In this document: piece after piece, positions 1-64,000 of the stretch | How the letters are laid out: each line of letters starts with the position of its first letter | How positions within the stretch are numbered: position 1 is the first letter of the stretch | Virus record (IMG/VR): IMGVR_UViG_3300045988_168866 | Strand: one strand, 5' to 3' | From: a virus | Length of the DNA: 64,000 bases | Program-made: the position numbers and the translations under genes | The notes under the pieces: model-generated | What the model was told of the DNA's origin: nothing | Database searches by the model: none | What the model saw: only the letters and a program-made list of their open reading frames with translations

Positions 1-25
1 GTTTTTTTTTTGATTAAAACTAGGT

Positions 26-247
26 TTATTTTATACTAAATGTTGTATTTGTAAATACCATGTTTGTATCTTCCCAATTATTCATCTCTGATAAGTCTAT
101 ATTATATTTTTCCAATGATAAACTCGGATCTTCCTGTGAAGTAGACCAAACTGTATTACCATTAAATAATACTCGGTGTATATTTCTACCATTAAAGGAT
201 ATTTTCTTTATATTCCTACCATTAAATGTTAATACTGGGTTTGCCAT
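26..247 (-). CDS. hypothetical protein (fibre-module accessory)
   Basis: 73-aa ORF 7 nt downstream of the preceding fibre-module ORF; duplicated 'FNGRNI' motif; no recognisable domain. Confidence 0.35.
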   Translation of the reverse strand: MANPVLTFNGRNIKKISFNGRNIHRVLFNGNTVWSTSQEDPSLSLEKYNIDLSEMNNWEDTNMVFTNTTFSIK

Positions 248-254
248 AACTTAC

Positions 255-956
255 TTATTTTACTTGAATACCATAAACTTGATTTGATATTACTTTACCA
301 CCATCCAGTGATACAATTTTAAAATCAATTTCATAATACCCAGAATTTTTAAATACCAATTTACAAGGTATCTGTTTTATACTTTTCCCATCAATACTAA
401 AACCAACTGTAGAAGACCCATAATATGAACTATTGATAGCATTAAATTCTTCTTCTCCAATTGAAACTATTAATAATTCATTTGATAATTTATTTATTAA
501 TAATAATCTTACTCTATCTAATGAAGTACTTTGATAATTTTCTAGAGTAATATTACAATTAACTTCAGTATTATTATCTGGATTTAAATTATCAACCTCT
601 ACGAATATACCAATTGTATTTGTTACTGATTTGGCAAGAGACATTAAATTTGCTGGTTCATATTCAAAATATAATATATTATCTTGTTTTGAAGGAGCAG
701 ATTCAGTAACTACTATAGTTCTTACCATATCAGATTGTACACCTTCAAATATTCTCCATTTACCGGTTGAATCATCTACTGTATTAGTAGAAAGAAACTT
801 ATATACTAAACTAGTCTCTTTACAAAATGAAAGATGTCCTTCATTCAAACTAGTTTCAGGAAAAGCTTTCATTAATGCAAGAGTTTCAAATTCATCTCTT
901 ACAAAATTTGGTTTTTGTCCTTGATATTGGAAATTATCACCTATCTGTAGTGCCAT
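255..956 (-). CDS. hypothetical structural protein, possible distal fibre / receptor-binding component
   Basis: 233-aa ORF starting 2 nt after the 672-aa fibre gene; call from position only. Confidence 0.35.
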   Translation of the reverse strand: MALQIGDNFQYQGQKPNFVRDEFETLALMKAFPETSLNEGHLSFCKETSLVYKFLSTNTVDDSTGKWRIFEGVQSDMVRTIVVTESAPSKQDNILYFEYEPANLMSLAKSVTNTIGIFVEVDNLNPDNNTEVNCNITLENYQSTSLDRVRLLLINKLSNELLIVSIGEEEFNAINSSYYGSSTVGFSIDGKSIKQIPCKLVFKNSGYYEIDFKIVSLDGGKVISNQVYGIQVK

Positions 957-958
957 AA

Positions 959-2977
959 TTATGCATATATTTGTTTAAAGTTAGTAACTGATGTTGTATC
1001 TATCAAGGTATATACATAATAAGCTTCCCCATTTACATTTACTTCAGTTCTATTATAAGAATTAATATAATCAAAATTATTAGCATCTTTTATACTTGAA
1101 AGAGCCCCAAATGATTTTGGATATGCATAACATAATTTCTGATTATTAAGTGTAGCAGTTCCTGTATAAGATTTAGTATTCTTAACAGTTTTAGTAGTTA
1201 AACCTTTTATAGTTTCTTCTGTTGGTGTAAAATCAGCATCTACTACACCAAAATAACTAGCTGCTACAAAAGTTACTGAAGTAGAACCAGATTTTTGTTG
1301 ACCACCCTTTGTCACTTTTACAGTATAAGTTGTATTAACAGTAACATTAGTAAATTGTTTACTTGTATCAGTATTAGTTACTGATTCATCATTAACAGTA
1401 ATTGAATCTGGTGTAACTATATCATCACCTTCTTTTACTGTCCATCTAACTGTTACTGTTTGAGAAGTACCTTTTTCATAAGTACCACCACCTGAAACTG
1501 ATATAGTTAATGGGAATACCTTTTCAGATATCCTTGTTAATTCATTAGTTATAACCTTATTTTGTACTGGATTTTCAGATTCAGAACTTAAAGCATCATC
1601 TACTGTTATAGTACTTCCACCACCTTCTTGTGGATATACCTTTCTTATAGACTTATCTATATAAGTATTTGTTATAGTTAAATATACTATAGTACTAGTA
1701 GTTGAATCAGATTGTAATAATCCAAGGTATATATATGTGGTATCAAATTTCTGTTTAAAAATCTGATAAAATTCATTATTAGCTGATGGTATACTTAATA
1801 CTAACTGTTTTTCTTGAATTATGTTCTTTAAATTATCAAAACCACCATCTTTAGCTAATTCAGCACCTATAGTAGAATTACTAGCATTTAAGTAATCTCC
1901 TTTTAATAAATAGGTTGGCCTATTACTAGATACTTGGGTACTTAATGAATCTAAAGCCTCTTGTAATTCCTGATCTTTTTGTGTTCTCTGACTTACTTCA
2001 TCAGAAAGATTAGTTTGTAATTCAGAAATATCAGTTTCTGTGGTACTTACTCTACCAGATATATTTGATATACTAGTCCCAATTTCTAATATTTCAGTTT
2101 CTATTCCACTAACTTTACTATCAGTTTTACCTAAATTAGTCTCTAAATCCGAAACCTCGGTATCTAAAGTAGATATTCTATTATTTAATCCAGTAATCTG
2201 TTCAGGAATCTGATCAATATCTTCTGGGATAGCATCTACTTTGCTACTTAATTGTGTTACTTGTTCATTAGTTTTACCTAATTCAGTTTCTAATTGTGTT
2301 ACTTGTTCAGGTATATCACCAATATTTTCAGGGATAGTATCCACTTTAGTGGATAATTCATCTACTTTAGTTGATAAACCACTTATTTGTAATTCTAATG
2401 AACTTTTTAAACCTTGAATAGCTAGATTAAATTGTGATTCTAAATTTTGATCACCTGCTATTCTATCCTGTATTTCTTGAGCTAATTCTTTTTGTAATTT
2501 TTCATAATCACCACCTCCACCACCACCTGGTTCTATTTCATCAATTCTTCTACTTAAATCAGCATCAGCATTAGCTCTATTAATAGCCTCATTATCTATC
2601 CTTAATCTTAAATCCTGATCAGCATTAACTCTATTTATAGATTCATCTGATAAAGATTTAGATAACTCAGTATATTTTTTAGCATTGGGTATATTTACCC
2701 AATAATCTAAATTACTCCAATCAAAAATTGAAGTACCAAAATAAATCCAAATTTCTGGTTGAGCCGGTACATCCTTATTTAAAAATGTAATAATTCTTAA
2801 TAATGTTTTATACTTATCAGGAACTAATACTACTGCCTCACTTAAAGTTAAGGGTTTATAAGTACCATCTTGACAACAATATCTAGTAGAACAATTGATT
2901 ATACCATCACTTAAAATTTGATTTATCTCCTCTATGGTGAATTTTAATTCATCCTGTTGTTCATTTGTGTAATCCAT
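959..2977 (-). CDS. fibre protein with central coiled coil
   Basis: 672 aa; duplicated 'INR(V/A)NAD.DL..RID' motif, GGGGGG hinge, about 200 aa of repetitive coiled-coil-like sequence (LSTKVD.., IPE.I..IPEQ.T.L), beta-rich Thr/Val C-terminal domain; typical phage fibre architecture. Confidence 0.6.
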   Translation of the reverse strand: MDYTNEQQDELKFTIEEINQILSDGIINCSTRYCCQDGTYKPLTLSEAVVLVPDKYKTLLRIITFLNKDVPAQPEIWIYFGTSIFDWSNLDYWVNIPNAKKYTELSKSLSDESINRVNADQDLRLRIDNEAINRANADADLSRRIDEIEPGGGGGGDYEKLQKELAQEIQDRIAGDQNLESQFNLAIQGLKSSLELQISGLSTKVDELSTKVDTIPENIGDIPEQVTQLETELGKTNEQVTQLSSKVDAIPEDIDQIPEQITGLNNRISTLDTEVSDLETNLGKTDSKVSGIETEILEIGTSISNISGRVSTTETDISELQTNLSDEVSQRTQKDQELQEALDSLSTQVSSNRPTYLLKGDYLNASNSTIGAELAKDGGFDNLKNIIQEKQLVLSIPSANNEFYQIFKQKFDTTYIYLGLLQSDSTTSTIVYLTITNTYIDKSIRKVYPQEGGGSTITVDDALSSESENPVQNKVITNELTRISEKVFPLTISVSGGGTYEKGTSQTVTVRWTVKEGDDIVTPDSITVNDESVTNTDTSKQFTNVTVNTTYTVKVTKGGQQKSGSTSVTFVAASYFGVVDADFTPTEETIKGLTTKTVKNTKSYTGTATLNNQKLCYAYPKSFGALSSIKDANNFDYINSYNRTEVNVNGEAYYVYTLIDTTSVTNFKQIYA

Positions 2978-2982
2978 CTCTT

Positions 2983-3603
2983 CTATTTTAAATACTTATT
3001 AGGAATATCTGGATTACCAGATATTATCAATGGTAAATGGCAAAAATCTTTTATTTTTTTGCCATTAGCATCAAGTAACCAAATACCTTCATTATTTACT
3101 ACTTGAGCTTTATCCCCAGCATAACTATTTAATATATTATTCTGTTCTTCTGGATCTTCCCTTTGAAGAATAATAAAAAATAATAATGCCTCATCCTTAG
3201 CTTGTGCTACTTGTGAATCACCACCAGGTTTATATACTTTACCATTCAATATAAACCTATCTTCAGCCCAATTAAAATCCCAATAACCATAGTCATTTAT
3301 AAAACCATTCTCTGATAAAAGTCTACCGGATATATAAAGAACTGTATTACTATAATCTAGCTCACCACTTATGGATTGTTTATTTGTAGGCCAAGTTTTA
3401 ATATAATTATACTGAAATAAACCATCTAATTGTATTGGTGTATAGATTACACCAGAATCCTCTCCATAAGATAAAGGTTGTTCTATTTTTTGTAAATACA
3501 AGAATGGTTGTTTACCAGAATCAATATCAATAAAATCATTTATTATTTGTTTATATTGATCCCAGTCTTTATCAGATACATATATTGATTTTCTTCTGGC
3601 CAT
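2983..3603 (-). CDS. hypothetical structural-module protein
   Basis: 206-aa ORF tightly packed in the morphogenesis operon; no motif recognised. Confidence 0.4.
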   Translation of the reverse strand: MARRKSIYVSDKDWDQYKQIINDFIDIDSGKQPFLYLQKIEQPLSYGEDSGVIYTPIQLDGLFQYNYIKTWPTNKQSISGELDYSNTVLYISGRLLSENGFINDYGYWDFNWAEDRFILNGKVYKPGGDSQVAQAKDEALLFFIILQREDPEEQNNILNSYAGDKAQVVNNEGIWLLDANGKKIKDFCHLPLIISGNPDIPNKYLK

Positions 3604-3609
3604 AATATT

Positions 3610-4512
3610 TTATTTATTTACAACAAAGAATGGATCTGGTCCACTCAATGGACCTTTGATTCTTTTGTTAACTACTTTAGGTACTACTATTTTTGAATCC
3701 TTATCACATATAGGTAAATAGATATCCAATCTCTCTGCTAACATACAAAGATTAGTTTTTATTAAATCTAATATACCACCAGGTTGTAAAGCTTTTACAA
3801 CATTTGATGCAGACTCGGAATCTAATTCATAGTTATTAAAGAATTCAACTTCTGTGGGTCCTGTTTGGATTTTCTTTATTGAATTCCCACCATATTGGGA
3901 TACTGAACTACTAGATGAGGATTGAGAAGAAGGTATATTATTTGGTGATATACAACCATCATTACATGATATCTGTTCAGATGAATTATTCTCTATTACA
4001 GTAGAGGATATGGCTTTAAACATATTACTTAATTCAACTGACATAAAATCATAGGCTGCTAATTCCATTATTAATTGATTTTCTAGAGCTTCATAATAAA
4101 GTTCATTATTATATTGTTCTAATGGAATTTCATGATCTACTAATGGCTGAATATATAATTGCCATTTTTCTATAAATTGCCTTTTTATATTATATGGGAT
4201 ATAACCAAATATACTCTTGGGAATGTATATATCTATCAATTCATATATACTTCCAGATAAATGTGTTTTTACTTCATTGGATACAAATACCTCTTGAATA
4301 CATTTACCTATAATAATATCATCTTGGTTTTTTACTGATAAACTAACTGAAAAGATACCCGATAACTTATAGTTATGTATCGGGTTCTCTTCAGAAGATT
4401 CATCACCATCACCAAAATTCCAAAGTAATTTAGAATTATTAGGAATATCTTTGGACCTATTCCTAAATGTTACCTCCAATCCTACAGTAGTATAATTAAA
4501 ATCAACTACCAT
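3610..4512 (-). CDS. PKD-domain-containing structural protein
   Basis: N-terminus 'VTFRN..LLWNFGDGDESSEENPIHNYKLSGIFSVSLSVKN' matches the PKD signature (W.FGDG...H.Y..G.Y.V.L). Confidence 0.6.
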   Translation of the reverse strand: MVVDFNYTTVGLEVTFRNRSKDIPNNSKLLWNFGDGDESSEENPIHNYKLSGIFSVSLSVKNQDDIIIGKCIQEVFVSNEVKTHLSGSIYELIDIYIPKSIFGYIPYNIKRQFIEKWQLYIQPLVDHEIPLEQYNNELYYEALENQLIMELAAYDFMSVELSNMFKAISSTVIENNSSEQISCNDGCISPNNIPSSQSSSSSSVSQYGGNSIKKIQTGPTEVEFFNNYELDSESASNVVKALQPGGILDLIKTNLCMLAERLDIYLPICDKDSKIVVPKVVNKRIKGPLSGPDPFFVVNK

Positions 4513-4531
4513 AGTTTTTTTTATTTTACAT

Positions 4532-4903
4532 TTATTTTGAAGAAACTTCTTCTATTATAACTTCAAGAATTGAATCCTTGGTATCATTTTCATCTAGTTC
4601 AACATTATATAAACCAGCTATGGTTTTTAAATTGTTCAATGAAAATGCTTTTTTAATTTTTGAGATATCCTTACCAGATTTTACCATTGATTCAAAATTC
4701 TCTTTTAGCTTTGAGTCATTTATCTCTGATTCTTCTTTTTCAACATCAGCATATACTAAATGACCACCATTTAATGCAGCTCTTATTTTTCTATTATTAA
4801 CTTGAATAGAAGATAATTCTTTTATTTCGCCCTTTTTTATAGTTATGCCAGAAGAAGGGTCATGAAATATACCTGCCTTTTTTCCTAATGTTACTTTTAC
4901 CAT
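4532..4903 (-). CDS. hypothetical protein downstream of capsid gene
   Basis: 123-aa ORF, same strand, separated from the MCP gene by a large hairpin. Confidence 0.4.
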   Translation of the reverse strand: MVKVTLGKKAGIFHDPSSGITIKKGEIKELSSIQVNNRKIRAALNGGHLVYADVEKEESEINDSKLKENFESMVKSGKDISKIKKAFSLNNLKTIAGLYNVELDENDTKDSILEVIIEEVSSK

Positions 4904-4934
4904 AGTTTTTTAAGTTAAAATTAGTTCTTGATTA

Positions 4935-5034
4935 AAGAAGTGGTAGAGTTCTATTTTTTAATATATCATAAATATATAATCTTATACTAAAACCGATTCA
5001 AAATTTTCAGAAAAATAGAACTTCTACCACTTCT
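4935..5034 (-). repeat. long hairpin (about 23-bp stem with one bulge, about 52-nt loop) downstream of the MCP gene
   Basis: 4935-4958 'aagaagtggtagagttctattttt' is complementary to 5011-5034 'aaaaatagaacttctaccacttct'. Confidence 0.7.
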
Positions 5035-5064
5035 GGTTATATAATTGAAGTTTGCCGGGGTTTA

Positions 5065-6180
5065 TTACTGTTGAATAGCATAAGTAATAAACTTATCAAT
5101 ATCCATGTAATCTGGGAACCCATTACTAGAGAATTCTTTACTACCATCCAGAAGAATTGCAGCATCTTGATACATTTTACTAAATCCAGTAGTAATTGTA
5201 GCATAAATAGCTTCTGTCTGATTTGATACAATTCTTTCTGATTCCAACATTAATTGACGAGCAGTTAATTTTATTAAAGCAGCTCTTGGATCAATCAATA
5301 ATACTTGATTATCAGGTACACCAGGATGAATATAAAAATCAGCACTATTAGGTACAGGAGTTTTCAGATTAAGATTTGCAAGAGGAGTACCATATTGACG
5401 TGTTTTAAATTCTGGTAAATCAAGAATATTAATAGCTTCTTCTTCTCCACCTACCATACTCTTGAAATTACGTCCTAATCTTGAAGCTCTTACCCAAACT
5501 CTTAGTAAATCACGATATTGAATACCATCAGAAGTACTACCAACACCAATTACTGGAGCAGATTCAGAACCATCTACCTGATTACCATTAATTACTACAT
5601 CCATTGCAAGAGTATCAAGGGCATATCCAAGTTGTACACCAAAATCACGAACAAATATACTCATTACATCCAATGAAACATAGTTTTTAACTTCATCAGT
5701 AATTTTAAAACCTTTACCTATTTTAAATAGTTTTACTGATTTCTGTCCAAAACTTACATCACCAAGAGGAATTGTTTCAGCTTCATTTACTCTTGCTGGT
5801 GCTGCATCAGATGGGTTTACAAATGGCATAATAGCTGATAGCCCATTTATAGCTTGATCAGATGCTATAATATTTGGATAAAAAGGAGCTTCATAAATAC
5901 CAAGATTTATTGCTGAACGAATAATTTCTGGTACTAACCAACGAATATTCTGATCAGGCATAGTAAAGATATTTTCCATAGTGGTTACTTTGGTATCAAT
6001 ACCAATTTTATCCATATAATCTTCCATGGAAATACCATATCTATCTTTTACAAAATCCCCAAAACTAATATCTACTGGACGAATATCATTTGAACCAGCA
6101 CGACAAGCATCCAATTGTTTGATACTCTGAGGGAGTTCTTTTAAAAGTTCCTGAGAACTCATTTTAGCTATATCTATCAT
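5065..6180 (-). CDS. major capsid protein (probable HK97 fold)
   Basis: 371 aa; order terminase-portal-scaffold-small protein-this ORF is the canonical head module; size fits; strong hairpin immediately downstream. Confidence 0.65.
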   Translation of the reverse strand: MIDIAKMSSQELLKELPQSIKQLDACRAGSNDIRPVDISFGDFVKDRYGISMEDYMDKIGIDTKVTTMENIFTMPDQNIRWLVPEIIRSAINLGIYEAPFYPNIIASDQAINGLSAIMPFVNPSDAAPARVNEAETIPLGDVSFGQKSVKLFKIGKGFKITDEVKNYVSLDVMSIFVRDFGVQLGYALDTLAMDVVINGNQVDGSESAPVIGVGSTSDGIQYRDLLRVWVRASRLGRNFKSMVGGEEEAINILDLPEFKTRQYGTPLANLNLKTPVPNSADFYIHPGVPDNQVLLIDPRAALIKLTARQLMLESERIVSNQTEAIYATITTGFSKMYQDAAILLDGSKEFSSNGFPDYMDIDKFITYAIQQ

Positions 6181-6193
6181 AATTATAAATAAT

Positions 6194-6670
6194 TTATCTG
6201 ATTAATATTTGTACTAATTCATCTACTGCTGTAGTTTTATTTAAAGCAATAAATTTAGGATTTGCTTTAGTTGTACTTGCTTCTTCATCATCCAACATGT
6301 AAGTAACATATTGACTATCTTCGTCCTGTTTATTTGGTAAAACAGCACCAGCAGAAGTAAATGCTTCACCTGATAAACCATATACAATAGCAAATCCCTC
6401 TACCATTACTGTTACTTCATATCCTTGTTCCTGAGGTGGATATGCTGGATATACGCTATCAGTAACAGCTATACCTAAATACAGACCAGTACCAAAATAA
6501 TTAGATATGGTACCATCAGCTTCTAATTTTACTGGATTTCCTTGTAAAATTACCTCATTTGCTTTTACTGGAAATGCTTGATGTAATTTATGTGATTCAC
6601 TTTTATAAATTACCGTCTGAGGAGTAGGTTGACCAGTTACAACCATTTTCTGTGGATTATTATATCTCAT
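6194..6670 (-). CDS. hypothetical head protein (possible decoration/cement protein)
   Basis: 158-aa ORF between scaffold and MCP genes; Gly/Val-rich beta pattern; position-based. Confidence 0.3.
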   Translation of the reverse strand: MRYNNPQKMVVTGQPTPQTVIYKSESHKLHQAFPVKANEVILQGNPVKLEADGTISNYFGTGLYLGIAVTDSVYPAYPPQEQGYEVTVMVEGFAIVYGLSGEAFTSAGAVLPNKQDEDSQYVTYMLDDEEASTTKANPKFIALNKTTAVDELVQILIR

Positions 6671-6687
6671 ACCTTAAAAGTTTTATT

Positions 6688-8184
6688 TTATTCGCTTACT
6701 TTCTTAGACTTTGATTTAGCTAAATTCCTGATAGAATTAGATATTGATTCTGAATTCTTGTCTTCAGAAGGTTTATTATCTTCCTTATCAATACTAGAAC
6801 CCCTATTAATATTATTAGAACCACAATCAGCACAATGTAAAGGGAATTTTTCTTCTAACTGTGATTCATAAGAAGAAGATAAAGAAATCAAAGTTGCTAT
6901 ACTAGTAGTATCTGCTTCTAGCAAACTAATAATATTTTCATCAACTTTATCACCATTTAATTTCTTGTAAGATTCTATTGCATGATTTCTTACATCTTTT
7001 AAATGTTGTTCTCCAATATTTACTAATGCTTTATTTGAATCAATTGTTTGTTTTAATGAAACAATTTCTTCATTTAGCTTAGTAATATTATCATTTGCCT
7101 GAGCTATAGCTTCAGACAGACTTTGTTTCTCAGAAATTAAATTTTTAACCTGAGAAAGAGCAAGCTCAGAATTAGGTTTAGAACCCTCAGCTAAGCTGAG
7201 CATATTCTGTCCAAAGAGTTGCTCAAAGAATTTTTCTAATTCATTCATCTTGTTTGTATTAACTTTATTTTTGCTTTCACCAAAATTATATGGTCCTTCA
7301 TTATTAATTTTACTGGTATTGTACATTATATCAATTTCCTGATTTATCTTGAAATCATATAATGATACATGATTCACAATATCATCTTTTTCAGAAAATG
7401 AAGAATAAACAGAATCTGCATAAATTGGGTTTATTATTTTATTATCCTTTATTAATTGAGCAAATGGATCAGCACCATGTGAAACTAAAGAAGTTTCTTT
7501 ATAAGCCACAATTTTAGTAACTATTCTTCTAATTAGTTGACCATTTTCATCATAAGTACCCAATTTTTCATAAAATTCATATGGTTCATTAAACTGATGA
7601 GATGGTTCCCAATAAAATACTACTGTAACTGAATTAGAATGTATGGATGGTGGATCCATATTTATACCTCTAGCAATTCTTGGATTACTTACACCATCAA
7701 TTTTTAATACCCCATTTATACCACCAGGAATTGTTATACCAGTTTCTTCATCTATATATGAATCTTGCCAATAAACAGATTTTACTGAACCTATAGCATT
7801 ACCTACATCATCTTCATGATCACAATTTACCGTTTGTCCAACTAAAAGATTCATTGATTCCTTTAGAACATCTTCAGGAAATTCAGTTGGGACCCAATTT
7901 TTGGATACTATACAATTTGATAGTAATCTGAATACTGGTTCAATAAATTCATCCTCATCTGGATTAAATTGTTTTATATTTACATCTGGATAAAATGTAT
8001 GGTAATTAAGATTGTTACCAAATAATCCATACTGTTCAGTATGTATATTTTTACTCTTTAAACTTTCAGAATATATGGTAGAAAATTTATTAGTATCATC
8101 TATACCAATATTGGAGGTCATAATACTATGACCCCCACATACTATCATAACATCCTTATTTTCTTTTTTATTTTTCATATTCAT
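6688..8184 (-). CDS. scaffolding protein, possibly fused to an N-terminal prohead protease domain
   Basis: 498 aa; the C-terminal 170 aa or so are strongly coiled-coil-like (..NITKLNEEIVSLKQTIDSNK..); located directly after the portal gene with a 4-nt overlap. Confidence 0.45.
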   Translation of the reverse strand: MNMKNKKENKDVMIVCGGHSIMTSNIGIDDTNKFSTIYSESLKSKNIHTEQYGLFGNNLNYHTFYPDVNIKQFNPDEDEFIEPVFRLLSNCIVSKNWVPTEFPEDVLKESMNLLVGQTVNCDHEDDVGNAIGSVKSVYWQDSYIDEETGITIPGGINGVLKIDGVSNPRIARGINMDPPSIHSNSVTVVFYWEPSHQFNEPYEFYEKLGTYDENGQLIRRIVTKIVAYKETSLVSHGADPFAQLIKDNKIINPIYADSVYSSFSEKDDIVNHVSLYDFKINQEIDIMYNTSKINNEGPYNFGESKNKVNTNKMNELEKFFEQLFGQNMLSLAEGSKPNSELALSQVKNLISEKQSLSEAIAQANDNITKLNEEIVSLKQTIDSNKALVNIGEQHLKDVRNHAIESYKKLNGDKVDENIISLLEADTTSIATLISLSSSYESQLEEKFPLHCADCGSNNINRGSSIDKEDNKPSEDKNSESISNSIRNLAKSKSKKVSE

Positions 8185-9665
8185 CTGGGTTTAGAATCCT
8201 GATCTTTTCTTTTGGGTGATGGGTTATTCTTATCTCTGGTTTTTCTATCAGAAGTATCTTTATCATCTTCCCTTTTACGTTTTTTAGCATCTTCTCCTGG
8301 TGAGGATACACCATTATTAACATCTGATTCAATTTGTCTTGGTTCACTTTTATCTGGTTTTTCATAACCCATTAACCAAGCATATTGTTCTTGACTTATT
8401 ATACCTTGATTATATAGAGCAGTTAAATTTCTTATCTTATACTCTAAACCTTGTTGAACCTTAACTTCATCTGAAATAGTTGATGTAGAAAAATCTATCT
8501 TTATACCTTTATTATTATAACCTGCTAGTCTTAATTCTAGAGTATAAATAAATTTTAATACATAACTACATAACATTTGTATATTTTTTAACTGGGATAT
8601 CATCTTAGATAATAATATACCAGTTCCACCCTCAGTAGTAGTAGATGATACACCAATTAAAGTACCATTTACACCTAGACCATTAGCTACTGATTGTTGA
8701 TTCATATTCCATGGGATTCCTATATTCTGTAAAGATTGTGTAGTAGAATTTAATTTAAATTCATGGTCATCAATAAATCCTGTTACTACTCCATCCTTTA
8801 AACCACCCATCAAATTTTGCTTCAATTTTCTAAGCATTCCTAATAGTCTATCTTCATAAGCTCTATCAGATTCAGATGCTTTTCTAGTGGGTTTTTGTAT
8901 TTTAGCTTCAAGAAAACCAACTAACCCCATTAATTCCATGATATGTTTAATATTAACTTTCATATCATGTTGTCCTTTTAATGAATCTAAAGCTGCCATG
9001 AAAATAGGTACTCCATAGGGTTCATCAGTATCATTATACATACTAACATAGCAATATGTTTCCGTATTCAGCTTTATAAAATCTTTTTTATGATTTATTA
9101 TGGGATTTGGATTTCTTTGATAAGGGTGATATACACCATCATTTAATCTTTTGAATATTATTTCTTCTGGATTTACCAAAAGAATAGTAGATAAACCATC
9201 TAGTTTATTATTTGGTACAGCTTCTATAGAAATAGCTCCACCTACTAAACATTGAACTATGAATTTATTTACTAAACCATCAATACCAGCAGTATATGTA
9301 CTCCATTTTTCTGAAACATCCTTTAAATGTTTTCTCATTTCATTAGCTTCTTCTGGAGTATTATTTGGAAATGATATGGTATGACCAGTATTGGCCAATT
9401 TAAACATATCTTCCAAAGCTATACTTACATCTGGATTAATTTTGTAGAGATCCCTTATTAATGGGATAAGTTCAGTTCTAAATGATGGTGGTACTAAATT
9501 CTTTATATCCTTTAGGTTAGAAATATAATTGTAACCTATAACATCTGGTTCTGAAACCCTTCCAGGAGATAAAGATGTAGTTTTATCATCATTTTTTGCC
9601 TTATTTTCCTCTACTGTAATTGGTTTTTTTCTATTAAACCAACTAGCTGGATTCCATATAGACAT
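8181..9665 (-). CDS. portal protein
   Basis: 494 aa, immediately downstream of the large terminase; charged Lys/Asp-rich C-terminal tail; synteny-based. Confidence 0.65.
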   Translation of the reverse strand: MSIWNPASWFNRKKPITVEENKAKNDDKTTSLSPGRVSEPDVIGYNYISNLKDIKNLVPPSFRTELIPLIRDLYKINPDVSIALEDMFKLANTGHTISFPNNTPEEANEMRKHLKDVSEKWSTYTAGIDGLVNKFIVQCLVGGAISIEAVPNNKLDGLSTILLVNPEEIIFKRLNDGVYHPYQRNPNPIINHKKDFIKLNTETYCYVSMYNDTDEPYGVPIFMAALDSLKGQHDMKVNIKHIMELMGLVGFLEAKIQKPTRKASESDRAYEDRLLGMLRKLKQNLMGGLKDGVVTGFIDDHEFKLNSTTQSLQNIGIPWNMNQQSVANGLGVNGTLIGVSSTTTEGGTGILLSKMISQLKNIQMLCSYVLKFIYTLELRLAGYNNKGIKIDFSTSTISDEVKVQQGLEYKIRNLTALYNQGIISQEQYAWLMGYEKPDKSEPRQIESDVNNGVSSPGEDAKKRKREDDKDTSDRKTRDKNNPSPKRKDQDSKPR

Positions 9666-9676
9666 GTTAATTTGAT

Positions 9677-12211
9677 TTATTGTGGTAAAATAACTGTTTG
9701 ATTTTGAGAATTTTTTCTTATATGATTACATATTGCTTTTCCAAATATATCATCATCTGAATAAGTTTCACCTTCAAGATCTATATCTACTGATGAATTA
9801 TTTCTATTATGTTTACCCATAGCAATAGGTCTACCTGAACTATCATAAATAAAGGTATAAGCTTCCTGAACAAAAAATGGGTCCTTTATTATTAAAGAAT
9901 CTTCTCTAATATCCTTTTCTAAACCCTCAATTATTACTGAACGGTTCTTAGAAGTAGTCAACCATCCTGGAACCAATTCCTGTTCAGGTTTACTTTTACC
10001 CTTCTTTTTAAATAATTTAGAATAGTAGTATAAATTTGGATAGCCTTCATCTTGTAACATTATAGTTACTGCAGCTCCAATATCATTGGTTTCCGGTGCT
10101 ATCTTAGCATAATTGAATTTTTCACCTGTATCACCTAAAAGTTTAGCATATTTATCCAAAGGTATCTTTCCTTTAAATACTGCTACCTCTTCTCCTTGTT
10201 TATTCATACAAGTAAATGATGAATAGTCAGTACCTCTACCAGTTGCACAGTCAGCACCAATAAAATATTCTTCATCTCTTGGATCAGTAAATTCTTTATA
10301 CTGACCATTGAATCTTGATTTGAGTACTGGATAATCAGATAATGTATCTTCTATAGCTTTTATATCTGATAAGTCAAATACTGTATTACCAGAAGAAAGG
10401 AAGTCACCATCAATTTCTTGAGCTGTTCTCTTAGGTCCAAGAGCAGATGACATTTTTTGGTACCATTCATCATCTCTATCAGGATGCATCCTCCAATATA
10501 ACCTTAAAGGATTAAAACCATTTAATCCAGATATAGCATCTACCCATGTTGAGTGGTAGAACCCTCCTGTTCCATATGGAGTATTTTTATTAATAAAATT
10601 ATACTCTTCTTGGTTTTTTCTGTTTTTATTATAGTTATAAGTAATATAGCTATGATGATCTTCTACTGTAATATCATAGATATTAGTTTTAAATTTTCTT
10701 AGAACTTTTAATTTTGAAAGTTTTACTTGATTGCCTCTTTCTCTACTTATGATTTTATTTATATAATTCCTGGAACTCTTTTGTGACATGTTACTAAATA
10801 CAGGATTATTTCTTATAAAATCATTTATACCTTTTTTAGATATTTCACCAGATTCTATGCCTTTTAAAACAACAGCTACTGAATCTAAATCAGTAAAACC
10901 TTTACCAGTTCTAGTACCTAATTTAAGTCCATAAGAATATAAACTAGCTTTTCTAGTATTTTCTTTTCTAGAAATAACTCTTAAATTAGTTACCCAATTA
11001 TGATATGGTACACAATCTATATGATCTATCACTTGATTTTTACCAACTTTAAAATCAGTAAAATGTGATAAAACTAGATCAGCCATTCTAAAATGTTTTG
11101 ATTTACCTTTACCACTATGAAGTATCACTCTTATATAACCACTATCATTTGGTCTAGGATTTTTCTTGTACCACTTACCACCTCTAAGAAATTTTAATTC
11201 ACCTCTATTTGATATTTGATAATTATCATAACCCTTTACAAATTTCCATATTTCTTTTTCTGGCCATTTAATTTTGGGAGGTTCAATTAATTCTGATAAA
11301 CCAGTTTTATACAAAATTACCTGTTCATCTTTTTCGATTATATCTCTTACTGACATAAAACCATTTAGAGTATATAATTTATGGTCAGGAGTACATTTTA
11401 ATGTAGTACCAAATTCAGTTTGGATTTTCCAGGTTTCTAATCTACCTTTATTTACTGCAGCTACAATTCTTTTCCATTCACCTTTATGAGTTAATACTCT
11501 TAGATTACTTACAAATGATAAATCAACTGCTGATTTAGGTTTACTTGGGCATATATTTTTTATTTTTAATAAACCCTTATCAGTAATAATTTTTGTATTA
11601 CCAGAAACACAGCTATTTATGATAGCTGAGCCTCCAGTTGAAACTGTTGGAAAGGCTGCAGCCCAAATAGTAGCTGCCCATCTTACTATAGCTGCCTCAT
11701 CAATTACTAATAAAGAAAGTGATTCTGAACGTCCTGCTTGATCTGATGTTGGGATAGATTCTATTATGGAACCATTTGAGAATTCCATAGTAGAAGCTGA
11801 ACCGTATTCTCCAAATCTACCATTTACTATTGGGGTTTGTAAATACCAGGGTAGATTTTTATACATAAATTTTATCTTCTTCAGGACTTTTTTTGCTACT
11901 GTATCTTTTATGGAAATAATGTTTACTTTTTTATTTGGGTGATACATACATAACCATAAACAATACATAGATATTAATTCAGTTATACCAGCTTGTCTAA
12001 ATTTTAAAATAATATTAAACCTTTCTTTTAAGAACTGATATAATACTGATTTTTGATAAGGATATAAATCAAATTGTACTCTACCCAATACAGGATTTAC
12101 TACATATATGAAATTTGAAAAGTAAAATACATCCTTAGATACTTTAGCTAGAATTCTAATTTCTTCTGAGGTTAATTTTTTATTTTCTTCTTTTAAGATT
12201 CTTCTTGCCAT
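9677..12211 (-). CDS. terL: terminase large subunit, interrupted by an intein
   Basis: Walker A-like 'KFRQAGITE', Walker B 'LLVIDEAA', ATPase motif III split as 'AIINS | intein | TPYGTGG', nuclease-domain acidic motifs 'IGADCATGRGTDYS' and 'IAPETNDIG'; 844 aa, roughly 340 aa longer than usual. Confidence 0.9.
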   Translation of the reverse strand: MARRILKEENKKLTSEEIRILAKVSKDVFYFSNFIYVVNPVLGRVQFDLYPYQKSVLYQFLKERFNIILKFRQAGITELISMYCLWLCMYHPNKKVNIISIKDTVAKKVLKKIKFMYKNLPWYLQTPIVNGRFGEYGSASTMEFSNGSIIESIPTSDQAGRSESLSLLVIDEAAIVRWAATIWAAAFPTVSTGGSAIINSCVSGNTKIITDKGLLKIKNICPSKPKSAVDLSFVSNLRVLTHKGEWKRIVAAVNKGRLETWKIQTEFGTTLKCTPDHKLYTLNGFMSVRDIIEKDEQVILYKTGLSELIEPPKIKWPEKEIWKFVKGYDNYQISNRGELKFLRGGKWYKKNPRPNDSGYIRVILHSGKGKSKHFRMADLVLSHFTDFKVGKNQVIDHIDCVPYHNWVTNLRVISRKENTRKASLYSYGLKLGTRTGKGFTDLDSVAVVLKGIESGEISKKGINDFIRNNPVFSNMSQKSSRNYINKIISRERGNQVKLSKLKVLRKFKTNIYDITVEDHHSYITYNYNKNRKNQEEYNFINKNTPYGTGGFYHSTWVDAISGLNGFNPLRLYWRMHPDRDDEWYQKMSSALGPKRTAQEIDGDFLSSGNTVFDLSDIKAIEDTLSDYPVLKSRFNGQYKEFTDPRDEEYFIGADCATGRGTDYSSFTCMNKQGEEVAVFKGKIPLDKYAKLLGDTGEKFNYAKIAPETNDIGAAVTIMLQDEGYPNLYYYSKLFKKKGKSKPEQELVPGWLTTSKNRSVIIEGLEKDIREDSLIIKDPFFVQEAYTFIYDSSGRPIAMGKHNRNNSSVDIDLEGETYSDDDIFGKAICNHIRKNSQNQTVILPQ
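10583..11611 (-). mobile_element. intein (343 aa, residues C201-N543 of TerL) carrying an HNH/NUMOD4-type homing endonuclease domain
   Basis: Starts 'CVSGNTKIITDKG' (block A, Cys codon at 11609-11611); block B 'TPDH'; endonuclease 'YDNYQISNRGELK' plus 'HIDCVPYHNWVTNLRVISRKENTRKA'; block F 'YDITVEDHHSY'; ends '..FINKN' followed by Thr (+1). Removing it restores 'IINSTPYGTGG', the TerL S-T-P-x-G motif. Confidence 0.85.
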
Positions 12212-12213
12212 AA

Positions 12214-12873
12214 TTAAAACTTATACCGTACCCTTAAAAATAAATCAGAACCAAAATTCTTTTTCTGATTTGGATAATAAAATCCATTTAACCCCAATGT
12301 ATAATTAAATTTATTAGTCTTGTATTCTAATCCTAAATCCAAATCCCATAAATTATTGAATGGTCTTACTGTTAATTCAGTGAAAAAATCAAATTTTTTA
12401 TAAAAAGATACTTTCTTTGAGGTTAATTTGTTATTAACATAATTATATGAATATGAATTCAGATTTATCTTAAACTCCTTTGAATAAACTTCTCCTTTGG
12501 TATTTTGTAAATTTAGTTTTAGATTGTCGTTATCTAGTAACATCTGAAGTAACCTATCAGTTTTAGGATATTGAGTTAAAAACAATGATGAAATATCTAG
12601 ATAAGTTGAATCCTGATAGTATAATCTTAAAGTATCAGTTTTAATTTCAACTTTTGAAATTTTTACTGTATCACTTGGAAGATATTTAGTAACCAAATAT
12701 GGAACTTCTATAAATTTGAATTCAGGTTCAAGTTCAATTGGTTTATTGATAAATACTGTATCAGTTTTTGTTATATCTGATTCATTGTTATGTTTTGATT
12801 TTTTAAAAATCGGGATTACTAAAAATACAATCAATGAAAATACGATACCTAAGAAGAAACTTTTGAAATTCAT
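12214..12873 (-). CDS. membrane-anchored protein with beta-rich C-terminal domain
   Basis: N-terminal hydrophobic segment 'FFLGIVFSLIVFLVIPIF'; alternating beta-like C-terminal half ending '..LFLRVRYKF' (terminal aromatic, as in outer-membrane barrels). Confidence 0.35.
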   Translation of the reverse strand: MNFKSFFLGIVFSLIVFLVIPIFKKSKHNNESDITKTDTVFINKPIELEPEFKFIEVPYLVTKYLPSDTVKISKVEIKTDTLRLYYQDSTYLDISSLFLTQYPKTDRLLQMLLDNDNLKLNLQNTKGEVYSKEFKINLNSYSYNYVNNKLTSKKVSFYKKFDFFTELTVRPFNNLWDLDLGLEYKTNKFNYTLGLNGFYYPNQKKNFGSDLFLRVRYKF

Positions 12874-13073
12874 ATTACCAGTTTTTTGAGTTTACTTCTT
12901 CTTTTACTAGATAAATCTCTTTTGGGTAACTTAACTTTCAAAACATATTGAAAATTGGTCTCATAAAATTCAGATATGGGTTTACAAGAACTAACTGTAC
13001 TGAATACTTCATTTAATTCTTCTGGTGAAGTTAAGCATTTTGTATTTTTTCTAAAATTCCTTGTCATAAACAT
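12870..13073 (-). CDS. hypothetical protein
   Basis: 67-aa basic ORF, first gene of the minus-strand morphogenesis operon, 4-nt overlap with the next ORF. Confidence 0.35.
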   Translation of the reverse strand: MFMTRNFRKNTKCLTSPEELNEVFSTVSSCKPISEFYETNFQYVLKVKLPKRDLSSKRRSKLKKLVI

Positions 13074-13171
13074 TTGGTTTTTTTTGGTGATTCAAGATAC
13101 AATAGTTTAAACTAGAATTATAAGGCTTATGAATTTTTATATTCTCTTTTGTTTTTAACTCCTTATTACCT

Positions 13172-13230
13172 TCTAAACTAAAAATAGGTAAATTTGAATA
13201 TAACTTATTTACCTTTTTAGAAGGTATAAG
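13172..13230. repeat. imperfect long hairpin in the divergent control region
   Basis: 'cttattaccttctaaa' (13172-13187) pairs with 'tttagaaggtataag' (13216-13230), plus inner 'taggtaaat'/'atttacct' pairing. Confidence 0.55.
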
Positions 13231-13278
13231 TTATATTTATTGACACGGTATTGATTTATTTTTTTATTGCGTGCATAT

Positions 13279-13309
13279 AAATAGAATACTCTATTAGAGT
13301 ATTCTATTT
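13279..13309. promoter_or_regulatory. perfect 14-bp-arm palindrome (candidate operator)
   Basis: 'aaatagaatactct att agagtattctattt' in the 430-nt divergent intergenic region. Confidence 0.5.
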
Positions 13310-13503
13310 AATTATATCCTTTATTATAATTAAAAATTAATAATAAATGCGTATATATGTGAAGGAAACTCAATACTGTTGATTTTTTACTGAAAAATCA
13401 TATGTTTTTTACTATCTAGTGAATATTTTTTATAAAATACACCTTTGATTTGGTAAATACTATCATTCCATATAAAAATTTAACTCAAAAAATTATTTAG
13501 GAT

Positions 13504-13815
13504 ATGAAATTAAACGAAGGAGATGCTGTTTTAGTTACTGGTTATGCTTTTTTTGAAAAAGCATTGATTGAAAAAGCTGAAAAAGGTCAGTATATATTGA
13601 GTAATGGCTTTAAAATTGACAAGAATTTTAATGTTATAGGTAGTAATAAGTTCATTGTTAAGCCATTTATAGAAGAAGAATATCAATTTTTAGTAGCAAA
13701 ATCTGCAATTCCTAAACTTTTAGATGAATTTAGTAAGAAATATACATCACTTTCAAAGGAAAAAACTATCAAAATATATAAAAAGTTGAATATTTTGAGT
13801 AAAAAACACCTTTAA
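13504..13815 (+). CDS. hypothetical protein
   Basis: 103-aa ORF, first gene of the + strand island. Confidence 0.5.
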   Translation: MKLNEGDAVLVTGYAFFEKALIEKAEKGQYILSNGFKIDKNFNVIGSNKFIVKPFIEEEYQFLVAKSAIPKLLDEFSKKYTSLSKEKTIKIYKKLNILSKKHL

Positions 13816-13829
13816 GAATTTAAAAAATT

Positions 13830-14033
13830 ATGTTTATCAGGACATTATTATTATTCCACATAATTGGTAGATGGATTATATCACCTTTCATGAAAAATTC
13901 AAGTAATATCCTTGCTTATCATAGGGTTATGAAAGAAGAATATGGTAAAGAATATACTGGTAGATTAGGAAAATTTATATTTACATTTGCTTTATTAACA
14001 TTAATAATAACATTATGTGCCCTATACTTATAA
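13830..14033 (+). CDS. small membrane protein
   Basis: 67 aa with two hydrophobic segments (LLLFHIIGRWIISPF; FIFTFALLTLIITLCALYL). Confidence 0.45.
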   Translation: MFIRTLLLFHIIGRWIISPFMKNSSNILAYHRVMKEEYGKEYTGRLGKFIFTFALLTLIITLCALYL

Positions 14034-14227
14034 TATTATATGTGATTGGTTTATTATTCACATGGTTTGTAGACCAAACCATAATGGATACTAAAATAAT
14101 TAATACCTATTCATGGAAACATATATCAGTATTAACCATAATATGGTTATTATCACCAATATTCATCATGGGTTTGTTATTTTTGGGTATAAAATTCTTA
14201 GTTTCCAGAATTTTTAGAAAAATATAA
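14015..14227 (+). CDS. small membrane protein
   Basis: 70 aa with two hydrophobic segments (ILIILYVIGLLFTWFV; VLTIIWLLSPIFIMGLLFLGIKFLV). Confidence 0.45.
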   Translation: MCPILIILYVIGLLFTWFVDQTIMDTKIINTYSWKHISVLTIIWLLSPIFIMGLLFLGIKFLVSRIFRKI

Positions 14228-14237
14228 CCCAAAATAC

Positions 14238-14259
14238 TATTATAATTTGTCAAATTATA
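14238..14259. promoter_or_regulatory. palindrome sharing an 18-mer with the 52986-53018 palindrome
   Basis: 'attataatttgtcaaatt' (14238-14255) is identical to 52987-53004; the local palindrome is 'tataatttg t caaattata'. Confidence 0.5.
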
Positions 14260-14300
14260 GGTTAGTGATTTTATAATAAGTACGTTTATTTATGTCGCTA

Positions 14301-14383
14301 AAAATATATATGAGATAATGTTACAACTTTTCTAAACCATACTTTTTATATCCAATGACACCACTAAATCTCATATATATTTT
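14301..14383 (+). repeat. perfect 16-bp inverted repeat with 51-nt spacer (candidate structured RNA)
   Basis: 'aaaatatatatgagat' (14301-14316) and 'atctcatatatatttt' (14368-14383), immediately followed by a terminator. Confidence 0.6.
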
Positions 14384-14387
14384 ATGG

Positions 14388-14424
14388 CTTCCAGTCTTTG
14401 GGAAAAGGTTGGAAGTTTTTTTTT
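14388..14424 (+). terminator. intrinsic terminator
   Basis: 'cttccagtcttt gggа aaaggttggaag'-type 12-bp stem (two G-U pairs) followed by T9 (14416-14424). Confidence 0.75.
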
Positions 14425-14478
14425 GTGTTAAAAACACAAATGACAGTAGAATCATCAATAAGATTATAAAAAATCATT

Positions 14479-14802
14479 ATGAAAAGAACAGATTATTTAT
14501 ATTTGGAATGTATAGAATATCCTAAGGGTATAAATATAGATTTAAAAGAGAATAACATAGTATTTTGTTTAAATAAACAAGGGATTTATAATGTTATAAA
14601 TGTAAAAGTTACTAGAAAATACCCCATATTAGGAATTTTTAATAATTATGGATACCAATGTTTAGAATTTAATTCACCAAAAGCAAATCTTAGTTATTCA
14701 TTATTACAAACCATAGTAAATAAACTCAATGATTTAATGCATTTATATAGAGCTGGTATCATAAAGGGTAATTTAAAAATAAACCTTTTCAAAATTTTTT
14801 AA
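14479..14802 (+). CDS. hypothetical protein
   Basis: 107-aa ORF in the + strand island. Confidence 0.45.
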   Translation: MKRTDYLYLECIEYPKGINIDLKENNIVFCLNKQGIYNVINVKVTRKYPILGIFNNYGYQCLEFNSPKANLSYSLLQTIVNKLNDLMHLYRAGIIKGNLKINLFKIF

Positions 14803-14865
14803 TTAAAATCCCTTGAGGTTACTATTCTTTTAAGTTATTATAATAACTTAAAATTTTTTAGGCCT

Positions 14866-15384
14866 ATGAACACAATTTTTTATGCTCAAAACAGAAAAGG
14901 TAATATCCCAATAAAAGGGATAGACCAGCTAAAAATTGAATTAGTATTTGAAAATGCTGGTAATTTACAGAACAATGTTAATGTTACCATGTTGGGAACC
15001 ATTAATTCAGAAATGTATAATATAGCTAATACATTTAGACCTGGTAGAAATTACTATGAAACAAATCAGGAAATTGAACCAATAGAATATACAACTAGCA
15101 GTAATATTGATTTTACTGTTAAGGTTACTGGATGTTTAAATACTGATGGTGAATCTGGAACTCAACCAAATAAATATAATTTACTTATCCAGGGTTTTAA
15201 AGATAGCACTTTAACTAATCCATTTAATATATATACTGGTGATGGTGATTTGGTTTATATGGATGAAGGTGGAATAACACCTGGTATGTATTTCCCAACA
15301 GAAGGTGTAACTGGTAGTAAAACTTTATCAGAAGAAGATTTAAAAATTATTGTTTGTCACATAGATATTTTAATACAAAATTAA
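14866..15384 (+). CDS. hypothetical protein
   Basis: 172-aa ORF, Asn/Thr/Gly-rich. Confidence 0.5.
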   Translation: MNTIFYAQNRKGNIPIKGIDQLKIELVFENAGNLQNNVNVTMLGTINSEMYNIANTFRPGRNYYETNQEIEPIEYTTSSNIDFTVKVTGCLNTDGESGTQPNKYNLLIQGFKDSTLTNPFNIYTGDGDLVYMDEGGITPGMYFPTEGVTGSKTLSEEDLKIIVCHIDILIQN

Positions 15385-15386
15385 TT

Positions 15387-16367
15387 ATGAGCACTAGATT
15401 TTTTAGTCAACAACAAGCAGCATCAAGCTTAGAAAAATATGAAATAAATATTACAAACGTAATATTTAAAACTGATGCATATAACGAAAAATTTCAACAA
15501 TCTGGTAACTTATCATTCAACTTTATACCAAATACTAATAAGGATACTGACCAGATTCAGATGAGTATGCAACTTAATCAGAATACTAATCAAACTTCAG
15601 CCATGTCAGGAGTAGTAAAAACTTACACTGATAAGCAGAATATGAAGGTACAACTGAATACTGGTAATATAACTCTTCAAACTTCAGATGATAGTTATAT
15701 GTATTTTATTACTTCATATATAAGAAAAATATATGCAAAAAATTCTCAGAATGACCCAAATAATAGTACATACTTGGTTGATACCAAAACTGTGAATGTA
15801 CAAGAAAATGTTTATTCTATAAATGAAGAATATGAATTTTCAGGTGAAATCTTACAGGGTAGACCTGTAATAGTAGTAGAATATTCTATTGTAACTTCAT
15901 GTTTTATGAATACTGTTGAATGTTTAATCTCAACTAATAGTATCGGTATAAATAATACATCACCTGCTAACTATAATTTAACGGCTTCTATACGTAAAAA
16001 TGGTTCAACAGCTTCTGATGGTAATTTCAATAGACCATATATTCAATTTACCAAAGAAGATGGAGATTCTCACTCAGAACAATGGGGAATCACCTATGAT
16101 GATTCTCTGATTAATAGAGGTAATCTTGTTATACCAAGTTTTAGGATGATATCTTCACAAGTAGTTTATAGAGCAGATAATAATCAACCATTTAGTAGTA
16201 CCTATTGTATACTTTACTCAGTAGATTCAAATGGTGGTTATACTAAACTTGAAGATTGGCATATTTCAACTACGGTTTTAGCAGGTAGTGATGCTTGGGT
16301 AGAATCAAATGTAAGTATACCACAAACATGTTGTAAATTATTGTTGGATATAGAATTAATACCTTAA
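15387..16367 (+). CDS. hypothetical protein
   Basis: ORF track starts at 15354. The ATG at 15387 lies 2 nt after the upstream stop (15382-15384) and is the more likely start (MSTRFFSQ..). Confidence 0.5.
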   Translation: MSTRFFSQQQAASSLEKYEINITNVIFKTDAYNEKFQQSGNLSFNFIPNTNKDTDQIQMSMQLNQNTNQTSAMSGVVKTYTDKQNMKVQLNTGNITLQTSDDSYMYFITSYIRKIYAKNSQNDPNNSTYLVDTKTVNVQENVYSINEEYEFSGEILQGRPVIVVEYSIVTSCFMNTVECLISTNSIGINNTSPANYNLTASIRKNGSTASDGNFNRPYIQFTKEDGDSHSEQWGITYDDSLINRGNLVIPSFRMISSQVVYRADNNQPFSSTYCILYSVDSNGGYTKLEDWHISTTVLAGSDAWVESNVSIPQTCCKLLLDIELIP

Positions 16368-16371
16368 TATT

Positions 16372-16575
16372 ATGATTGAGATAGTTAAATTAAATAGGAA
16401 TTCTAAGTTTATAAAGATTAAATTCAATTCAGTAGAAGAAAGTAGAATATTTGGAGTAAATAAACCTTATATTTTAACCTATAATAATGATATTCCAGTA
16501 AAGAATTATATTAATATAATAAAAATTGTTATATTAGAAGATTCCTATTTTCTAGAATTCACTATAATAAATTAA
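16372..16575 (+). CDS. hypothetical protein
   Basis: 67-aa ORF followed by an intrinsic terminator. Confidence 0.4.
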   Translation: MIEIVKLNRNSKFIKIKFNSVEESRIFGVNKPYILTYNNDIPVKNYINIIKIVILEDSYFLEFTIIN

Positions 16576-16610
16576 ATTTCTTCTTTTATCCAGTTTATAT
16601 ATTTATTTTT

Positions 16611-16650
16611 AATAACTAGGATTCAACTATAGGTCCTAGTTATTTTTTTT
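16611..16650 (+). terminator. intrinsic terminator
   Basis: Stem 'aataactagg'/'cctagttatt' followed by T8. Confidence 0.75.
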
Positions 16651-16714
16651 GTTTTCACCAAACTGACTTCCTGATATCATATATAGATATGAATTAATAA
16701 AAAAACTTAATCTT

Positions 16715-16981
16715 ATGAACCAATCATTTTTAAAATTATCACCAGGGACAAGAATAAAAATAAAAAGTCCCATTTCTAGTAATGTAATTTTAGGCATTAT
16801 AGAAGATTTCTGTACTGACAACTCTAATACTTTTGTTAAATTAAGTAAGGCAGTATTAGTAGATTTATCCAATAAAGTAACCAATTATTGGGTATCAGAA
16901 AATGCCCTTATAGATATTGGTAGTATAGCAATTTCATCACCAAATACTGAAGAATTATCCCTATTAGAAAAGAAAATATGA
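16715..16981 (+). CDS. hypothetical protein
   Basis: 88-aa ORF co-directional with neighbours; preferred over the overlapping antisense ORF 16636-16884. Confidence 0.45.
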   Translation: MNQSFLKLSPGTRIKIKSPISSNVILGIIEDFCTDNSNTFVKLSKAVLVDLSNKVTNYWVSENALIDIGSIAISSPNTEELSLLEKKI

Positions 16982-16997
16982 CTAAAGAATAACCATC

Positions 16998-17225
16998 ATG
17001 AAAGTAGAAATAGTAAAAGACAACAACCCTTCCAAGCCTTCATTATACACTAATAATGATAATACGATTATTATTTTAGCTATAAATATACCGAATTCAA
17101 GTAATATGGCTGGTACAGTATGTTATTCAAAGGATGATGAATACGAAATTGGCTTTTATGATATCGATTGGGATAAAAATTCTTTTCACCTTTTTAATGG
17201 TAAGGTAATATTATCAAACGAATAA
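16998..17225 (+). CDS. hypothetical protein (paralog of 17237-17494)
   Basis: 75 aa; shares the pattern '..IIILA...GTV..S.....IG.Y...W.K..F......I.L.N' with the next ORF. Confidence 0.45.
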   Translation: MKVEIVKDNNPSKPSLYTNNDNTIIILAINIPNSSNMAGTVCYSKDDEYEIGFYDIDWDKNSFHLFNGKVILSNE

Positions 17226-17236
17226 AATATCAGAAA

Positions 17237-17494
17237 ATGATACAAGTAAAAATAAACCCAGAAATTTTAAATGAAGAAGTACAACCCTATGATGTACCAA
17301 TATTAGTTCATAGCCCATATTATGCTATAATTGTTTTAGCATCAACTGATTGTGGTGATTCTTTTAAAGGTACTGTAATATCTTCAACTAATCCAGAATG
17401 TCCAATAGGTAAATATTATGAACATTGGGAGAAATCAAATTTTTATATTATTAATGATGAAATAATATTAAAAAATGGACAGAAAGAAATTTAA
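17237..17494 (+). CDS. hypothetical protein (paralog of 16998-17225)
   Basis: 85 aa; tandem duplicate pattern (see previous entry). Confidence 0.45.
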   Translation: MIQVKINPEILNEEVQPYDVPILVHSPYYAIIVLASTDCGDSFKGTVISSTNPECPIGKYYEHWEKSNFYIINDEIILKNGQKEI

Positions 17495-17517
17495 AGGAAT
17501 TAAATAAAACCATATTC

Positions 17518-18282
17518 ATGAATATAGAAATAAAATCAATCTTTGGTGAGATTCTATTTTCTTTTGAGAAAGAGAACAACACAATCAAAGATACTTTACT
17601 AGAAGCTTATTTAGAAGGCATCAATTTAGAATATTCAGACTTAAAAAAAGCTAACCTAGAAGGAATAAATCTAAAAGAAATCAACCTTAAAGGAGCAGAT
17701 CTCAGAGAAACAAATCTAAGATACTCAGATCTCAGAAATGCTAACTTAGAAGATGTTGACTTTAATGAATCCGACCTAAAGGGAATTAACCTAGAAAATG
17801 CCAATCTAAAAGGAGCTAATATAAGTAATACCAATTTAAATTGTGCTAACCTAAATGGTGCTAATTTAGAGAATATTAAGTATTCCATATATACAACCTT
17901 CCTGTCATTACAATGCCCATCTGAAGGAAGTTTTATGGGATGGAAAAGAATTGATAAATACATAATCAAATTAAAAATACCTGAAGATTCAGAAAGAAGT
18001 TCATCAACAAATATAATATGTAGATGTTCAAAAGTAGAAGTACTAGAAATACAAAATATTGACGGAAGTATAGAGCCTGATATAACAGAAATATGTTCCA
18101 ATCATGATAAAACCTTTATATACAAAGTGGGTGAAATAGTTGAAGTAAAAAACTTTGATAAAAATAGATGGAATAAATTTTCAAATGGGATACATTTTTT
18201 TATAGATAGGAATATGGCTGTAGTTTATGGAAGTAATTTATTGGGTATTAAAGATATCAATCTGTACCTGAAACAATATTAG
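17518..18282 (+). CDS. pentapeptide-repeat protein with a Cys-containing C-terminal domain
   Basis: Residues about 30-120 form tandem A(D/N)LxX pentapeptides (ANLEGINLKEINLKGADLRETNLRYSDLRNANLEDVDFNESDLKGINLENANLKGANISNTNLNCANLNGANLENI); C-terminal domain ends '..NGIHFFIDRNMAVVYG'. Confidence 0.85.
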   Translation: MNIEIKSIFGEILFSFEKENNTIKDTLLEAYLEGINLEYSDLKKANLEGINLKEINLKGADLRETNLRYSDLRNANLEDVDFNESDLKGINLENANLKGANISNTNLNCANLNGANLENIKYSIYTTFLSLQCPSEGSFMGWKRIDKYIIKLKIPEDSERSSSTNIICRCSKVEVLEIQNIDGSIEPDITEICSNHDKTFIYKVGEIVEVKNFDKNRWNKFSNGIHFFIDRNMAVVYGSNLLGIKDINLYLKQY

Positions 18283-18367
18283 GTGCCCATTACATATAGC
18301 CCAAAAAACCTGGTGCAGTAAATAGGGGGTACGGTGTCTTTTAATTTAAAACTTCAAATAAAAAAAT

Positions 18368-18393
18368 AGGGGACAATTATTAGTCCCCTTTTA
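18368..18393. terminator. bidirectional intrinsic terminator between convergent genes
   Basis: 'aggggac aattatta gtcccct' flanked by an A-run upstream and a T-run downstream. Confidence 0.8.
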
Positions 18394-18404
18394 TTAAATT
18401 ATTT

Positions 18405-18992
18405 TTATAACCACTCAATTTTTTTATTTAATTGTTTAAAAATCAAATCAAATAAATTATTTTTTTTATCAAAGTCAATCATAACATTATATTTATTATA
18501 AAATAATCCTTCATTAACCAATCCACATAAATAATTAATACTTTTAATTTCATTATCAATATTAAAATTGAATTGAAATTTATTGATAAATTCGTTTAAT
18601 TTTTCTTCAATTAGATTTCCTTTTTCATCAAATAATATGTCTATTCTATTATCCAAATCAAATGAAATATTCATTTGTTTTTGTCCAATAAAGGAATGAC
18701 TATTTATATTATTAATACTAAATGAAAAGTGATTCATTATTTTTTTGATAAATTGAAAGCAAACGTTATTATCTATGTTTACTATTTTTTTTATTTCATC
18801 TACATTCAAATAAAAATCAATTCCGTTTTTATATTCAAAGAATTCCATTTTATCAAAAAATTGTTGATACCTTTGATACATTTTTTCAAATACTTTTTGA
18901 TTAAGTGGTCTTATTACATCATCAAAATAATAACGTATAATTAATTCCAATTCATTATTACTTTTTCCAAAAATTAAAATTTCTTTTTCCAT
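18405..18992 (-). CDS. hypothetical protein
   Basis: 195-aa ORF flanked by two intrinsic terminators. Confidence 0.5.
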   Translation of the reverse strand: MEKEILIFGKSNNELELIIRYYFDDVIRPLNQKVFEKMYQRYQQFFDKMEFFEYKNGIDFYLNVDEIKKIVNIDNNVCFQFIKKIMNHFSFSINNINSHSFIGQKQMNISFDLDNRIDILFDEKGNLIEEKLNEFINKFQFNFNIDNEIKSINYLCGLVNEGLFYNKYNVMIDFDKKNNLFDLIFKQLNKKIEWL

Positions 18993-19030
18993 TTTTTTTA
19001 TTTTTTTGTTTACTAATTTAATTTTTTAAA

Positions 19031-19052
19031 AAGGGGGAAATTTCCCCCTTTT
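19031..19052 (-). terminator. intrinsic terminator
   Basis: Palindrome 'gggggaaatttccccc' (19033-19048) with flanking A/T runs, 3 nt after the stop of 19055-19390. Confidence 0.75.
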
Positions 19053-19054
19053 TT

Positions 19055-19390
19055 TCATTTGTTCATTACTGAAACGAATCGTTTAATTAATTGTACACTT
19101 TCTTTATTTGTGTTGTTATCCATAATAATTTCAATATTATTATAGACTAATTTTGCGTATTCTTTCCAATCTTTTTTAAGTGCTTCTAATTTGTTTTTAT
19201 CTTTTTCAACAACTAAAAAAGTAGAAAGAAATGCGTCTCTTTTTTTTCTTAATTTAATTCTGATTGATTTTTTTTCTTTGTCTGTTTTTCCCTCAAATAA
19301 TTCTTTTTTGTAAATTGTTGCACGATTAAAAGAAATTTCTTTTTGGATTGTTTCGTTACCGATTGCAAAAATTTTTTCTAAATTACTCAT
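19055..19390 (-). CDS. hypothetical protein
   Basis: 111-aa Lys-rich ORF; terminator immediately downstream. Confidence 0.5.
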   Translation of the reverse strand: MSNLEKIFAIGNETIQKEISFNRATIYKKELFEGKTDKEKKSIRIKLRKKRDAFLSTFLVVEKDKNKLEALKKDWKEYAKLVYNNIEIIMDNNTNKESVQLIKRFVSVMNK

Positions 19391-19486
19391 AATATTTTGC
19401 TAAAAAATTTTGGAAAATAAAATAAAGAAAAAAGAATAAATTTTTTAGACTTATTAGAAAAATCTTCTTTCCTTTTGTTTACATTA

Positions 19487-19494
19487 CAAAGATA
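19487..19494 (-). promoter_or_regulatory. TAnnTTTG (-7 type) box
   Basis: The minus strand reads TATCTTTG, 96 nt upstream of the ATG at 19390. Confidence 0.35.
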
Positions 19495-19870
19495 CTATAC
19501 TTTTTCTTATAAAAAAATTTTTTCACTGAAAAATAACTTTAAAAAAGTGAATATAATTTAATTGATTATTTACGTATATATAATATATGTATATAGAAAT
19601 AATCATTATATATACAATACATAATAACAAAAAATATCTTAATATAATTTAAAACCAAACTCCCATGGGTTACCTCCAAGGGTATATTGGGCTTACTTTA
19701 AAAGTGGTCATTGTCGATGGGTATTTTTTCTGGGCCTCACTGATACTAATGCCTGATACCCAAATTAACCTTTTTCTCCCTGAATCCTTTGTGCCTATAA
19801 TGGCCAATAAATATTCGCCCATTGTAGCTAACTTAATATTCATGATTGGCCATAAAGGCCAAAACTAAAA

Positions 19871-19887
19871 GGCTCCTTGAAAGAGCC
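19871..19887 (-). terminator. weak terminator-like hairpin
   Basis: The minus strand reads GGGCTCTTTCAAGGAGCC followed by TTTTAGTTTT; only a 5-bp stem. Confidence 0.35.
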
Positions 19888-20115
19888 CATAGATGGCCTA
19901 TACTTTTAACTCACTTCCTCTTTGTTGCGTATATAAATATATTATAAGATAACTTAATATATACCTCTAGAGAATTATTTTTAGTTTAAGAATAATTTAT
20001 TTATCTTTTAAGCATACCAAATTCTATGAATGATATAAGGCTTTAATATTATTAAGCTTTTGGGCCCTTATAATAACATGATTAATAAACATAATAATTA
20101 AATTATTTTATTGCC

Positions 20116-20147
20116 TATCAATTCAAGCAAATTATCAATTCAAGCAA
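20116..20147 (+). repeat. 15-bp tandem direct repeat
   Basis: 'tatcaattcaagcaa' at 20116-20130 and 20133-20147. Confidence 0.8.
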
Positions 20148-20250
20148 CACACAAAAATGGGACCTAAATATACATCCCGTACCTTTAAGTCCCTGATGAT
20201 AACAATTATTATGAGTAATTTTATATGTTATATGGATTATAATAGTCAAG

Positions 20251-20610
20251 TCAGGATTTATTATGAACTAAGTATAAAAATTTACCACTAACTTTATCCT
20301 GAACTTTTATCATTATCGTAGTTTCTATCTTTTTATGTTCATCCAAGAAATCTATAATTCTCCTGTAACAATCATCGGTTGTATCATGGTATCCTTTACC
20401 AAAATTAACTGGATCCGTAAAAATTATCCTGAACCTTTCCTTCATTTTTTCAGGATTTTCCAAAATATCAAATATAACCTTCTTGCCATATTTCTTAACT
20501 AAACTATTCATTAGTTCAATGCAAAATTCTTCCCTGAATGTATTATCTTCTGTCCACTTAAAATAATTAACATCCTGTTCGTTGTCCGGAATAAAAAATA
20601 CTTCTACCAT
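20251..20610 (-). CDS. hypothetical protein
   Basis: 119-aa ORF; shares an 'IL(E/K)NPE' segment with the upstream ORF (possible paralogs). Confidence 0.5.
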   Translation of the reverse strand: MVEVFFIPDNEQDVNYFKWTEDNTFREEFCIELMNSLVKKYGKKVIFDILENPEKMKERFRIIFTDPVNFGKGYHDTTDDCYRRIIDFLDEHKKIETTIMIKVQDKVSGKFLYLVHNKS

Positions 20611-20628
20611 AACCTTAAATTTTTTAAA

Positions 20629-20895
20629 TTAATACTCTAAACTTAATTCCTGTAATAAATATAAACCCTCTAAAGTTAAATCCTCATATATATCAGGCAA
20701 GGGATAATAAACCAGAAAATTAAAATTATAATCTTCAGGATTCTTAAGAATATTATCCCTAGTTTCCTTATTATATAATCTTTCGACCTCTTTGAGAAAA
20801 TATTCAATACATTCGTTATTAATAAAACCATTATATATAATAACTTGGGAATTGGTTAATTCCTGAATTGGTTTGAAGGTGATTATTGTTTTCAT
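20629..20895 (-). CDS. hypothetical protein
   Basis: 88-aa ORF with a TAnnTTTG box 22 nt upstream. Confidence 0.5.
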   Translation of the reverse strand: MKTIITFKPIQELTNSQVIIYNGFINNECIEYFLKEVERLYNKETRDNILKNPEDYNFNFLVYYPLPDIYEDLTLEGLYLLQELSLEY

Positions 20896-20917
20896 AATTT
20901 TATTTTTTAATTCAATA

Positions 20918-20925
20918 CAAATATA
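20918..20925 (-). promoter_or_regulatory. TAnnTTTG (-7 type) box
   Basis: The minus strand reads TATATTTG, 22 nt upstream of the ATG at 20895. Confidence 0.5.
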
Positions 20926-20974
20926 ATATTTATTTATTATATAATATAATATTAATATAAATATTTCTGAGGCA

Positions 20975-21838
20975 CCTGAACAGGTATTAAAATTTTAACC
21001 TGATTTAGAATCCTGATTTAATTTACCTGATTAATTATCTTGTTATTATTACATGATTAAAACCATTCAAGATATTATCAGTATTTATCATGTTTAATTT
21101 ATCAGGTTAGAATAATTGGTTCTCTAGAATAATTTCCTGTGGGCCTATCCTGAACCTGAATTAACCCATATATTATAATATAAATAAACATTTAGGAACA
21201 TGATAAATTAATCCTAATTGGTAAACATGATAAATAATACATGATAAAATTACCTGTTTAATTTATCCTGATTTGGAGTCCTGATAATTTTAACCAATAT
21301 ATTATATAATATAATAAATTAAGAACCTTCAGGAACCTGTTTTAATTAACCTGATATAAATAACATGTTAAGAATAACCCAATTTAGAACCTGATAAAGT
21401 GTCCTGATTAGAATATCCTGTTATTTTTTAACCTGATTAGTTAAACCTATTATAATATATTATATATACATGATAATAAAAACTATTCAGGATTAGTATC
21501 ATGTTTTAAATATCAGGATATTAAAAATTGCCTTCTGGGCTACCCATAACGGGCCTTACCAGATCCTGATTAATTTATCCTGAATTAGTTATCCTGATTA
21601 ATTAACCCAATATATTATATATAATATAAATAAAGCCTGGGATTCAGGATACTTTTCAGGATATTATTATTTTACTCCTTTGGGCTTATAGGGGCCTTAC
21701 ATCCTCTACACGTTGTAGCTGGTTTACACATCCTGAATAATGGGCCTTGGTTCCTTCCTGACTTAAATCCTGAATACATTTTTTCAGGCAATTTTTTAAT
21801 AATTTCAGGCAATTTCAGGTACCGTTTGGGCTGCCTGA
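20975..21838 (+). repeat. left arm: array of about 22 CCTGA(T) boxes organised in 4-5 degenerate 120-160-nt composite units
   Basis: Hand-located CCTGA at 20975, 20999, 21012, 21026, 21149, 21155, 21267, 21280, 21350, 21390, 21403, 21432, 21565, 21579, 21593, 21732, 21757, 21769, 21834 and CCTGT variants; AT-palindromic boxes at about 21163, 21292, 21443, 21604. Confidence 0.85.
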
Positions 21839-21839
21839 T

Positions 21840-21990
21840 TTTATAATTTCAGGTACCCAAAAGTAGCCCAAAAAGGGGCGTTTGGGCCCTATTTTTTGAA
21901 AATGCCAACTAGCAAAAGAGGTGGTGGAAACAGTGCCCAGAGAATACTTTGGGCTCACCGGACAATAGCGGGTGCACTATATGTTTTTGG
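21840..21990. other. GC-rich core between the repeat arms
   Basis: Visibly GC-rich relative to the flanks; contains 'agcccaaaaaggggcgtttgggcc' (inverted gcccaaa/tttgggc), 'ggtggtgg' and several TTTGGGC(C/T) boxes. Confidence 0.7.
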
Positions 21991-22020
21991 TATATGTATT
22001 GTATGGTTTTGATTGTATAT

Positions 22021-22028
22021 TATATTTG
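22021..22028 (+). promoter_or_regulatory. orphan TAnnTTTG box facing rightwards with no + strand ORF downstream
   Basis: The + strand reads TATATTTG at the inner edge of the right repeat arm. Confidence 0.35.
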
Positions 22029-22347
22029 GTTTATTTTTTATTATTATATTATCAGGATTATATTGGTTTTATTTATCAGGTATTCTAATCAGGATATTTT
22101 TATCTTGTATTTTTAATTAGGTTTTTATTATCTGGTAATTAATATCTTGTTACTTTATTGGGATTTAAATATTGGGTTTATAATTTCATGTTTTAATTAT
22201 CATGATTAATATATTGGGTTAATTAATCAGGATTTTATTAACATGTTATTTATATCATGTATGGGTTATTATAATTAGGTTAATTATTTTTTTAATATTA
22301 TTTTTTTGTTTTGGTTAGGGATGGTGTATTATTTTTCTGGGTTCAGG
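22021..22347 (+). repeat. right arm: TCAGG / ATTGGG boxes in the orientation opposite to the left arm
   Basis: TCAGG at 22052, 22076, 22089, 22227, 22343. The 25-mer 'atatattgggttaattaatcaggat' at 22209-22233 is the exact reverse complement of 21591-21615. Confidence 0.8.
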
Positions 22348-22412
22348 ATGGTTTGGAGGTAATATTTTATTATTTTGTGTTTGGGAATTTGGGATTCTGA
22401 TTTAATAGAATT

Positions 22413-22440
22413 AAAGGGTACCTGTGATTGGGTACCCTTT
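22413..22440. terminator. intrinsic terminator hairpin (usable on both strands)
   Basis: 'aaagggtacc tgtgattg ggtacccttt', 15 nt after the stop of 22455-22901; followed on the + strand by 'ggatttttt'. Confidence 0.7.
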
Positions 22441-22454
22441 GGATTTTTTGTGGG

Positions 22455-22901
22455 TTATTTTTGATTGGGTTGGATGTTGTATTTTAATTCTAGTATGGGT
22501 AGATAGAACTTAGCGTATATGTCTATCATTTCTTGGTTGTCTGATTCTTCATAGAAGGTTTCTATAAGTTTGGCTAGTTTTTGTAATATTTCTTGTTGTT
22601 GGGATTTATTGGTTAGGAGTTTGGAACCATTGAATATGGTTTCTAGGTTATCAGGATTGTAATCGAAGAATTGATCGTCGTTTCCTTCTAGAAGGTTTAA
22701 TTGGGATAGTTGTAATAATAGATCTTTGATTAGAAGTTCTTCTGAATCATAGGTATATAGGTAATATGATTCAGTTAGTGATTCTTTTACTTGGAAGGTG
22801 TTATTGAAGTTTTCTAGAATGTTTTCACCTTGGAATGATATTAAATAGAATGGATATTCTTGGATTAATTTCTTGGATTGTTTTTCGTTGATTGTTTTCA
22901 T
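22455..22901 (-). CDS. hypothetical protein
   Basis: 148-aa acidic Gln/Leu/Asn-rich ORF; its coding strand is unusually C-rich and G-poor. Confidence 0.5.
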   Translation of the reverse strand: MKTINEKQSKKLIQEYPFYLISFQGENILENFNNTFQVKESLTESYYLYTYDSEELLIKDLLLQLSQLNLLEGNDDQFFDYNPDNLETIFNGSKLLTNKSQQQEILQKLAKLIETFYEESDNQEMIDIYAKFYLPILELKYNIQPNQK

Positions 22902-22915
22902 AATTTGTTGGTTTT

Positions 22916-23377
22916 TTAAAGTTCTTGATAATAATATGGTAAATCATAATAGTTTTGATTCAGTAGTGCAATTTGTATTTTTTCTAGGTCATCGAGTAAT
23001 CCTATTTTATTTTGTATTGGATTCTTGGATGTATTGAATAATAATTTAGATATGATTCCTAGTGAGTTATGTATTAGGATGGAATTAATTGGTTCCATTA
23101 TATTATCGTCTATGATAAAGGTTATGGAACCTAGTGTATTTATTATTGTTTCTAGGTTTTGTTCCGGATTTTCAATTAGGTGATTTAATTTACCTAGTAT
23201 ATTGCCAATCATTGTTGGTAAATTTTTATTTGATTCAATGTATAGATATCCATTTTTGTTCTTGTATGAGTATGGTGTGAATAAATTTTGGTTGATATCC
23301 TGGTTCTTGATGTCTATGAATTGTGCATATATTATATATGCTGATTCAATTGTTGGGTTAGATGATTTTGTTTCCAT
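22916..23377 (-). CDS. hypothetical protein
   Basis: 153-aa ORF preceded by the duplicated 58-bp promoter/leader cassette. Confidence 0.5.
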   Translation of the reverse strand: METKSSNPTIESAYIIYAQFIDIKNQDINQNLFTPYSYKNKNGYLYIESNKNLPTMIGNILGKLNHLIENPEQNLETIINTLGSITFIIDDNIMEPINSILIHNSLGIISKLLFNTSKNPIQNKIGLLDDLEKIQIALLNQNYYDLPYYYQEL

Positions 23378-23423
23378 ATATTTTTATTTTTAATATTATA
23401 TACAAATATAATATTTTTATTTT
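23366..23423 (-). repeat. 58-bp promoter/leader/start-codon cassette, copy 1
   Basis: Identical to 25762-25819; contains TATATTTG (23403-23410, minus strand) 25 nt upstream of the ATG and the first codons (M-E-T). Confidence 0.8.
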
Positions 23424-23523
23424 ATTAATTAATTCTTTTTATTAAAAATATCCTTGGTGGGTTCTAGAGTAGTGTTTTGGCTTTAGTGTTTTTATGGTTT
23501 ATTAATCTTAGTGGTTTAGGGTT

Positions 23524-23582
23524 AAATGCATATGATGTCCAGTTTAATAATGTATATTGTAGCTGGTGTATCATATGCATTT
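23524..23582 (-). repeat. 13-bp perfect inverted repeat hairpin downstream of 23591-24148
   Basis: 'aaatgcatatgat' (23524-23536) and 'atcatatgcattt' (23570-23582). Confidence 0.5.
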
Positions 23583-23590
23583 GGATTAAT

Positions 23591-24148
23591 TTATATGAAA
23601 TCGTACCAATATATTGTAGTTTGGTCTAATTCTTTGTCTTTATCCTTAGGATATTTCTTTTGAAATAGCTTTGGGATTGGTGGATACCATGCTTTTCTGA
23701 AATTTGGGAACATATCCACTTCTTTGAATTTTGGTCCTATGTAATATGGGTTATCATATACTAACCAATCTGATTTTCTTATTATTTTATAGCATAATGG
23801 ACTCATTGAAAAGTTCATATATAGATATTTGAAGTACATATCTTTGTTCTTTTTGCTATAAAAAGCAAATGTATCTTCAAGCACTATTCGAAATATTATA
23901 TGCTTTTCATTTAAATATTTTATTATTTCATCTAAGTTAATTTTATATTCACATAATCCATGGCAAGGGATTAATTCTAGAGTTTCTTTTTTCTTATTAG
24001 ATATAATTTTAACTCTAATATCTAATATTATTACTTTGCCTATTTGTTTATCTATTAATTTATCTTGGCATTTACTAAATGGATAAAATATCCAATGATA
24101 AAACTTACGGGGTTTATAACCCGTAAGTGAATTATGAGATCCAAACAT
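23591..24148 (-). CDS. hypothetical protein with weak PLC-like phosphodiesterase N-terminal motifs
   Basis: 'GSHNSLTGY' near the N-terminus and 'VIILDIRV' about 35 aa later resemble the PI-PLC X-domain motifs (G(T/S)H(D/N)S ... (F/L)D(I/L)R); only 185 aa, so partial at best. Confidence 0.25.
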   Translation of the reverse strand: MFGSHNSLTGYKPRKFYHWIFYPFSKCQDKLIDKQIGKVIILDIRVKIISNKKKETLELIPCHGLCEYKINLDEIIKYLNEKHIIFRIVLEDTFAFYSKKNKDMYFKYLYMNFSMSPLCYKIIRKSDWLVYDNPYYIGPKFKEVDMFPNFRKAWYPPIPKLFQKKYPKDKDKELDQTTIYWYDFI

Positions 24149-24800
24149 TTTCTTTAGTTTTTAAATATATTTTTTCTGAACTTAGTTCTTCTAATTCTCT
24201 ATTAATTACATTATTGATTAAATGTATATTATCCTTAACTTTTACTGATTTCTCTATTATAAAATCTAAATATCTAGCAGACTTGACAGCAGCTTCATGA
24301 GTTAATTCTCCGTCCCATGCCATTAACAATAAATAGAATAAGAATGATTCTACATTTTTTACTTCTGGAAACTTAAGAAGATCTTCATCCAAATAACCTT
24401 TAATCTTATTATATATAATATTGGCAATATCTCGAAGATATTTATAATATTTCTCATTATGTATCCATGGTATATTCTTTATCCTTGATAAATAATAACC
24501 ATTATTACTATCATACCTTGTTAAGATATTTATATCTTTAATCATTATACTAAAACTTCTGGGATATAAATCAAACTTATCTATAATTATACCATATATT
24601 TTAGCCTTTAATAAATAAGGTCCATATTGATTATCAAATAAAGATGAATACTTAAGATAATACTTATGTACTTCTTTGAAAAGTTTATTGTTTGGGATGC
24701 AATTTTGAAATTGAAGATTTTGTATTAGTTCAAAGATTTCTTCATTTGATGAACTGTATTTCTTCCAGCCTTTCTTTTTAATTAATTCTCCTGTAATCAT
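24132..24800 (-). CDS. hypothetical protein
   Basis: 222-aa ORF in a tight operon (overlapping starts and stops). Confidence 0.5.
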   Translation of the reverse strand: MITGELIKKKGWKKYSSSNEEIFELIQNLQFQNCIPNNKLFKEVHKYYLKYSSLFDNQYGPYLLKAKIYGIIIDKFDLYPRSFSIMIKDINILTRYDSNNGYYLSRIKNIPWIHNEKYYKYLRDIANIIYNKIKGYLDEDLLKFPEVKNVESFLFYLLLMAWDGELTHEAAVKSARYLDFIIEKSVKVKDNIHLINNVINRELEELSSEKIYLKTKENVWIS

Positions 24801-25348
24801 AATATTATTGTTATAAATTTTAAAGTAAATGGTTCTTTCATTGATTTTCCATATTTGTCAATGTATAATAAATGACTGTATTTATTATTGGTTATTATTA
24901 ATACATATCCCTTAGTATCTTTATATTCTACCTCTTCTATATTTCTTATAATGTATAACTCATCATTATATAGAACCAGGGTATTTAAATATATACTTAA
25001 ATCAACTGATCCATATAATGGCAAAGTTTCCATATAGTGTATTCTACTATTGACTAAACTTTCTGTATCTATATTAATCTTTATTTCATCTTCTTCATCT
25101 CTAAATAATAAATGAAATCTATCATTTATATCTTTTACATATATTCTCCTATATGATTCTCGTAAGTCATAATAGATTTTGCCCTTTATTATTATCCAAT
25201 AACCAGATGGTCTATTGTCATTTCTGAATCTACCTACTGGTTTTTCTTTTTTTACCTGGATAATTTCATTTAGGTCTGAATTGTAGAGTTTTACACCTAA
25301 TTGTAATAATCTACTTAAATTGTTACTTATTTCTTCTAATGTCATCAT
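24797..25348 (-). CDS. hypothetical protein
   Basis: 183-aa ORF, 4-nt overlaps on both sides. Confidence 0.5.
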   Translation of the reverse strand: MMTLEEISNNLSRLLQLGVKLYNSDLNEIIQVKKEKPVGRFRNDNRPSGYWIIIKGKIYYDLRESYRRIYVKDINDRFHLLFRDEEDEIKINIDTESLVNSRIHYMETLPLYGSVDLSIYLNTLVLYNDELYIIRNIEEVEYKDTKGYVLIITNNKYSHLLYIDKYGKSMKEPFTLKFITIIL

Positions 25349-25773
25349 ATTGAATATAATACTTCAAAACTTAATAAATTTCTTTGTTTTAACTTTTTAA
25401 AACCAATTATTTCTATAACTCCATCACCATCAGTGAAATTATTAACGAATTCCATAAGATTTTTCATAATTGTAATTATTACCAAATCCCTATTTACTAG
25501 ACCCTGTTTACTATGAAAAATTATATTTAATAAACATTGGTCTTTTCCACTATCATGAAAGATATATTTCATCCCTATATCTCTGGGATCTATACCCTCT
25601 TTCTTTAAATAATCTAAAGTTAAAGTTAAATCTTCCTCTAACTTTTCATTAAAGTTATCGATGAATTCCTTATCTTTCACTGTCAAATCATTTTTTCTCT
25701 TTAACCATAGGTGATCAAAAAGTGATCGAGATACTTGGTTAATTGCTTTTTGTACGATTTCTTTTGTTTCCAT
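25345..25773 (-). CDS. hypothetical protein
   Basis: 142-aa ORF preceded by the second copy of the 58-bp promoter/leader cassette. Confidence 0.5.
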   Translation of the reverse strand: METKEIVQKAINQVSRSLFDHLWLKRKNDLTVKDKEFIDNFNEKLEEDLTLTLDYLKKEGIDPRDIGMKYIFHDSGKDQCLLNIIFHSKQGLVNRDLVIITIMKNLMEFVNNFTDGDGVIEIIGFKKLKQRNLLSFEVLYSI

Positions 25774-25819
25774 ATATTTTTATTTTTAATATTATATACA
25801 AATATAATATTTTTATTTT
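25762..25819 (-). repeat. 58-bp promoter/leader/start-codon cassette, copy 2
   Basis: Identical to 23366-23423; TATATTTG at 25799-25806 (minus strand). Confidence 0.8.
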
Positions 25820-25850
25820 TAAATATATTATCCATTTATAAAAAAATCAA

Positions 25851-25886
25851 TGGCCAGATTCACTGTTTGGTTTATGAATCTGGCCA
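25851..25886 (-). terminator. intrinsic terminator
   Basis: 12-bp stem 'tggccagattca'/'tgaatctggcca'; T-run on the minus strand after the stem. Confidence 0.7.
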
Positions 25887-25958
25887 CGTTATTTGAATCA
25901 AAACATTGATTAGATTTAAGGTTGGTTATTATAACAAATTATGAAAAAAATCATTATA

Positions 25959-26807
25959 TTATAGTGGATATAGAATTTCTAATTCTGGATCTTCTGAATC
26001 CTTATCTATTTGTAATTCTATTTCTCTTCTCATTTCATGATGTTCTTTATCAAACATGTTAGTAGTTTCTTTATAATTATCAACAATAGAATTCAATTCT
26101 GTTCTGTTTAATGATAAACCTTCTTTAGATGTATCTATATTGCTTTGTTTAGTAGCAATTACTTCTGGTAATTGTTCTATTGGGTAACTTTCTTCTATAT
26201 ATTTTACTTCTTTCTTTTGCTCTAGAACTTTTCTATTTTCATCTTGAACTATGTCTAATGCCTCCTGTAATGTTATGCCTACTGGTTCATTATTATTTTG
26301 CTGATTAAATTGATTGAATATATTTATTGAGCCACCACCATTTAAGCTTTTGATTACAGATTGTAATGTTTGAGAAGTATTTAATTTTAACCCTATAACT
26401 TTGCTTACTTCTGAACTAATAAATGGTTTATAAGTACCATTTTGTGATTTCTTTAGTAATTTTAGTTGTCCTTCTACTTCCATTCTATCTTCTAGTATCC
26501 AAGATAATTGTTGACCCATTATCGATTCAAGCATTTCAGATTGTTGTTCTCTATCCCATAACTTAGTACTAAGCATTTGTTCTTTCATATGTAATCTAAT
26601 TCTATCTGGATTACATTTAAGAAAATTACTTAATTCCATTATATCATAATCTATACCACAAATTGAGCCACTAGATATTATCCATTGTTGAATAATAAAT
26701 GATTGTATTTTGTCTAATAGAGAATTATCATGAGTATTATGATATTCTGACATTAATTGTGTTATTCCCAAGGGTCTTGGAATTCTTATTTTTAAATCTT
26801 TTTCCAT
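25959..26807 (-). CDS. hypothetical protein
   Basis: 282-aa ORF bracketed by terminator hairpins. Confidence 0.5.
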   Translation of the reverse strand: MEKDLKIRIPRPLGITQLMSEYHNTHDNSLLDKIQSFIIQQWIISSGSICGIDYDIMELSNFLKCNPDRIRLHMKEQMLSTKLWDREQQSEMLESIMGQQLSWILEDRMEVEGQLKLLKKSQNGTYKPFISSEVSKVIGLKLNTSQTLQSVIKSLNGGGSINIFNQFNQQNNNEPVGITLQEALDIVQDENRKVLEQKKEVKYIEESYPIEQLPEVIATKQSNIDTSKEGLSLNRTELNSIVDNYKETTNMFDKEHHEMRREIELQIDKDSEDPELEILYPL

Positions 26808-26863
26808 ATCAAAATAACTTTGGTTTAAATCTTAATAGCCCAATAGCTTTTTAACTACAAAAA

Positions 26864-26893
26864 ATAGGGCCAAAAACTGGAAAATGGCCCTAT
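26864..26893 (-). terminator. intrinsic terminator
   Basis: Stem 'atagggcc'/'ggccctat'; the minus strand continues TTTTTTG. Confidence 0.6.
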
Positions 26894-26909
26894 AATAATT
26901 ATATATTTA

Positions 26910-27137
26910 CTAACAAAGGTTAACTAAGATAATATTCTCTATTTCTTTAAAGGAGATTTTAAAATCTGAACCCAGAGATATTATATTATCCCTAAATGAT
27001 GCTAAATCTGGTGGGTCATCTAGGTTATATTTTAACTTTATATCCATCCTGTTCTTAGAAAAATCTAAACTTATATTTACTTCCTTATTATAATTATCTA
27101 TCAGGAAGTTACCTAAAAAAATTAATATCTTTTTCAT
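26910..27137 (-). CDS. hypothetical protein
   Basis: 75-aa ORF. Confidence 0.4.
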   Translation of the reverse strand: MKKILIFLGNFLIDNYNKEVNISLDFSKNRMDIKLKYNLDDPPDLASFRDNIISLGSDFKISFKEIENIILVNLC

Positions 27138-27219
27138 GTTTTCTATTTTTGGTGTAACATTAAAAGAGTCTTGCTATAAATAGAAAATACTACTTTACGG
27201 TAAAAACTGTTTTACTTAA

Positions 27220-27600
27220 TTACTTTTTCTGTAATCTTTTTTTAATCCTTAATTCTTCAATAATTGCTGCCTTTTTTTGTAACAATTTTTCATGTTCTTC
27301 AGGAAAATATTTTTGTCGATATTTAAGAATTACTTTAGTATAAAATTCACTGTACAATTTTCCATTAAAACTAACCCCTACCTTTTTATTTGAAATAGCC
27401 CAGAATTTTCTGTTCATTTCTTTTACTAAATTTTGAAATATATGGAAACTGAAAGTTAAATTATTATTTTCTCTGAAATTTTTAACTATCAGAAGTTTTT
27501 CTAGAAATTCAAAATCTAGCGCCTTTATAAATTCACCAGTGTTTAATACAATATTCTCTTTGTCTAAATTAAAAGTTTTGATATAATCTTTAGTTGTCAT
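27220..27600 (-). CDS. hypothetical protein
   Basis: 126-aa ORF. Confidence 0.45.
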   Translation of the reverse strand: MTTKDYIKTFNLDKENIVLNTGEFIKALDFEFLEKLLIVKNFRENNNLTFSFHIFQNLVKEMNRKFWAISNKKVGVSFNGKLYSEFYTKVILKYRQKYFPEEHEKLLQKKAAIIEELRIKKRLQKK

Positions 27601-27615
27601 GATAATATAAATTTA

Positions 27616-28020
27616 TTAGCTAATATCTACTACTTGATAAAAGTAACCTATTTTGGAATCTTCCCAATAACCCTGAAAAATAATTTTATTTTTTTCTGAT
27701 ATCCTGAATTTTGATAAATCACTTCCTTTTGGGATTCCTGTTATTAAAAACATTTCACTTCCTTTTATCCCTTTTCTATTAGGATAAAAAACCAGTTCCT
27801 GAAATTTATTAATACTTTTAAATATACCAGTAATACCAAAATCAGGTGCATTAAAACTGAAAGTTAAATTACTATAATTTACCATGATATCCTCTATTAG
27901 AGTACCTTCATGATAATTATCTAAATACTCAGTTTTAAAAGTAATATTGATTTTATCTAAAGTTAATCTACCTACAAGTTCAGTGTACATATTTTTTATT
28001 TTTGGGTTCATAACTAACAT
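27616..28020 (-). CDS. hypothetical protein
   Basis: 134-aa ORF. Confidence 0.45.
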   Translation of the reverse strand: MLVMNPKIKNMYTELVGRLTLDKINITFKTEYLDNYHEGTLIEDIMVNYSNLTFSFNAPDFGITGIFKSINKFQELVFYPNRKGIKGSEMFLITGIPKGSDLSKFRISEKNKIIFQGYWEDSKIGYFYQVVDIS

Positions 28021-28261
28021 AATCTTCTATGTATTTTAATTTATCTGTTATCATAGCATAAACAAATAACTTAATTGGTCTATAAAAATACCTTCTTATG
28101 TTAGTTTCTGAGATATATGAGTCATATATTATGAAAAACTTTTTTCTCTTTTTGATTTTTAGGGACTTTTGAATTAAGTAATTGGTTATTACTCTTTTGT
28201 GAAGTTCCAATAATTCCTTATTAGTTTTGAGCAACTCTTTTTCGGGCAATCCATATATCAT
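27980..28261 (-). CDS. hypothetical protein
   Basis: 93-aa ORF. Confidence 0.4.
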   Translation of the reverse strand: MIYGLPEKELLKTNKELLELHKRVITNYLIQKSLKIKKRKKFFIIYDSYISETNIRRYFYRPIKLFVYAMITDKLKYIEDYVSYEPKNKKYVH

Positions 28262-28293
28262 AATAATTCATATTAAATAAGGTTAATTTTAAT

Positions 28294-28324
28294 ATACCTG
28301 AGAACATTTTCTATTCTCAGGTAT
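28294..28324 (-). terminator. hairpin, possible terminator
   Basis: 11-bp stem 'atacctgagaa'/'ttctcaggtat'; weak U-tract. Confidence 0.4.
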
Positions 28325-28341
28325 TATATTGTATTTTCCAT

Positions 28342-28719
28342 TTATGCTATTGCCCCTTCCTTTACATTCTTTTTTCTAAATGATAGATATTCTTTTTCTT
28401 TTTTCTTAAATTCAGTAGATTGTTTATCCTGTATCCTATACATTTGAAGTTCTAATTGGTGTAATTTATTTCTTACCTGTTGTCTAAATTTCTTTCTTGA
28501 AAGAACATCTTTACAATCTTCAGGATAAATATATTTTACTTCCTTTCTAGAAATTACTTCTTCTACCAAATTTACTTCTGCCTGTTTTTTGATTTTCTTT
28601 ACTACCTTTTCTTTTTTATTGGCTTCAGTTTTCTTTGGTTCTAAAGCCTTTTTGGTTTCTTTTTTAACCGGTACTTGATTTTGATTAGTGCTTTGGTTAG
28701 TGATTTCTTCTGTTTTCAT
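28342..28719 (-). CDS. lysine-rich basic protein
   Basis: 125 aa, very high Lys content (KKETKKALEPKKTEANKKEKVVKKIKK..). Confidence 0.45.
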   Translation of the reverse strand: MKTEEITNQSTNQNQVPVKKETKKALEPKKTEANKKEKVVKKIKKQAEVNLVEEVISRKEVKYIYPEDCKDVLSRKKFRQQVRNKLHQLELQMYRIQDKQSTEFKKKEKEYLSFRKKNVKEGAIA

Positions 28720-28832
28720 TTTTTTAATGTTTGTGGGTTAATACTAATTATTAATTATCTCTTTTTATTTATTACAAAAATAATATAGTTTTTCAATTAA
28801 TCAAAATATTTTTAATAAAAAATTCTTGGCAA

Positions 28833-29003
28833 CTAGAATAGCCAATATATAAGGTATTTTCCACCTCTTACTCCTTCATGTATATGCTCTAATCTATTTT
28901 TGCTTCTATTCCAATATAATTCACCCTGAATATAATAAGTCATTTTCCCAACCATATATTCAAAATAATTTCCATTTCTGTAAGTACCTTTGATTGCTTT
29001 CAT
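28833..29003 (-). CDS. small hypothetical protein (below ORF-track threshold)
   Basis: Hand translation gives 56 aa: MKAIKGTYRNGNYFEYMVGKMTYYIQGELYWNRSKNRLEHIHEGVRGGKYLIYWLF. Its ATG (29003-29001) overlaps the TGA of the upstream ORF in an ATGA coupling arrangement. Confidence 0.45.
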   Translation of the reverse strand: MKAIKGTYRNGNYFEYMVGKMTYYIQGELYWNRSKNRLEHIHEGVRGGKYLIYWLF

Positions 29004-29203
29004 AATTTTAAATTTTTAAGTTGTTTTTTAAATTCTCTTATATAATGGCATTTACCATTGCATTTTATATTTCCTGAACCACATTTGATTGGTTCTCCCA
29101 TATATAATTCTCCTTTTTCCATTTGTATGGAATAGTATGGACAACATTTTTTATGTGCTTCTAATACTTGATCTAAAGTATATACTTTATCAGTTTTTTT
29201 CAT
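29000..29203 (-). CDS. small Cys-rich (possible zinc-binding) protein
   Basis: 67 aa with CC..(25)..C..(6)..C...C pattern. Confidence 0.4.
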   Translation of the reverse strand: MKKTDKVYTLDQVLEAHKKCCPYYSIQMEKGELYMGEPIKCGSGNIKCNGKCHYIREFKKQLKNLKL

Positions 29204-29622
29204 CTTAATTCATCTCCCAAATAATCTCTAACATCATGATAATCTAAATCTAATTGTTCTAATATTTCTTCATTAGATAAACCAGTATTTATAGATACAT
29301 TTCCTGATTTTATAGTTACTCCAGTTGAAGTGGGAGTTTTATATTTATTATTTTCAGGTTTATATTTTCCTGGTTCTCTATAAGTTACTGTCATATTTTC
29401 ATAATCATATGAAATTACATCTCCAGGAGATCTATTTGGATCTATGTTTTTCCAATGACATTTGTTTGGGTTTTCTACTACCTCCTTTTTAGTACATTTA
29501 GATATTATAAAACATGAAAACCAAAATATTACAATCCCAAATAAAACTTTGTATAAAATTTCAAATAAATAATCTAAACCTTCTTCTTTCATATTAACTA
29601 AGTTTTTTATACCTATAACCAC
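29200..29622 (-). CDS. membrane-anchored protein
   Basis: 140 aa with one N-proximal hydrophobic helix (VLFGIVIFWFSCFIISKC). Confidence 0.45.
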   Translation of the reverse strand: MVIGIKNLVNMKEEGLDYLFEILYKVLFGIVIFWFSCFIISKCTKKEVVENPNKCHWKNIDPNRSPGDVISYDYENMTVTYREPGKYKPENNKYKTPTSTGVTIKSGNVSINTGLSNEEILEQLDLDYHDVRDYLGDELR

Positions 29623-29842
29623 CTTTTTCTACCAATTCATTAAATAATGAACCTACTGATTTATTCTTAGTTTTTGAAGCTACCTTTAAAGTATTATATA
29701 TATCCTCTGGTACATCATAATATTCATAAGTTGAGTGTTTCTTTACAAATATTACTTTCATGGTTCCCAAATTATTATTACCATTTTCAAAAGTAATAAC
29801 CTTAATTCTGCTTGAATTTTCAATTTCTATCCTTTTTGTCAT
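29594..29842 (-). CDS. KTSC-domain protein
   Basis: From the internal ATG at 29842: 'MTKRIEIENSSRIKVITFENG..GTMKVIFVKKHSTYEYYDVPEDIYNTLKVASKTKNKSVGSLFNELV..GGYRYKK' fits the KTSC pattern (..V.F..G..Y.Y..VP...Y..L..A.S.G..FN..I...Y.Y). The ORF track starts at 29929. Confidence 0.5.
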   Translation of the reverse strand: MTKRIEIENSSRIKVITFENGNNNLGTMKVIFVKKHSTYEYYDVPEDIYNTLKVASKTKNKSVGSLFNELVEKGGYRYKKLS

Positions 29843-30269
29843 ATGAGTATAATTTAAGGGGTTTAAACAAATTATCATTTCTTTGTATATCAACATTGAA
29901 GAAGAAATTCCATAAATCATATACTCCATAGGAATCTTTATTTATCAAATCTTCTTCCATATAATATAATGTGCTTTTTAAAGTATTATACCACATAGAT
30001 GGTATATTTATAAAAACCTTATCTATCTTTTCAAATTTCTTATTCAAGAGTAAATCTTTTGTTTTATCATATCTATCAATTATATCATTTGCTAATTCTC
30101 TTATATATTTTTCTGATACTCCATAATGTAACATTATATCTCCCCAATTTTTATTAATATTACCTTCTTTTAGAGTTTTATTAATAGCTTGTATATTAAT
30201 ATCAAGTATTTGGATTAATATACTGCTCCATGAAATATTTTTGGGTTTAAACTGTATTATCTTTTTCAT
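29820..30269 (-). CDS. hypothetical protein
   Basis: 149-aa ORF with a TAnnTTTG box 19 nt upstream. Confidence 0.5.
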   Translation of the reverse strand: MKKIIQFKPKNISWSSILIQILDINIQAINKTLKEGNINKNWGDIMLHYGVSEKYIRELANDIIDRYDKTKDLLLNKKFEKIDKVFINIPSMWYNTLKSTLYYMEEDLINKDSYGVYDLWNFFFNVDIQRNDNLFKPLKLYSYDKKDRN

Positions 30270-30288
30270 ATTATTTTTTTATTTGATA

Positions 30289-30296
30289 CAAATATA
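30289..30296 (-). promoter_or_regulatory. TAnnTTTG (-7 type) box
   Basis: The minus strand reads TATATTTG, 19 nt upstream of the ATG at 30269. Confidence 0.5.
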
Positions 30297-30361
30297 ATAA
30301 TTATTTATTAATTGTTTTCAATGGTTATTTAAAAAGTTCACCTAGTTGGTTCAAATGAAAA

Positions 30362-30399
30362 AACCCAGGTAAGCATTTGTATAAATTTTTACCTGGGTT
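30362..30399 (-). terminator. intrinsic terminator
   Basis: Stem 'aacccaggtaa'/'ttacctgggtt', followed on the minus strand by T7. Confidence 0.7.
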
Positions 30400-30439
30400 A
30401 CTGAAAAAATATTAACCTATATGACTATATGATTAGAGA

Positions 30440-30985
30440 TTAATCTTCTTTAGAAGTTTTCTTAACTTTTTTAACCTTTTTCTTTTCTACTGATTTTTCT
30501 TCACTTTTTTTGCTTTCTGCCTTTTTTGCTTTGGGCTCTGATTTAACTTTGTCTTTGTTGCTGAAAAAATCTAATACAAAATTAAGTGATTGTTTTTCTG
30601 CTTTATTTTTATCCATGTTTGATTTTAGTAAACTTCTCATTTTTTGCCTAAATTTCTTTTTCATATCAGTAGGCATTGGTTTACCATCTATATCTGGATA
30701 ATTATAAACGTTAGCATTTTTTACTGTTTTTACTTTTTTAAGAGTATTTGGTTTTTTCAGTTTATGAGGTTTATTTGGAACCTCTTCTGCTTTTTCCTGA
30801 CCTATTCTTATTATTTTAATCCAATTAGATATTTTTTTACCATGAACTGGGTCTTTAGACCAATCCTTTTTTGGATCAAGCTTATTCTTTTTAAGGTATT
30901 CAGCCATTTCATCTGAAGCCTTTAGACTCTTTTTAGAAGCTTCTTTATTTGAAGCATAAATGTCTTCTGATTTTTTCTTTGCCAT
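30440..30985 (-). CDS. lysine-rich basic protein
   Basis: 181 aa; Lys-rich throughout with a KK(V/E)KK C-terminus; terminator downstream. Confidence 0.5.
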   Translation of the reverse strand: MAKKKSEDIYASNKEASKKSLKASDEMAEYLKKNKLDPKKDWSKDPVHGKKISNWIKIIRIGQEKAEEVPNKPHKLKKPNTLKKVKTVKNANVYNYPDIDGKPMPTDMKKKFRQKMRSLLKSNMDKNKAEKQSLNFVLDFFSNKDKVKSEPKAKKAESKKSEEKSVEKKKVKKVKKTSKED

Positions 30986-31024
30986 AGTTGAATTTTTAAC
31001 TTATTAATTTAATATTTTAAAGGA

Positions 31025-31393
31025 TTATAGTTTTGTAAGACTATCTTTTGCGTTTATAATTTTAATTTCTAGGATTTCATATTTAATACCTTTCATGTTT
31101 AGATAATAATCTAAATGAAACTTAGCATCATCTTCAGATATACCACAATATAGTCTTCTCCAAGTTTCTAGAGTATCTAAATATCTGAAAGTAATAATTA
31201 TTATATCGGGATTAACTTTCTTATCTAGATTATTTATTAATTGGTTTAAATTGCTTTTTAATAATGGTAATCTTCTTAATAGAGAATCTCTTACACCATG
31301 AGCAATAACAGTTGTTAATTTATATTCAATATCATTGATAGTATTGAATATATCATTTATCCTGTATATAATAGATTTTATTTTTGATTCCAT
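31025..31393 (-). CDS. hypothetical protein
   Basis: 122-aa ORF. Confidence 0.45.
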   Translation of the reverse strand: MESKIKSIIYRINDIFNTINDIEYKLTTVIAHGVRDSLLRRLPLLKSNLNQLINNLDKKVNPDIIIITFRYLDTLETWRRLYCGISEDDAKFHLDYYLNMKGIKYEILEIKIINAKDSLTKL

Positions 31394-31593
31394 TTTGGCC
31401 TTTGAATTGGTATATCTTCAAATTTATCTCTTAATTCTTTTTCTAGTTTCTCAGATTCATTTAATATATATAAAGTCATCTGTAAATCTTCTTCTGATAA
31501 AGTATCTTTCTTATTTTCTAAAAATACTGAATACACGTTTATCTGATTGCATATTGCAAGATATATTATGGCTTCTTTATCTACTATATTCAT
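31378..31593 (-). CDS. hypothetical protein
   Basis: 71-aa ORF overlapping the next by 16 nt. Confidence 0.4.
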   Translation of the reverse strand: MNIVDKEAIIYLAICNQINVYSVFLENKKDTLSEEDLQMTLYILNESEKLEKELRDKFEDIPIQRPKWNQK

Positions 31594-31624
31594 GGTTTTT
31601 ATAATTAAGTTTTTATAATTAAAA

Positions 31625-31654
31625 AAACCTTATTATTTCACAATAATAAGGTTT
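31625..31654 (-). terminator. intrinsic terminator
   Basis: 13-bp stem 'aaaccttattatt'/'aataataaggttt', T-run on the minus strand. Confidence 0.75.
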
Positions 31655-31726
31655 CAAAATCTATTCTTCTTAAGTTAAGAACACAAAGAATAAAAGGAAA
31701 ATTAATATGAAGAACATATAATTAGA

Positions 31727-32110
31727 TTAATCTTCTGACTCTTCAGAAAGATCTTCTTCATCTAATTCTTTATCTTTTTTGGATTTTGGTGAAGAAATAA
31801 TACCATGTCCTTTTTTGGATTTTACAGTTAAATTCCCTTCAGCAAAAGAAGTTGAATTTGATACTACCTTGTCACCATTAAATAAAACTGAAGTTATTAT
31901 GATACCTACATAACCAGTTTTATTTTTTACTGCATAACCATAATTTTTAATTACTTGACCATTTCCCAAATCTATAACATCAATTTGTTTTGAATTAGGT
32001 CTTTGTCCAGCTGGACGATTTTTTAAAGCTTCCATTCTAGCTTTCTTTTTAGCTGCTTTATCAGCATCTACTTCTTTAGCTTTATTAGCTGCTGGTTTTT
32101 TAGTTGCCAT
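31727..32110 (-). CDS. hypothetical protein with basic N-terminus and acidic C-tail
   Basis: 127 aa; 'MATKKPAANKAKEVDADKAAKKKARMEALKNRPAGQRP' at the N-terminus and '..DKELDEEDLSEESED' at the C-terminus; terminator downstream. Confidence 0.5.
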   Translation of the reverse strand: MATKKPAANKAKEVDADKAAKKKARMEALKNRPAGQRPNSKQIDVIDLGNGQVIKNYGYAVKNKTGYVGIIITSVLFNGDKVVSNSTSFAEGNLTVKSKKGHGIISSPKSKKDKELDEEDLSEESED

Positions 32111-32188
32111 AACTTGTAAAATTTTAAATTGTTTGATTCTTGAATTGAATTATAATTATTCTGCTTAATTTAATAGTTGAGTACTTAA

Positions 32189-32214
32189 ATTAAGGGAGAA
32201 TTTTCTCCCTTAAT
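32189..32214 (-). terminator. hairpin, possible terminator
   Basis: 11-bp stem 'attaagggaga'/'tctcccttaat'; weak U-tract. Confidence 0.4.
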
Positions 32215-32231
32215 ATCTTTAATTTCTAGGA

Positions 32232-32642
32232 TTATTTTTTACCCTTTTTACCTTTTGCTTTTTCTTTTTTAGGAAGAGTTATACCCAATTCCTTAGCTAT
32301 TGCTTTACGTAATTTTTCAATATCTTCTTCTTCATAATCATCTGGATCAACTTCTAAATCCTTATCATCCACAATATCCTCAAGTTCCTCAAAATCCATT
32401 TCATTTAGTTGTTCACCAGTCAGTTCATCTTCTTCCTCTTCTTCTTCCTCTTCTTCCTCTTCTTCCTCTTCTTCTTCCTCTTCTTCCTCTTCTTCCGAAG
32501 AACCAAAAATAGAAGAAGCTTCTTCTGAAGATAATTCAATAGGAGCAGGAATTATCTGAATAGAACCATCATCAAAAGTAATAATAATGTTACCATTAAT
32601 TTCTTTACGGGAAACTTCTTTTTTAGCTTTTTTTCTTGCCAT
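32232..32642 (-). CDS. highly acidic protein with a 22-residue poly-Glu tract
   Basis: 136 aa; 22 consecutive Glu codons (GAA/GAG) at 32430-32495, further Asp/Glu-rich segment, short Lys-rich termini. Confidence 0.55.
   Translation of the reverse strand: MARKKAKKEVSRKEINGNIIITFDDGSIQIIPAPIELSSEEASSIFGSSEEEEEEEEEEEEEEEEEEEEEEDELTGEQLNEMDFEELEDIVDDKDLEVDPDDYEEEDIEKLRKAIAKELGITLPKKEKAKGKKGKK
32430..32495 (-). repeat. (GAA/GAG)22 trinucleotide tract encoding poly-Glu
   Basis: 66 nt of ttc/ctc triplets on the + strand, in frame within ORF 32232-32642. Confidence 0.9.
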
Positions 32643-32679
32643 AATTGTAAAATTTAAATGTTAAACTTAATTATAATAG

Positions 32680-32937
32680 TTATAATGAAATTATATTCTT
32701 TATTCTATAGTGTGTATTACCAAGCATTTTACTCATTCCATAAGCAAATTTATTTTCTTGGCTTATTTTGGATGATATCCTTAGGAATTCATCCTGAGAA
32801 TTTATAGTTAGTTTATGGAAAACTGGTTCAATATCTTTTGCTTCCTCTTGTGTGGATGTAAGATAAAAAGTTTCTTTTATTGCTAAATCTTTACCCTTCC
32901 AAGGATTATATTCATTTTCTTTTTTATTTAGCTCCAT
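32680..32937 (-). CDS. hypothetical protein
   Basis: 85-aa ORF. Confidence 0.4.
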   Translation of the reverse strand: MELNKKENEYNPWKGKDLAIKETFYLTSTQEEAKDIEPVFHKLTINSQDEFLRISSKISQENKFAYGMSKMLGNTHYRIKNIISL

Positions 32938-32942
32938 ATCAT

Positions 32943-33437
32943 TTATATTTTAATATCAACTTTAGTATAACCTGATAAACCAATTTTATCATTTAATGTA
33001 TATATATTTGGATAACCTTTAATAATTAAATTATGGTTTAATGCACCATGCATTGGAAATATTAATAGATTACCCATTATTTGTCTGTTTGATATAATAT
33101 AATTACATTTCCTTTTTTTCTTAAAGTCAGATTCCTTTATAAAACCTTGAAATAAAAGTTCCTTGTAAATATATTTTTCATTATATTCATAGTTTCTACA
33201 ATCATCAATTGTGTTCAAGTATTTTATAAATTTATTATATTTTCTTTTAGCCCACTTCAGAGATTGTTCAATGGTTTTACCAGAAACTTTTTTATACTTC
33301 AAAGCTAATTCTTTTTCCAAAGGATATAAATTACTCTTGGTATAAATTCTTTTTTCTTCTGGAGTTAATTTTTTGAATCTCCTGTACCCCAGATCTCTCA
33401 TTGAATTTAATATCTTGAACAAATCGTTTTCTTCCAT
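32943..33437 (-). CDS. hypothetical protein
   Basis: 164-aa ORF; its 5' end overlaps the upstream ORF by 107 nt in another frame (start uncertain). Confidence 0.4.
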   Translation of the reverse strand: MEENDLFKILNSMRDLGYRRFKKLTPEEKRIYTKSNLYPLEKELALKYKKVSGKTIEQSLKWAKRKYNKFIKYLNTIDDCRNYEYNEKYIYKELLFQGFIKESDFKKKRKCNYIISNRQIMGNLLIFPMHGALNHNLIIKGYPNIYTLNDKIGLSGYTKVDIKI

Positions 33438-34005
33438 ATTGATTATATTCTAATTCTTCAATTAGTTTTTTATCCTTTTTACTACTAGAAAGATTTTTCT
33501 TGTTTATCATCATTAGGAATTTTCTTTTATAAGACTTCCTTCTATGATTTACCTTTACTTCTTTTGGAAAAAATATTTTATGTTTTACTAATCTCCATTT
33601 ACCATTAATGTATAAGGTTTTACCAATACTAAAATCCATTTCTAGAGCTTCTTTACCTTTTATGAATTTTACATATTTTAATGAATCTGGACCATAGTTA
33701 TCTAAATATTTTTTTCTGGCTATTTGTGGATTATACCAACCTTGAAGAACTAATGTAGGTATAAAATTTTTATAACACCAAGGATAATATTTATGCAGGT
33801 ATATTTTAGAGTCAAGATTCACTAATTTAGTTGATTTACATTTTTCTTTTCTCTTTTTTCTTAATTCTAAAGCAAATTCTCTTAAATATTCAGGTAAAGC
33901 TTCAATTACTATCTCATTTTTTATTTTTGGTGCTTTTTTGGAATACTTTATGTATCTTTTATATAATTCTTTTTTTGTTAATTTATTTATATCTACTCTT
34001 GGCAT
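33331..34005 (-). CDS. hypothetical basic protein
   Basis: 224-aa Lys/Arg-rich ORF. Confidence 0.45.
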   Translation of the reverse strand: MPRVDINKLTKKELYKRYIKYSKKAPKIKNEIVIEALPEYLREFALELRKKRKEKCKSTKLVNLDSKIYLHKYYPWCYKNFIPTLVLQGWYNPQIARKKYLDNYGPDSLKYVKFIKGKEALEMDFSIGKTLYINGKWRLVKHKIFFPKEVKVNHRRKSYKRKFLMMINKKNLSSSKKDKKLIEELEYNQYGRKRFVQDIKFNERSGVQEIQKINSRRKKNLYQE

Positions 34006-34607
34006 GATTGTTTCTTTTCTAAAGTTTTATAATCTATACCCTTTTTTCTTAATGATGCTCTATACCATTGTTGAATAGATTTTGGATTTGCTTCTGGGAA
34101 TTTCTTAATTACCCTTCTGGTTATTCTTTCTAATGAATATCCTCTATCAGTTAATTCAAAAGTATATGATTTTTTAGTACCCTTCCAAAGACCATTATCA
34201 TCTTTTTCTCTTTTAGGTTTATCAGATTTTGGTTTATTTAAACCTTTTATCCTTTTAGTCTTTAATTTTTTAGTTTCACTATCTTCTGATATAAAACCTA
34301 ATCTTAATTGATAATTTCTCATGGGATCATCTTTGGAATAACCTCTTTCTTCTAGAATTTTATCCATCCAATCATCATACTTATCAATTAATGAATTATC
34401 TGGTTTAGTATCTGCTTTTAATATATATGATTGTAATCTTCCCCAGTCAGCTGAACAAGCTTCTGGAAATGGCATTCCTAATGATACTGCCCTTCTCTTA
34501 CAATCTTTAAAAGACATTGCATCTAATCCACCTGGAAATAATTTTAACTTTTCCTTAGAACCCTTAATTCTGTTTTTGTCTTTGATTTTTTTTGTTACTC
34601 TTGCCAT
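33993..34607 (-). CDS. hypothetical basic protein
   Basis: 204-aa ORF with a TAnnTTTG box 33 nt upstream. Confidence 0.45.
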   Translation of the reverse strand: MARVTKKIKDKNRIKGSKEKLKLFPGGLDAMSFKDCKRRAVSLGMPFPEACSADWGRLQSYILKADTKPDNSLIDKYDDWMDKILEERGYSKDDPMRNYQLRLGFISEDSETKKLKTKRIKGLNKPKSDKPKREKDDNGLWKGTKKSYTFELTDRGYSLERITRRVIKKFPEANPKSIQQWYRASLRKKGIDYKTLEKKQSCQE

Positions 34608-34640
34608 ATTGGTTAATATTTTAATATTTTTTCTTTACTA

Positions 34641-34648
34641 CAAATATA
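34641..34648 (-). promoter_or_regulatory. TAnnTTTG (-7 type) box
   Basis: The minus strand reads TATATTTG, 33 nt upstream of the ATG at 34607. Confidence 0.45.
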
Positions 34649-34688
34649 TAAATAATGTATATTATAAAAAAATTATTTATATAAAATA

Positions 34689-35633
34689 TCATGGGTTTTT
34701 TAGATGTTTACCCCTCATTATATCTGGTAATGGCATCCTTTTTAAGTTATATGCTGAATCTAGAGTTTCACAAGTAAAATCCATATTATTAATGGAGTTA
34801 TAATTAATAGCTCTATTAATTAAACTTCTGTATTCTTTCCAGAAATTTAAACCAGATTTACAATCCCTGGTTTTTTCAAAGAAATTTTTTACCATTATAC
34901 CAAATAATTCAGCATCTTCCTGTTCCTCAAATATATAGATTTTCATATCAGTTATTTGGTTAACTATATTATCTTCTCTTTTTATTGGTACTACTACATA
35001 ACCTTCTTTAAAAAAATCTGATATAAAAGCTACATAATATCTTTTATCTGGTCTACCTGCTTTCCAATACATATCTACCATAGCCCTGATTTTAAAATCA
35101 GGTATACCATGAAGATATTTTATATATATCTTATCTTTTTTTGTATTTCTTCGTTTATATGGTGATGGTGCTTGAAGTATTCTTGGTAATATTCTAAAAT
35201 TATTCCATCTATCAAACTCCATTATTAATGCATATAAATCCTTATCCCATTTATCTTTGGATTTTTTGAGATTACTCATATTATTAATTATATGGTTATT
35301 CCTTACTGGTTTTAAAAGCCATGAGGAATCACCAGCATATTCTGAAGCTTCATCTTTTGGCAATCTTTTCAATATGCATCCATATAAATAATCTCTAAAT
35401 CTTTCAGATAAAGGTGCTTTTGGATTTATAAGAGAGGGGTATAAATAAAAATAATCCGAGAACATCTTAAAAAATTTCTCGGATCTAGCCTTTAATTCTA
35501 AATATTTATAATGAGTTATCTTTAATATTTCTCCAGTTTTCCAAGTTGATAAACCTTGGGATAATGTTAAAAATAAACTATTTTGTTCTTCTTTAGTTAA
35601 ACATTCCCAAGCTTTTTCTTGATAATCTTCCAT
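34689..35633 (-). CDS. hypothetical protein with N-terminal sigma-region-4/LuxR-like helix-turn-helix
   Basis: 'LTKEEQNSLFLTLSQGLSTWKTGEILKITHYKYLELKARSEKF' resembles the L..(E/R)...F.L...G.S..EI...L.I...V pattern of region-4 HTHs. Confidence 0.35.
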   Translation of the reverse strand: MEDYQEKAWECLTKEEQNSLFLTLSQGLSTWKTGEILKITHYKYLELKARSEKFFKMFSDYFYLYPSLINPKAPLSERFRDYLYGCILKRLPKDEASEYAGDSSWLLKPVRNNHIINNMSNLKKSKDKWDKDLYALIMEFDRWNNFRILPRILQAPSPYKRRNTKKDKIYIKYLHGIPDFKIRAMVDMYWKAGRPDKRYYVAFISDFFKEGYVVVPIKREDNIVNQITDMKIYIFEEQEDAELFGIMVKNFFEKTRDCKSGLNFWKEYRSLINRAINYNSINNMDFTCETLDSAYNLKRMPLPDIMRGKHLKNP

Positions 35634-35637
35634 TTTT

Positions 35638-36354
35638 CTAATATTGTTTTTGGTTAATTACTTCATCAGGATATCCTTCTGGTATAGAATTTACATCTAT
35701 GGTATTATTTGATAAACAAGATAATTTATCTTCATCATAATCTTGGTATATAGAATATAATACATTATCAATTGGTATCTGTATGGCTAATGAACCATTT
35801 TCTGGATAAATAGTAACTGTTACCATTTTAGTTACTAAGTTAATACCATTAACTACTGCCCCTATACCATCGAATGGATAGCTCCTTAAAGTTATATAAT
35901 CACCAATCTTTAAATTTACAATATCATCTGCAGAAAATATCTGATTATTTCTTGATAAAGTTTTATAATGTTTATATTCTTTTTTAGAAATGGTTGCTAC
36001 CATTGAAAAATCATCAAAGTCTTCAGCATTATCTATCCTTTGCTTTTTCTTTTTGGGATGCATACTTTCTGTAGACCTTAACCAATTTAGTATTCCAGGT
36101 ATTTCTTTTTTCAACTTTATTAGAAACTGTCTATTAAAAGCTTTTTCTGTTGGCATTTTTATAAAACCATAGCTAAATAATAGAGGTAATTCATCATAAA
36201 AATTCTTACCATTTTTTGATTTCCTAAGTATCTTTACTGTTGGTACTAGAGCTTTTATATTTTTGTACCCCCTATCTTTCAATTCTTCATTTATGCTTTT
36301 CCAATATTTTTTATCTAATCTACAAACACAATATTTATAAGAGGTACATTTCAT
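35638..36354 (-). CDS. NusG-like transcription elongation/antitermination factor (NGN + KOW)
   Basis: NGN-like N-terminus '..YCVCRLDKKYWKSINEELKDRGYKNIKALVPTVKILRKSKNGKNFYDELPLLFSYGFIKM' (E..L...G....VP......K.G.....PLF..Y.F) and KOW-like 'IGDYITLRSYPFDGIGAVVNGI'. Confidence 0.55.
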   Translation of the reverse strand: MKCTSYKYCVCRLDKKYWKSINEELKDRGYKNIKALVPTVKILRKSKNGKNFYDELPLLFSYGFIKMPTEKAFNRQFLIKLKKEIPGILNWLRSTESMHPKKKKQRIDNAEDFDDFSMVATISKKEYKHYKTLSRNNQIFSADDIVNLKIGDYITLRSYPFDGIGAVVNGINLVTKMVTVTIYPENGSLAIQIPIDNVLYSIYQDYDEDKLSCLSNNTIDVNSIPEGYPDEVINQKQY

Positions 36355-36362
36355 AACTTATC

Positions 36363-36899
36363 TTATTTTAATAATAATTTTCTAACTTTTTTATAAATCT
36401 CTTTGTAGGGTAACTTCAATATATCTGATGCCATATATACATTTAAGGTTATATTTTTATTAACCACAACTACCATTATTGGTAATTCTAATAATTTATT
36501 ATAACCATTAATTATTCTAGATACCTTATTATCTACTATGAAAAAGAATTCTCCTTTTGGCATATTATTATATCTCATCATCAAAACTGGTAATTTACCA
36601 GCTCTAATAGAATCATTATTAGCCTGATCCCAGAATTCTAGTATTTTACATTTCTTATTGCCTAATAAAATATGTTCAAATCTAATATCCTTGTAAAATT
36701 TAGATTCTATAGAAAATGGAAATTTTCTAGAATGTTTATCATCAGTACAAATTACATCTGATGAAATATTATCAGCTTTCTTCCATCTTAAACCACCAGA
36801 AGCTGGTGTTCTACTAAATTCATAATTTGTCCATTCTTTCCAGAATTTACAAACTTCTCGTTCACCTCTATTACCTTTATTTTTACTATTTCCTGACAT
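36363..36899 (-). CDS. PD-(D/E)xK nuclease, putative Holliday-junction resolvase
   Basis: 'KGNRGEREVCKFW' N-terminal motif, 'SSDVIC' Asp, and 'FSIESKFY' (E-x-K), as in Hjc/RecU-type resolvases; adjacent to SbcCD-like genes. Confidence 0.5.
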   Translation of the reverse strand: MSGNSKNKGNRGEREVCKFWKEWTNYEFSRTPASGGLRWKKADNISSDVICTDDKHSRKFPFSIESKFYKDIRFEHILLGNKKCKILEFWDQANNDSIRAGKLPVLMMRYNNMPKGEFFFIVDNKVSRIINGYNKLLELPIMVVVVNKNITLNVYMASDILKLPYKEIYKKVRKLLLK

Positions 36900-36943
36900 T
36901 TAAAAAATTATTTGGTTTATATACATTAGGCAATAGTGAATTA

Positions 36944-38665
36944 TTAAAATTCATACTTTGATAGGCCATTTATTTTACTAACTGTCAATACTTTAGAATT
37001 TGGTATAGGTAAACTTTCTTGATGGGTTATCAAAAATAAATTTCTATCTTTATATACTTTCTTTATAAGATTTATAACCAATTCAATATTATCCGAACTT
37101 AATGATTCAAATACTTCATCTAAAAATGCTATATTTATACCTTTTGACTTACTAATCATTTGATTCATAGCTAAAGCCATAGCTAAATTCACTAATTGTT
37201 TTTGACCACCAGATAATTCATCATATTTTACTTCTATACCATCCATAGATATCATGGTTATAAAATCTTTTTTAGTAGAATTTAAATCTATGCCAAATAA
37301 TATATTAAATCCCAAAGCTTCTGAATAAGATTCTAGTATTTCATTTAAATAATCCATTGAAGATTCAAATAAGAAAGCTTTAATACCATTATTACTTAAT
37401 GGGTCCATATAAGCCCATTTATAGAATTCCACATTATCCTTTATTTGTGAAATAGAAGTATCCAATTCTGATATTCTTTTTGTATATTTTTCCTGTTTTA
37501 CTTTATTAGATTTTAGGATTGATTCAAAATCTGGTTTAGTATTAAGGTTATTTTCTATTCTTTTATCAATGTGCTCTATTTCTTCCTTTATTCTTAAAAG
37601 TTCACCCTTTAATTTATCTAAATTATATAGCTTATCATATAATTCTGATTTTTTATCCTGTAATTCACCTAATTTTTCATGTGATTTCCTTTGGATATTA
37701 AATGAACTTTTTATTTCTTCTAGTATTTCTATTGATTTATTATATTGTTTATCCTTTAATAGATTAATCACATTATCTACTAAATCCTCTACCTTTATAT
37801 TTGATTTATTAGTAGCATTATCATATAACTCTTTTTGATAGTTTATTTCCTTTTTTACTTTTTCTATATCACTTTTTATGTTTTTTTGCTTAATATCCTT
37901 AAGCTTAAGGCTTAATTTATTTAATCGTATTGTAGCCAGTTTTTTATCACTCTTCAATAAAGAAATTTTATTTTTTATAGATAAATCAAATTCACTTCTC
38001 TTTTTCTTAATTTCACTAGAATTAACCTTTAATAGATTATATGATTCTTTTATTGATTCCTTTTCTTTTATTAAAGATTGTATTTCATTATATAATTTCT
38101 GATATCTATCCTGAGCTACTTTTTTGGCTTCACTTAAATAGTTTAATTCAAAAATATCCTCAAATAACTTTTTCTTATCAGGACCAGTTTCCTGTATTAA
38201 TCTTTTACAACCCTGACCAAACATTACACTATTCATAAAAACATTATAAGACATCCCAATGTTTTTATCTATAAGCAATTGTATTAATCTTTTACCCTTC
38301 TCTTCTACAGGTTCAGTATCTATAAAATAAAGTAATCTGTCATTACCTTTAGCACCAAATACTTCATCTTTATAAGATTGACATCTGATTATGTTATGTA
38401 CTTTACCTTCTTTTCTAAAAAATAAGGATACTTTTACACCTTTATAATTTTTTGGCCTTAATTCTTTCCATGTTAATACATCTGATACTTTTTTAAGATT
38501 TATACCATATAAACACCAAACTAATGCAGAAAATATAGTAGTTTTTCCATTACCATTTGATCCTCTGATTACTGTTATACCAGTATTATTTAGTGGTAAA
38601 TCCAGCTTATTTATACCACAAAAACCCTCTACTATTATTTTAGTGAATTCTATCATCACATTCAT
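36944..38665 (-). CDS. sbcC: SbcC/Rad50-family ATPase (T4 gp46-like)
   Basis: Walker A 'GSNGNGKTTIFSAL', long central coiled coil, ABC signature 'LSGGQKQL', Walker B 'IAFLDEVF'. Confidence 0.85.
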   Translation of the reverse strand: MNVMIEFTKIIVEGFCGINKLDLPLNNTGITVIRGSNGNGKTTIFSALVWCLYGINLKKVSDVLTWKELRPKNYKGVKVSLFFRKEGKVHNIIRCQSYKDEVFGAKGNDRLLYFIDTEPVEEKGKRLIQLLIDKNIGMSYNVFMNSVMFGQGCKRLIQETGPDKKKLFEDIFELNYLSEAKKVAQDRYQKLYNEIQSLIKEKESIKESYNLLKVNSSEIKKKRSEFDLSIKNKISLLKSDKKLATIRLNKLSLKLKDIKQKNIKSDIEKVKKEINYQKELYDNATNKSNIKVEDLVDNVINLLKDKQYNKSIEILEEIKSSFNIQRKSHEKLGELQDKKSELYDKLYNLDKLKGELLRIKEEIEHIDKRIENNLNTKPDFESILKSNKVKQEKYTKRISELDTSISQIKDNVEFYKWAYMDPLSNNGIKAFLFESSMDYLNEILESYSEALGFNILFGIDLNSTKKDFITMISMDGIEVKYDELSGGQKQLVNLAMALAMNQMISKSKGINIAFLDEVFESLSSDNIELVINLIKKVYKDRNLFLITHQESLPIPNSKVLTVSKINGLSKYEF

Positions 38666-39611
38666 TTATTAAGTCTACTAATAATTTTTTCCTATTTCTA
38701 TCTTTAATTCCTTTAGCTTTGAAATATCCAGATACTAATTTTTTATTTGATAGATCTAAAGTAATATTATGTTCTTTTGTCTCTTTATCATCTATAATTG
38801 GTTTGTTTATGATAGTATAATAATTACCATCATCTTTTACATATTCTTCAGATGATACATCAATAAATTTTGGGAATTTAGTAAATGGTATAAATTCCAT
38901 GGATAAATCAGAATATAACTTCCAATAACCTAATTCACAATTTTTATCAGTTCTTCTTTGTTGTAAAGGTGCACCTACCATATATACCTTTTTTGATAAT
39001 CTTTGTGGTTTATGTATATGGCCACATAATACTAAATCAAATTTGAAGAAACTGTTTATGTTTATATTTTCTACTGAACCAACTTCCACATCATCTGTGT
39101 CTTTTGCACCAGGATAATCAGTATGTATAAGTAATATATTTTTCTTATCATTGACTATGGGTATTTCTTTAACCCATTTAGTTAACCCTATATTGTGATC
39201 TAAATATGGTATGCCATGTATAATTATATCACCAAATTCTGCAGCCCTAAAATCTATACAGGTAATAAACTTATATATTTTAGAAAAAGAACTTATCCAA
39301 CTTGATGATTTATTTCCTATTGAATTAGTTTTTGACATATCATGATTACCTGATATACAAAATAAATTCCAACTTCCATCATTAAGTTTATTAAATTCTC
39401 TTATAATAATTTCAAATAAATCATTAGTAATTAATTCAGGTTTATGGAATAAATCCCCACAAAATATTCCTTGGCATTTGTATTTATTACATAATTCTTT
39501 TACTAAAGAAAGAACCTTAAAATGATTTAAGGTTCTTATATTATCCTGATTAAATTTTGCCCATTGATTTATATGAAGATCAGAGAATACTATAGCTGAT
39601 ACTTTTTTCAT
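38640..39611 (-). CDS. sbcD: SbcD/Mre11-family nuclease (T4 gp47-like)
   Basis: Calcineurin-like phosphoesterase motifs 'FSDLH', 'GDLFH', 'GNHD', 'IHTD', 'GHIH' in the canonical order. Confidence 0.85.
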   Translation of the reverse strand: MKKVSAIVFSDLHINQWAKFNQDNIRTLNHFKVLSLVKELCNKYKCQGIFCGDLFHKPELITNDLFEIIIREFNKLNDGSWNLFCISGNHDMSKTNSIGNKSSSWISSFSKIYKFITCIDFRAAEFGDIIIHGIPYLDHNIGLTKWVKEIPIVNDKKNILLIHTDYPGAKDTDDVEVGSVENININSFFKFDLVLCGHIHKPQRLSKKVYMVGAPLQQRRTDKNCELGYWKLYSDLSMEFIPFTKFPKFIDVSSEEYVKDDGNYYTIINKPIIDDKETKEHNITLDLSNKKLVSGYFKAKGIKDRNRKKLLVDLINECDDRIH

Positions 39612-40270
39612 CTTAAGAATGACTTTATTATATTTTTTCTCCTATCTAATGTAATATCTCTCAATATTAAAATATTTACTGATTTATCCTCCCCATAATC
39701 AATAATGTTACCCATTTCAGTCTTTCCCCCAAATTTTAATGAGAAAAATGAAGATTTATTATATCCCATAATATCTTTAATTACACCGTCCATTATTAGG
39801 GATATCTGATATTGGTAATATCTATTTGTTATCCTTTTACCATTATCTTCCATATTCCATTTTCTAGTATCAAAGTATTCTATTGTAAATGGTATATAGA
39901 TAATATGAGTAAATTGTTTAAATAATAATACTTTACATTGTTCAATAAAAGTATCCATATCACATTGTTGATGCTTATGTGATAATTTATTTATCATATA
40001 AGCTACTGAATCAATATAACATCTATCTGTTACAAAATCTCTATCCTGTTTAGCATATAGATTTCTTCTTTTATTTAACAATTGGTATTCCTTCATAAAT
40101 AAAGGCATATTAACCATTTCTTCATGTGTTATATTTTTAGTTTCAGGTATTAAATCTGAATATGAAGAAGATATAAAAGGTATTTTATATTCTTCTGATA
40201 TCCATTTTGCTAAAGTAGTTTTACCTATACCACTTGGACCTGCAAAACCTATTCTTCTGAATTCTTCCAT
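39608..40270 (-). CDS. P-loop (deoxy)nucleotide kinase-like protein
   Basis: Walker A 'GPSGIGKTT' at residues about 11-19 and 'DRCYIDSVAYM', which resembles the DR...S..AY motif of dNK/thymidylate-kinase-type enzymes. Confidence 0.45.
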   Translation of the reverse strand: MEEFRRIGFAGPSGIGKTTLAKWISEEYKIPFISSSYSDLIPETKNITHEEMVNMPLFMKEYQLLNKRRNLYAKQDRDFVTDRCYIDSVAYMINKLSHKHQQCDMDTFIEQCKVLLFKQFTHIIYIPFTIEYFDTRKWNMEDNGKRITNRYYQYQISLIMDGVIKDIMGYNKSSFFSLKFGGKTEMGNIIDYGEDKSVNILILRDITLDRRKNIIKSFLR

Positions 40271-41223
40271 GATTTTAATGTTTTAAATGGTTTTATAAAT
40301 TCACTTGTTAAAAATGAACCCAAAGTATATTCCTTAAATATGAATTGTAGTTTCTTAGTATTTATGGTATCTTTTTTATAAAAAATTACTGGGATTTTAT
40401 TTAATGGGTATTCTTTTAATGCAACCCTTATATCTATAAGTGGTTTATTTCTTTTATATAAATCCTCTAGTCCTTCAAAATCTATACCATTAAATTCATT
40501 ATCTTTATTTGAAAGAAAATTCTCTATAGAACCAAATTCATCCAAAAATTTTCTAGCTTTTACTGGTCCTATACCTTTATAACCTGGTATATCATCTGAT
40601 TTATCACCAACTAAACATAAATAATCAACACATTCTTTTGGTGAATAACTCATTTCTTTTGTACAAGTTTTTTCCTGTATTATACATTCTTTAAAAGGAT
40701 TATATATTTTAATGTTGCCATCTATTAATTGACAAAAATCCTTATCTGAAGATATTATTAATACTTTACCATTATGATTTAATGCATAATGCCCAATATA
40801 ATCATCAGATTCATGACCTAACCCTTTTTTGTCCCATACTACTGGTATGTTTAAATATTTCAGGATTTTTTTTACTGTTCTTAATTGTTTATTAAAACTT
40901 TCATAATCCATAGAAATATTTTCTCTGTGTTTTTTATAACTACCCAGTAAATTATTTCTAAAATTACTTTCTTTACTTTGTTTGGTATCAAAAGTTATAA
41001 TCAAATAACCAGGTCTAAACCTTATTAAATATGAATTTAGTAATCTCATAAACCCATAAATTAAACCAGTTGGAACCCCATTATAAGATCTTAACTTTTC
41101 AAATTTTTGATAAGCTCTATGTGCTAAATTAGAACCATCAATTATCATTAATTGTTTTCTATCTGATTTTTTACGCTTCTTCTTCATAATCATCATTTTC
41201 TTCTGAATCATTGAATGATTCAT
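40249..41223 (-). CDS. 5'-3' exonuclease / flap endonuclease (RNase H-like, Pol I N-terminal type)
   Basis: 'LMIIDGSNLAHRAY' (compare LLLVDGSSL.FRA), 'SSDKDFCQL', 'GDKSDDIPGYKGIGPVKARKFL' H3TH motif. The true start is probably an internal Met around 41187. Confidence 0.85.
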   Translation of the reverse strand: MNHSMIQKKMMIMKKKRKKSDRKQLMIIDGSNLAHRAYQKFEKLRSYNGVPTGLIYGFMRLLNSYLIRFRPGYLIITFDTKQSKESNFRNNLLGSYKKHRENISMDYESFNKQLRTVKKILKYLNIPVVWDKKGLGHESDDYIGHYALNHNGKVLIISSDKDFCQLIDGNIKIYNPFKECIIQEKTCTKEMSYSPKECVDYLCLVGDKSDDIPGYKGIGPVKARKFLDEFGSIENFLSNKDNEFNGIDFEGLEDLYKRNKPLIDIRVALKEYPLNKIPVIFYKKDTINTKKLQFIFKEYTLGSFLTSEFIKPFKTLKSWKNSEE

Positions 41224-43393
41224 ATTCTACACTATCATCTACTGGATAATAATTCTCGGTTAGTTTTCCTAGTTTTTTATTAGTTGAACCTATAGTATTT
41301 ATATTAGCAGCTCTTAATAATTTTCTTCTCAAATCTTCATCTTCTTCCATAAGTTTAATAAACTTCTCTTCACCTCTACAAAGAGTTTTACCTTTATACT
41401 TATATACACCACCTGAAGATTTTTCTATAATATCATTTTCTACTAATACATCTTCTAATCCATAATATCTATCAAAACCAACTGAATGAAATTTTGGATT
41501 GAAATAAACTGGGCATTTACTAATTGTTGGCCTTGGTGGAGCTACCTTATTTTTAATAAGTCTAACAGTTACTAATTTACCAGCTTTTCTTTCTTTACCT
41601 TTTTGTTTAACTGTTATAGATTTTCCTGAATAAAAAGCAGCTCTGATAGAAGCATAGAATTTAAGAGCTGCTCCACCAGTTGTAGTATTATGTACTACTA
41701 TACCTTGTTCTTTAGAACCAGCCAAGAAATTATGATTATCTGATATAGTAATATCATATTTTTTTCTCTTATAACTTCTTTTAAACCTTCTATTTTTAAT
41801 ATCAAATTCCTTATTTATAGATATGATACTTACTTCTATAGGTATATACTCTTCTTTAAAATCTAAATAATATGGTTTATATTTACCAGTATATCCAGGT
41901 AACATTTTATATTGCATAGATTCTATAACATATTCCTGAATTTGTTCCATTAATTTTTTGGAACCCTCATTAGTAAATTTTATACCATGATTATATATTT
42001 TGTTACTTAAACCACATATATCAGATAGATATTTTGATAATTTACTAATATCTGTTCTATTTGGTGAAATAGATATACCTACAGTAACATTATTATATTT
42101 ATGCCCATCATCCATATACCATACAGCTAAAGTAATTGGTGATAGTGGTTTGGATAAATCCCATAATTTTAACGGGTCTTTATCTTTACCTATTTTATCA
42201 TATATTTCCTGCAATTCAGTATAACCAACTTTTGTAATCCATCTATTTGGATTATTACCTTTCATTTTCATTGGAAAAGCTTTACTTATCATCTCTGTCT
42301 TAAACATAAGGTAATCTTCCTGTTTACCATTACTAAATGTAAGTCTAGTAGTATAATTACCATGATTACTAAATAAAGAACAATCAAAAGGTATAGTCCC
42401 CCAAAGAAAATCTTTTAATGTACCATTTATAACTCTTCTTTGTTTAGATATTAATTTATCATTTATATCAATATCTATAGCCTTTTTCCAACCATGGTTA
42501 GTTAAACAATGATGAGTATATGTACAAGTGAATCCATTAAAACCATTAACTGTTTCTGGTCCTTCAGTTTTAAATTGAATCCATTTTTTGGTTTCAGATT
42601 TTACTACCCAATCAATTATTGGTTTTGGTTCAAATTTTTTAGTATTTTCATTATAACTCCAAACTTCCTTTGATACCCTATTTTTAATAATATCTCCTAT
42701 TTTCATTGAAGTACCATCGACAAAAGGTATCATAGTATCATAATGTAAACAAGTATTATCTTTACCAAATCCTACATTTAAAGCTGTCCTTAACTGATTT
42801 ATATAAATTTGGGTTATACCTAGTTTATAGAATAGTTCACTTCTAATACGAAAATATTTATAAAGAGCTTTTGCTCTTCCACCCATTTCAGCTTTTCCAT
42901 CAACCATTTTAGAATCTATATTATCAGCACAATCCATAGCAGCTATGGAGTCAACTACTAATAATATTGGTTCATTATTTGTTAATTGTGACCTTAAATA
43001 TATAGCTATATCAGCTACTGCATCAGATACATATTCTATTCTAGTATCTCTTATTACTGTTACTTTATCAGGATTAACTCCATTTTCTTTGGCCCAAGAA
43101 TTCATCCATGATTGTTCAGCATCTACCCATATAACATGACCACCAAGTTGTTGGCATGAATAAGCAAAATTATATGCTATAAGAGATTTTCCTGAGGATT
43201 CTTCACCTGCTACTTCAAGTATTTTACCAAATGGTATACCACCACCAAAAGTATAGTTTAATGCAAAAAATGTTGATGGTAACCATAAACCTGATTCTTT
43301 TGTTTCAGATGCAGTTACTATCATATCACCATACTTTTTATTTATTTCATTTATTGAGGGTATCTTTATCCCTATTTTCTTCTTTGCTGCCAT
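41171..43393 (-). CDS. recA: RecA-family recombinase, interrupted by an intein
   Basis: Walker A 'GEESSGKS', Walker B 'ILLVVDSIAA', 'YINQLR', and the RecA signature split as 'GFGKDNT | intein | TTTGGAALKFYASIR'; acidic C-terminal tail. Confidence 0.9.
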   Translation of the reverse strand: MAAKKKIGIKIPSINEINKKYGDMIVTASETKESGLWLPSTFFALNYTFGGGIPFGKILEVAGEESSGKSLIAYNFAYSCQQLGGHVIWVDAEQSWMNSWAKENGVNPDKVTVIRDTRIEYVSDAVADIAIYLRSQLTNNEPILLVVDSIAAMDCADNIDSKMVDGKAEMGGRAKALYKYFRIRSELFYKLGITQIYINQLRTALNVGFGKDNTCLHYDTMIPFVDGTSMKIGDIIKNRVSKEVWSYNENTKKFEPKPIIDWVVKSETKKWIQFKTEGPETVNGFNGFTCTYTHHCLTNHGWKKAIDIDINDKLISKQRRVINGTLKDFLWGTIPFDCSLFSNHGNYTTRLTFSNGKQEDYLMFKTEMISKAFPMKMKGNNPNRWITKVGYTELQEIYDKIGKDKDPLKLWDLSKPLSPITLAVWYMDDGHKYNNVTVGISISPNRTDISKLSKYLSDICGLSNKIYNHGIKFTNEGSKKLMEQIQEYVIESMQYKMLPGYTGKYKPYYLDFKEEYIPIEVSIISINKEFDIKNRRFKRSYKRKKYDITISDNHNFLAGSKEQGIVVHNTTTGGAALKFYASIRAAFYSGKSITVKQKGKERKAGKLVTVRLIKNKVAPPRPTISKCPVYFNPKFHSVGFDRYYGLEDVLVENDIIEKSSGGVYKYKGKTLCRGEEKFIKLMEEDEDLRRKLLRAANINTIGSTNKKLGKLTENYYPVDDSVEYESFNDSEENDDYEEEA
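41687..42751 (-). mobile_element. intein (355 aa, residues C215-N569 of RecA) with a LAGLIDADG-type homing endonuclease domain
   Basis: Starts 'CLHYDTMIPFVDG' (Cys codon 42749-42751); block B 'TYTHH'; 'LAVWYMDDGH' LAGLIDADG-like motif; blocks F/G 'KYDITISDNHNFLAGSKEQGIVVHN' followed by Thr (Asn codon 41687-41689). Confidence 0.9.
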
Positions 43394-43712
43394 CTTCTTT
43401 ACTTTGAATGAAATTTTTATAATCTATATAGGATGAAACCATTATGTCCTTAATAAATTCCCTACATCTAGAAGGTAATTTACTAACTCTAAGTATAATC
43501 TTTTCAAATTCATCCAACATATCATCTGGATTAAATATACCCATTTCATCTAAGATATTCCATGGTCCTCTTTTATATTTTACACCATCAATTGGGTTAA
43601 TTAATCCATGTGGGTTAATTAATCCATGATAGTCACACAATCTTTTATATAAACAATTTTTAAAATCCTTATCCTTCTTTAATATATCAATATTTATATT
43701 ATTATCTTCCAT
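43347..43712 (-). CDS. hypothetical protein
   Basis: 121-aa ORF with a tandem 'HGLINP HGLINP' duplication. Confidence 0.45.
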   Translation of the reverse strand: MEDNNINIDILKKDKDFKNCLYKRLCDYHGLINPHGLINPIDGVKYKRGPWNILDEMGIFNPDDMLDEFEKIILRVSKLPSRCREFIKDIMVSSYIDYKNFIQSKEDGSKEENRDKDTLNK

Positions 43713-43728
43713 AGTTTTTTTAGAATAA

Positions 43729-43752
43729 AAACCTGGTGAAAAAACCAGGTTT
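43729..43752 (-). terminator. intrinsic terminator
   Basis: Stem 'aaacctggt'/'accaggttt', T-rich tail on the minus strand. Confidence 0.7.
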
Positions 43753-43764
43753 AGTTAATGTAAT

Positions 43765-44565
43765 TTAATAAGGTAAATCATCTTCTTCAAAATCACTTTT
43801 TAATTTACCTTTTTTCTTAAGTTTTTTCTTTTTAGGTTTTATATCCTCTTCTTCTTCAGGTGATTCATTTAAATAATCTGATAATATTTCTTCCAATTCA
43901 TCATATGATTTCATCTGTTTTCTTATTATCTCTTCTAAATCAATTTCACCACCATATTTTGGATTTAATGGTTTACCACCTGGACATGGATTTACTGAAT
44001 ATGAAGTATCATTTTTACCTGATCCCGAACGTATAATTTTTATATCATACCCTTCATCTGGATCCGTCATATCACCCCAATCATCTTCATCAAGATATAA
44101 ATCTATAATATCCTGGTATACTGATCTTGGTACCATTATTGGTTTTTTAACTCTATCAGGATCTATTTCTTTACCTTTATCATCTTTGTAACAAGTACAA
44201 CCTAATACAAACTTTCTTTTAGGTGATATTCTACCTGCTAATTCTTGGTCATCTTCATCTTTGGAATCCTTTAATTCTAAATATTTTTCCATAAAAGGAC
44301 ATGGCTCATCAAATGTTGCTGGTGATATTACACTACCTAATTTTTGACCCAAATAAAATTGTATAACTTCCATACCCAATTCTTCATCACTACCCCTAGA
44401 AAGTATTCTACATCTAGTAATACCTTCTTTAGGAAATATCATACCACCACCTTTTCCTTTGGATTCTAATTGTTTTTTTCTCTGTAACATTTTTTCTCTA
44501 GTAGTAAGCTTTTTACTACTAATTTCATCATCATGATGTTTTTTTACTTTTTTTACTTTTACCAT
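43765..44565 (-). CDS. single-stranded DNA-binding protein (gp32-like, tentative)
   Basis: 266 aa between RecA and GroES-like genes; Cys cluster (CPF.., GCTC) and a strongly acidic C-terminus ending 'FEEDDLPY', reminiscent of the SSB acidic tip; strong terminator downstream. Confidence 0.45.
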   Translation of the reverse strand: MVKVKKVKKHHDDEISSKKLTTREKMLQRKKQLESKGKGGGMIFPKEGITRCRILSRGSDEELGMEVIQFYLGQKLGSVISPATFDEPCPFMEKYLELKDSKDEDDQELAGRISPKRKFVLGCTCYKDDKGKEIDPDRVKKPIMVPRSVYQDIIDLYLDEDDWGDMTDPDEGYDIKIIRSGSGKNDTSYSVNPCPGGKPLNPKYGGEIDLEEIIRKQMKSYDELEEILSDYLNESPEEEEDIKPKKKKLKKKGKLKSDFEEDDLPY

Positions 44566-44569
44566 GGTT

Positions 44570-44944
44570 TTATTTATTTAGCTCTATATAGATAATTTCA
44601 TTGATAGATAATACTGTAAATTCCAAATCAGGATAGTCAATTGTAGATAGATTTTCAGGTTCTACTTCTTTACCAGCATATATACCGTAGGTAACTATAT
44701 TACCCACTTTTAGTAAACTTTTCCAATTATCTTCTTCAATAATACCTGATTGAATTATAACACCTTTTCTTGGTATATCTTCTTTTGCATTATCAGGTAA
44801 AATAATACCACCAGAAGTAGTTCTATTTTTACTATTTTTAGGTGATGCAATAAGTACCCTATTTATACTGGGTATACCATTTTCTAATACTTTACTAATT
44901 TCTAAAGCTTTTTCTTTACTAATAAGGTTTAATTCTACTTTCAT
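44570..44944 (-). CDS. groES: GroES-like co-chaperonin
   Basis: 'RVLIAS....TTSGGIILPDNAKE..RKGVIIQSG...LKVGNIVTYG.YAGKEVE' follows the GroES pattern (R.L....E..T.GGI.LP..A.EK...G.V.A.G....V..GD.V.....YG). Confidence 0.6.
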   Translation of the reverse strand: MKVELNLISKEKALEISKVLENGIPSINRVLIASPKNSKNRTTSGGIILPDNAKEDIPRKGVIIQSGIIEEDNWKSLLKVGNIVTYGIYAGKEVEPENLSTIDYPDLEFTVLSINEIIYIELNK

Positions 44945-44983
44945 AATTATATTATTTTTGATAGTTAATTGTAATATTGGTTA

Positions 44984-45418
44984 TCATTGTTGCTTTCTTA
45001 TATTAGCTGATAATGTTTGTATTATCCTTTCTCTTGATTCATAAGCTTTACATATACTAATAAACCTATTAGCTTTATCTAAAGCTTTTAAATATTTATC
45101 ATTTGCTTTTATATATATTTTACTTGTTAAAGCTTTATGTGATACAGTATCATTATTTAACCTATTATCAGATTCCTTATAATATAACCAAGCTTTACTA
45201 TATGCATAATCCTTTTCTTTTTCTAATTTATCTCTCCTTTTTATTATCTTATCTCTTAATAAACATAAAAAAGCATAATTAGAGGGTATATTTTTTAATT
45301 GGCTATTAATTATATTTTCATTAATTTCTAGTTCTCTAGAAATATTTATAGTAACCAATTTTCCTTTGTATTTAAAGGATATTATATCATCCTTTATTTC
45401 ACTTATCTTTGTTTCCAT
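44984..45418 (-). CDS. hypothetical protein; possible UvsY-like recombination mediator (position and size only)
   Basis: 144-aa helical, basic ORF inside the recombination gene set. Confidence 0.25.
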   Translation of the reverse strand: METKISEIKDDIISFKYKGKLVTINISRELEINENIINSQLKNIPSNYAFLCLLRDKIIKRRDKLEKEKDYAYSKAWLYYKESDNRLNNDTVSHKALTSKIYIKANDKYLKALDKANRFISICKAYESRERIIQTLSANIRKQQ

Positions 45419-45894
45419 AATATCCCATATTTATGTAATATTTCATAATATTTACCAATTGATATCTTATATTTTGATAAAATAACCTTTCGGGTTATAC
45501 CAGAAGAATACATTCTACATATACCTATTTCATCTACCATTATCCTACCACGTTTATCCCACCCAATATGATAAGACCCATCTATTACTGCTTGATGCAT
45601 ATTTTCTTTTGGTGTACCCCAATATAGATTATCTATACAATTGTTAACCCTATTATTATCTTTATGGCATACAAATGGTTTATTATCAGGATTTGGTATA
45701 TATACTTCTGCCACTAATCTATGACGATATTTATTAGTTTTTATATCACCATTCCATAATATATTAGATATATATCCAGTATTTTTAATATTACTAGCCA
45801 TTTTAACCCATATACCGTTATTATTTTTCCTGAATAACTGACCATCTTCACTTATATGATAATTTGGAAATCCTTTTATATTACTCTTCATCAT
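45403..45894 (-). mobile_element. free-standing HNH (NUMOD4 + HNH_3 type) homing endonuclease gene
   Basis: 'GFPNYHISEDGQLF' plus 'HRLVAEVYIPNPDNKPFVCHKDNNRVNNCIDNLYWGTPKENMHQA'; 163 aa; overlaps the polymerase stop by 14 nt and the next ORF start by 16 nt. Confidence 0.85.
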
Positions 45895-48202
45895 ACCTCT
45901 TCTTATTAAAGTTTATTATATCTTTATATATAAGAGGGTAACACCCTGGATTTTCTATATCTACACCATATTTATCCAAATATTTTTTACGAACATTATT
46001 ATATTGTATATAATAATCATCAGAATTAAAATCAGGTAATAGCATTTTATTATAATCATACTCAGGATTATATGGTAATTCTTCTGCCATATTTCTACCT
46101 ATAGTAAAATTCATTGACATATCCACATCATCTATACTAAAACCAAAATATTTCTTTGTGGAAGGATTTCTACATATATCCCATATTTTATATATTGTAT
46201 CTGGTGTAATATATTTTGGTTCTATAAATTGATAAACAGAGTCATGTACAGTATCAACTTCTATCATGGGTGGTAATTTACCTTTTTTTACATCTTCATA
46301 TACCATAATAGATGCAAATAATGCCATATCTGAAGCTGCTGATTGACATGGCATATTTGTAGATTGTCTAAGTGCTTCAAGATACTCACCATAATTTTCA
46401 GAATATACCTGTGGACATCTTCTTTTCCTACCAAAAAGAGAAACACAATATCCATGGGATTCCATATAATTATGTTGCTTTTCCATATATTTCTTTATTC
46501 TGGGAAAAGTTTTAAAATAATCTTCTAAAAATTCTTGAGCTTCATTTATTGAAACAGATTCTTCTGGTGTTGATAATGATTCAGCTAATTTAGGAGCTGA
46601 TTGTTCATAAACAATACCAAAATTAATAGTTTTAGCTTGTTTACGTCTCTTTTTCCATAATTTATATTCAGGATGTAACTCATCTGAATATATTTTTATT
46701 ATCTTGTCATAATCTTCATGATATTTTTTACAAGCTGAAGCTAGATGAATATCCTTCCCAGTTTTAAACCATTCCAACATAGTTTTTTCTTTAGCTAAAT
46801 GAGCTAATATTCTTAATTCTGCTTGTGAATAATCATATGTTAAAAACAATTTACCTTTTGGAGTTATGAATTGTAATTTAACATCAGGATTAACCATAGT
46901 TTTTGGTATATTTTGTCCATTGGGATTCCGTGAACTCAACCTTCCACTGGTTGTACCATGTAATAGAAAAGTAGGATGTACACAACCATCATCCTGTACT
47001 AATTCACCTAAACCAACTATAAAGGTTGAATTAATAGTTTGTATACCTCTTAAATCTAAGAGATTATTTATAAATCCAGTACTATCATGTTCTTTTAACT
47101 TTAATAAAACATCTTCTGATGTACTAGGATTTGTAGTTTCCTTTTTTGTTTTGGGATCCTTGGTATATTCTATTATTGGTAATTTTAACCCTTTCTTTGA
47201 TAAGAAAAGAAAATCCACCATTTGTTTTTGTGATTTGAAATTTATAGGTTCTAATAATTTCATCTCTGATTTAGTAGAGAATTCCCCAGCCATTAATCTA
47301 GATATTTTATCTTCTCTATTTTTTATGCTTCTAGATACATTCTTACCTTCTTTTTTTTCTTGTTCCCTAAGATTATCTATTTCTTCATATAGAGAATTTA
47401 TATAATCTTCTTTTCTTTTCTTTAGCGTGTATTTTTCATAAATTCTTACTTGTCTAATAGACCTTAAATTTGTTTCATATGTTTCTATTTGATCAGCATA
47501 TTTTTTTATTAACTTTCCATTTAACTCCTTGTCAAATGGTAAACCAAATTTCTCAGCTGATTGTAATACTCTACTTGCAGACATTAACAAATTCCTATAT
47601 AAATTATAGAAATTTTTATATATTAACTTACTTTCAAAAAATATACCTAATCTTAAAGTAAAATCAGTATCCATACAACCATATCTACATAATTCTTCCA
47701 ATGGTTTCTTATCCCATGATATACTATCAAATGAATCATACTTTTCATAATTAGCAAATTCTGGTAAAAATCTCCTTACCATACTTTTTAAATCATTGGG
47801 TCTAGTTTCATCTAAAAGATACTTAGCTAACATACCATCTATAACAGTACCTCTTGAATAAATACCATATTTTTGGAATATCTGATTATCAAATTTCCAA
47901 TTCCAAGCTATTTTTACTATATCTGGATTTTCTATTACTTTCCTACCAAAATATAATAACCATTTTAACCATTGATTATCTTTTCTTAAAAATTGTACTG
48001 ATTTATCAAAATGTAGTAAAGGTATTGATACTCCTGAACCTGCTTGAAATGATACTGATAATATTGTGGGTCTAAAATCATCCATATATAAACCCTTAGC
48101 ATTAGTTTCAAAGTCAACAGAAGCATACCCTGTTTTTTTACAGGATTTTACTAACTCCTTTAACTCATTAAAATTTTTTATTATATGATACCTGGTTTTC
48201 AT
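45881..48202 (-). CDS. polA: family A DNA polymerase with 3'-5' exonuclease domain
   Basis: Exo I 'SVDFETN'; motif A 'DYSQAELRILAHLA'; motif B 'RRKQAKTINFGIVYEQS'; motif C 'TVHDSV'. The ORF track starts at 48253, but the hydrophobic 17-aa leader is implausible and the ATG at 48202 (MKTRYHII..) is preferred. Confidence 0.93.
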   Translation of the reverse strand: MKTRYHIIKNFNELKELVKSCKKTGYASVDFETNAKGLYMDDFRPTILSVSFQAGSGVSIPLLHFDKSVQFLRKDNQWLKWLLYFGRKVIENPDIVKIAWNWKFDNQIFQKYGIYSRGTVIDGMLAKYLLDETRPNDLKSMVRRFLPEFANYEKYDSFDSISWDKKPLEELCRYGCMDTDFTLRLGIFFESKLIYKNFYNLYRNLLMSASRVLQSAEKFGLPFDKELNGKLIKKYADQIETYETNLRSIRQVRIYEKYTLKKRKEDYINSLYEEIDNLREQEKKEGKNVSRSIKNREDKISRLMAGEFSTKSEMKLLEPINFKSQKQMVDFLFLSKKGLKLPIIEYTKDPKTKKETTNPSTSEDVLLKLKEHDSTGFINNLLDLRGIQTINSTFIVGLGELVQDDGCVHPTFLLHGTTSGRLSSRNPNGQNIPKTMVNPDVKLQFITPKGKLFLTYDYSQAELRILAHLAKEKTMLEWFKTGKDIHLASACKKYHEDYDKIIKIYSDELHPEYKLWKKRRKQAKTINFGIVYEQSAPKLAESLSTPEESVSINEAQEFLEDYFKTFPRIKKYMEKQHNYMESHGYCVSLFGRKRRCPQVYSENYGEYLEALRQSTNMPCQSAASDMALFASIMVYEDVKKGKLPPMIEVDTVHDSVYQFIEPKYITPDTIYKIWDICRNPSTKKYFGFSIDDVDMSMNFTIGRNMAEELPYNPEYDYNKMLLPDFNSDDYYIQYNNVRKKYLDKYGVDIENPGCYPLIYKDIINFNKKRYDEE

Positions 48203-48269
48203 AAAAAATACACTCATTAAATATAACAAAAAAAGGAAATGGTAAATAACCATTTCCCAAGTTAATTGT

Positions 48270-49028
48270 CTAATAATTACTCAATGAGGTTTTTAATTTT
48301 ACCCAATCTTTTTTATAAGAATGTAATGAATCTATTGTATGATATAAATATCCTGATTTAATACCAACTTTATTTGCTACATAATCTTTTAATAACCAAG
48401 CTAAATATACATCATTACCAAAATGTGTTATAAAATCAGAACTTCTTTGATGATAACATATATGTAATACTTTTTCTTTTTTATTGTTTTCTCTTATAAG
48501 AAAATCATAATACATTGAACATGGTATTCTATAATTACCATCTAAATGGTAATCATCTGATTCATCTAAATAATGACCATATACATCCAGTACTGCTTTT
48601 CTAGTATCACTATCATCTTTTAAAAGAAAAATTATAGCATTTAACTTAGTCATGTTTATACCTCTATAAACTACTTGTTGATTAAATCTTTCTGAATATG
48701 TATAATCAAAAATACCACCATTTAAAAATTCTTTCCATAAATCTTCCCTTAGTTTATAGGCTTCTCCTGGATTTATTGGATAACCAGATATTCTTTCTTT
48801 AAATTCAGCATCAGCCCACTCTTTAGAATTTGAATAAATAAATAGATATTCTGGTTTATCTAAATCTGTTAAACAATACTGTTTACTTATTATTTCCTTG
48901 GTTATAAAATCATCATTACCCTCAATCTTCTTATTCTGATAAGTTTTTGGTTTTACTTCTATACCCATTTCCCATAAATCTCTTGCCATTTCAGACATTA
49001 ACTCGTAACAATCACAATAAATTCTCAT
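48270..49028 (-). CDS. thymidylate synthase / dCMP hydroxymethylase-family pyrimidine C5 transferase
   Basis: 252 aa; 'DSDTRKAVL' (compare DSRR), catalytic-Cys context 'RIPCSMYYDFLIRE', 'CYHQRSSDFITHFGNDVYLAWLL' (compare ThyA QRS.D..LG.PFN and T4 gp42 MRSNDVVFGFRNDYAW, both from memory), 'DSLHSY'. Confidence 0.7.
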   Translation of the reverse strand: MRIYCDCYELMSEMARDLWEMGIEVKPKTYQNKKIEGNDDFITKEIISKQYCLTDLDKPEYLFIYSNSKEWADAEFKERISGYPINPGEAYKLREDLWKEFLNGGIFDYTYSERFNQQVVYRGINMTKLNAIIFLLKDDSDTRKAVLDVYGHYLDESDDYHLDGNYRIPCSMYYDFLIRENNKKEKVLHICYHQRSSDFITHFGNDVYLAWLLKDYVANKVGIKSGYLYHTIDSLHSYKKDWVKLKTSLSNY

Positions 49029-49082
49029 GTTCTTATAATTTAATATATTAATTTATATCTAATAGATATATGAAGATACCTT

Positions 49083-49865
49083 TTAGTCAATGTTTAATTT
49101 ACAGTCTCTAATTTTGAAGTCTGGTTGTTTAAAATTTTGTGGTTGTAGTACTTTTAATACTCTTTTAAATATTTTATATTTGATATCATCTATGTTAGTC
49201 TCTTTTAGATATTTTAATTCACTTAATAAAAACTTAGATCTTTCATCTATATTCCCTTTTAATAATCCTCCTATATTTCTATGTACATCATACATAAGCA
49301 ATGTAGTAGAGTTATTCCATAAAATATTAGTATGTATAGTTAAAGTATATGGTAAATCACCAAATATGAAATCACCAAGTCTTTTAAATAGAATCAAATC
49401 TATAAGTAATCTTTTAGTAACTTCTGTTGATCTCAGATATATAGATAAATTCAAAAATTTCTTACCAGTATTACTAAAACTAGAATATACTGACATAGAC
49501 ATTAAACAATTTTTACCATTTTTATGTGAATTAGAAAACTGATAACCAATGCTGTAAATGTTATTTTTAAAATTTATGCTACTTATTACATCTGACTTAA
49601 ATTTTAACAAGCTATCTTTATCAATATAATTATTAATCAAATTAACCCATTTTATTTTGGTATAATGAAATTGTTTTCCCAAACTAAAATCTTCATCTAA
49701 TTTTTCAGGATACATTATACCAAATGAAAAATCATGTGTATAGGTCTTATATTTATCACTTCTTAAATTCATAGATTTACTATGATTTTTTATAAAATCC
49801 TCATTTATAGATTCCCAAGCTGATAATATATCATTAAACCATATAAACTTTAAAGGAGAGTCCAT
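49083..49865 (-). CDS. divergent thymidylate-synthase-fold paralog
   Basis: 'GKNCLMSMSVY' (Cys) and 'LSIYLRSTEVTKRLLIDLIL' align with the Cys and RS.D......(N/D) motifs. Clear paralog of 49906-50892. Start moved to the ATG at 49865, which is preceded by AGGAGGG 6 nt upstream (ORF track: 49937). Confidence 0.45.
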   Translation of the reverse strand: MDSPLKFIWFNDILSAWESINEDFIKNHSKSMNLRSDKYKTYTHDFSFGIMYPEKLDEDFSLGKQFHYTKIKWVNLINNYIDKDSLLKFKSDVISSINFKNNIYSIGYQFSNSHKNGKNCLMSMSVYSSFSNTGKKFLNLSIYLRSTEVTKRLLIDLILFKRLGDFIFGDLPYTLTIHTNILWNNSTTLLMYDVHRNIGGLLKGNIDERSKFLLSELKYLKETNIDDIKYKIFKRVLKVLQPQNFKQPDFKIRDCKLNID

Positions 49866-49905
49866 TTGAACCCTCCTACTAAATTTTTTTTTGAGGTTAT
49901 TATTT

Positions 49906-50892
49906 TTATTCTTCTTCATTCTCCTCAATATTTTCACTTTGATTATCTAAAATTGAACCATCTGTTTCATTAAATTTTATTACTTTTGATTTATTTGGTT
50001 CAACAAACATCTTTAAATCATACTTAGAAATGAATTTTAAATAAGCCTTTTTGATGTTATTTCTTACAATAATAGATGGGCATTTTTCTGGTAATGGTAT
50101 ACCATCCCAATCACCAATAATACAATCCTTTGCTAATAATGATTTCTTTTCTTTACCATATTTTTCTGGATTAAAGATTTTATAGACCCTCATATAAGCT
50201 TGGTATTTTGGATCTACCCCATCATCTGCTGCTCTCTTAACTCTTCTTAATGTTTTAGATAACCTCTTTCTTCTCTTCTCATCTTCTATAGCTTTTATCA
50301 ATGGTTCTATTGGTTCATAACCATTATAAAGCATCAAACTTGTATCATCAGCAAAAGCAGACCTTATGAATAATTCTATTGTAAAATCTTTATGACCATA
50401 AATATATTCTCCTATCCTTATTGATAGTAATAAATCCCATGGTAATCTTGTTACAACATCTGAAGCTCTCATTAATATTGTTAATCTTGGTTTATCAATA
50501 TTAATCATTCTTGAGAACATACCAGACATTAAACAACCTTTACCATTACCATGAGCATCTGCAAAATTAAATCCTATATTGTAATTTCTATTAATGGTTT
50601 TATTCTTTTCTAATTCACGTATTTGAAGCTTCAAAGAATCCATTGAATCTAAATCCAAATAATTACCTAATAGAGAACTCCATTTACTCTGTGAATAACC
50701 CAATATTTTACCAAAATCAAATTCTGGATCAAATTCTGCATTAGTTATTAAAACTGATAAACCATAAGTATAAAGAGAATTAGTTATAATTGCTCCTTGA
50801 TTCTCACTAAACAATTCAGGGTCTTGGTTAATAAATAATTTATTTATTTCTGACCAAGCTTGATGACCATTTTCAAATATAAAACTTTTCAT
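49906..50892 (-). CDS. divergent thymidylate-synthase-fold paralog with C-terminal extension
   Basis: 'GKGCLMSGMFS' and 'LTILMRASDVVTRLPWDLLL' (compare ..YQRS.DVFLGLPFNIAS..); about 120-aa basic/acidic C-terminal extension. Confidence 0.45.
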   Translation of the reverse strand: MKSFIFENGHQAWSEINKLFINQDPELFSENQGAIITNSLYTYGLSVLITNAEFDPEFDFGKILGYSQSKWSSLLGNYLDLDSMDSLKLQIRELEKNKTINRNYNIGFNFADAHGNGKGCLMSGMFSRMINIDKPRLTILMRASDVVTRLPWDLLLSIRIGEYIYGHKDFTIELFIRSAFADDTSLMLYNGYEPIEPLIKAIEDEKRRKRLSKTLRRVKRAADDGVDPKYQAYMRVYKIFNPEKYGKEKKSLLAKDCIIGDWDGIPLPEKCPSIIVRNNIKKAYLKFISKYDLKMFVEPNKSKVIKFNETDGSILDNQSENIEENEEE

Positions 50893-50895
50893 AAA

Positions 50896-51747
50896 TTAGT
50901 AATTACTTTTTTGTCTAAATAAATTTACTTGGTTCTTTTTAAAATATAATAGATATAAATCTTCTTGGTTTATACCCATTTTATAAAAAAGACCCATCAT
51001 ATATATGAAAGCTAATACTATTTCTTCCTGGTATTTCTCTTCATTAGTCATCTCCTGGGATTGTTTCCAAGGTTTATTTTTTAAATAATTTCTAGCAATA
51101 TTTAAATGGTAAGTTACATCCCAAATTATTGGTTTATATTTTTCATAAATATTATTACCTATTTCTACACCACATTTTAGTAATCTAAAATCCTGAGATT
51201 TTATTTCTTTGGGTAAATCTTCATCATCTTTTACAATATTCAGAATATTTATACCACAACAAATTTCATTATCAACAGAATTAGTAAAATAATTCATGCA
51301 TAAATCTATAATACCATTACCTTCTTCTTTAGTATATTTCTGATTTATGTATGATTTTATATCCTCTGGGTATATATTTGAATAGATAAGTAATTCAACC
51401 ATAAAATGCATAGCATCAGCCATTTCTTCACCAGCATTTTGTATATGATTTAAAGTTTGTAATAAATCCGAATCATTATAATCAGATAACCATAATTTGT
51501 TTTTATTGGTTAATTCCAAAGCCATTAATAATGATTCATAACCTTCAGCTAATTCTTCTATTACTCTACCAACAAAATCCTTTATAAGAATCTGGGATTT
51601 TTTTGAATTTATGTTTATTGGGTATTGAGGTAATCCCTCAATCCTAATATATCCTTCTAGTAGATTTTTTTGTAGTTCATATATCTTTTCAAGATATTGG
51701 TTATTTTCTACTTTATCTGGTTCTAATTTAATATCTCTGCTGTCCAT
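50896..51747 (-). CDS. all-alpha NTP pyrophosphohydrolase (MazG / dimeric dUTPase / dCTPase superfamily)
   Basis: Acidic metal-binding motifs 'VIEELAEGYES' and 'AGEEMADAMHFMVELLIYS' in helical context; sits between the TS-fold genes and dUTPase. Confidence 0.45.
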   Translation of the reverse strand: MDSRDIKLEPDKVENNQYLEKIYELQKNLLEGYIRIEGLPQYPININSKKSQILIKDFVGRVIEELAEGYESLLMALELTNKNKLWLSDYNDSDLLQTLNHIQNAGEEMADAMHFMVELLIYSNIYPEDIKSYINQKYTKEEGNGIIDLCMNYFTNSVDNEICCGINILNIVKDDEDLPKEIKSQDFRLLKCGVEIGNNIYEKYKPIIWDVTYHLNIARNYLKNKPWKQSQEMTNEEKYQEEIVLAFIYMMGLFYKMGINQEDLYLLYFKKNQVNLFRQKSNY

Positions 51748-51827
51748 TTTGTTTTTCTGAATTAGTATTTATCCACCAATCTGGAATATAAGTATCTGTT
51801 GAGTTAGTTAGTATATCCATTTTTTCA

Positions 51828-52379
51828 TTATCTACCTGTTGAACCAAAACCACCTTCTCCTCTGTTTGAATTATCCTTAACAATTAATTTGGCCCAATTC
51901 AACTCATCTACTTCTAACATATTTGATAGGATAATCGGTGTATGAAGGAATTGTATTAATTTGTCACCAGAATTAAAGGTTACTTGAGTCTCCCCCAAAT
52001 TTAAAATACCAATATGAACTTCACCCCTATAATCTGAATCTACCACTTGAGCTGTAAATTGTAAACCATGTTTGGTTGATAGTCCAGATTTATTTGCTGC
52101 TATTAAAGCAGAGTTTTTATTTTCTATGAAAACCTTAATACCTGATGGGATCAATAATCTATGTCCTGGTAAAATTGATAAAGAATTATCGTTTAATCTG
52201 TACCACCAAGATGTATTCAATTCCTTGAATCTAGTTATAAAATCTTCTGTAAACTTTGGTAAATAAAAATCAAATCCTGCTGATTGTTCAGTACCTCTTG
52301 TTGGTGATTTTACTTCCCTTACCTTGATAAAATAAATTCTATCTTGGTTTGTCATACTGTCATTTACTATTTCTGCCAT
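51828..52379 (-). CDS. dut: trimeric dUTPase
   Basis: Motifs 'SAGFDFY', 'NKSGLS', 'VVDSDYRGEVHIGILN', 'RGEGGFGSTG' in canonical order. Confidence 0.9.
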   Translation of the reverse strand: MAEIVNDSMTNQDRIYFIKVREVKSPTRGTEQSAGFDFYLPKFTEDFITRFKELNTSWWYRLNDNSLSILPGHRLLIPSGIKVFIENKNSALIAANKSGLSTKHGLQFTAQVVDSDYRGEVHIGILNLGETQVTFNSGDKLIQFLHTPIILSNMLEVDELNWAKLIVKDNSNRGEGGFGSTGR

Positions 52380-52777
52380 TATTTTGTTGATTTAAGTTTT
52401 TGTTCTTTGTAAAGTAATCTAGCTTCCTTTATTGAAAGTTCATATTTAGCTTGGATTTTTTGTATAATAGTTTTTTTATCATCTCCTTTTCTTTTCAAAG
52501 CTCTAATAGATTTGAAAACTGCTGATTTATCCACCAATATTTCCAAATCCTTGTACTGATTTTCTTTTTCCAATTGTTTTCTAGTTTTACCAACTTTATC
52601 TGCAAATTTTATACAACATAATTCAGAATCTCCACACATCTTACATTCCTTTGTTGAGAGGTCATATTCTTTTCCAAAACATGGATCAGTATCTAAATTA
52701 CCCAGTGAACTTATATCAACTGGTTTTAAAATTGGCATTGTTGAAATATCTGGTAAAGTTTGTTTTGTTTTTTTCAT
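52379..52777 (-). CDS. hypothetical Cys-rich protein
   Basis: 132 aa with 'CFGKEYDLSTKECKMCGDSELCCIKF'. Confidence 0.45.
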   Translation of the reverse strand: MKKTKQTLPDISTMPILKPVDISSLGNLDTDPCFGKEYDLSTKECKMCGDSELCCIKFADKVGKTRKQLEKENQYKDLEILVDKSAVFKSIRALKRKGDDKKTIIQKIQAKYELSIKEARLLYKEQKLKSTK

Positions 52778-52887
52778 ACCTTGAAAATTTTTGGTGTTTG
52801 AATTATAATTTGCTTCTTAGAGTTTATTGTGGTAGAAAATTAATTTCTCTTTTGTGATCAATTGTAGTATCTCATCTTTCTTGGAAC

Positions 52888-52957
52888 AAAAAGAAGAAAA
52901 GAAAGAAAAAGAAAAAAAAGTAACCAAAAAAAAGAAAAAGAAAGAAAAAAAGAAAAA
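52888..52957 (+). repeat. about 70-nt polypurine (A/G) tract
   Basis: 52888-52920 and 52926-52957 are pure A/G, interrupted only by 'taacc'. Confidence 0.9.
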
Positions 52958-52985
52958 TCTTTAATCTTTATCTATCAGTAAAGAA

Positions 52986-53018
52986 GATTATAATTTGTCA
53001 AATTGACAAATTATAATC
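52986..53018. repeat. 33-bp perfect palindrome (16-bp arms)
   Basis: 'gattataatttgtcaa a ttgacaaattataatc'. Confidence 0.9.
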
Positions 53019-53043
53019 CTCCAGTTGGAGAATCCAACTGGAG
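53019..53043. repeat. hairpin palindrome (11-bp arms, 3-nt loop)
   Basis: 'ctccagttgga gaa tccaactggag'. Confidence 0.9.
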
Positions 53044-53068
53044 ATAGTTATATTCTATAAGAATCATT

Positions 53069-53101
53069 GATAAATTTCTAGATGAATCTAGAAGATTTAT
53101 C
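53069..53101. repeat. hairpin palindrome (14-bp arms with 1 bulge, 4-nt loop)
   Basis: 'gataaatttctaga tgaa tctagaagatttatc'. Confidence 0.8.
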
Positions 53102-53181
53102 TTCTTAGTATGAATTAGTGTAATTAATTGTTAAATCCTAGAAATTAAAAGTTAAAGTTTATAAATTGAATAATATGACTA

Positions 53182-54639
53182 TTATTTAAGTTTTACTGTT
53201 ATTACCTTTAACTTTTGTTTCTGATAGTATATTTTCCTATGATTACCATGTCTTTTCAAATATTTACCTGGAAATATAAAATCATCAAGATAGGTTTTAT
53301 TTTTACCCTCAAATTTTCTAACTAATCTTCCTAGAATTTGAATTGATTTTTCATGTGAATCCATTGAAGCAATATTTTGTAAATATCTTAATTGTGGGAA
53401 ATTCTTTCCTCTAGATATGATAGTTGTTACAATTAAAATATCTAATTTTCCTTCCCTTAAATCAGAGAATATTTTTTCTCTATTTTTAATTTCATGATGT
53501 GCATAATTAATTTTCCAACCATAATTTTTTTCCTGATTTATCCTGCAACAATATTTATATAATTCTTCACAATGTTTAATATATTTGGTTACAATAACCA
53601 TTGGAAATCTATTATATTTAGCATTATATTCAATTCTAGAGATAGATTTTTTATATGATTCAATATTATTAATAATAATTTGGTTATATTCTTCTTGGTA
53701 ATCCCATTCAGGTTCTATTTTAATTTTAAAATTGGTACAATCAATCATTTTTACAATAACAGGAGTTGCTCTACCTGATTTTATTTGATCTGATAAATTT
53801 ACTTGGTCAACCCTATTACCTATAAATGACATTATATTCATGTTATGAACAATATATTTTTTAGCTTTATTTAGATAAATGGTTCCACTTAACCCTATTC
53901 TTATTTGAGTATTATATAAATGTTCAATGACAACTTTATAAGTTTTATTATCTATAATATCAGCTTCATCTATTAATACAATACCAATTTTGGATAATTC
54001 CATTTGGTACTTCCTGATATTCCTAGAGATTGATTGAACCATTGCCACATTAAAATTACCCCATCTATTAACTTTAGATCCTTGAATAAATACAATATCT
54101 TCATTTGGTAATAAAGGTGGTATTTCTCTTTTGAATTGATTAAAAAGGTCTGAATCATTCAACAATAAAATTGTTGGTATTTTTCTTTTATAAGCTTCAT
54201 GTATAGCACAAAATAAAAGGCTTTTTCCAAATCCAACTGCATAATCACCAACACAAATTCTAAATGGAGTATCTAATATTTTATAATTTAATAACTTGTC
54301 TAGAGCTTTTCTTTGTATTGGAAATAAAGTTTTATCACCTAATACCTTTGGAATTACTGGATTAATTTTTAATGGTGGTCTTTCATCTATGATTTTAATA
54401 TTATTAATACCATAACTTTTTAAAGTTTCAACTACTTTCGGTAATAAACCAATTTTAAAAAATCCTCTCTCATTTATATATTTGATATAACCATCCCATC
54501 TATTCTTACCTCTCTGACGCATAAGTATATGCCAAGCATCTGGATGTTTAATTCTAAAATCATTATATAATTTAGTTAAGATTTTTAATGGTCCTTCTAC
54601 TTGACATTGGTTGCTGTTTTTTATAAAAATGTTTATCAT
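53182..54639 (-). CDS. superfamily 2 DEAD-box-type DNA helicase (UvsW-like)
   Basis: Motif I 'GFGKS', motif II 'LIDEAD', motif III 'SGT', motif VI-like 'ISRGKNFPQL'. Confidence 0.75.
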   Translation of the reverse strand: MINIFIKNSNQCQVEGPLKILTKLYNDFRIKHPDAWHILMRQRGKNRWDGYIKYINERGFFKIGLLPKVVETLKSYGINNIKIIDERPPLKINPVIPKVLGDKTLFPIQRKALDKLLNYKILDTPFRICVGDYAVGFGKSLLFCAIHEAYKRKIPTILLLNDSDLFNQFKREIPPLLPNEDIVFIQGSKVNRWGNFNVAMVQSISRNIRKYQMELSKIGIVLIDEADIIDNKTYKVVIEHLYNTQIRIGLSGTIYLNKAKKYIVHNMNIMSFIGNRVDQVNLSDQIKSGRATPVIVKMIDCTNFKIKIEPEWDYQEEYNQIIINNIESYKKSISRIEYNAKYNRFPMVIVTKYIKHCEELYKYCCRINQEKNYGWKINYAHHEIKNREKIFSDLREGKLDILIVTTIISRGKNFPQLRYLQNIASMDSHEKSIQILGRLVRKFEGKNKTYLDDFIFPGKYLKRHGNHRKIYYQKQKLKVITVKLK

Positions 54640-54645
54640 ACTGAA

Positions 54646-55488
54646 TTATTTTTTAAATGAATCCCAAATACTGTTATTAAATGAAGTTTCATTTTTGGGA
54701 TGTAATATTAAACCATTTTTTGATATATATTGTGTTAATCTCTGTTGTGCTTTTTCATTTTTAAGATCTTCAATTTTTGGTATACCATTACAAAAAGCTA
54801 AAGCATCAAATTGAGCATCAATAAATGTTTTATGGTCAACACCCAAATCATCTGCCATTTTTCTTGCCCATAAGAAATTAACATATTCTGTTGGATTATT
54901 TATATAATTATTGGTAATACCAGTCATTTCTAGAATCTTATTTATATAAATATTATATATTTCCCTAGTTTCTTGTGGATATTCATCTTCTGATAATAAT
55001 ATTTCAGCTTCATAATATCTTAATATAACATCTGCATATTTTAATATCCATGACGCACAATAATTAAAATTAGGTCTTCTAGATTTAGACATTAAATTTA
55101 AACCTATTTCTACAAATTTTATATATCCATCACGTTTAGTTAATTTAAATGTATCACAGAATAAATTAACTGTAGGTACTAATTCTTTAATTTGTACCCA
55201 TTGTGGGTCACTTTGTTTTATTTTAGTAATACCTATATGTTTTAATTTAATCCTGACAGAATATATAATATCTGCTAATAAGTTTGCATCACCTAATGTG
55301 GATTTAGTTCTTCTATTAGCTGATTTAGTTATACTTGCCTTATCATTTAACACAGAACGATGGTCAAGAGTAAATTCTCTTGCCATCGTAAAAATTTTAT
55401 TAATATTTTCAGGTGAAATTTTTATACCCAATTTATCAATGATACCTATAAAGGTTTTTTTATATATATGAATACCAGGTTCTCTCAT
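54646..55488 (-). CDS. hypothetical replication-module protein
   Basis: 280-aa ORF between helicase and primase genes; no motif recognised. Confidence 0.45.
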   Translation of the reverse strand: MREPGIHIYKKTFIGIIDKLGIKISPENINKIFTMAREFTLDHRSVLNDKASITKSANRRTKSTLGDANLLADIIYSVRIKLKHIGITKIKQSDPQWVQIKELVPTVNLFCDTFKLTKRDGYIKFVEIGLNLMSKSRRPNFNYCASWILKYADVILRYYEAEILLSEDEYPQETREIYNIYINKILEMTGITNNYINNPTEYVNFLWARKMADDLGVDHKTFIDAQFDALAFCNGIPKIEDLKNEKAQQRLTQYISKNGLILHPKNETSFNNSIWDSFKK

Positions 55489-55579
55489 AATTATTAACTA
55501 CACAGGACTAAAGTTAATATCAATAATACTAATGTTATAATTAAGGTATCTAATAACCTTTCTTTTAAATCCTTCATAA

Positions 55580-56032
55580 TCAAATTGAGTTTAGAAAAAA
55601 CTTAACGATATTCATTATATCTAATTTATCTTTATCTCTATTGTATGATTTTTTAGCTTTTAATATTTCAGGTATCTTAATTATTGGGTGTTCTTTATAG
55701 AAAATTTTTGGAATAGATTCCAAATCTGGGTCACTAATAAAAAAATCTATTTTTATTGGTTTATTTGAATTATTAATATAATTAATGCTAATAAGTGATT
55801 TAGTTGGGTAATTATTATTTGAAGTAATTGTTGATATACTGTCCAATAAGGATAAAGTTTCTTTTGTTGGGTTATATAATATGATATCTATATCTTTTAC
55901 AGTATCCCAGGGTCGTATACCCAAAATTGCAAAAACTGATGAACCAGTTATACTATAACTTAAATTTGTCTGTTTTGTTTTTAAATTTCTAATTACTAAG
56001 TTTACGGCTGATAAAAATTCTACTTCTTCCAT
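55580..56032 (-). CDS. minimal nucleotidyltransferase-fold protein
   Basis: 'ITGSSVFAILGIRPWDTVKDIDIILY' fits the Pol-beta-type NTase G(S/G)...(10-15)..D.D pattern; 150 aa. Confidence 0.4.
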   Translation of the reverse strand: MEEVEFLSAVNLVIRNLKTKQTNLSYSITGSSVFAILGIRPWDTVKDIDIILYNPTKETLSLLDSISTITSNNNYPTKSLISINYINNSNKPIKIDFFISDPDLESIPKIFYKEHPIIKIPEILKAKKSYNRDKDKLDIMNIVKFFLNSI

Positions 56033-56044
56033 GATTTCTTAATT

Positions 56045-56998
56045 TTATAAGTTTAGTTTTAATTTCAATAGTTCACTATAATCTTGATAATGTACTGAAT
56101 ATACATATTTCATAGTTTTCTTTTTACCCAAATCATTAACATCTTTACCTTCTGGTAAAAATATTACTTTAACTTTTTTAAAATTAACCAATTTTAAAGC
56201 TAAATCCAAAGCTCTATCTTTAGCATCTGGGTCAAATAATATTATTACTCTCTCTACTGGTGATTTAATAATCTCATTAATTTGATATCTTGAAATAGCT
56301 TTACCTCCAGAAGCTATACCCCTTTCACCTATAGTTTCAGCATTAATAGCTCCCTCACATATGTATATTGTTTTATACATATACAGAGCATCTTTATTAT
56401 ATATAATAAAAGATTTACCCAAACCTGATTCTGAAATTTCTGGATTATTATATCTTGGGCCAGCACCCATAAATAATCTAGCATTAAAATATACTAATTT
56501 ACCATTTTCATGAAATGGTATTATTATATATCCAAAATATTTACCCTTAGTTCCATAACCCCAACCTGACATAGCTATTTTATTTAAATCAAATCCCCTT
56601 TTTTTAATATAATTTCTTGCTGCTTTAGCTAAATTAGAATTACCAATAAGAATAGATTTAAATCCTTCAGGAAGATATATATTTTTCTTTTCCTTTAATT
56701 CTACTTTCTCTTCCTTAAATATATACCCTTCAAATTTAGTATTATTATTAATAAAGGTATATGCTTCATGAAAAGTACTAAAATTTTCTAGGTATATAAC
56801 TAATTCTATTGGGGATGGATGTTCACCACATCTAAAACAATTAGTTCTATTAAGGGATAAATTTATACCAAATTTACCTTCTCTACCACAGTATGGGCAA
56901 GTACATTTCATCCAGCCATGCCTATAATCATAGGCACCCAATTTCTGGTTAAAATAACCTTTTAATTTACCCTTGAAATAATTATTTAAAATTGACAT
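56045..56998 (-). CDS. DNA primase (zinc ribbon + TOPRIM)
   Basis: 'CTCPYCGREGKFGINLSLNRTNCFRCGEH' zinc ribbon; TOPRIM 'IYICEGAINAETI' and 'ILFDPDAKD'. Confidence 0.8.
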   Translation of the reverse strand: MSILNNYFKGKLKGYFNQKLGAYDYRHGWMKCTCPYCGREGKFGINLSLNRTNCFRCGEHPSPIELVIYLENFSTFHEAYTFINNNTKFEGYIFKEEKVELKEKKNIYLPEGFKSILIGNSNLAKAARNYIKKRGFDLNKIAMSGWGYGTKGKYFGYIIIPFHENGKLVYFNARLFMGAGPRYNNPEISESGLGKSFIIYNKDALYMYKTIYICEGAINAETIGERGIASGGKAISRYQINEIIKSPVERVIILFDPDAKDRALDLALKLVNFKKVKVIFLPEGKDVNDLGKKKTMKYVYSVHYQDYSELLKLKLNL

Positions 56999-57000
56999 AT

Positions 57001-58482
57001 TTAAATATCTCCACCTTTTAAATTAGCTTTATCCTTATTTGCTACTGGATTTATTTTCTTTTGTGGTATGCTTTTTTTAATTAGTGAATCAACTACTTTA
57101 CCTTGTGTATTATCATAAGTTTGTCTTGCTTCTTTACTAAATTCTTTCCATCTTTGTCTATCTAAATCAACATTAAATAAACATCTCCCATGTGGTTTAC
57201 CATCCCTTTGAACTACAACTTCCAATCTTTGTATATTATGTTCATCTTCTTCATCAGTAGAATTTAAACCCAATATACATTGAGCATTTCTTATAATAGA
57301 AATAGATGAAGCTATATCATTATCTTCATATCTAGAAGATTTATGTTTAGCACCTTCTCTGGTAATATGTTGTGCTGTCCAAATAGCATCTAAACCTAAT
57401 TCACTACCCAAATTATCTAAATCAATATATACACCATTTATTCTTTCTGTATCCTCTTTATGTTTAGCTATTGAAGCTAATTTAGCTGCATAATCTATTA
57501 CTAATACATTTATTTTTAAATCTAATTCTGATTCAACTTTATTTATTATATTTTTAATGGTATTACAATCTGATACTAATGCTGGTACTCTTTCAACTAT
57601 GAATTCAACTTTTAATCTTTTATATTTTCTCATATGTCTTTGTTCAATCTTATCATATTCTCCAGATAATAAATCCAGTTTAGTTTTATTTAATGTAGAT
57701 TGGATCATACGTTCCATAATATTATTTTTACCATTCTCAGTATCAATATATAATACATTTTTCTTCATTGAAAGATAACCTCTGGATATATTTATTAAAC
57801 CAAATGTTTTCCTTGCTTTGGGTCTATCTAAAAGCACAAAAATACTATTTTTGGGGTAACCATTAGCATTTGATAATGCATTTAGTTGCCAATATGGTGT
57901 AGGTATAATATTTGGACTTATCTTTCTCATTAATTGTCTTCTAGTAACACCTTTTACCATTAAAAGTGGTTCTTCATCATCTTTTTGTGGTTTAGAGTTT
58001 TTAATTATGTTTGAAACTTTAGATTGATAATCTTCATATAGATTGAAATTAGAAAAATCCATTGACTCATTTAGAGATTTCATTTCTATATAAGCAATGA
58101 ATTTATAAATGTTTTCTTGTATTATATCTTCGTCTTTTAATGATACAGAATATAAATTATCAATAATTTTATTAATATTAGGTAAGTCATCTTTGGTAAC
58201 TAAATCAATATAATTTTTACTTTCTAGAAGATTTTTACAACTTTCTACTAATAATGGTTTACTGGGAATTTTGGAATACTTCTTAACAAATTTATTAATA
58301 GATTCCATTATAAGAGAATGTTCAATCAATGTAAAATATGAAGATTTGATTTTTGAACAAATAATTAGTGATTCTTTGCTTTGTATTAAAAACCTTAATA
58401 CTTCTAATTGAAAATCTAATGAGAAAGTAAATTTCTCTCCTGATTTTAGTAATTTCCCAAATTTATGATTTGCTGTTACCAT
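57001..58482 (-). CDS. DnaB-like replicative DNA helicase
   Basis: Variant P-loop 'DRPKARKT' (compare RP.MGKT), Walker B 'VLVIDYAAKL', 'WTAQHITREG'; directly upstream of the primase with a 2-nt gap. Confidence 0.7.
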   Translation of the reverse strand: MVTANHKFGKLLKSGEKFTFSLDFQLEVLRFLIQSKESLIICSKIKSSYFTLIEHSLIMESINKFVKKYSKIPSKPLLVESCKNLLESKNYIDLVTKDDLPNINKIIDNLYSVSLKDEDIIQENIYKFIAYIEMKSLNESMDFSNFNLYEDYQSKVSNIIKNSKPQKDDEEPLLMVKGVTRRQLMRKISPNIIPTPYWQLNALSNANGYPKNSIFVLLDRPKARKTFGLINISRGYLSMKKNVLYIDTENGKNNIMERMIQSTLNKTKLDLLSGEYDKIEQRHMRKYKRLKVEFIVERVPALVSDCNTIKNIINKVESELDLKINVLVIDYAAKLASIAKHKEDTERINGVYIDLDNLGSELGLDAIWTAQHITREGAKHKSSRYEDNDIASSISIIRNAQCILGLNSTDEEDEHNIQRLEVVVQRDGKPHGRCLFNVDLDRQRWKEFSKEARQTYDNTQGKVVDSLIKKSIPQKKINPVANKDKANLKGGDI

Positions 58483-58623
58483 AATACGTGTATATTAATT
58501 ATATCTATTACATGAGTATAAAAGTATCTTTAGTTTTTACTTATTTCTTAGGAATAGCTGGACTTTTTAACACTGTTGGTGAAAAATTTCACTATATAGC
58601 TTACAACATATAAATTTATATAT

Positions 58624-58631
58624 TATATTTG
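58624..58631 (+). promoter_or_regulatory. TAnnTTTG (-7 type) box
   Basis: The + strand reads TATATTTG, 27 nt upstream of the ATG at 58659. Confidence 0.5.
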
Positions 58632-58658
58632 TCTTATTAAAAAATAAATATAATTATT

Positions 58659-59318
58659 ATGTCACTATCCAAAGGATTAAATGGTTCTGAAATTCATAGA
58701 TTAAAAGAATTTACCCACTATGATAGAGAAAGATTTGAAAGATTCTATAAATTATGCAAACCATTAATTAGGAATCTTTCTAGAAATGTAGATACAAAAA
58801 GATTTAATGTTAGTCCAGATATAATACAAAGTTACTTCTGGGATAAATTTTTACATGTATACAATAAATACCAAGATATGTATGAAGATGAAAGATTAAA
58901 AGCTACTTTATTATCTTCTTTACAGGTATTTAAAAAGAAATTATTAAGAAATGCTTACACTAAACAAGCTGAATTTAATCAAGAACTTACTTCATTTGAA
59001 GTATTATATGATAATAATAAGGAAGCATTAGATAATATAAACATAGAAGAAATTGAATATAGAAATGAAAAATCAGAAAAATTACACCAATTCATGAAAA
59101 ATCATCTTACTCCTGATGAATATCTTTTATTTAGAACAGAATTAGATCCACCACCATTTCTTGAAACCAGGATAAGAGAATCCAGAGGAAAATTATCGGT
59201 ATTTCATATCATAGAATTCTTTGAATTACCCAAGAATAAAAAATCATATGATATTATCACAGAGATGAGAAAACATATAAATGGAGCTATTGAATTAGCA
59301 AAAGAAGAATTTAAATAA
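58659..59318 (+). CDS. sigma-70-family-like transcription factor (tentative)
   Basis: 'FERFYKLCKPLIRNLSRNV...SPDIIQSYFWDKFLHVYNKY' resembles sigma region 2; C-terminal 'LTPDEYLLFRTEL' resembles region 4. A lone + strand gene at the replication/late-module boundary, with a TAnnTTTG box 27 nt upstream. Confidence 0.35.
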   Translation: MSLSKGLNGSEIHRLKEFTHYDRERFERFYKLCKPLIRNLSRNVDTKRFNVSPDIIQSYFWDKFLHVYNKYQDMYEDERLKATLLSSLQVFKKKLLRNAYTKQAEFNQELTSFEVLYDNNKEALDNINIEEIEYRNEKSEKLHQFMKNHLTPDEYLLFRTELDPPPFLETRIRESRGKLSVFHIIEFFELPKNKKSYDIITEMRKHINGAIELAKEEFK

Positions 59319-59326
59319 GCACAAAA

Positions 59327-59369
59327 AACCCACTAAGAAATTACCAATTACGATAAATCTTAGTGGGTT
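59327..59369. terminator. hairpin between convergent genes
   Basis: 11-bp stem 'aacccactaag'/'cttagtgggtt' with a 21-nt loop. Confidence 0.5.
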
Positions 59370-59396
59370 GGGCTAACCTAACTCAACTATGGTTAA

Positions 59397-60011
59397 TCAA
59401 AGATTAGAAAAATTATCATTTATGTAATTTATGGATTTAACTAGAGAATCAATTAACTTATTATTAATAATTTCATCATTTAATAATTTTACATCTTCTT
59501 TGTTATCCTGAAATAACCATTCTAATAAAATACCATAATAATTACCCATTAATACAGTAAAGTTTTCTTCCTTGTCTAAATCACCATCAGTTAAATCAAC
59601 TCTATGTTTAAAGCCATTAGATTCTGGAAAATCTTTTTGTAAATTTGACATTATTACTTGAGCAAACTTATCTGATAAAGTTTGACCTTTTGATGTAAAT
59701 ATTTCGAATCCAGTAGCATTAGTCCAATTACTACCATTTCCAGCAGCATTATTATGTAAACTGATTAAAAATTTTACTTGGTCAGAATCTATCTTTATAT
59801 TATTAGCAATATTTTTTCTTTGTGATAAACCAATTTCATTTTCAGTTTTATTGGTATATTCTACCCTATAACCTAATGATTCTAACTTGTCTCTTAATTT
59901 ACCACAAATTAGTCTACTCCATTTATATTCTCTGTGTGTACCATCTGGAGAACATTTACCTTTAACATCTGCCCCATGGGCACAATCTAATATAATTACT
60001 AATTTCTTCAT
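59397..60011 (-). CDS. N-acetylmuramoyl-L-alanine amidase (endolysin)
   Basis: Amidase_3-like motifs 'ILDCAHGADVKGK', 'ISLHNNAAG', 'TVLMGNYYGILLEWLFQDN'. Confidence 0.75.
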   Translation of the reverse strand: MKKLVIILDCAHGADVKGKCSPDGTHREYKWSRLICGKLRDKLESLGYRVEYTNKTENEIGLSQRKNIANNIKIDSDQVKFLISLHNNAAGNGSNWTNATGFEIFTSKGQTLSDKFAQVIMSNLQKDFPESNGFKHRVDLTDGDLDKEENFTVLMGNYYGILLEWLFQDNKEDVKLLNDEIINNKLIDSLVKSINYINDNFSNL

Positions 60012-60637
60012 AAGTTCTTGATGTAAATTAATTTTATACCATTGATTAAAATATCAGTTGATTGGTCCATATTAGATATGGAAAAATTTTCTTTAGATAT
60101 ATAAATCTGTTCTAACATGAATTCTTTTATAACATCTTCATCTTCATCATTTAAGATTTCACATAATGGTTTTTCATCGCATATAAAATTAGAAAAGAAT
60201 GAATTTATCTCTGAGAATTCATTTTTAATCATTCTAGAAACTTTGTTACAAACCATTTCTTTATTATCTATATGATTTTCTAACCTAATTCTTAGAATCG
60301 CATATTTAATTGATTGACTTAAACCATTAAAGCTTCTTCTTATAATAACTTGACCCTGAGAAGTACCAATAGTTCTATCTGATACACCTTCAAAATATTC
60401 CTGAGTTTTAGTAGCTGCTGTATGTATGATATCTACCTTTTTTGTGAGTACAAATATTTGATATACAAATAATAATACTATCACAATCATAAAAATCATG
60501 AATACAGAGAATACCATTTTTAATGCACCATAATTGGCAGTAGCTTCTGCTAGTTTAACTGATGATTCAGTTATTTGGCCTACAGCTTTATTTAGACCAT
60601 CTGAGTTGAGGGTTTGCAATAATAAATATAAAATCAT
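60008..60637 (-). CDS. membrane protein, possible holin or lysis accessory
   Basis: 209 aa with one long hydrophobic segment (MVFSVFMIFMIVIVLLFVYQIFVL); 4-nt overlap with the endolysin gene. Confidence 0.3.
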   Translation of the reverse strand: MILYLLLQTLNSDGLNKAVGQITESSVKLAEATANYGALKMVFSVFMIFMIVIVLLFVYQIFVLTKKVDIIHTAATKTQEYFEGVSDRTIGTSQGQVIIRRSFNGLSQSIKYAILRIRLENHIDNKEMVCNKVSRMIKNEFSEINSFFSNFICDEKPLCEILNDEDEDVIKEFMLEQIYISKENFSISNMDQSTDILINGIKLIYIKNL

Positions 60638-60656
60638 AATAATTCATTAAAAAAGT

Positions 60657-61688
60657 TTAATTTTCAGGAATATTTCCACCAGATTGTGGTAAAGTTATAT
60701 CAGCTTTAGTATTAATTTGTGGTATACTAGCAGGTTCTATTGGTATTATAGTTGTATAATATGGATTATTACCATAATCATCTGGAGTATGTGTATCTGG
60801 TATTTCTATTTCAGTAGGATTACCATCTTCATCTAAATGAAATTGTACATGTACTGGTAAATATTTATTTATTAATTTATAGAAAGCTAGTTTTACTTGT
60901 TCTAATTTATCAGTATCATATATGGGTAAACCCTCATCATCATCATAACCCTTGATAAATAATTTTTCATACATACCTTCTGGTATTATTACTTTTAATT
61001 TAATAAAGGTACATGATTCACAGAAACCTTGTCTAAATCCACCACATACATCTTCTCCAGAATCCTGAAAATATCTTGCTACATCATCCTCAGAATCTGA
61101 ATCTCTATATGTAGCTACTACTATATTATCTTCCAATGAAGAAGATAATATCTGTTCACTTAATGGTACAGATTTTATTCTTCTTGATAATAATCTTGTT
61201 TCTGGATTATCTTGTTGGGTTTGATCATCACTTAAAGATAATTCAAATTTTACACCATAGAATCTGCCAAGAATATTATAAAAATCATCAGTACATCTTA
61301 TTTTATAAAGAGCTATGGCATATTTTAAAATATTTCTAGTATTAGCTTTTGGAAAACCCTCAGAAGAATTAAACCAAATTTCAGCATTTTCTTTTGTATA
61401 AGGAGTATTATCTGTTAATACTCCATAAGCATAAGGTATATAATCGAAATATTCCCAGAAATAATTTAAGAATATATCTGGAGTTTTATCTATATCCAGA
61501 ATATCCATGAAATTGTCTATATCTGGTATTACTTCTTTATCTAAGTATTCTGAACATACATCTATAAATCTTTCCAGGATACCTTTTCCCTTATCATCAC
61601 CCTCTAATACTTTATAAGTATCATATTGCTTATAATAATAAGGAAACATATGCTTAAATACATAATCCTTAAATTTAAACTGTTTCAT
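60657..61688 (-). CDS. baseplate/tail protein (P2 gpI-like position)
   Basis: 343-aa ORF overlapping the end of the J-like gene by 14 nt; position-based. Confidence 0.4.
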   Translation of the reverse strand: MKQFKFKDYVFKHMFPYYYKQYDTYKVLEGDDKGKGILERFIDVCSEYLDKEVIPDIDNFMDILDIDKTPDIFLNYFWEYFDYIPYAYGVLTDNTPYTKENAEIWFNSSEGFPKANTRNILKYAIALYKIRCTDDFYNILGRFYGVKFELSLSDDQTQQDNPETRLLSRRIKSVPLSEQILSSSLEDNIVVATYRDSDSEDDVARYFQDSGEDVCGGFRQGFCESCTFIKLKVIIPEGMYEKLFIKGYDDDEGLPIYDTDKLEQVKLAFYKLINKYLPVHVQFHLDEDGNPTEIEIPDTHTPDDYGNNPYYTTIIPIEPASIPQINTKADITLPQSGGNIPEN

Positions 61689-63438
61689 GAGGTATTACAG
61701 TTATAGATGAATTAATGAATATAGGTATCTCGTATTGGTTTGGTGTTAAATCCCTATTTGGTTGTTGTAAAGTAAATATATAATAGGAATTTTCAGGATA
61801 TCCATTCTGATTTACATTTAAAGTTATTTGAAGATTTGGGTTAGACATTTTATCTTTAAATGTACATGAATTATTAAATGATACTGGACCTGTTGCTATC
61901 ATTTTATCATCACCAAGATATACATCATAAACACCACTAGAAGCACTGGTATTACCCATTTGTATTTTTATACTAACAATCTTACTATCATCTGTGTAAT
62001 TCCAAATATCCATATTAAAATATAATAATGATAATTCTGGTATTACATCTTCTTCACCTTCAGCTATTTCATTATTATGTGGATATGGATAACCCATTAA
62101 AAATAAATTATCTATATTTACATAATCTACCATAGTTTGATTATCTATTAAAGCATATATATCTGATAACCTTACTACTTTATTAATATCTGAATTTCTT
62201 CTATTATAAGCATTCAATAATGCTGTTTTAACTTGTTCGGTTATATCTTGAGCACTAAATGATTTTTTACCATATACATTACATATTATATAAATTGTAG
62301 CTTGTTTAACTGAATAAACCTCTATACTAGTAGTTATTACTTTAGATCTTGATAGTTTAGCTTTTACTTGATTTAAAAGATTCTGTGAAGCTATAATACC
62401 ATTATCTGGTGTAATATATATTTCTACATATTTACCACAATTATAATTTACATAAGCTTTATCTACACCAGGTTGTAATCTAGCTAAAGCTTCAAAATCT
62501 TCTTTAGTTATAGCTACACCTAAAGTTTTTATTGATAATGGAATATGAGCTTTTAAAGTATCAAAATCCTCATAATCAGAACCACCAGCTGCTGGGTATA
62601 TATTAGTTACCTGAATATCATCATATATATCTAAATATTTCTGTGGTACTTGAGTAAATGAACCAGAATCTAGATTTCCCAAATTACCATAAGTAAGATA
62701 ATAAGTTCCTTCTACTTTACCATTTAAATCAGGTTTCATACCAAATTGACCATCACCAAAAATAATATAAGGTTTTAAATCTTGATCTAACTCAATCTTA
62801 TAAACCTTATCTATTGGAGAAGCATAAGCAAAAGTATCAACTAAGGTCCATGGTTCTTGATCTATATATAATACCATACTACCCTCCATATATTTTTTAT
62901 CAGTTGGTAAATCTGGTAAATATATTTTTATATCTTTAGAAGTTATTTGACCAAGTGATATTCTATTTGGTTCTCCAACTAATTCCTTTTGTACTACACT
63001 TACTATAACAGAATTATTTCCAGTTTCCCAAGTAGTAGTATTACTAGTTAACCATTGTTTACCATCATCTGAAGTAAAAACTGTATTGGCCTCTATATCT
63101 ATATTTGAATCTACTATAGCACCATCACTTCTATATAAAGTTAAATCTACCATAGCAGGATTAGCACTCTTAATATGATAATCCACTAATTTAGCATGAT
63201 TATATACTGATGAATACCTTCTAGCTGTGGGTAAAAAAGCTTCTCTAGCCATATTATCTATATAATAATGTATTACTTCTGCTATAGCTGAAAATATGGA
63301 TACAATAATTATAAAGATATTACCTTCACTAAAATCAGTCATTTCAGGAATTTTATTTCTAAGAGTAGAAATTATTTTGGTCTTAATACTATTAAAAGAC
63401 CTCTGATAAGGTGTTAACCATTCGTTGCTAGTAGCCAT
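61675..63438 (-). CDS. baseplate J-like protein
   Basis: 587 aa directly after the gp25-like gene; the N-terminal region (..DFSEGNIFIIIVSIFSAIAEVIHYYIDNMAREAFLPTA..) fits the Baseplate_J pattern. Confidence 0.65.
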   Translation of the reverse strand: MATSNEWLTPYQRSFNSIKTKIISTLRNKIPEMTDFSEGNIFIIIVSIFSAIAEVIHYYIDNMAREAFLPTARRYSSVYNHAKLVDYHIKSANPAMVDLTLYRSDGAIVDSNIDIEANTVFTSDDGKQWLTSNTTTWETGNNSVIVSVVQKELVGEPNRISLGQITSKDIKIYLPDLPTDKKYMEGSMVLYIDQEPWTLVDTFAYASPIDKVYKIELDQDLKPYIIFGDGQFGMKPDLNGKVEGTYYLTYGNLGNLDSGSFTQVPQKYLDIYDDIQVTNIYPAAGGSDYEDFDTLKAHIPLSIKTLGVAITKEDFEALARLQPGVDKAYVNYNCGKYVEIYITPDNGIIASQNLLNQVKAKLSRSKVITTSIEVYSVKQATIYIICNVYGKKSFSAQDITEQVKTALLNAYNRRNSDINKVVRLSDIYALIDNQTMVDYVNIDNLFLMGYPYPHNNEIAEGEEDVIPELSLLYFNMDIWNYTDDSKIVSIKIQMGNTSASSGVYDVYLGDDKMIATGPVSFNNSCTFKDKMSNPNLQITLNVNQNGYPENSYYIFTLQQPNRDLTPNQYEIPIFINSSITVIPHETV

Positions 63439-63444
63439 AATATT

Positions 63445-63990
63445 TTATATTGTATATTGAAAATTGAGTTCTTCTACTGATTTGCTATTATCTACCATGA
63501 AATGTAGCTTTATATATAATTTATCAGATTCCCTTTGTACAAATGTATCTAGAGCTTTAATTCTTGGTTCCCAATTACTTATACCAGTTTTAATAAAGTC
63601 TCTTACTAAGAAAGCTAATACTTGGGTATTGGGTTCTTCTATACATTCCCAAGTTCTTGAACCAAAATATTCTTGCCTGAATCTTTGGCCAATCTGATAA
63701 GTAAGGATAGCTATTATATTTTGTTTTATTAGTTTTATATCCCCATATAGCATATACCAACCAATTTTATCCACCATTACCATGGTGCCATCTTCATTAT
63801 ATTCTGGTTTATACATTAAGTTGTCATCTTTATCAACTTTTTGTATTGTTTCACCAGTAGTTTCATCTGTATAAGTATCTGGTACCATTTTAGGTACTTG
63901 TTGTGGTTTATTATCACTACCAAGAAAGGTAGTTAATTGAATTGGAAAATAAGCTCCTGAACCAATTGAGTTGAGTTGTTGTAAATTCAT
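63445..63990 (-). CDS. baseplate wedge protein, gp25/GPW family
   Basis: 'GSGAYFPIQL' near the N-terminus, 'IKQNIIAILTYQIGQRFRQEYFGSRTWECIEEP', 'ISNWEPRI': the conserved gp25-like motif series. Confidence 0.8.
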   Translation of the reverse strand: MNLQQLNSIGSGAYFPIQLTTFLGSDNKPQQVPKMVPDTYTDETTGETIQKVDKDDNLMYKPEYNEDGTMVMVDKIGWYMLYGDIKLIKQNIIAILTYQIGQRFRQEYFGSRTWECIEEPNTQVLAFLVRDFIKTGISNWEPRIKALDTFVQRESDKLYIKLHFMVDNSKSVEELNFQYTI

Positions 63991-64000
63991 AGCCTTTAAT

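Follow-up and report, generated by a model that had tools for sequence, protein, structure and literature searches.

The window analyzed here is a stretch of 64,000 nucleotides from an uncultured phage of the human gut, whose genome has a GC content of 26% and whose structural and replication genes are intact under genetic code 11. The absence of Shine-Dalgarno sequences and the presence of TAnnTTTG promoters indicate a host of the Bacteroidota type. Positions 20896 to 22454 form what is probably the main non-coding control locus of this phage. The locus is bordered on the left by the start of an 88-aa early gene (20629-20895, - strand) and on the right by the stop of a 148-aa gene (22455-22901, - strand), at the place where a long one-directional gene array stops and small early genes with strong promoters start, 8 kb from the terminase genes. 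An ORF scan of the window agrees with the ORF-free block described in an earlier, sequence-only reading: with 1559 nt, it is the largest stretch without an ORF of at least 60 aa, the runner-up having 430 nt, and the window has no other large non-coding element. The GC-rich core described in that reading is also found in the composition scan, with a GC fraction of 0.40-0.43 at 21700-22000 compared to 0.18-0.25 in the arms; the flanks of the core at 20900-21100 and 22000-22300, with 17-18% GC, are the minimum of the neighbourhood. A tRNA/tmRNA scan found none, a DNA similarity search against 50,697 phage records gave no match, and a scan of bacterial genomes for carriage or prophage copies returned nothing but one contig that was mis-binned in a MAG and a contaminant of 421 nt. 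The features of the locus are collected in Table 1.

Table 1 Features of the non-coding locus, with positions in the window.
Feature	Positions	Strand	Remarks
Whole non-coding locus	20896-22454	.	No ORF of at least 60 aa; 34 boxes compared to 1.4 expected
Consensus phage promoter ATATTATATTTGT	20917-20929	-	Perfect match; Bacteroidota -7 element TAnnTTTG
Left arm	20975-21635	+	15 CCTGA on the + strand, 4 opposite
Perfect A/T-only palindrome TATATTATAATATA, unit 1	21169-21182	.	
Oriented (T)GGGC(C/T)T boxes	21537-21957	+	21537, 21551, 21682, 21692, 21742, 21828, 21876/21884, 21951
Invariant core	21590-22214	.	~99.5% identical in a four-strain alignment
25-nt perfect inverted repeat ATCCTGATTAATTAACCCAATATAT, left copy	21591-21615	+	Inverted-repeat pair I6
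Three-box module TTCAGGCA...TTTCAGGCAAT...TTCAGGTACCG	21772-21824	+	Common to relative L126
G+C-rich hairpin GCCCAAAAAGGGGCGTTTGGGC followed by a T-run	21866-21890	.	Also in the predicted fold
36-codon ORF (MPTSKRGGGNSAQRILWAHRTIAGALYVFGICIVWF)	21902-22012	+	No promoter found
Consensus-like promoter ATATTATATTTGG	22017-22029	+	12/13 match, TAnnTTTG intact
Right arm	22030-22410	+	5 TCAGG, ~10 TGGG(T/A)T clusters, 17-25% GC
25-nt inverted repeat, right copy	22209-22233	-	Not conserved in strain L001
14-bp-stem hairpin, then TTTTTT on the + strand	22411-22442	.	

The locus is built around a short word, CCTGA, of which 19 copies are found on the + strand between 20975 and 21834, and its complement TCAGG, of which 15 copies are found between 21102 and 22343. 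About 22 and about 15 copies, respectively, had been reported from the sequence alone; the second number is exact, and the enrichment is real for both words although the first was overcounted. Indeed, the densities of 12/kb for CCTGA and 10/kb for TCAGG contrast with ~1/kb elsewhere in the window, and the enrichment stands against dinucleotide-shuffled controls, the 34 boxes comparing with 1.39 ± 1.15 (maximum 6) in 1000 shuffles of the region itself. Over the window and on both strands, CCTGAT occurs 68 times compared to 26 ± 4 in shuffles. This box array occurs at a single site in the window: all other intergenic regions have at most one box, and none accompanies the remaining consensus promoters. 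The informative part of the box is A[T/A]CCTGA[T/A], about 7 bp, with flanks that are merely A/T-rich; ATCCTGATTAATTT is the corresponding CCTGA-box probe unit. A scan of IMG/VR with a gapped box pattern returned chance matches only.

The arrangement of the boxes is as regular as their number is high. With relaxed boxes included, successive boxes of the + strand are most often 14 nt (10 cases) or 13 nt (5 cases) apart, as in the earlier description, and Tandem Repeats Finder detects a period of 14 at 21334-21379, 21563-21603, 22064-22147, and 22176-22208. The relaxed CATGA version, which had also been pointed out, is present at six sites (21052, 21199, 21226, 21240, 21469, and 22201). The left zone (20896-21635) contains 15 CCTGA and 4 TCAGG, the middle zone (21636-21860) 4 and 6, and the right zone (21861-22454) 0 and 5, so that the strand of the boxes switches across the GC-rich center (Fisher p = 0.005 for the left zone compared to the rest) and the proposed opposed arms are real. 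In both arms, the box reads TCAGG on the strand pointing away from the center. The enrichment, spacing, and orientation of the boxes are far beyond chance, which makes the locus a real cis-element, and the sequence-only reading was accurate overall save for small count errors.

The left arm carries 14-bp tandem arrays at 20997-21035, 21334-21379, and 21563-21603, and includes four composite units of 129-160 nt (repeat finder families D10 and D17). Every 130-160-nt unit has one perfect A/T-only palindrome, the equivalents of the unit 1 palindrome being found at 21298-21313, 21451-21464, and 21611-21628 (14-18 bp), which agrees with the units and palindromic boxes first noticed by eye. TATATTATATAATATA is present also in relative L134. 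The inverted 25-mer reported earlier is likewise perfect, and no further copies of it were found in the window, nor in IMG/VR apart from the same phage. An invertible DNA segment was considered and rejected, since all five strains have the segment in one orientation and strain L001 has an altered right copy of the 25-mer; no recombinase was detected nearby. A miniature transposable element was also rejected, given that there is no target-site duplication and that the sequences flanking the 25-mers differ.

A second set of oriented boxes, (T)GGGC(C/T)T, spans 21537-21957, with an additional box at 21141. The 1-kb bin 21001-22000 alone has 9 of the 24 GGGC and 5 of the 9 GGGCC of the 64-kb window. 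The three-box module shared with L126 lies there on the opposite strand relative to the genes, and its local alignment score of 57 compares with 33 ± 4.8 in shuffles (n = 100), one of which reached 58. The G+C-rich hairpin in the core is terminator-like on both strands, and stronger on the + strand. The coding status of the 36-codon ORF is doubtful; between strains it shows an I to V change and a G to D change, the latter within its hydrophobic tail. In the right arm, the + strand is almost devoid of C, with a GC skew of +0.5 to +0.7; a period-14 array occupies 22064-22147, and the outer part (22215-22400) varies between strains.

Two promoters frame the arms. The left one points into the 88-aa gene and is the predicted driver of the early genes; its 13-mer also precedes the genes at 18007, 23402, 25798, and 58620, and the early-region promoter cassettes at 23402 and 25798 are identical over at least 40 nt. 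The right one, which is invariant in four strains, points rightward with no ORF downstream and is predicted to read through the C-depleted right arm to the hairpin that precedes the right border. This hairpin is predicted to be a bidirectional terminator, for the rightward non-coding transcript and for the leftward 148-aa gene. In strain L205, an A to G change in its stem keeps a U·G pair in the + RNA and gives C·A in the - RNA. Antisense promoters are found at the same edge in L126 and in the group of L127, L128, L132, L134, and L135. An array of outward-firing promoters had been suggested; both consensus promoters do point outward, but the repeat units carry TATATTGG and not the TAnnTTTG consensus. 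A sigma-70 promoter scan showed no excess over shuffles, sigma-70 being the wrong model for this host.

Five near-identical strains, all with contigs that run through the locus, show that its length ranges from 1342 to 1830 nt, with whole repeat units of the arms gained or lost. The core is ~99.5% identical in four strains, compared to 95-98% for the flanking genes, whereas the arms are rearranged. Substitutions between strains are rarer in the boxes (4/430) than outside them (84/3337 for all non-box positions and 34/818 for non-box G/C positions). In L205, several boxes were lost through point mutation. An invariant core with fast-changing arms is a signature of a functional cis-element under conflicting pressures.

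The possibility that related phages lack an equivalent region, raised in the earlier reading, does not hold: all 47 relatives scanned from the two nearest clades (L126-L172; gut phages of ~75-85 kb) have an equivalent gene-free region, as do most members of the 85-kb clade. In L126-L172, this ORF-free region has 0.7-1.4 kb and lies a few kb upstream of the homologue of a 111-aa protein. In most relatives, the enriched box words are TTAAGG/TTAGGG/GGTACC, AGGCAA/TTAGGTA, or TCAGGTACCGA, with a spacing of 11-15 nt; clade L211-L214 has a 1.8-kb gap in which box arrays are only weak. A sensitive blastn search against 79 related loci aligned only the promoter stretch 20893-20965, and TATTGGG, examined as a family-wide unit motif, was not enriched in the gaps of the relatives. 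At least three clades have the locus at an equivalent place on the map. A position that is conserved with words that are not is the pattern expected if the sites and their binding protein co-evolve.

We propose that the locus is a replication origin combined with an early-gene control region, with iteron-like protein-binding arrays, and give this reading a probability of roughly one in three. The 14-bp repeats would be binding sites for a multimerising DNA-binding protein, which is probably phage-encoded because relatives use different words at the same place, and which would assemble into nucleoprotein arrays of opposite orientation, one on each arm. Unwinding would be the role of the A/T palindromes and of the stretches of 17-18% GC. 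By transcribing divergently, the two flanking promoters may drive negative supercoiling into the left arm and the core, and the rightward promoter would read through the AT-rich right arm; supercoiling and read-through might both aid opening and priming, as in T4 oriF/oriG, the T7 primary origin, and lambda ori, before the T4-like replisome of the phage would take over. Its genes encode a DnaB-like helicase, a Toprim primase, a UvsW-like SF2 helicase, a gp32-like protein, a UvsX-like recombinase, SbcCD, and PolA, and a T4-like replisome with no recognisable initiator fits promoter-dependent origins.

Some observations weigh against an origin. In contrast to classical iterons of 17-22 bp, repeats with a 14-bp period do not stay in phase with the helix, and a transcript running rightward would be rich in U, a composition unfavourable to a stable R-loop. 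Neither an initiator nor a protein that binds the boxes was identified in the 64-kb window: Pfam and PHROG gave no hits for the neighbouring proteins, and the 111-aa protein (19055-19390), which is conserved and basic, is confidently modeled as a helical bundle (pLDDT 84.6), for which no PDB match was found by fold or by sequence. An array of DnaA boxes was rejected, as 20896-22454 has no site with at most one mismatch to TTATCCACA. The iteron-type bidirectional origin of the sequence-only reading is therefore plausible and the leading reading, against which stand the 14-bp period, the 7-bp box, and the lack of a recognisable initiator and of DnaA boxes. The cumulative GC skew of the relative MT121964 is monotonic, and uninformative because nearly all genes are on one strand.

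All the features listed above are also compatible with a purely transcriptional control region, a tentative but real possibility. The composite units would then be tandem promoter-like cassettes, comparable to T7 A1-A3 or to T4-type PeSL cassettes, and the CCTGA boxes would be operators that time or shut off early transcription. Indeed, the A/T-rich element of each unit ends in TATATTGG(G), one base off the phage promoter core TATATTTG, and in both arms it points in the same way as the flanking real promoter. The unit spacing of 129-161 nt is close to the 128 and 124 nt of T7 A1-A3, the 20917 promoter is preceded at 50-100 nt by three boxes and a CCTG..CAGG palindrome, relatives have TTARGG arrays at the matching position, and the surrounding early region is itself built of repeated promoter cassettes. 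Nevertheless, only two sites match the consensus, and all units have G where TTTG has T, a position that is regarded as critical in Bacteroides promoters. It would also be unusual for a regulator to have no boxes near the other promoters of the window, and the invariant GC-rich core and the opposed arms are left unexplained. A non-coding RNA locus, which seems unlikely, would use the 22017 promoter and the 22411 terminator to make a G/U-rich, C-poor RNA of ~410 nt, with one or more small structured RNAs in the core and UCAGG(A/U) acting in RNA, for example as a CsrB/RsmZ-like sponge. A consensus promoter with no downstream ORF but a strong hairpin and U-run 400 nt away, the L205 substitution that retains pairing in the + strand RNA only, folding z-scores of -2.2 to -2.7, and a GC-rich island that is invariant between strains in a genome of 26% GC, as is typical of RNA genes, would all fit, and UCAGGAU resembles the CsrB repeat CAGGAUG. 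These z-scores are modest and partly owed to terminators, however, and no Rfam family was matched in the window or in 7 relatives, whether thresholds were set at gathering level or relaxed. The left arm, which has most of the boxes, lacks a consensus promoter upstream of them, and palindromes of the relatives such as TTAAGGCCTTAA cannot form RNA hairpins, which points to recognition of double-stranded DNA. The sponge in particular is unlikely, given the lack of an Rfam match, the boxes being mostly paired in the predicted fold, and the relaxed CATGA boxes lacking GG; moreover, the sole unit with both a promoter and a terminator has only 5 boxes, and to our knowledge Bacteroides is reported to have no CsrA, Hfq, or ProQ.

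Two further explanations concern the fate of the DNA itself. The boxes could form a protective or decoy array, in which Chi-like words attenuate host AddAB/RecBCD moving outward from a break in the core, or they could be a neutral by-product, scars of recombination between promoter cassettes, growing and shrinking with no function. To the left and right of the core alike, CCTGA is on the 3'-ended strand, the active orientation for Chi, and the phage relies on genes for recombination-dependent replication (UvsX, SbcCD, gp32); the expansion and contraction of the arms between strains and the boxes lost in L205 would suit neutrality. We consider this pair quite improbable: we know of no Chi sequence for the host, the boxes of relatives are often palindromic and hence have no orientation, the boxes are conserved relative to their surroundings, and neutrality is at odds with a regular 14-bp phasing and with a theme that is conserved across the family. 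A role in packaging, either as a concatemer junction of the T7 type, whose physical ends or terminal repeat would be in the core, or as a pac site with the small terminase bound to boxes left and right of the cut (P1 pac and SPP1 pac being examples), is very improbable. It would account for a grammar that is the same as that of the T7 terminal-repeat arrays (heptamer, 13-nt spacing, relaxed variants) and for a map position that is also the same, where the long array has ended and the first early gene, with its promoters, has yet to begin, and the GenBank record of MT121964 is linearised within its equivalent region. Against it, the characterised proteins nearest to the large terminase are those of T4/cyanomyovirus (gp17) and Ackermannviridae, which are headful packagers, the terminase genes are 8 kb away, the breakpoints of long relative contigs (~76-79 kb) do not coincide with the region, and T7 arrays are co-oriented rather than opposed.

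If the origin reading is right, the locus would provide a handle for replicons and reporter constructs in Bacteroidota phages, and coverage peaks might become a marker of active replication in metagenomes. These phages are common in human gut metagenomes and were never cultured. A lineage-specific pair of box and protein would newly exemplify the turnover of recognition codes in phages and would offer a comparative route to the function of T7-type short-repeat arrays. More speculatively, this family of gut Bacteroidota phages may share an undescribed "box-code" locus, a non-coding organiser of 1-1.8 kb in which lineage-specific words of 6-7 bp with a period of 11-15 bp would recruit a phage protein that co-evolves rapidly. 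By forming two nucleoprotein filaments that oppose each other across an invariant core, this protein would give a defined bidirectional start to T4-like replisomes that have no known initiator. Such a locus might act as a determinant of specificity or incompatibility between co-infecting relatives, and the same principle would explain the long-unexplained T7 short-repeat arrays.

Among known systems, iteron origins (lambda ori, P1 oriR/incA, P4 ori and crr, and lactococcal phage origins) also have several oriented short repeats for one protein, beside very AT-rich DNA and a GC-richer segment; here, the adjacent AT-rich region is represented by the 17-18% GC stretches and the 14-18-bp A/T palindromes. 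As in those origins, repeat number varies between strains, and related replicons differ in their sites and specificity. In P4 crr and P1 incA, larger composite repeats combine direct and inverted copies. The phage locus differs from these origins by its 7-bp word and 13-14-bp period instead of in-phase repeats of 17-22 bp, by the lack of DnaA boxes and, in the 64-kb window, of a recognisable initiator gene overlapping or adjoining it, and by a length of 1.5 kb, several times that of a typical origin. T4 oriF (uvsY) and oriG (gene 34) consist of a promoter and a downstream unwinding element that forms an R-loop primer. The phage likewise has a T4-like replisome that includes a UvsW-like helicase, with no recognisable initiator, and a rightward promoter that reads into 300 nt of 17-18% GC DNA with no ORF. 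T4 origins are, however, ~100 bp long and have no box arrays, the predicted U-rich RNA of the phage would be unfavourable for a stable hybrid, and a strong terminator lies 400 nt downstream. The low-affinity DnaA sites of E. coli oriC and the inverted GAGGC pentamers of the SV40 origin are opposed arrays of short words, placed about a centre, that direct the assembly of two oppositely facing protein oligomers; the phage spacing is 13-14 bp rather than 11 bp, and TTATCCTGA does not match the CAC positions that are critical in the DnaA box.

The comparison with T7, whose genome was read directly (left array at nt 175-361, right array at ~39606-39740), goes furthest, as the sequence-only reading had suggested. 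The phage locus and the T7 arrays have no sequence similarity, and in T7 essentially every box has the + orientation, with arrays of strict 13-nt spacing beside both copies of a direct terminal repeat of 160 bp, whereas the phage locus has modes of 14 and 13 nt, arms that are opposed (15:4 left, 0:5 right) around an invariant GC-rich core, and no known terminal repeat, and the large terminase of the phage is of the T4 type. Nevertheless, T7 also has an oriented 7-bp word, CCTAAAG, with relaxed CATAAAG and CTTAAAG versions in some slots, in AT-rich non-coding DNA, and its gene-free junction of ~1.2 kb, which runs from the last late gene to the first early one, includes phiOL and phiOR as well as a tandem series of early promoters ~125 nt apart. 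The T7 CCTAAAG array is thus the closest known layout to that of the phage locus.

We observe that the block at 20896-22454, described as ORF-free in the sequence-only reading, is the sole long stretch of the window without an ORF of at least 60 codons (1559 nt, the runner-up being 430 nt). The earlier count of about 15 TCAGG boxes was exact, whereas the CCTGA boxes number 19 and not about 22. The claimed enrichment holds against dinucleotide shuffles of the locus itself (34 boxes observed vs 1.39 ± 1.15, maximum 6), and the top hexamers found de novo are CCTGAT, TCCTGA and the relaxed ACATGA, along with the palindrome GGTACC. When the 34 sites are tabulated by position, only A[T/A]CCTGA[T/A] carries information. 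The 13-14-nt spacing reported earlier is also recovered, 14 and 13 nt being the most frequent gaps between consecutive relaxed boxes, and Tandem Repeats Finder returns four period-14 arrays in the locus. The arms are indeed opposed: CCTGA:TCAGG is 15:4 in the left zone, 4:6 in the middle and 0:5 in the right zone (Fisher p = 0.005). The perfect inverted 25-mer, the composite units (129-160 nt) and the GC-rich centre all match the earlier description. Every composite unit contains an A/T-only perfect palindrome of 14-18 bp. Read outward from the centre, both arms have the same strand sense, with TCAGG words and TATATTGG(G)TT elements, the latter one base away from the promoter core. The sole paired-box site outside the locus is a palindrome within a coding region (Table).

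Table. Features of the locus, of its surroundings and of the gaps in relatives
Feature	Position	Strand	Details
Promoter consensus, second copy in locus	22017-22029	+	12/13 match, TAnnTTTG intact
Hairpin, 14-bp stem, then TTTTTT	22411-22442	both	about 400 nt beyond right-arm promoter
Second terminator-like hairpin	21866-21890		in centre
Perfect 18-bp palindrome of two boxes	35085-35102		CCTGATTTTAAAATCAGG, within coding region 34689-35633
Perfect 26-bp palindrome	19028-19053		AAAAAGGGGGAAATTTCCCCCTTTTT, between 111-aa gene and next gene; probably a bidirectional terminator
Gap words, L127-L172			TTAAGG, TTAGGG, TAAGGC, GGTACC; often palindromes, e.g. TTAAGGtaCCTTAA
Gap words, 85-kb clade			AGGCAA, TTAGGTA, TCAAGG
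Gap words, L126			TCAGGTACCGA, TCAGGCAAT

The phage promoter consensus, the 13-mer ATATTATATTTGT, includes TAnnTTTG, the Bacteroidota -7 promoter element, and perfect copies lie 5' of genes at 18007, 20917, 23402, 25798 and 58620. This recurrence, along with the lack of Shine-Dalgarno sequences in the window genes, marks the host as being of Bacteroidota type. The copy at 22017 is directed away from the centre, has no downstream ORF and continues into the right arm. This arm has a GC content of 17-25%, is nearly C-free on the + strand and shows a GC skew between +0.5 and +0.7. In the opposite direction, the hairpin beyond it terminates the 148-aa gene. The centre contains 8 or 9 co-oriented (T)GGGC(C/T)T words, and 9 of the 24 GGGC copies in the window fall within one kilobase there.

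The window (26% GC) covers the genome apart from about 10-13 kb and encodes a myovirus-type gene set, namely a major head protein (69-70% identical to those of the human-faecal metagenomic phages MT835790 and MT121964), portal, protease, baseplate wedge protein and a large terminase into which an HNH/intein-like segment is inserted. Its T4-like replication set comprises a DnaB-like helicase, Toprim primase, UvsW-like SF2 helicase and gp32-like protein, as well as a UvsX-like recombinase, SbcCD, PolA and a 5'-3' exonuclease. Two essential genes probably contain inteins or in-frame insertions of homing endonucleases: in the 844-aa terminase (9677-12211; the MT121964 homologue has 502 aa) residues about 295-536 form an HNH-endonuclease segment, and in the 740-aa recombinase (41171-43393) residues about 348-497 form a LAGLIDADG segment. 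The - strand carries nearly all genes, and the locus is placed between the final gene of a long array (22455-22901) and small early genes (20895 downwards).

Four further assemblies of the same phage were recovered, L001 (IMG/VR), L205 (74.4-kb ENA contig), L206 and L215 (77.2-kb Logan contig), with flanking genes at 95-98% identity. Between common anchors, the locus is 1342-1830 nt long in the five strains (window: 1651 nt), always in the same orientation. Left-arm differences consist of whole units present or absent, the outer right arm has two haplotypes, and over the 625 nt of the core (21590-22214) only about five differences separate the four aligned strains (window, L001, L205 and L206). 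Substitutions affect 4 of 430 box positions in the aligned columns vs 84 of 3337 non-box positions overall and 34 of 818 non-box G/C positions, which is only suggestive of box conservation because the strains are not independent; neither the strain set nor the relative set is phylogenetically independent, so that counts over them exaggerate how many independent events occurred. The 22411 hairpin of L205 has an A to G change that retains pairing, as U·G, in the + strand RNA but would give C·A in the - strand RNA.

Relatives were collected with the conserved 111-aa basic protein (19055-19390), downstream of the locus, as marker, giving 80 IMG/VR loci on contigs up to about 76-87 kb, with further clades from the protein database. 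Far from lacking an equivalent region, every one of the 47 loci scanned in the two nearest clades (L126-L172) has an ORF-free gap of about 0.7-1.4 kb within the first few kb on the upstream side of the marker, and in most of them another gap, of 0.5-0.9 kb, is present. Gap length is 0.8-1.1 kb in the 85-kb clade, and a clade at 62% identity has one 1.8-kb gap. An equivalent of the locus is therefore a family trait. Alignment of the relatives' gaps to the window gave nothing but promoter matches. Most of these gaps are enriched in short words of their own (Table), with spacing modes of 11-13 nt and 12-15 nt and a bias to the gene strand (472:261 and 296:105), and the CCTGA word with its large expansion is specific to the window's lineage. 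L126 has in common the three-box module 21772-21824, there on the opposite strand relative to genes, and antisense promoters occur at the upstream gap edge in L126 and the L127/128/132/134/135 group. Within L127-L172 the gap is 75-85% identical and includes an almost invariant 80-nt block (GCGAGTCTTTTAGGGGATTTTGGAACAGGTGTCTAAAATCGATATGCCAGGAATAGAG...). A variable-length (TA)n microsatellite adjoins this block on its upstream side and lies about 200 nt before the downstream promoter (e.g. L134 8330-8345); the two are possibly a phase-variable control element or a small-RNA gene.

Several neighbours of the locus show features of their own. Over 21900-23650 there is a strong reversal of GC skew (+0.3 to +0.7, + strand) although genes 22455-22901 and 22916-23377 read from the - strand, so that their coding strand is very G-poor and C/A-rich, unlike all other window genes. 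At the corresponding edge of their gap, relatives have about 500-700 nt that are also C-rich and G-poor, though less markedly, and the tract might be Rho-utilisation-like or tied to the antisense promoter at 22017. A second ORF-poor stretch, 19391-20250 (67-aa ORF only), has GC-rich patches rich in GGCC/GGGC words, with 6 of the 32 GGCC sites of the window; it lies upstream of the 111-aa gene, where relatives retain their second gap, and may be an additional non-coding RNA or control element. Promoter-leader cassettes at 23378-23414 and 25774-25810, identical over at least 40 nt including the first codons (ATGGAAACAAAA) and each preceded by a GC-rich stem and T-run, lead genes 22916-23377 and 25345-25773 and resemble the promoter/stem-loop (PeSL) cassettes shuffling early genes in T4-type phages. 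The small acidic proteins 20251-20610, 20629-20895 and 22455-22901, on both sides of the locus, are apparent paralogues with a common IL(x)NPE-type motif. In the 85-kb clade (L189) the homologue of the 148-aa protein (motif DDQ[FY]FDYN) is on the downstream side of the gap; in the window this protein is on the upstream side. A few kb away, 17518-18282 on the opposite strand encodes a protein that combines a DUF5758 domain with pentapeptide repeats, and proteins with such repeats frequently mimic DNA.

The words are short, regularly spaced, oriented and conserved, they change between lineages while the map position is fixed, and their palindromic pairs in relatives are too tight for RNA folding, all of which argues for a putative multimerising protein that recognises double-stranded DNA. 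The best fit, at a probability of about 0.35, is a replication origin combined with an early-control region, because of the unique position, extreme AT tracts and A/T palindromes, the invariant centre with variable arm copy number, the outward flanking promoters and a T4-like replisome without recognisable initiator. A purely transcriptional control region would account for these facts almost equally well, and we regard it as somewhat less probable. The right-arm promoter-terminator pair and the invariant, GC-rich core would also be compatible with one or more non-coding RNAs from the locus, which we consider rather unlikely. These three readings are mutually compatible. A packaging or terminus role is less likely because the terminase is T4-type, and a Chi-like or neutral explanation is possible and weakly supported.

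In comparison with known elements, membership of the locus in any described family cannot be claimed. Classical iteron origins, an analogy proposed earlier, have their logic in common with it, but not repeat length, phasing, an adjacent initiator or DnaA boxes. For T7, CCTAAAG and its one-mismatch variants number 24 in the first 1000 nt vs 3.7 ± 1.9 expected, such words recur every 13 nt in an array at nt 175-361, and a second array, with the strand sense of the first, borders the right terminal repeat on its left. Unlike the window locus, the T7 arrays are co-oriented and flank a terminal repeat; they nevertheless provide the closest described layout, at an equivalent map place.

Follow-up and report, generated by a model that had tools for sequence, protein, structure and literature searches.

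The closest known system to the locus described here is the 5-methylcytosine (5mC) cassette of phages Xp12 and PaMx74, which comprises an NTP pyrophosphohydrolase, a thymidylate synthase (TS) homolog that carries Asp at the N177 position and serves as dCMP methylase, and a 5mC-selective deaminase, with or without DHFR; the C5-modified dCMP produced by the TS homolog replaces C. In the T4 hydroxymethylcytosine pathway, composed of the dCTPase/dUTPase gp56, the dCMP hydroxymethylase gp42 and the dNMP kinase gp1, dCTP is destroyed, dCMP is modified by a TS-fold enzyme with Asp at N177, and the product is phosphorylated and incorporated, a sequence of events that we propose for the present locus as well. 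The flavin-dependent dCMP hydroxylases of phages HY126 (AfhB, PDB 9iqu/9iqc), RB69 (gp48) and DLP3 (gp80) have a compact TS fold and use a cofactor other than folate to modify dCMP, and the CMP 5-hydroxymethylase MilA (PDB 5jnh, 5b6d), likewise cytosine-specific with Asp at N177, is a bacterial enzyme of an antibiotic pathway that uses a ribonucleotide. Moreover, restriction-resistant, C5-modified metavirome DNA is enriched in contigs carrying, within 3 kb, a TS(D177), PRA-PH/MazG, dCMP deaminase and PolA, and 5mdCMP was formed by five of the seven TS genes of this kind that were assayed (bioRxiv 10.1101/2024.12.05.627091).

We analyzed a window of 64 kb of gut-phage DNA (genome G+C content, 26%), in which a nucleotide module and a family-A DNA polymerase (PolA) are encoded on the (-) strand in the order dUTPase, pyrophosphatase, ORF3, ORF2, ORF1, PolA. 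Because the genes lie on this strand, transcription reaches the cassette before PolA, which places the cassette upstream of the polymerase gene and not downstream of it as a first-pass annotation had stated. Translating the window confirmed all five module ORFs at their coordinates. A terminator-like hairpin (53018..53044, (-), 12-bp stem) separates the module from the upstream helicase gene and probably delimits the transcription unit on that side. The first module gene encodes a small Cys-rich protein of 132 aa with no assigned function (52379..52777, (-), phrog_13400), kept at the same position in nearly all related gut-phage loci. It is followed by a trimeric-type dUTPase of 183 aa (51828..52379, (-); PF00692 E=3.7e-17, phrog_135 E=1.5e-27), found in most, not all, related loci, and by an all-alpha dimeric-dUTPase/MazG-like NTP pyrophosphatase of 283 aa (50896..51747, (-); motif NKPWKQ). 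The latter matched PF08761 (dUTPase_2, 35.2 bits, cut-off 22.9), phrog_12184 (E=9e-21) and, weakly, the Campylobacter dimeric dUTPase 1w2y; its homologs include the pyrophosphatases of the Muddy (gp48, 5e-11) and CPAS-15 (gp22, 1e-19) cassettes. Both flanking enzymes had been correctly named before, and the pyrophosphatase is a putative dCTPase or dUTPase supplying dCMP. ORF3 (49906..50892, (-), 328 aa), ORF2 (49083..49865, (-), 260 aa; start ATG at 49865, preceded by AGGAGG at 49877-49872) and ORF1 (48270..49028, (-), 252 aa) complete the module. PolA (45881..48253, (-)), the constant neighbour of the cassette, comes next; a second terminator-like hairpin (48234..48258, (-), 10-bp stem plus T run) follows the ORF1 stop and precedes the start codon that PolA probably uses, and the first 17 codons of the PolA ORF are probably not translated. 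We propose that 52777 to 48270 on the (-) strand is a single transcription unit with hairpins at both ends. As in Xp12/PaMx74, a pyrophosphatase thus adjoins an Asp-at-N177 TS homolog near a family-A polymerase, whereas neither a dCMP deaminase nor DHFR is encoded in the window.

ORF1 was recognized as a TS homolog by PF00303 (47.5 bits, cut-off 24.3) and phrog_160 (E=3e-20). Its nucleophile is Cys170, the TS positions L143, H147, D169, G173 and N177 are occupied by Arg, Ser, Asp, His and Asp, respectively, and the residue corresponding to E58 is uncertain. The best PDB sequence match was the flavin-dependent dCMP hydroxylase group (AfhB). ORF1 shares with T4 gp42 the RS-D...FxND segment and the absence of the TS C-terminal tail, but gp42 has E60 and Asp at the L143 position, whereas ORF1 carries Arg143, where hydroxymethylases have Asp/Glu and methylases Leu. 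R143, D169, H173 and D177 were present in ORF1 and in 115/118 cassette TS genes. We refer to this distinct Asp-type subfamily, defined by Arg143, His173 and Asp177, as TS1; it has also lost R127 (Q/K127). The PaMx74 TS differs from this type in having R21, E58, R126/R127, G173 and a long C-terminus. Judging from the Asp at the base-selecting position, the substrate of ORF1 would belong to the cytosine nucleotides. The T4-like logic invoked by the first-pass annotation fits with respect to the pyrophosphatase, the TS-family enzyme and the phage's own polymerase; with its Arg143, ORF1 is at most a possible T4-type hydroxymethylase. T4 has a single Asp-type TS-fold enzyme compared to three here, and its glucosyltransferase has no counterpart found in the window.

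ORF2 and ORF3 are paralogs (31% identity, E=3e-33) and had no match in Pfam, PHROGs, NCBIfam, or PDB sequence and profile searches; we label the unnamed family holding them X. AF2 yielded models of pLDDT 95.6 and pTM 0.93 for ORF2 and of pLDDT 75 for ORF3, and in both cases the top 50 Foldseek PDB matches were TS folds without exception (50/50). The best matches were MilA (2e-6), AfhB (2e-5) and T4 dCH (1e-4) for ORF2 and 9iqu (AfhB, 8e-5) for ORF3, such that cytosine-specific enzymes, the flavin-dependent hydroxylases being best or near-best, are the closest structural neighbours; a BFVD structure search returned TS and dCMP hydroxymethylases. The TM-scores of 0.38-0.55 are modest and speak against a firm TS assignment of X, and the match to MilA in particular has 9-11% identity at a TM-score of ~0.4. 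In hhalign, the ORF2/3 family was only weakly related to TS sequences (P=3e-4, probability 18-40%), with the Cys, Arg166, Asp169 and Asn177 all aligned. The corresponding motifs are GKNC120LMS and R145-S-T-E148-VTK-R152-LLI-D156 in ORF2, and GKGC120LMS and R142-A-S-D145-VVT-R149-LPW-D153 in ORF3; all Cys and R-S-x-D...(N/D) motifs quoted earlier are found in the translations, in agreement with this register. That ORF2 and ORF3 have another fold and resemble TS by chance would suit their escape from every sequence-profile library and the BLAST E of ~0.1 against ORF1, but is hardly credible in view of two independent models with exclusively TS-fold top matches, one of them of very high pLDDT, the BFVD matches and the hhalign P value in the predicted register. 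The models thus predict that ORF2 and ORF3 share the TS fold, and the three tandem TS-fold ORFs of the first-pass annotation are borne out, ORF1 by Pfam and the other two by AF2 and Foldseek. With Asp at the N177 position, all three appear to be directed to cytosine nucleotides. The 120-aa extension formerly described shrinks to an ORF3-only C-terminal stretch of ~70 aa with an acidic, disordered tail at its end, since the helical region beyond the TS core is common to ORF2 and ORF3.

Across 81 X sequences, mostly <40% identical, K72, L76, Y80, C120, R145 and D156 are invariant, and Y68, W73, E148, R152 and R235 are at least 90% conserved; actinophage X proteins retain the Cys, Arg and Asp as well (hhalign probability 98.3%, E=1e-14). 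X occurs on phage-sized contigs only and has a constant position, with the MazG-like pyrophosphatase on one side, TS1 on the other and PolA adjoining. We found the cassette in ~200 metagenomic loci and ~115 deposited phage genomes; among the latter are those of the therapy phage Muddy, of PMBT14, Serbin and CPAS-15, and of numerous Gordonia phages. An Asp-type TS adjoined X in 117/117 loci picked by X, of which ~70 had a single X and ~30 had two. Conversely, at least 72 of 80 loci picked by TS1 had X directly upstream, and at least three of the others lie on contigs truncated so close upstream that X could not fit. X and TS1 counts also coincided by genus in the phage collection (Gordonia 68/68, Clostridium 10/10, Mycobacterium 9/9, Serratia 6/6, Pseudomonas 5/5). 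The ORF3-type motif RASDVVTRLPWD is restricted to loci with two X genes; ORF2 is of ancestral type and represents the universal X gene, from which ORF3, a derived paralog, arose by lineage-specific duplication. The row of three paralogs, previously singled out as unusual, is indeed present, but it reflects local duplication; the conserved unit is the pair of one X-family protein and one TS1-type TS. Because this pair recurs across loci and genomes, what is unusual is the X family and its strict pairing with TS1 rather than the number three. We found no paper describing X in a literature search, and no X-family gene in 30 kb of PaMx74.

X represents a very divergent TS-superfamily branch in which the nucleophilic Cys, the Arg that binds phosphate, the Asp that selects cytosine and the two Tyr are retained, but the usual folate-wall and partner-arginine residues are apparently missing. 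Since TS-fold proteins are obligate dimers sharing arginines across the interface, X may be a non-enzymatic or half-site partner, in a TS1-X heteromer with one working active site yielding 5mC or 5hmC. The near-universal co-occurrence and frequent 1-4 nt gene overlaps in cultured phages point in this direction, as do the loss of R127 in TS1, the missing R126/R127 equivalent in X and the full canonical residue set of Xp12/PaMx74-type Asp-TS enzymes, which do without X. However, we consider such a role unlikely: Cys, Arg and Asp are invariant in X across very large distances, unlike in a pseudoenzyme, X-TS1 fusions were absent among 149 representatives, and overlaps are common throughout these operons and thus not specific to the pair. 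About equally unlikely is that X performs new C5 chemistry, with an undescribed hypermodified cytosine as final base. X could re-activate 5-hydroxymethyl-dCMP via a Cys-C6 adduct and swap the hydroxyl for another nucleophile, or employ a non-folate cofactor such as the flavin of AfhB, which is among its best structural neighbours; the window phage, having two X paralogs, would then either complete one product in two steps or form two distinct ones. Consistent with this, the catalytic trio of X is invariant, all catalytic residues persist in the duplicate ORF3, and the segment bearing TS E58, W80 and W83 is apparently missing (~40 aa shorter), while an invariant Arg/Lys in X and the His of TS1 occupy G173 within the cofactor-contact segment; unexpected chemistry is, moreover, known from the TS superfamily (PMC13326640). 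On the other hand, residues cannot be mapped reliably in the N-terminal half, none of the three proteins shows the D169N substitution diagnostic of the hydroxylases (D in ORF1, E in ORF2, D in ORF3), and the window is devoid of donor-synthesis genes and of transferases such as arabinosyl-, glycosyl-, carbamoyl- or amino-acid transferases.

Our preferred reading, held tentatively and at slightly less than even confidence, is that the cassette (52777-48270) modifies deoxycytidylate to feed the adjacent PolA, giving virion DNA with modified cytosine. The all-alpha pyrophosphatase and the trimeric dUTPase would convert dCTP and dUTP into monophosphates, removing dCTP and supplying dCMP. ORF1 would then add a one-carbon group to C5 of dCMP, forming 5-methyl- or 5-hydroxymethyl-dCMP, and ORF2/ORF3 would work on the same cytosine nucleotide, either in a second catalytic step or as obligate TS1 partner. 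Finally, a kinase would form the triphosphate, which PolA presumably incorporates. Alternatively, the enzymes may merely reshape dNTP pools, for example from dCMP via 5-methyl-dCMP to dTMP or dTTP, leaving virion DNA canonical. In most cassettes outside the gut lineage, the TS is immediately followed by a gene of the dCMP-deaminase family and a thymidylate-kinase-like gene is also present, 5mC-selective deaminases yielding dTTP are documented, 'thymine synthesis' is the reading in genome announcements, and the low G+C content of the window genome implies a high dTTP need. We nevertheless regard pool reshaping as rather improbable. The deaminase is absent from the window and ~110/117 related gut-phage loci, making the thymidine route unavailable here, such that a modified dCMP has no obvious path to dTMP and should finish in DNA. 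In addition, some relatives possess a separate canonical ThyA, and virion DNA of phages with the related Xp12 cassette does contain 5mC. Since many phages carry X next to a cytosine-specific synthase, these phages probably alter their DNA cytosine, by a route not yet described. It is by gene neighbourhood alone that X and TS1 may be tied to the MetaGPA 'modified' contigs and the seven assayed TS genes. Against cytosine modification, we found no chemical data on the DNA of X-bearing phages in the literature, and the relative MT121964 encodes a DNA cytosine methyltransferase, which would serve no purpose in DNA whose C had been fully replaced; the window contains no homolog of it. Muddy and many Gordonia phages are routinely handled, and DNA modification in them is unreported, which likewise speaks against it.

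The kinase is a weakly assigned component. The protein at 39608..40270 (-), put forward in the first-pass annotation as a nucleotide kinase, has a P-loop and matches phrog_2107 'thymidylate kinase' (E=1.4e-13), but Pfam identified AAA_28 only, with dNK below cut-off (0.003), and a profile of cassette kinases matched the P-loop alone (13 bits); it is thus a possible (d)NMP kinase of uncertain place in the pathway. In cultured phages (Muddy gp49-gp44, PMBT14, Serbin, Yersinia P744, Clostridium CPAS-15, Gordonia Emalyn, Streptomyces Zuko), the same cassette runs kinase, all-alpha pyrophosphatase, X, TS1-type TS and PolA, X and TS1 being homologous to ORF2/3 and ORF1, respectively. Unlike in the window, X is single in these phages, the cassette lacks the trimeric dUTPase, and the TS is usually followed by a dCMP deaminase. 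Their X genes are labelled 'hypothetical', 'pyrimidine hmase synthase' or, wrongly, 'WcaC glycosyltransferase'.

The thymidylate-synthase (TS)-fold genes are part of a minus-strand module flanked on both sides by terminator-like hairpins (53044-53018 and 48258-48234). Its first gene in transcription order, at 52777-52379, encodes a small Cys-rich protein. Next come a dUTPase of the trimeric type (52379-51828; PF00692, 62.7 bits, cut-off 22), a pyrophosphatase of the all-alpha dUTPase_2/MazG-like kind (51747-50896; PF08761, 35.2 bits, cut-off 22.9; phrog_12184, 9e-21) and the three TS-fold proteins ORF3 (50892-49906, 328 aa), ORF2 (49865-49083, 260 aa, with AGGAGG seven bases 5' of the ATG) and ORF1 (49028-48270, 252 aa). 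The family-A DNA polymerase PolA (45881-48253) follows. The first-pass annotation had set these genes downstream of the polymerase, whereas in transcription order they lie upstream of it; the MazG-like pyrophosphatase and the dUTPase that it listed beside the TS-fold ORFs both score above their curated Pfam thresholds. Homology of PolA begins at residue 18, so the first 17 codons of its ORF look untranslated. An HNH_3 endonuclease ORF (45403-45894, minus strand) overlaps the 3' end of the polymerase gene, and in the relatives MT121960 and MT121964 and several IMG/VR loci PolA matches come in two or three pieces or as ORFs of ~3.2 kb, suggesting mobile insertions behind these split or long matches. 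A Cpn10/GroES-like co-chaperonin gene (44570-44944, minus strand) sits between the genes for PolA and the single-stranded DNA-binding protein (SSB). The window has a G+C content of 25-30% and carries most genes on the minus strand. It is identified as a tailed phage by genes for a baseplate wedge protein, an endolysin, a DnaB-like helicase, a primase, SbcCD, a RusA-like resolvase, the gp32-like SSB and a RecA/UvsX-like recombinase split by a LAGLIDADG intein (41171-43393, minus strand; Pfam RecA, Intein_splicing and LAGLIDADG_2). The relatives, contigs of 75-88 kb, are uncultured, and many come from human faeces.

ORF1 matches the Pfam TS family (PF00303, 47.5 bits, cut-off 24.3). ORF2, ORF3 and 61 relatives, members of a family that we call X, had no Pfam match, and nothing in PHROGs or NCBIfam matched ORF2, ORF3 and selected X relatives. 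Sequence and profile searches of the PDB with X alignments returned only matches such as an alphaRep, a centrin and a hotdog-fold protein, which were discarded as chance hits. ORF2 and ORF3 are paralogs (31% identity, E=3e-33), and AlphaFold (AF2) modelled ORF2 from 81 sequences with a pLDDT of 95.6 and a pTM of 0.93, and ORF3 from 15 sequences with a pLDDT of 75.1. In Foldseek searches of the PDB, all 50 top matches of each model were TS-family structures (probability 1.0, E down to 2e-6), the best being cytosine-specific members: MilA (2e-6), the phage HY126 dCMP hydroxylase AfhB (2e-5 to 8e-5) and T4 dCMP hydroxymethylase (1e-4). Among predicted viral structures, the model likewise matched TS and gp42 proteins. 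When the ORF2/ORF3 family was compared by hhalign with a TS alignment of ORF1 relatives, T4 gp42 and E. coli ThyA (the latter two sequences identical to PDB 1b49 and 1aob), the profiles aligned at P=3e-4 and placed C120/C170 on C146, an Arg on R166, an Asp or Glu on D169 and an Asp on N177 (E. coli TS positions). This alignment exactly reproduces the register proposed in the first-pass annotation, namely a nucleophilic Cys and an R-S-x-D...N/D segment, and the structural comparison it proposed for the divergent ORFs, run on the ORF2 and ORF3 models, upheld the TS fold. The alternative that the two proteins are not TS-fold is thus rejected by structure matches and register. The long extension is present in ORF3, but amounts to ~70 residues specific to this protein, with an acidic, disordered end, and not to 120. 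The initial observation is therefore confirmed, and its interpretation supported in part.

An exhaustive profile search for X yielded 168 representative clusters, mostly of 250-300 aa. Across 81 diverse sequences, K72, L76, Y80, C120, R145 and D156 are invariant (ORF2 numbering) and Y68, W73, E148, R152 and R235 nearly so, giving the signature G-K-x-C-L-x-S ... R-[AS]-S-E-[VI]-T-K-R-L-x-x-D. X thus retains the nucleophile, R166 and the Asp that selects the base, and has tyrosines aligned with Y94 and Y209. The second of these touches the deoxyribose 3'-OH in E. coli TS, and because the aligned Tyr is retained, the comparison suggests a mononucleotide as the substrate of X. The family is ~40 aa shorter in the region where TS carries the folate-site and proton-relay residues E58, W80 and W83; no equivalents of these three or of the phosphate arginines R21 and R126/R127 align in this low-confidence part of the alignment, and the G173 position is an invariant Arg/Lys. 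X has the look of an active enzyme whose co-substrate site has changed, of an obligate partner of the neighbouring TS, or of both. The C-terminal tails of X vary: GRP motifs resembling AT-hooks occur in three representatives (P0148, P0167 and P0187), seven are rich in Lys at this end, and in ORF3-type proteins the tail is acidic and disordered (residues 298-328 of the window ORF3). These are weak hints that the tails may tether X to DNA or to the replisome.

With 558 matches for a single X motif, the family occurs at several hundred loci on viral contigs; a search of 185,579 prokaryotic genomes recovered the motif from five MAG contigs, all phage-sized, and nowhere else. Among 117 loci fetched by X, the commonest order was helicase, small protein, (dUTPase), pyrophosphatase, X, TS and PolA. 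About 70 have a single X, and about 30 the X-X-TS arrangement of the window. Three TS-fold genes in a row are real in the window, as first noted, but the conserved unit is the X-TS pair. Because ORF3-type proteins (RASDVVTRLPWD) are confined to two-X loci, ORF2 is orthologous to the universal X, ORF3 being a derived duplicate. Three X-chosen loci have four TS-fold genes: the additional one, inside the cassette of pyrophosphatase, X and TS, is a canonical ThyA that has Asn177 and a full C-terminus (L019 8993-9970, L026 3668-4639 and L029 6938-7855); Microbacterium phage Triscuit gp67 (L125 4765-5562) is of the same type. In these relatives, a dTMP synthase therefore adjoins X and the cassette TS. 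One relative, MT121964, whose X is ~47% identical, encodes a DNA cytosine methyltransferase (L032 4682-5677), of which no homolog was found in the window; such an enzyme would be surprising if every cytosine of the phage had been replaced ahead of replication.

Four reference enzymes, namely E. coli ThyA, T4 gp42, the PaMx74 enzyme and a canonical phage ThyA, were aligned with the TS proteins of the cassettes. Where the core aligns well, every cassette TS, ORF1 included, has an Arg at position L143, Ser or Thr at H147, an Asp at D169, a His at G173 and an Asp at N177; Gln/Lys replaces R127 (ORF1 keeps R126 and has Lys at 127, its counterparts of R21 and E58 being uncertain), and none has the C-terminal tail with which TS closes its active site. 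Judged by these residues, the cassette TS proteins constitute a subfamily of their own, which we call TS1. The R143/D169/H173/D177 signature is present in 115 of the 118 TS genes adjoining X. Conversely, the TS1 motif had 514 matches on viral contigs, and in at least 72 of 80 viral contigs chosen by TS1 an X gene lies directly upstream, at least three others ending at the TS gene with no room upstream. In a phage collection of 50,697 records, 114 carry a TS1-type TS, with genus counts matching those from three X queries. The association is reciprocal. Such strict pairing, together with complementary losses of arginines in the two proteins, speaks for a TS1-X heteromer that would produce plain 5mC or 5hmC; given that X conserves its catalytic residues and that no X-TS1 ("Rosetta stone") fusion occurs among the long X representatives, whose added length is low-complexity tail, we regard a heteromer of this kind as rather unlikely.

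What TS1 might make can be approached from residue rules. In TS-fold enzymes, Asp at N177 changes the substrate from dUMP to dCMP (Hardy and Nalivaika 1992 and Liu and Santi 1992, as cited in PMC8670742 and PMC13326640). At the L143 position, a bulky hydrophobic residue goes with a methyl product and Asp/Glu, which lets water in, with a hydroxymethyl product, and D169N marks the flavin-dependent 5-hydroxy-dCMP synthases (PMC13326640). D206 of ORF1 falls on D179 of the T4 enzyme and on N177 of the E. coli one, and the D169 position holds D198 in ORF1, D145 in ORF3 and E148 in ORF2, with Glu in at least 90% of the X family. Because ORF1 has Asp at N177 and lacks D169N, it is predicted to bind a cytosine nucleotide and not to act as a 5-hydroxylase; its Arg143 falls outside the methyl and hydroxymethyl rules alike.

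Comparison with known systems sets TS1 apart. ORF1 shares the Asp at N177 with T4 gp42, the dCMP hydroxymethylase, but gp42-type enzymes are expected to have Asp or Glu at L143, where ORF1 and 115 of 118 cassette TS proteins have Arg. Xp12-type dCMP methyltransferases combine Asp177 with the canonical set (R21, E58, R126, R127, G173 and the C-terminal tail) and with an adjacent 5mC-selective deaminase, whereas ORF1 departs at 127, 143, 147 and 173, has no tail and has no deaminase in the window. The PaMx74 enzyme retains the canonical residues with N177 to Asp as the sole change, and a search of 30 kb of PaMx74 detected no X; PMBT3 and PaMx42 were used as negative controls. The 5-hydroxy-dCMP synthases AfhB and RB69 gp48 have Asn at D169, unlike ORF1, ORF2 and ORF3. 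DNA resisting C5-sensitive restriction enzymes is strongly enriched in metavirome contigs on which a dCMP deaminase lies within 3 kb of TS(D177), PRA-PH/MazG and PolA, and 5mdCMP was the product of five of the seven TS genes of this kind that were assayed; in phages that replace C by 5mC, such as Xp12 and PaMx74, the deaminases turn 5mdCTP into dTTP (NEB preprint 10.1101/2024.12.05.627091). Because the PaMx74 polymerase lies more than 5 kb from its deaminase, this neighbourhood would seem to fit the X-type cassette better than PaMx74.

No dCMP deaminase was found in the window by tblastn with three deaminases or by a six-frame zinc-motif scan, and the gene is missing from ~110 of 117 related gut-phage loci. 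Because the window and most of these loci lack it, the ORF1 product should, on this genomic reasoning, end up in DNA. That the cassette merely balances the nucleotide pool is plausible where it includes a deaminase but not in the window, and we consider it quite unlikely overall.

The route that we favour would supply dCMP and remove dCTP by the pyrophosphatase with the dUTPase; ORF1 would then put a one-carbon unit on C5, the X proteins would act on the same nucleotide, and a kinase followed by PolA would finish the route. A candidate kinase is the P-loop protein at 39608-40270, which matches phrog_2107 (E=1.4e-13, residues 6-168) and scores 17.8 bits with Pfam dNK, below the cut-off of 27; a profile of cassette kinases matches its P-loop alone. 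The P-loop of the kinase-like gene in the first-pass annotation is thus sound, while its putative identity as a kinase derives from the PHROG match. For X itself, new C5 chemistry yielding a new base would agree with the altered cofactor region and with the precedent of AfhB, but donor or transferase genes are absent, a comparison of 30 further window ORFs with Pfam having detected no kinase, no PLP enzyme and no transferase for glycosyl, carbamoyl or methyl groups; we consider this version rather unlikely. In the most far-reaching reading, which we likewise consider rather unlikely, the X-TS1 pair would make a cytosine derivative hitherto undescribed in DNA, in a large group of human-gut phages as well as in cultured ones, among them PMBT14, Muddy and the CPAS-15 group of Clostridium perfringens, and the two X paralogs of the window would add a further step or a second product.

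Pseudomonas phage PMBT14, in which a hypothetical protein gave a structural match, led to cultured phages. In these, a thymidylate-kinase-like gene comes first, followed in order by the genes for the all-alpha pyrophosphatase, X, the TS, a dCMP deaminase and PolA. Carriers include PMBT14, Almagne, the Serratia phages Serbin, Tlacuache and Opt-155, Yersinia phage P744 and Brevundimonas phages, ten Clostridium perfringens phages (X labelled hypothetical or 'WcaC glycosyltransferase'), Mycobacterium phage Muddy (gp49-gp44, with X as gp47), NoShow, 68 Gordonia phages, and phages of Microbacterium, Curtobacterium and Streptomyces. The X family HMM scored 172 bits with CPAS-15, 56 with PMBT14 and 54 with P744, and the actinophage proteins aligned with X in hhalign at a probability of 98.3% (E=1e-14), keeping the Cys, Arg and Asp. 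In all, ~115 sequenced phages bear the X-TS1 pair. Among their annotations, gp21 of Clostridium phage CPAS-15 (L123 4196-4945), the X protein scoring 172 bits, is mislabelled 'colanic acid biosynthesis glycosyltransferase WcaC', and gp46 of Gordonia phage Emalyn (L124 3809-4654), wrongly noted as ThyX, is a ThyA-fold TS1-type protein. The label 'pyrimidine hmase synthase' appears in Yersinia phage P744 and one metagenomic record; some pipeline has therefore picked up the fold.

TS-family pyrimidine replacement is a main route by which phages escape restriction and CRISPR, and, to our knowledge, all new branches of the TS superfamily studied so far have given a new base or chemistry: hmC, hmU, 5mC and, lately, 5-hydroxy-C. 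It is already known that phages produce modified cytosine by combining a TS homolog and a pyrophosphatase with their own polymerase. In the literature searched, we found no description of X, of its strict coupling to a dedicated TS subfamily, of its presence in well-known phages or of its duplication as in the window, and searches on DNA modification in PMBT14, Serbin, P744, Muddy and actinophages yielded nothing about X or modified DNA in these phages. X is an entire overlooked TS branch, strictly tied to a distinct TS subfamily adjoining the polymerase, and was overlooked because profile libraries fail to detect it. Several carriers are in culture, and Muddy is in clinical use. If their DNA is modified, sequencing bias in gut viromes and phage-therapy immunology would be affected, and new DNA-labelling enzymes would be possible.

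Elsewhere in the window, ~1.4 kb at 21000-22400 are devoid of ORFs of at least 90 aa and had no Rfam match and no tRNA. The region is filled with copies of 14-28-nt units containing CCTGAT (21010-21630) and, in the opposite orientation, of ATCAGG units (22040-22260), the two together forming long imperfect inverted repeats. Between 22 and 24 kb the GC skew jumps to +0.37; the region may serve as an origin or as an array for binding a regulator. In a small plus-strand block, a pentapeptide-repeat protein with a C-terminal DUF5758 (17518-18282) may mimic DNA or counter host defence.
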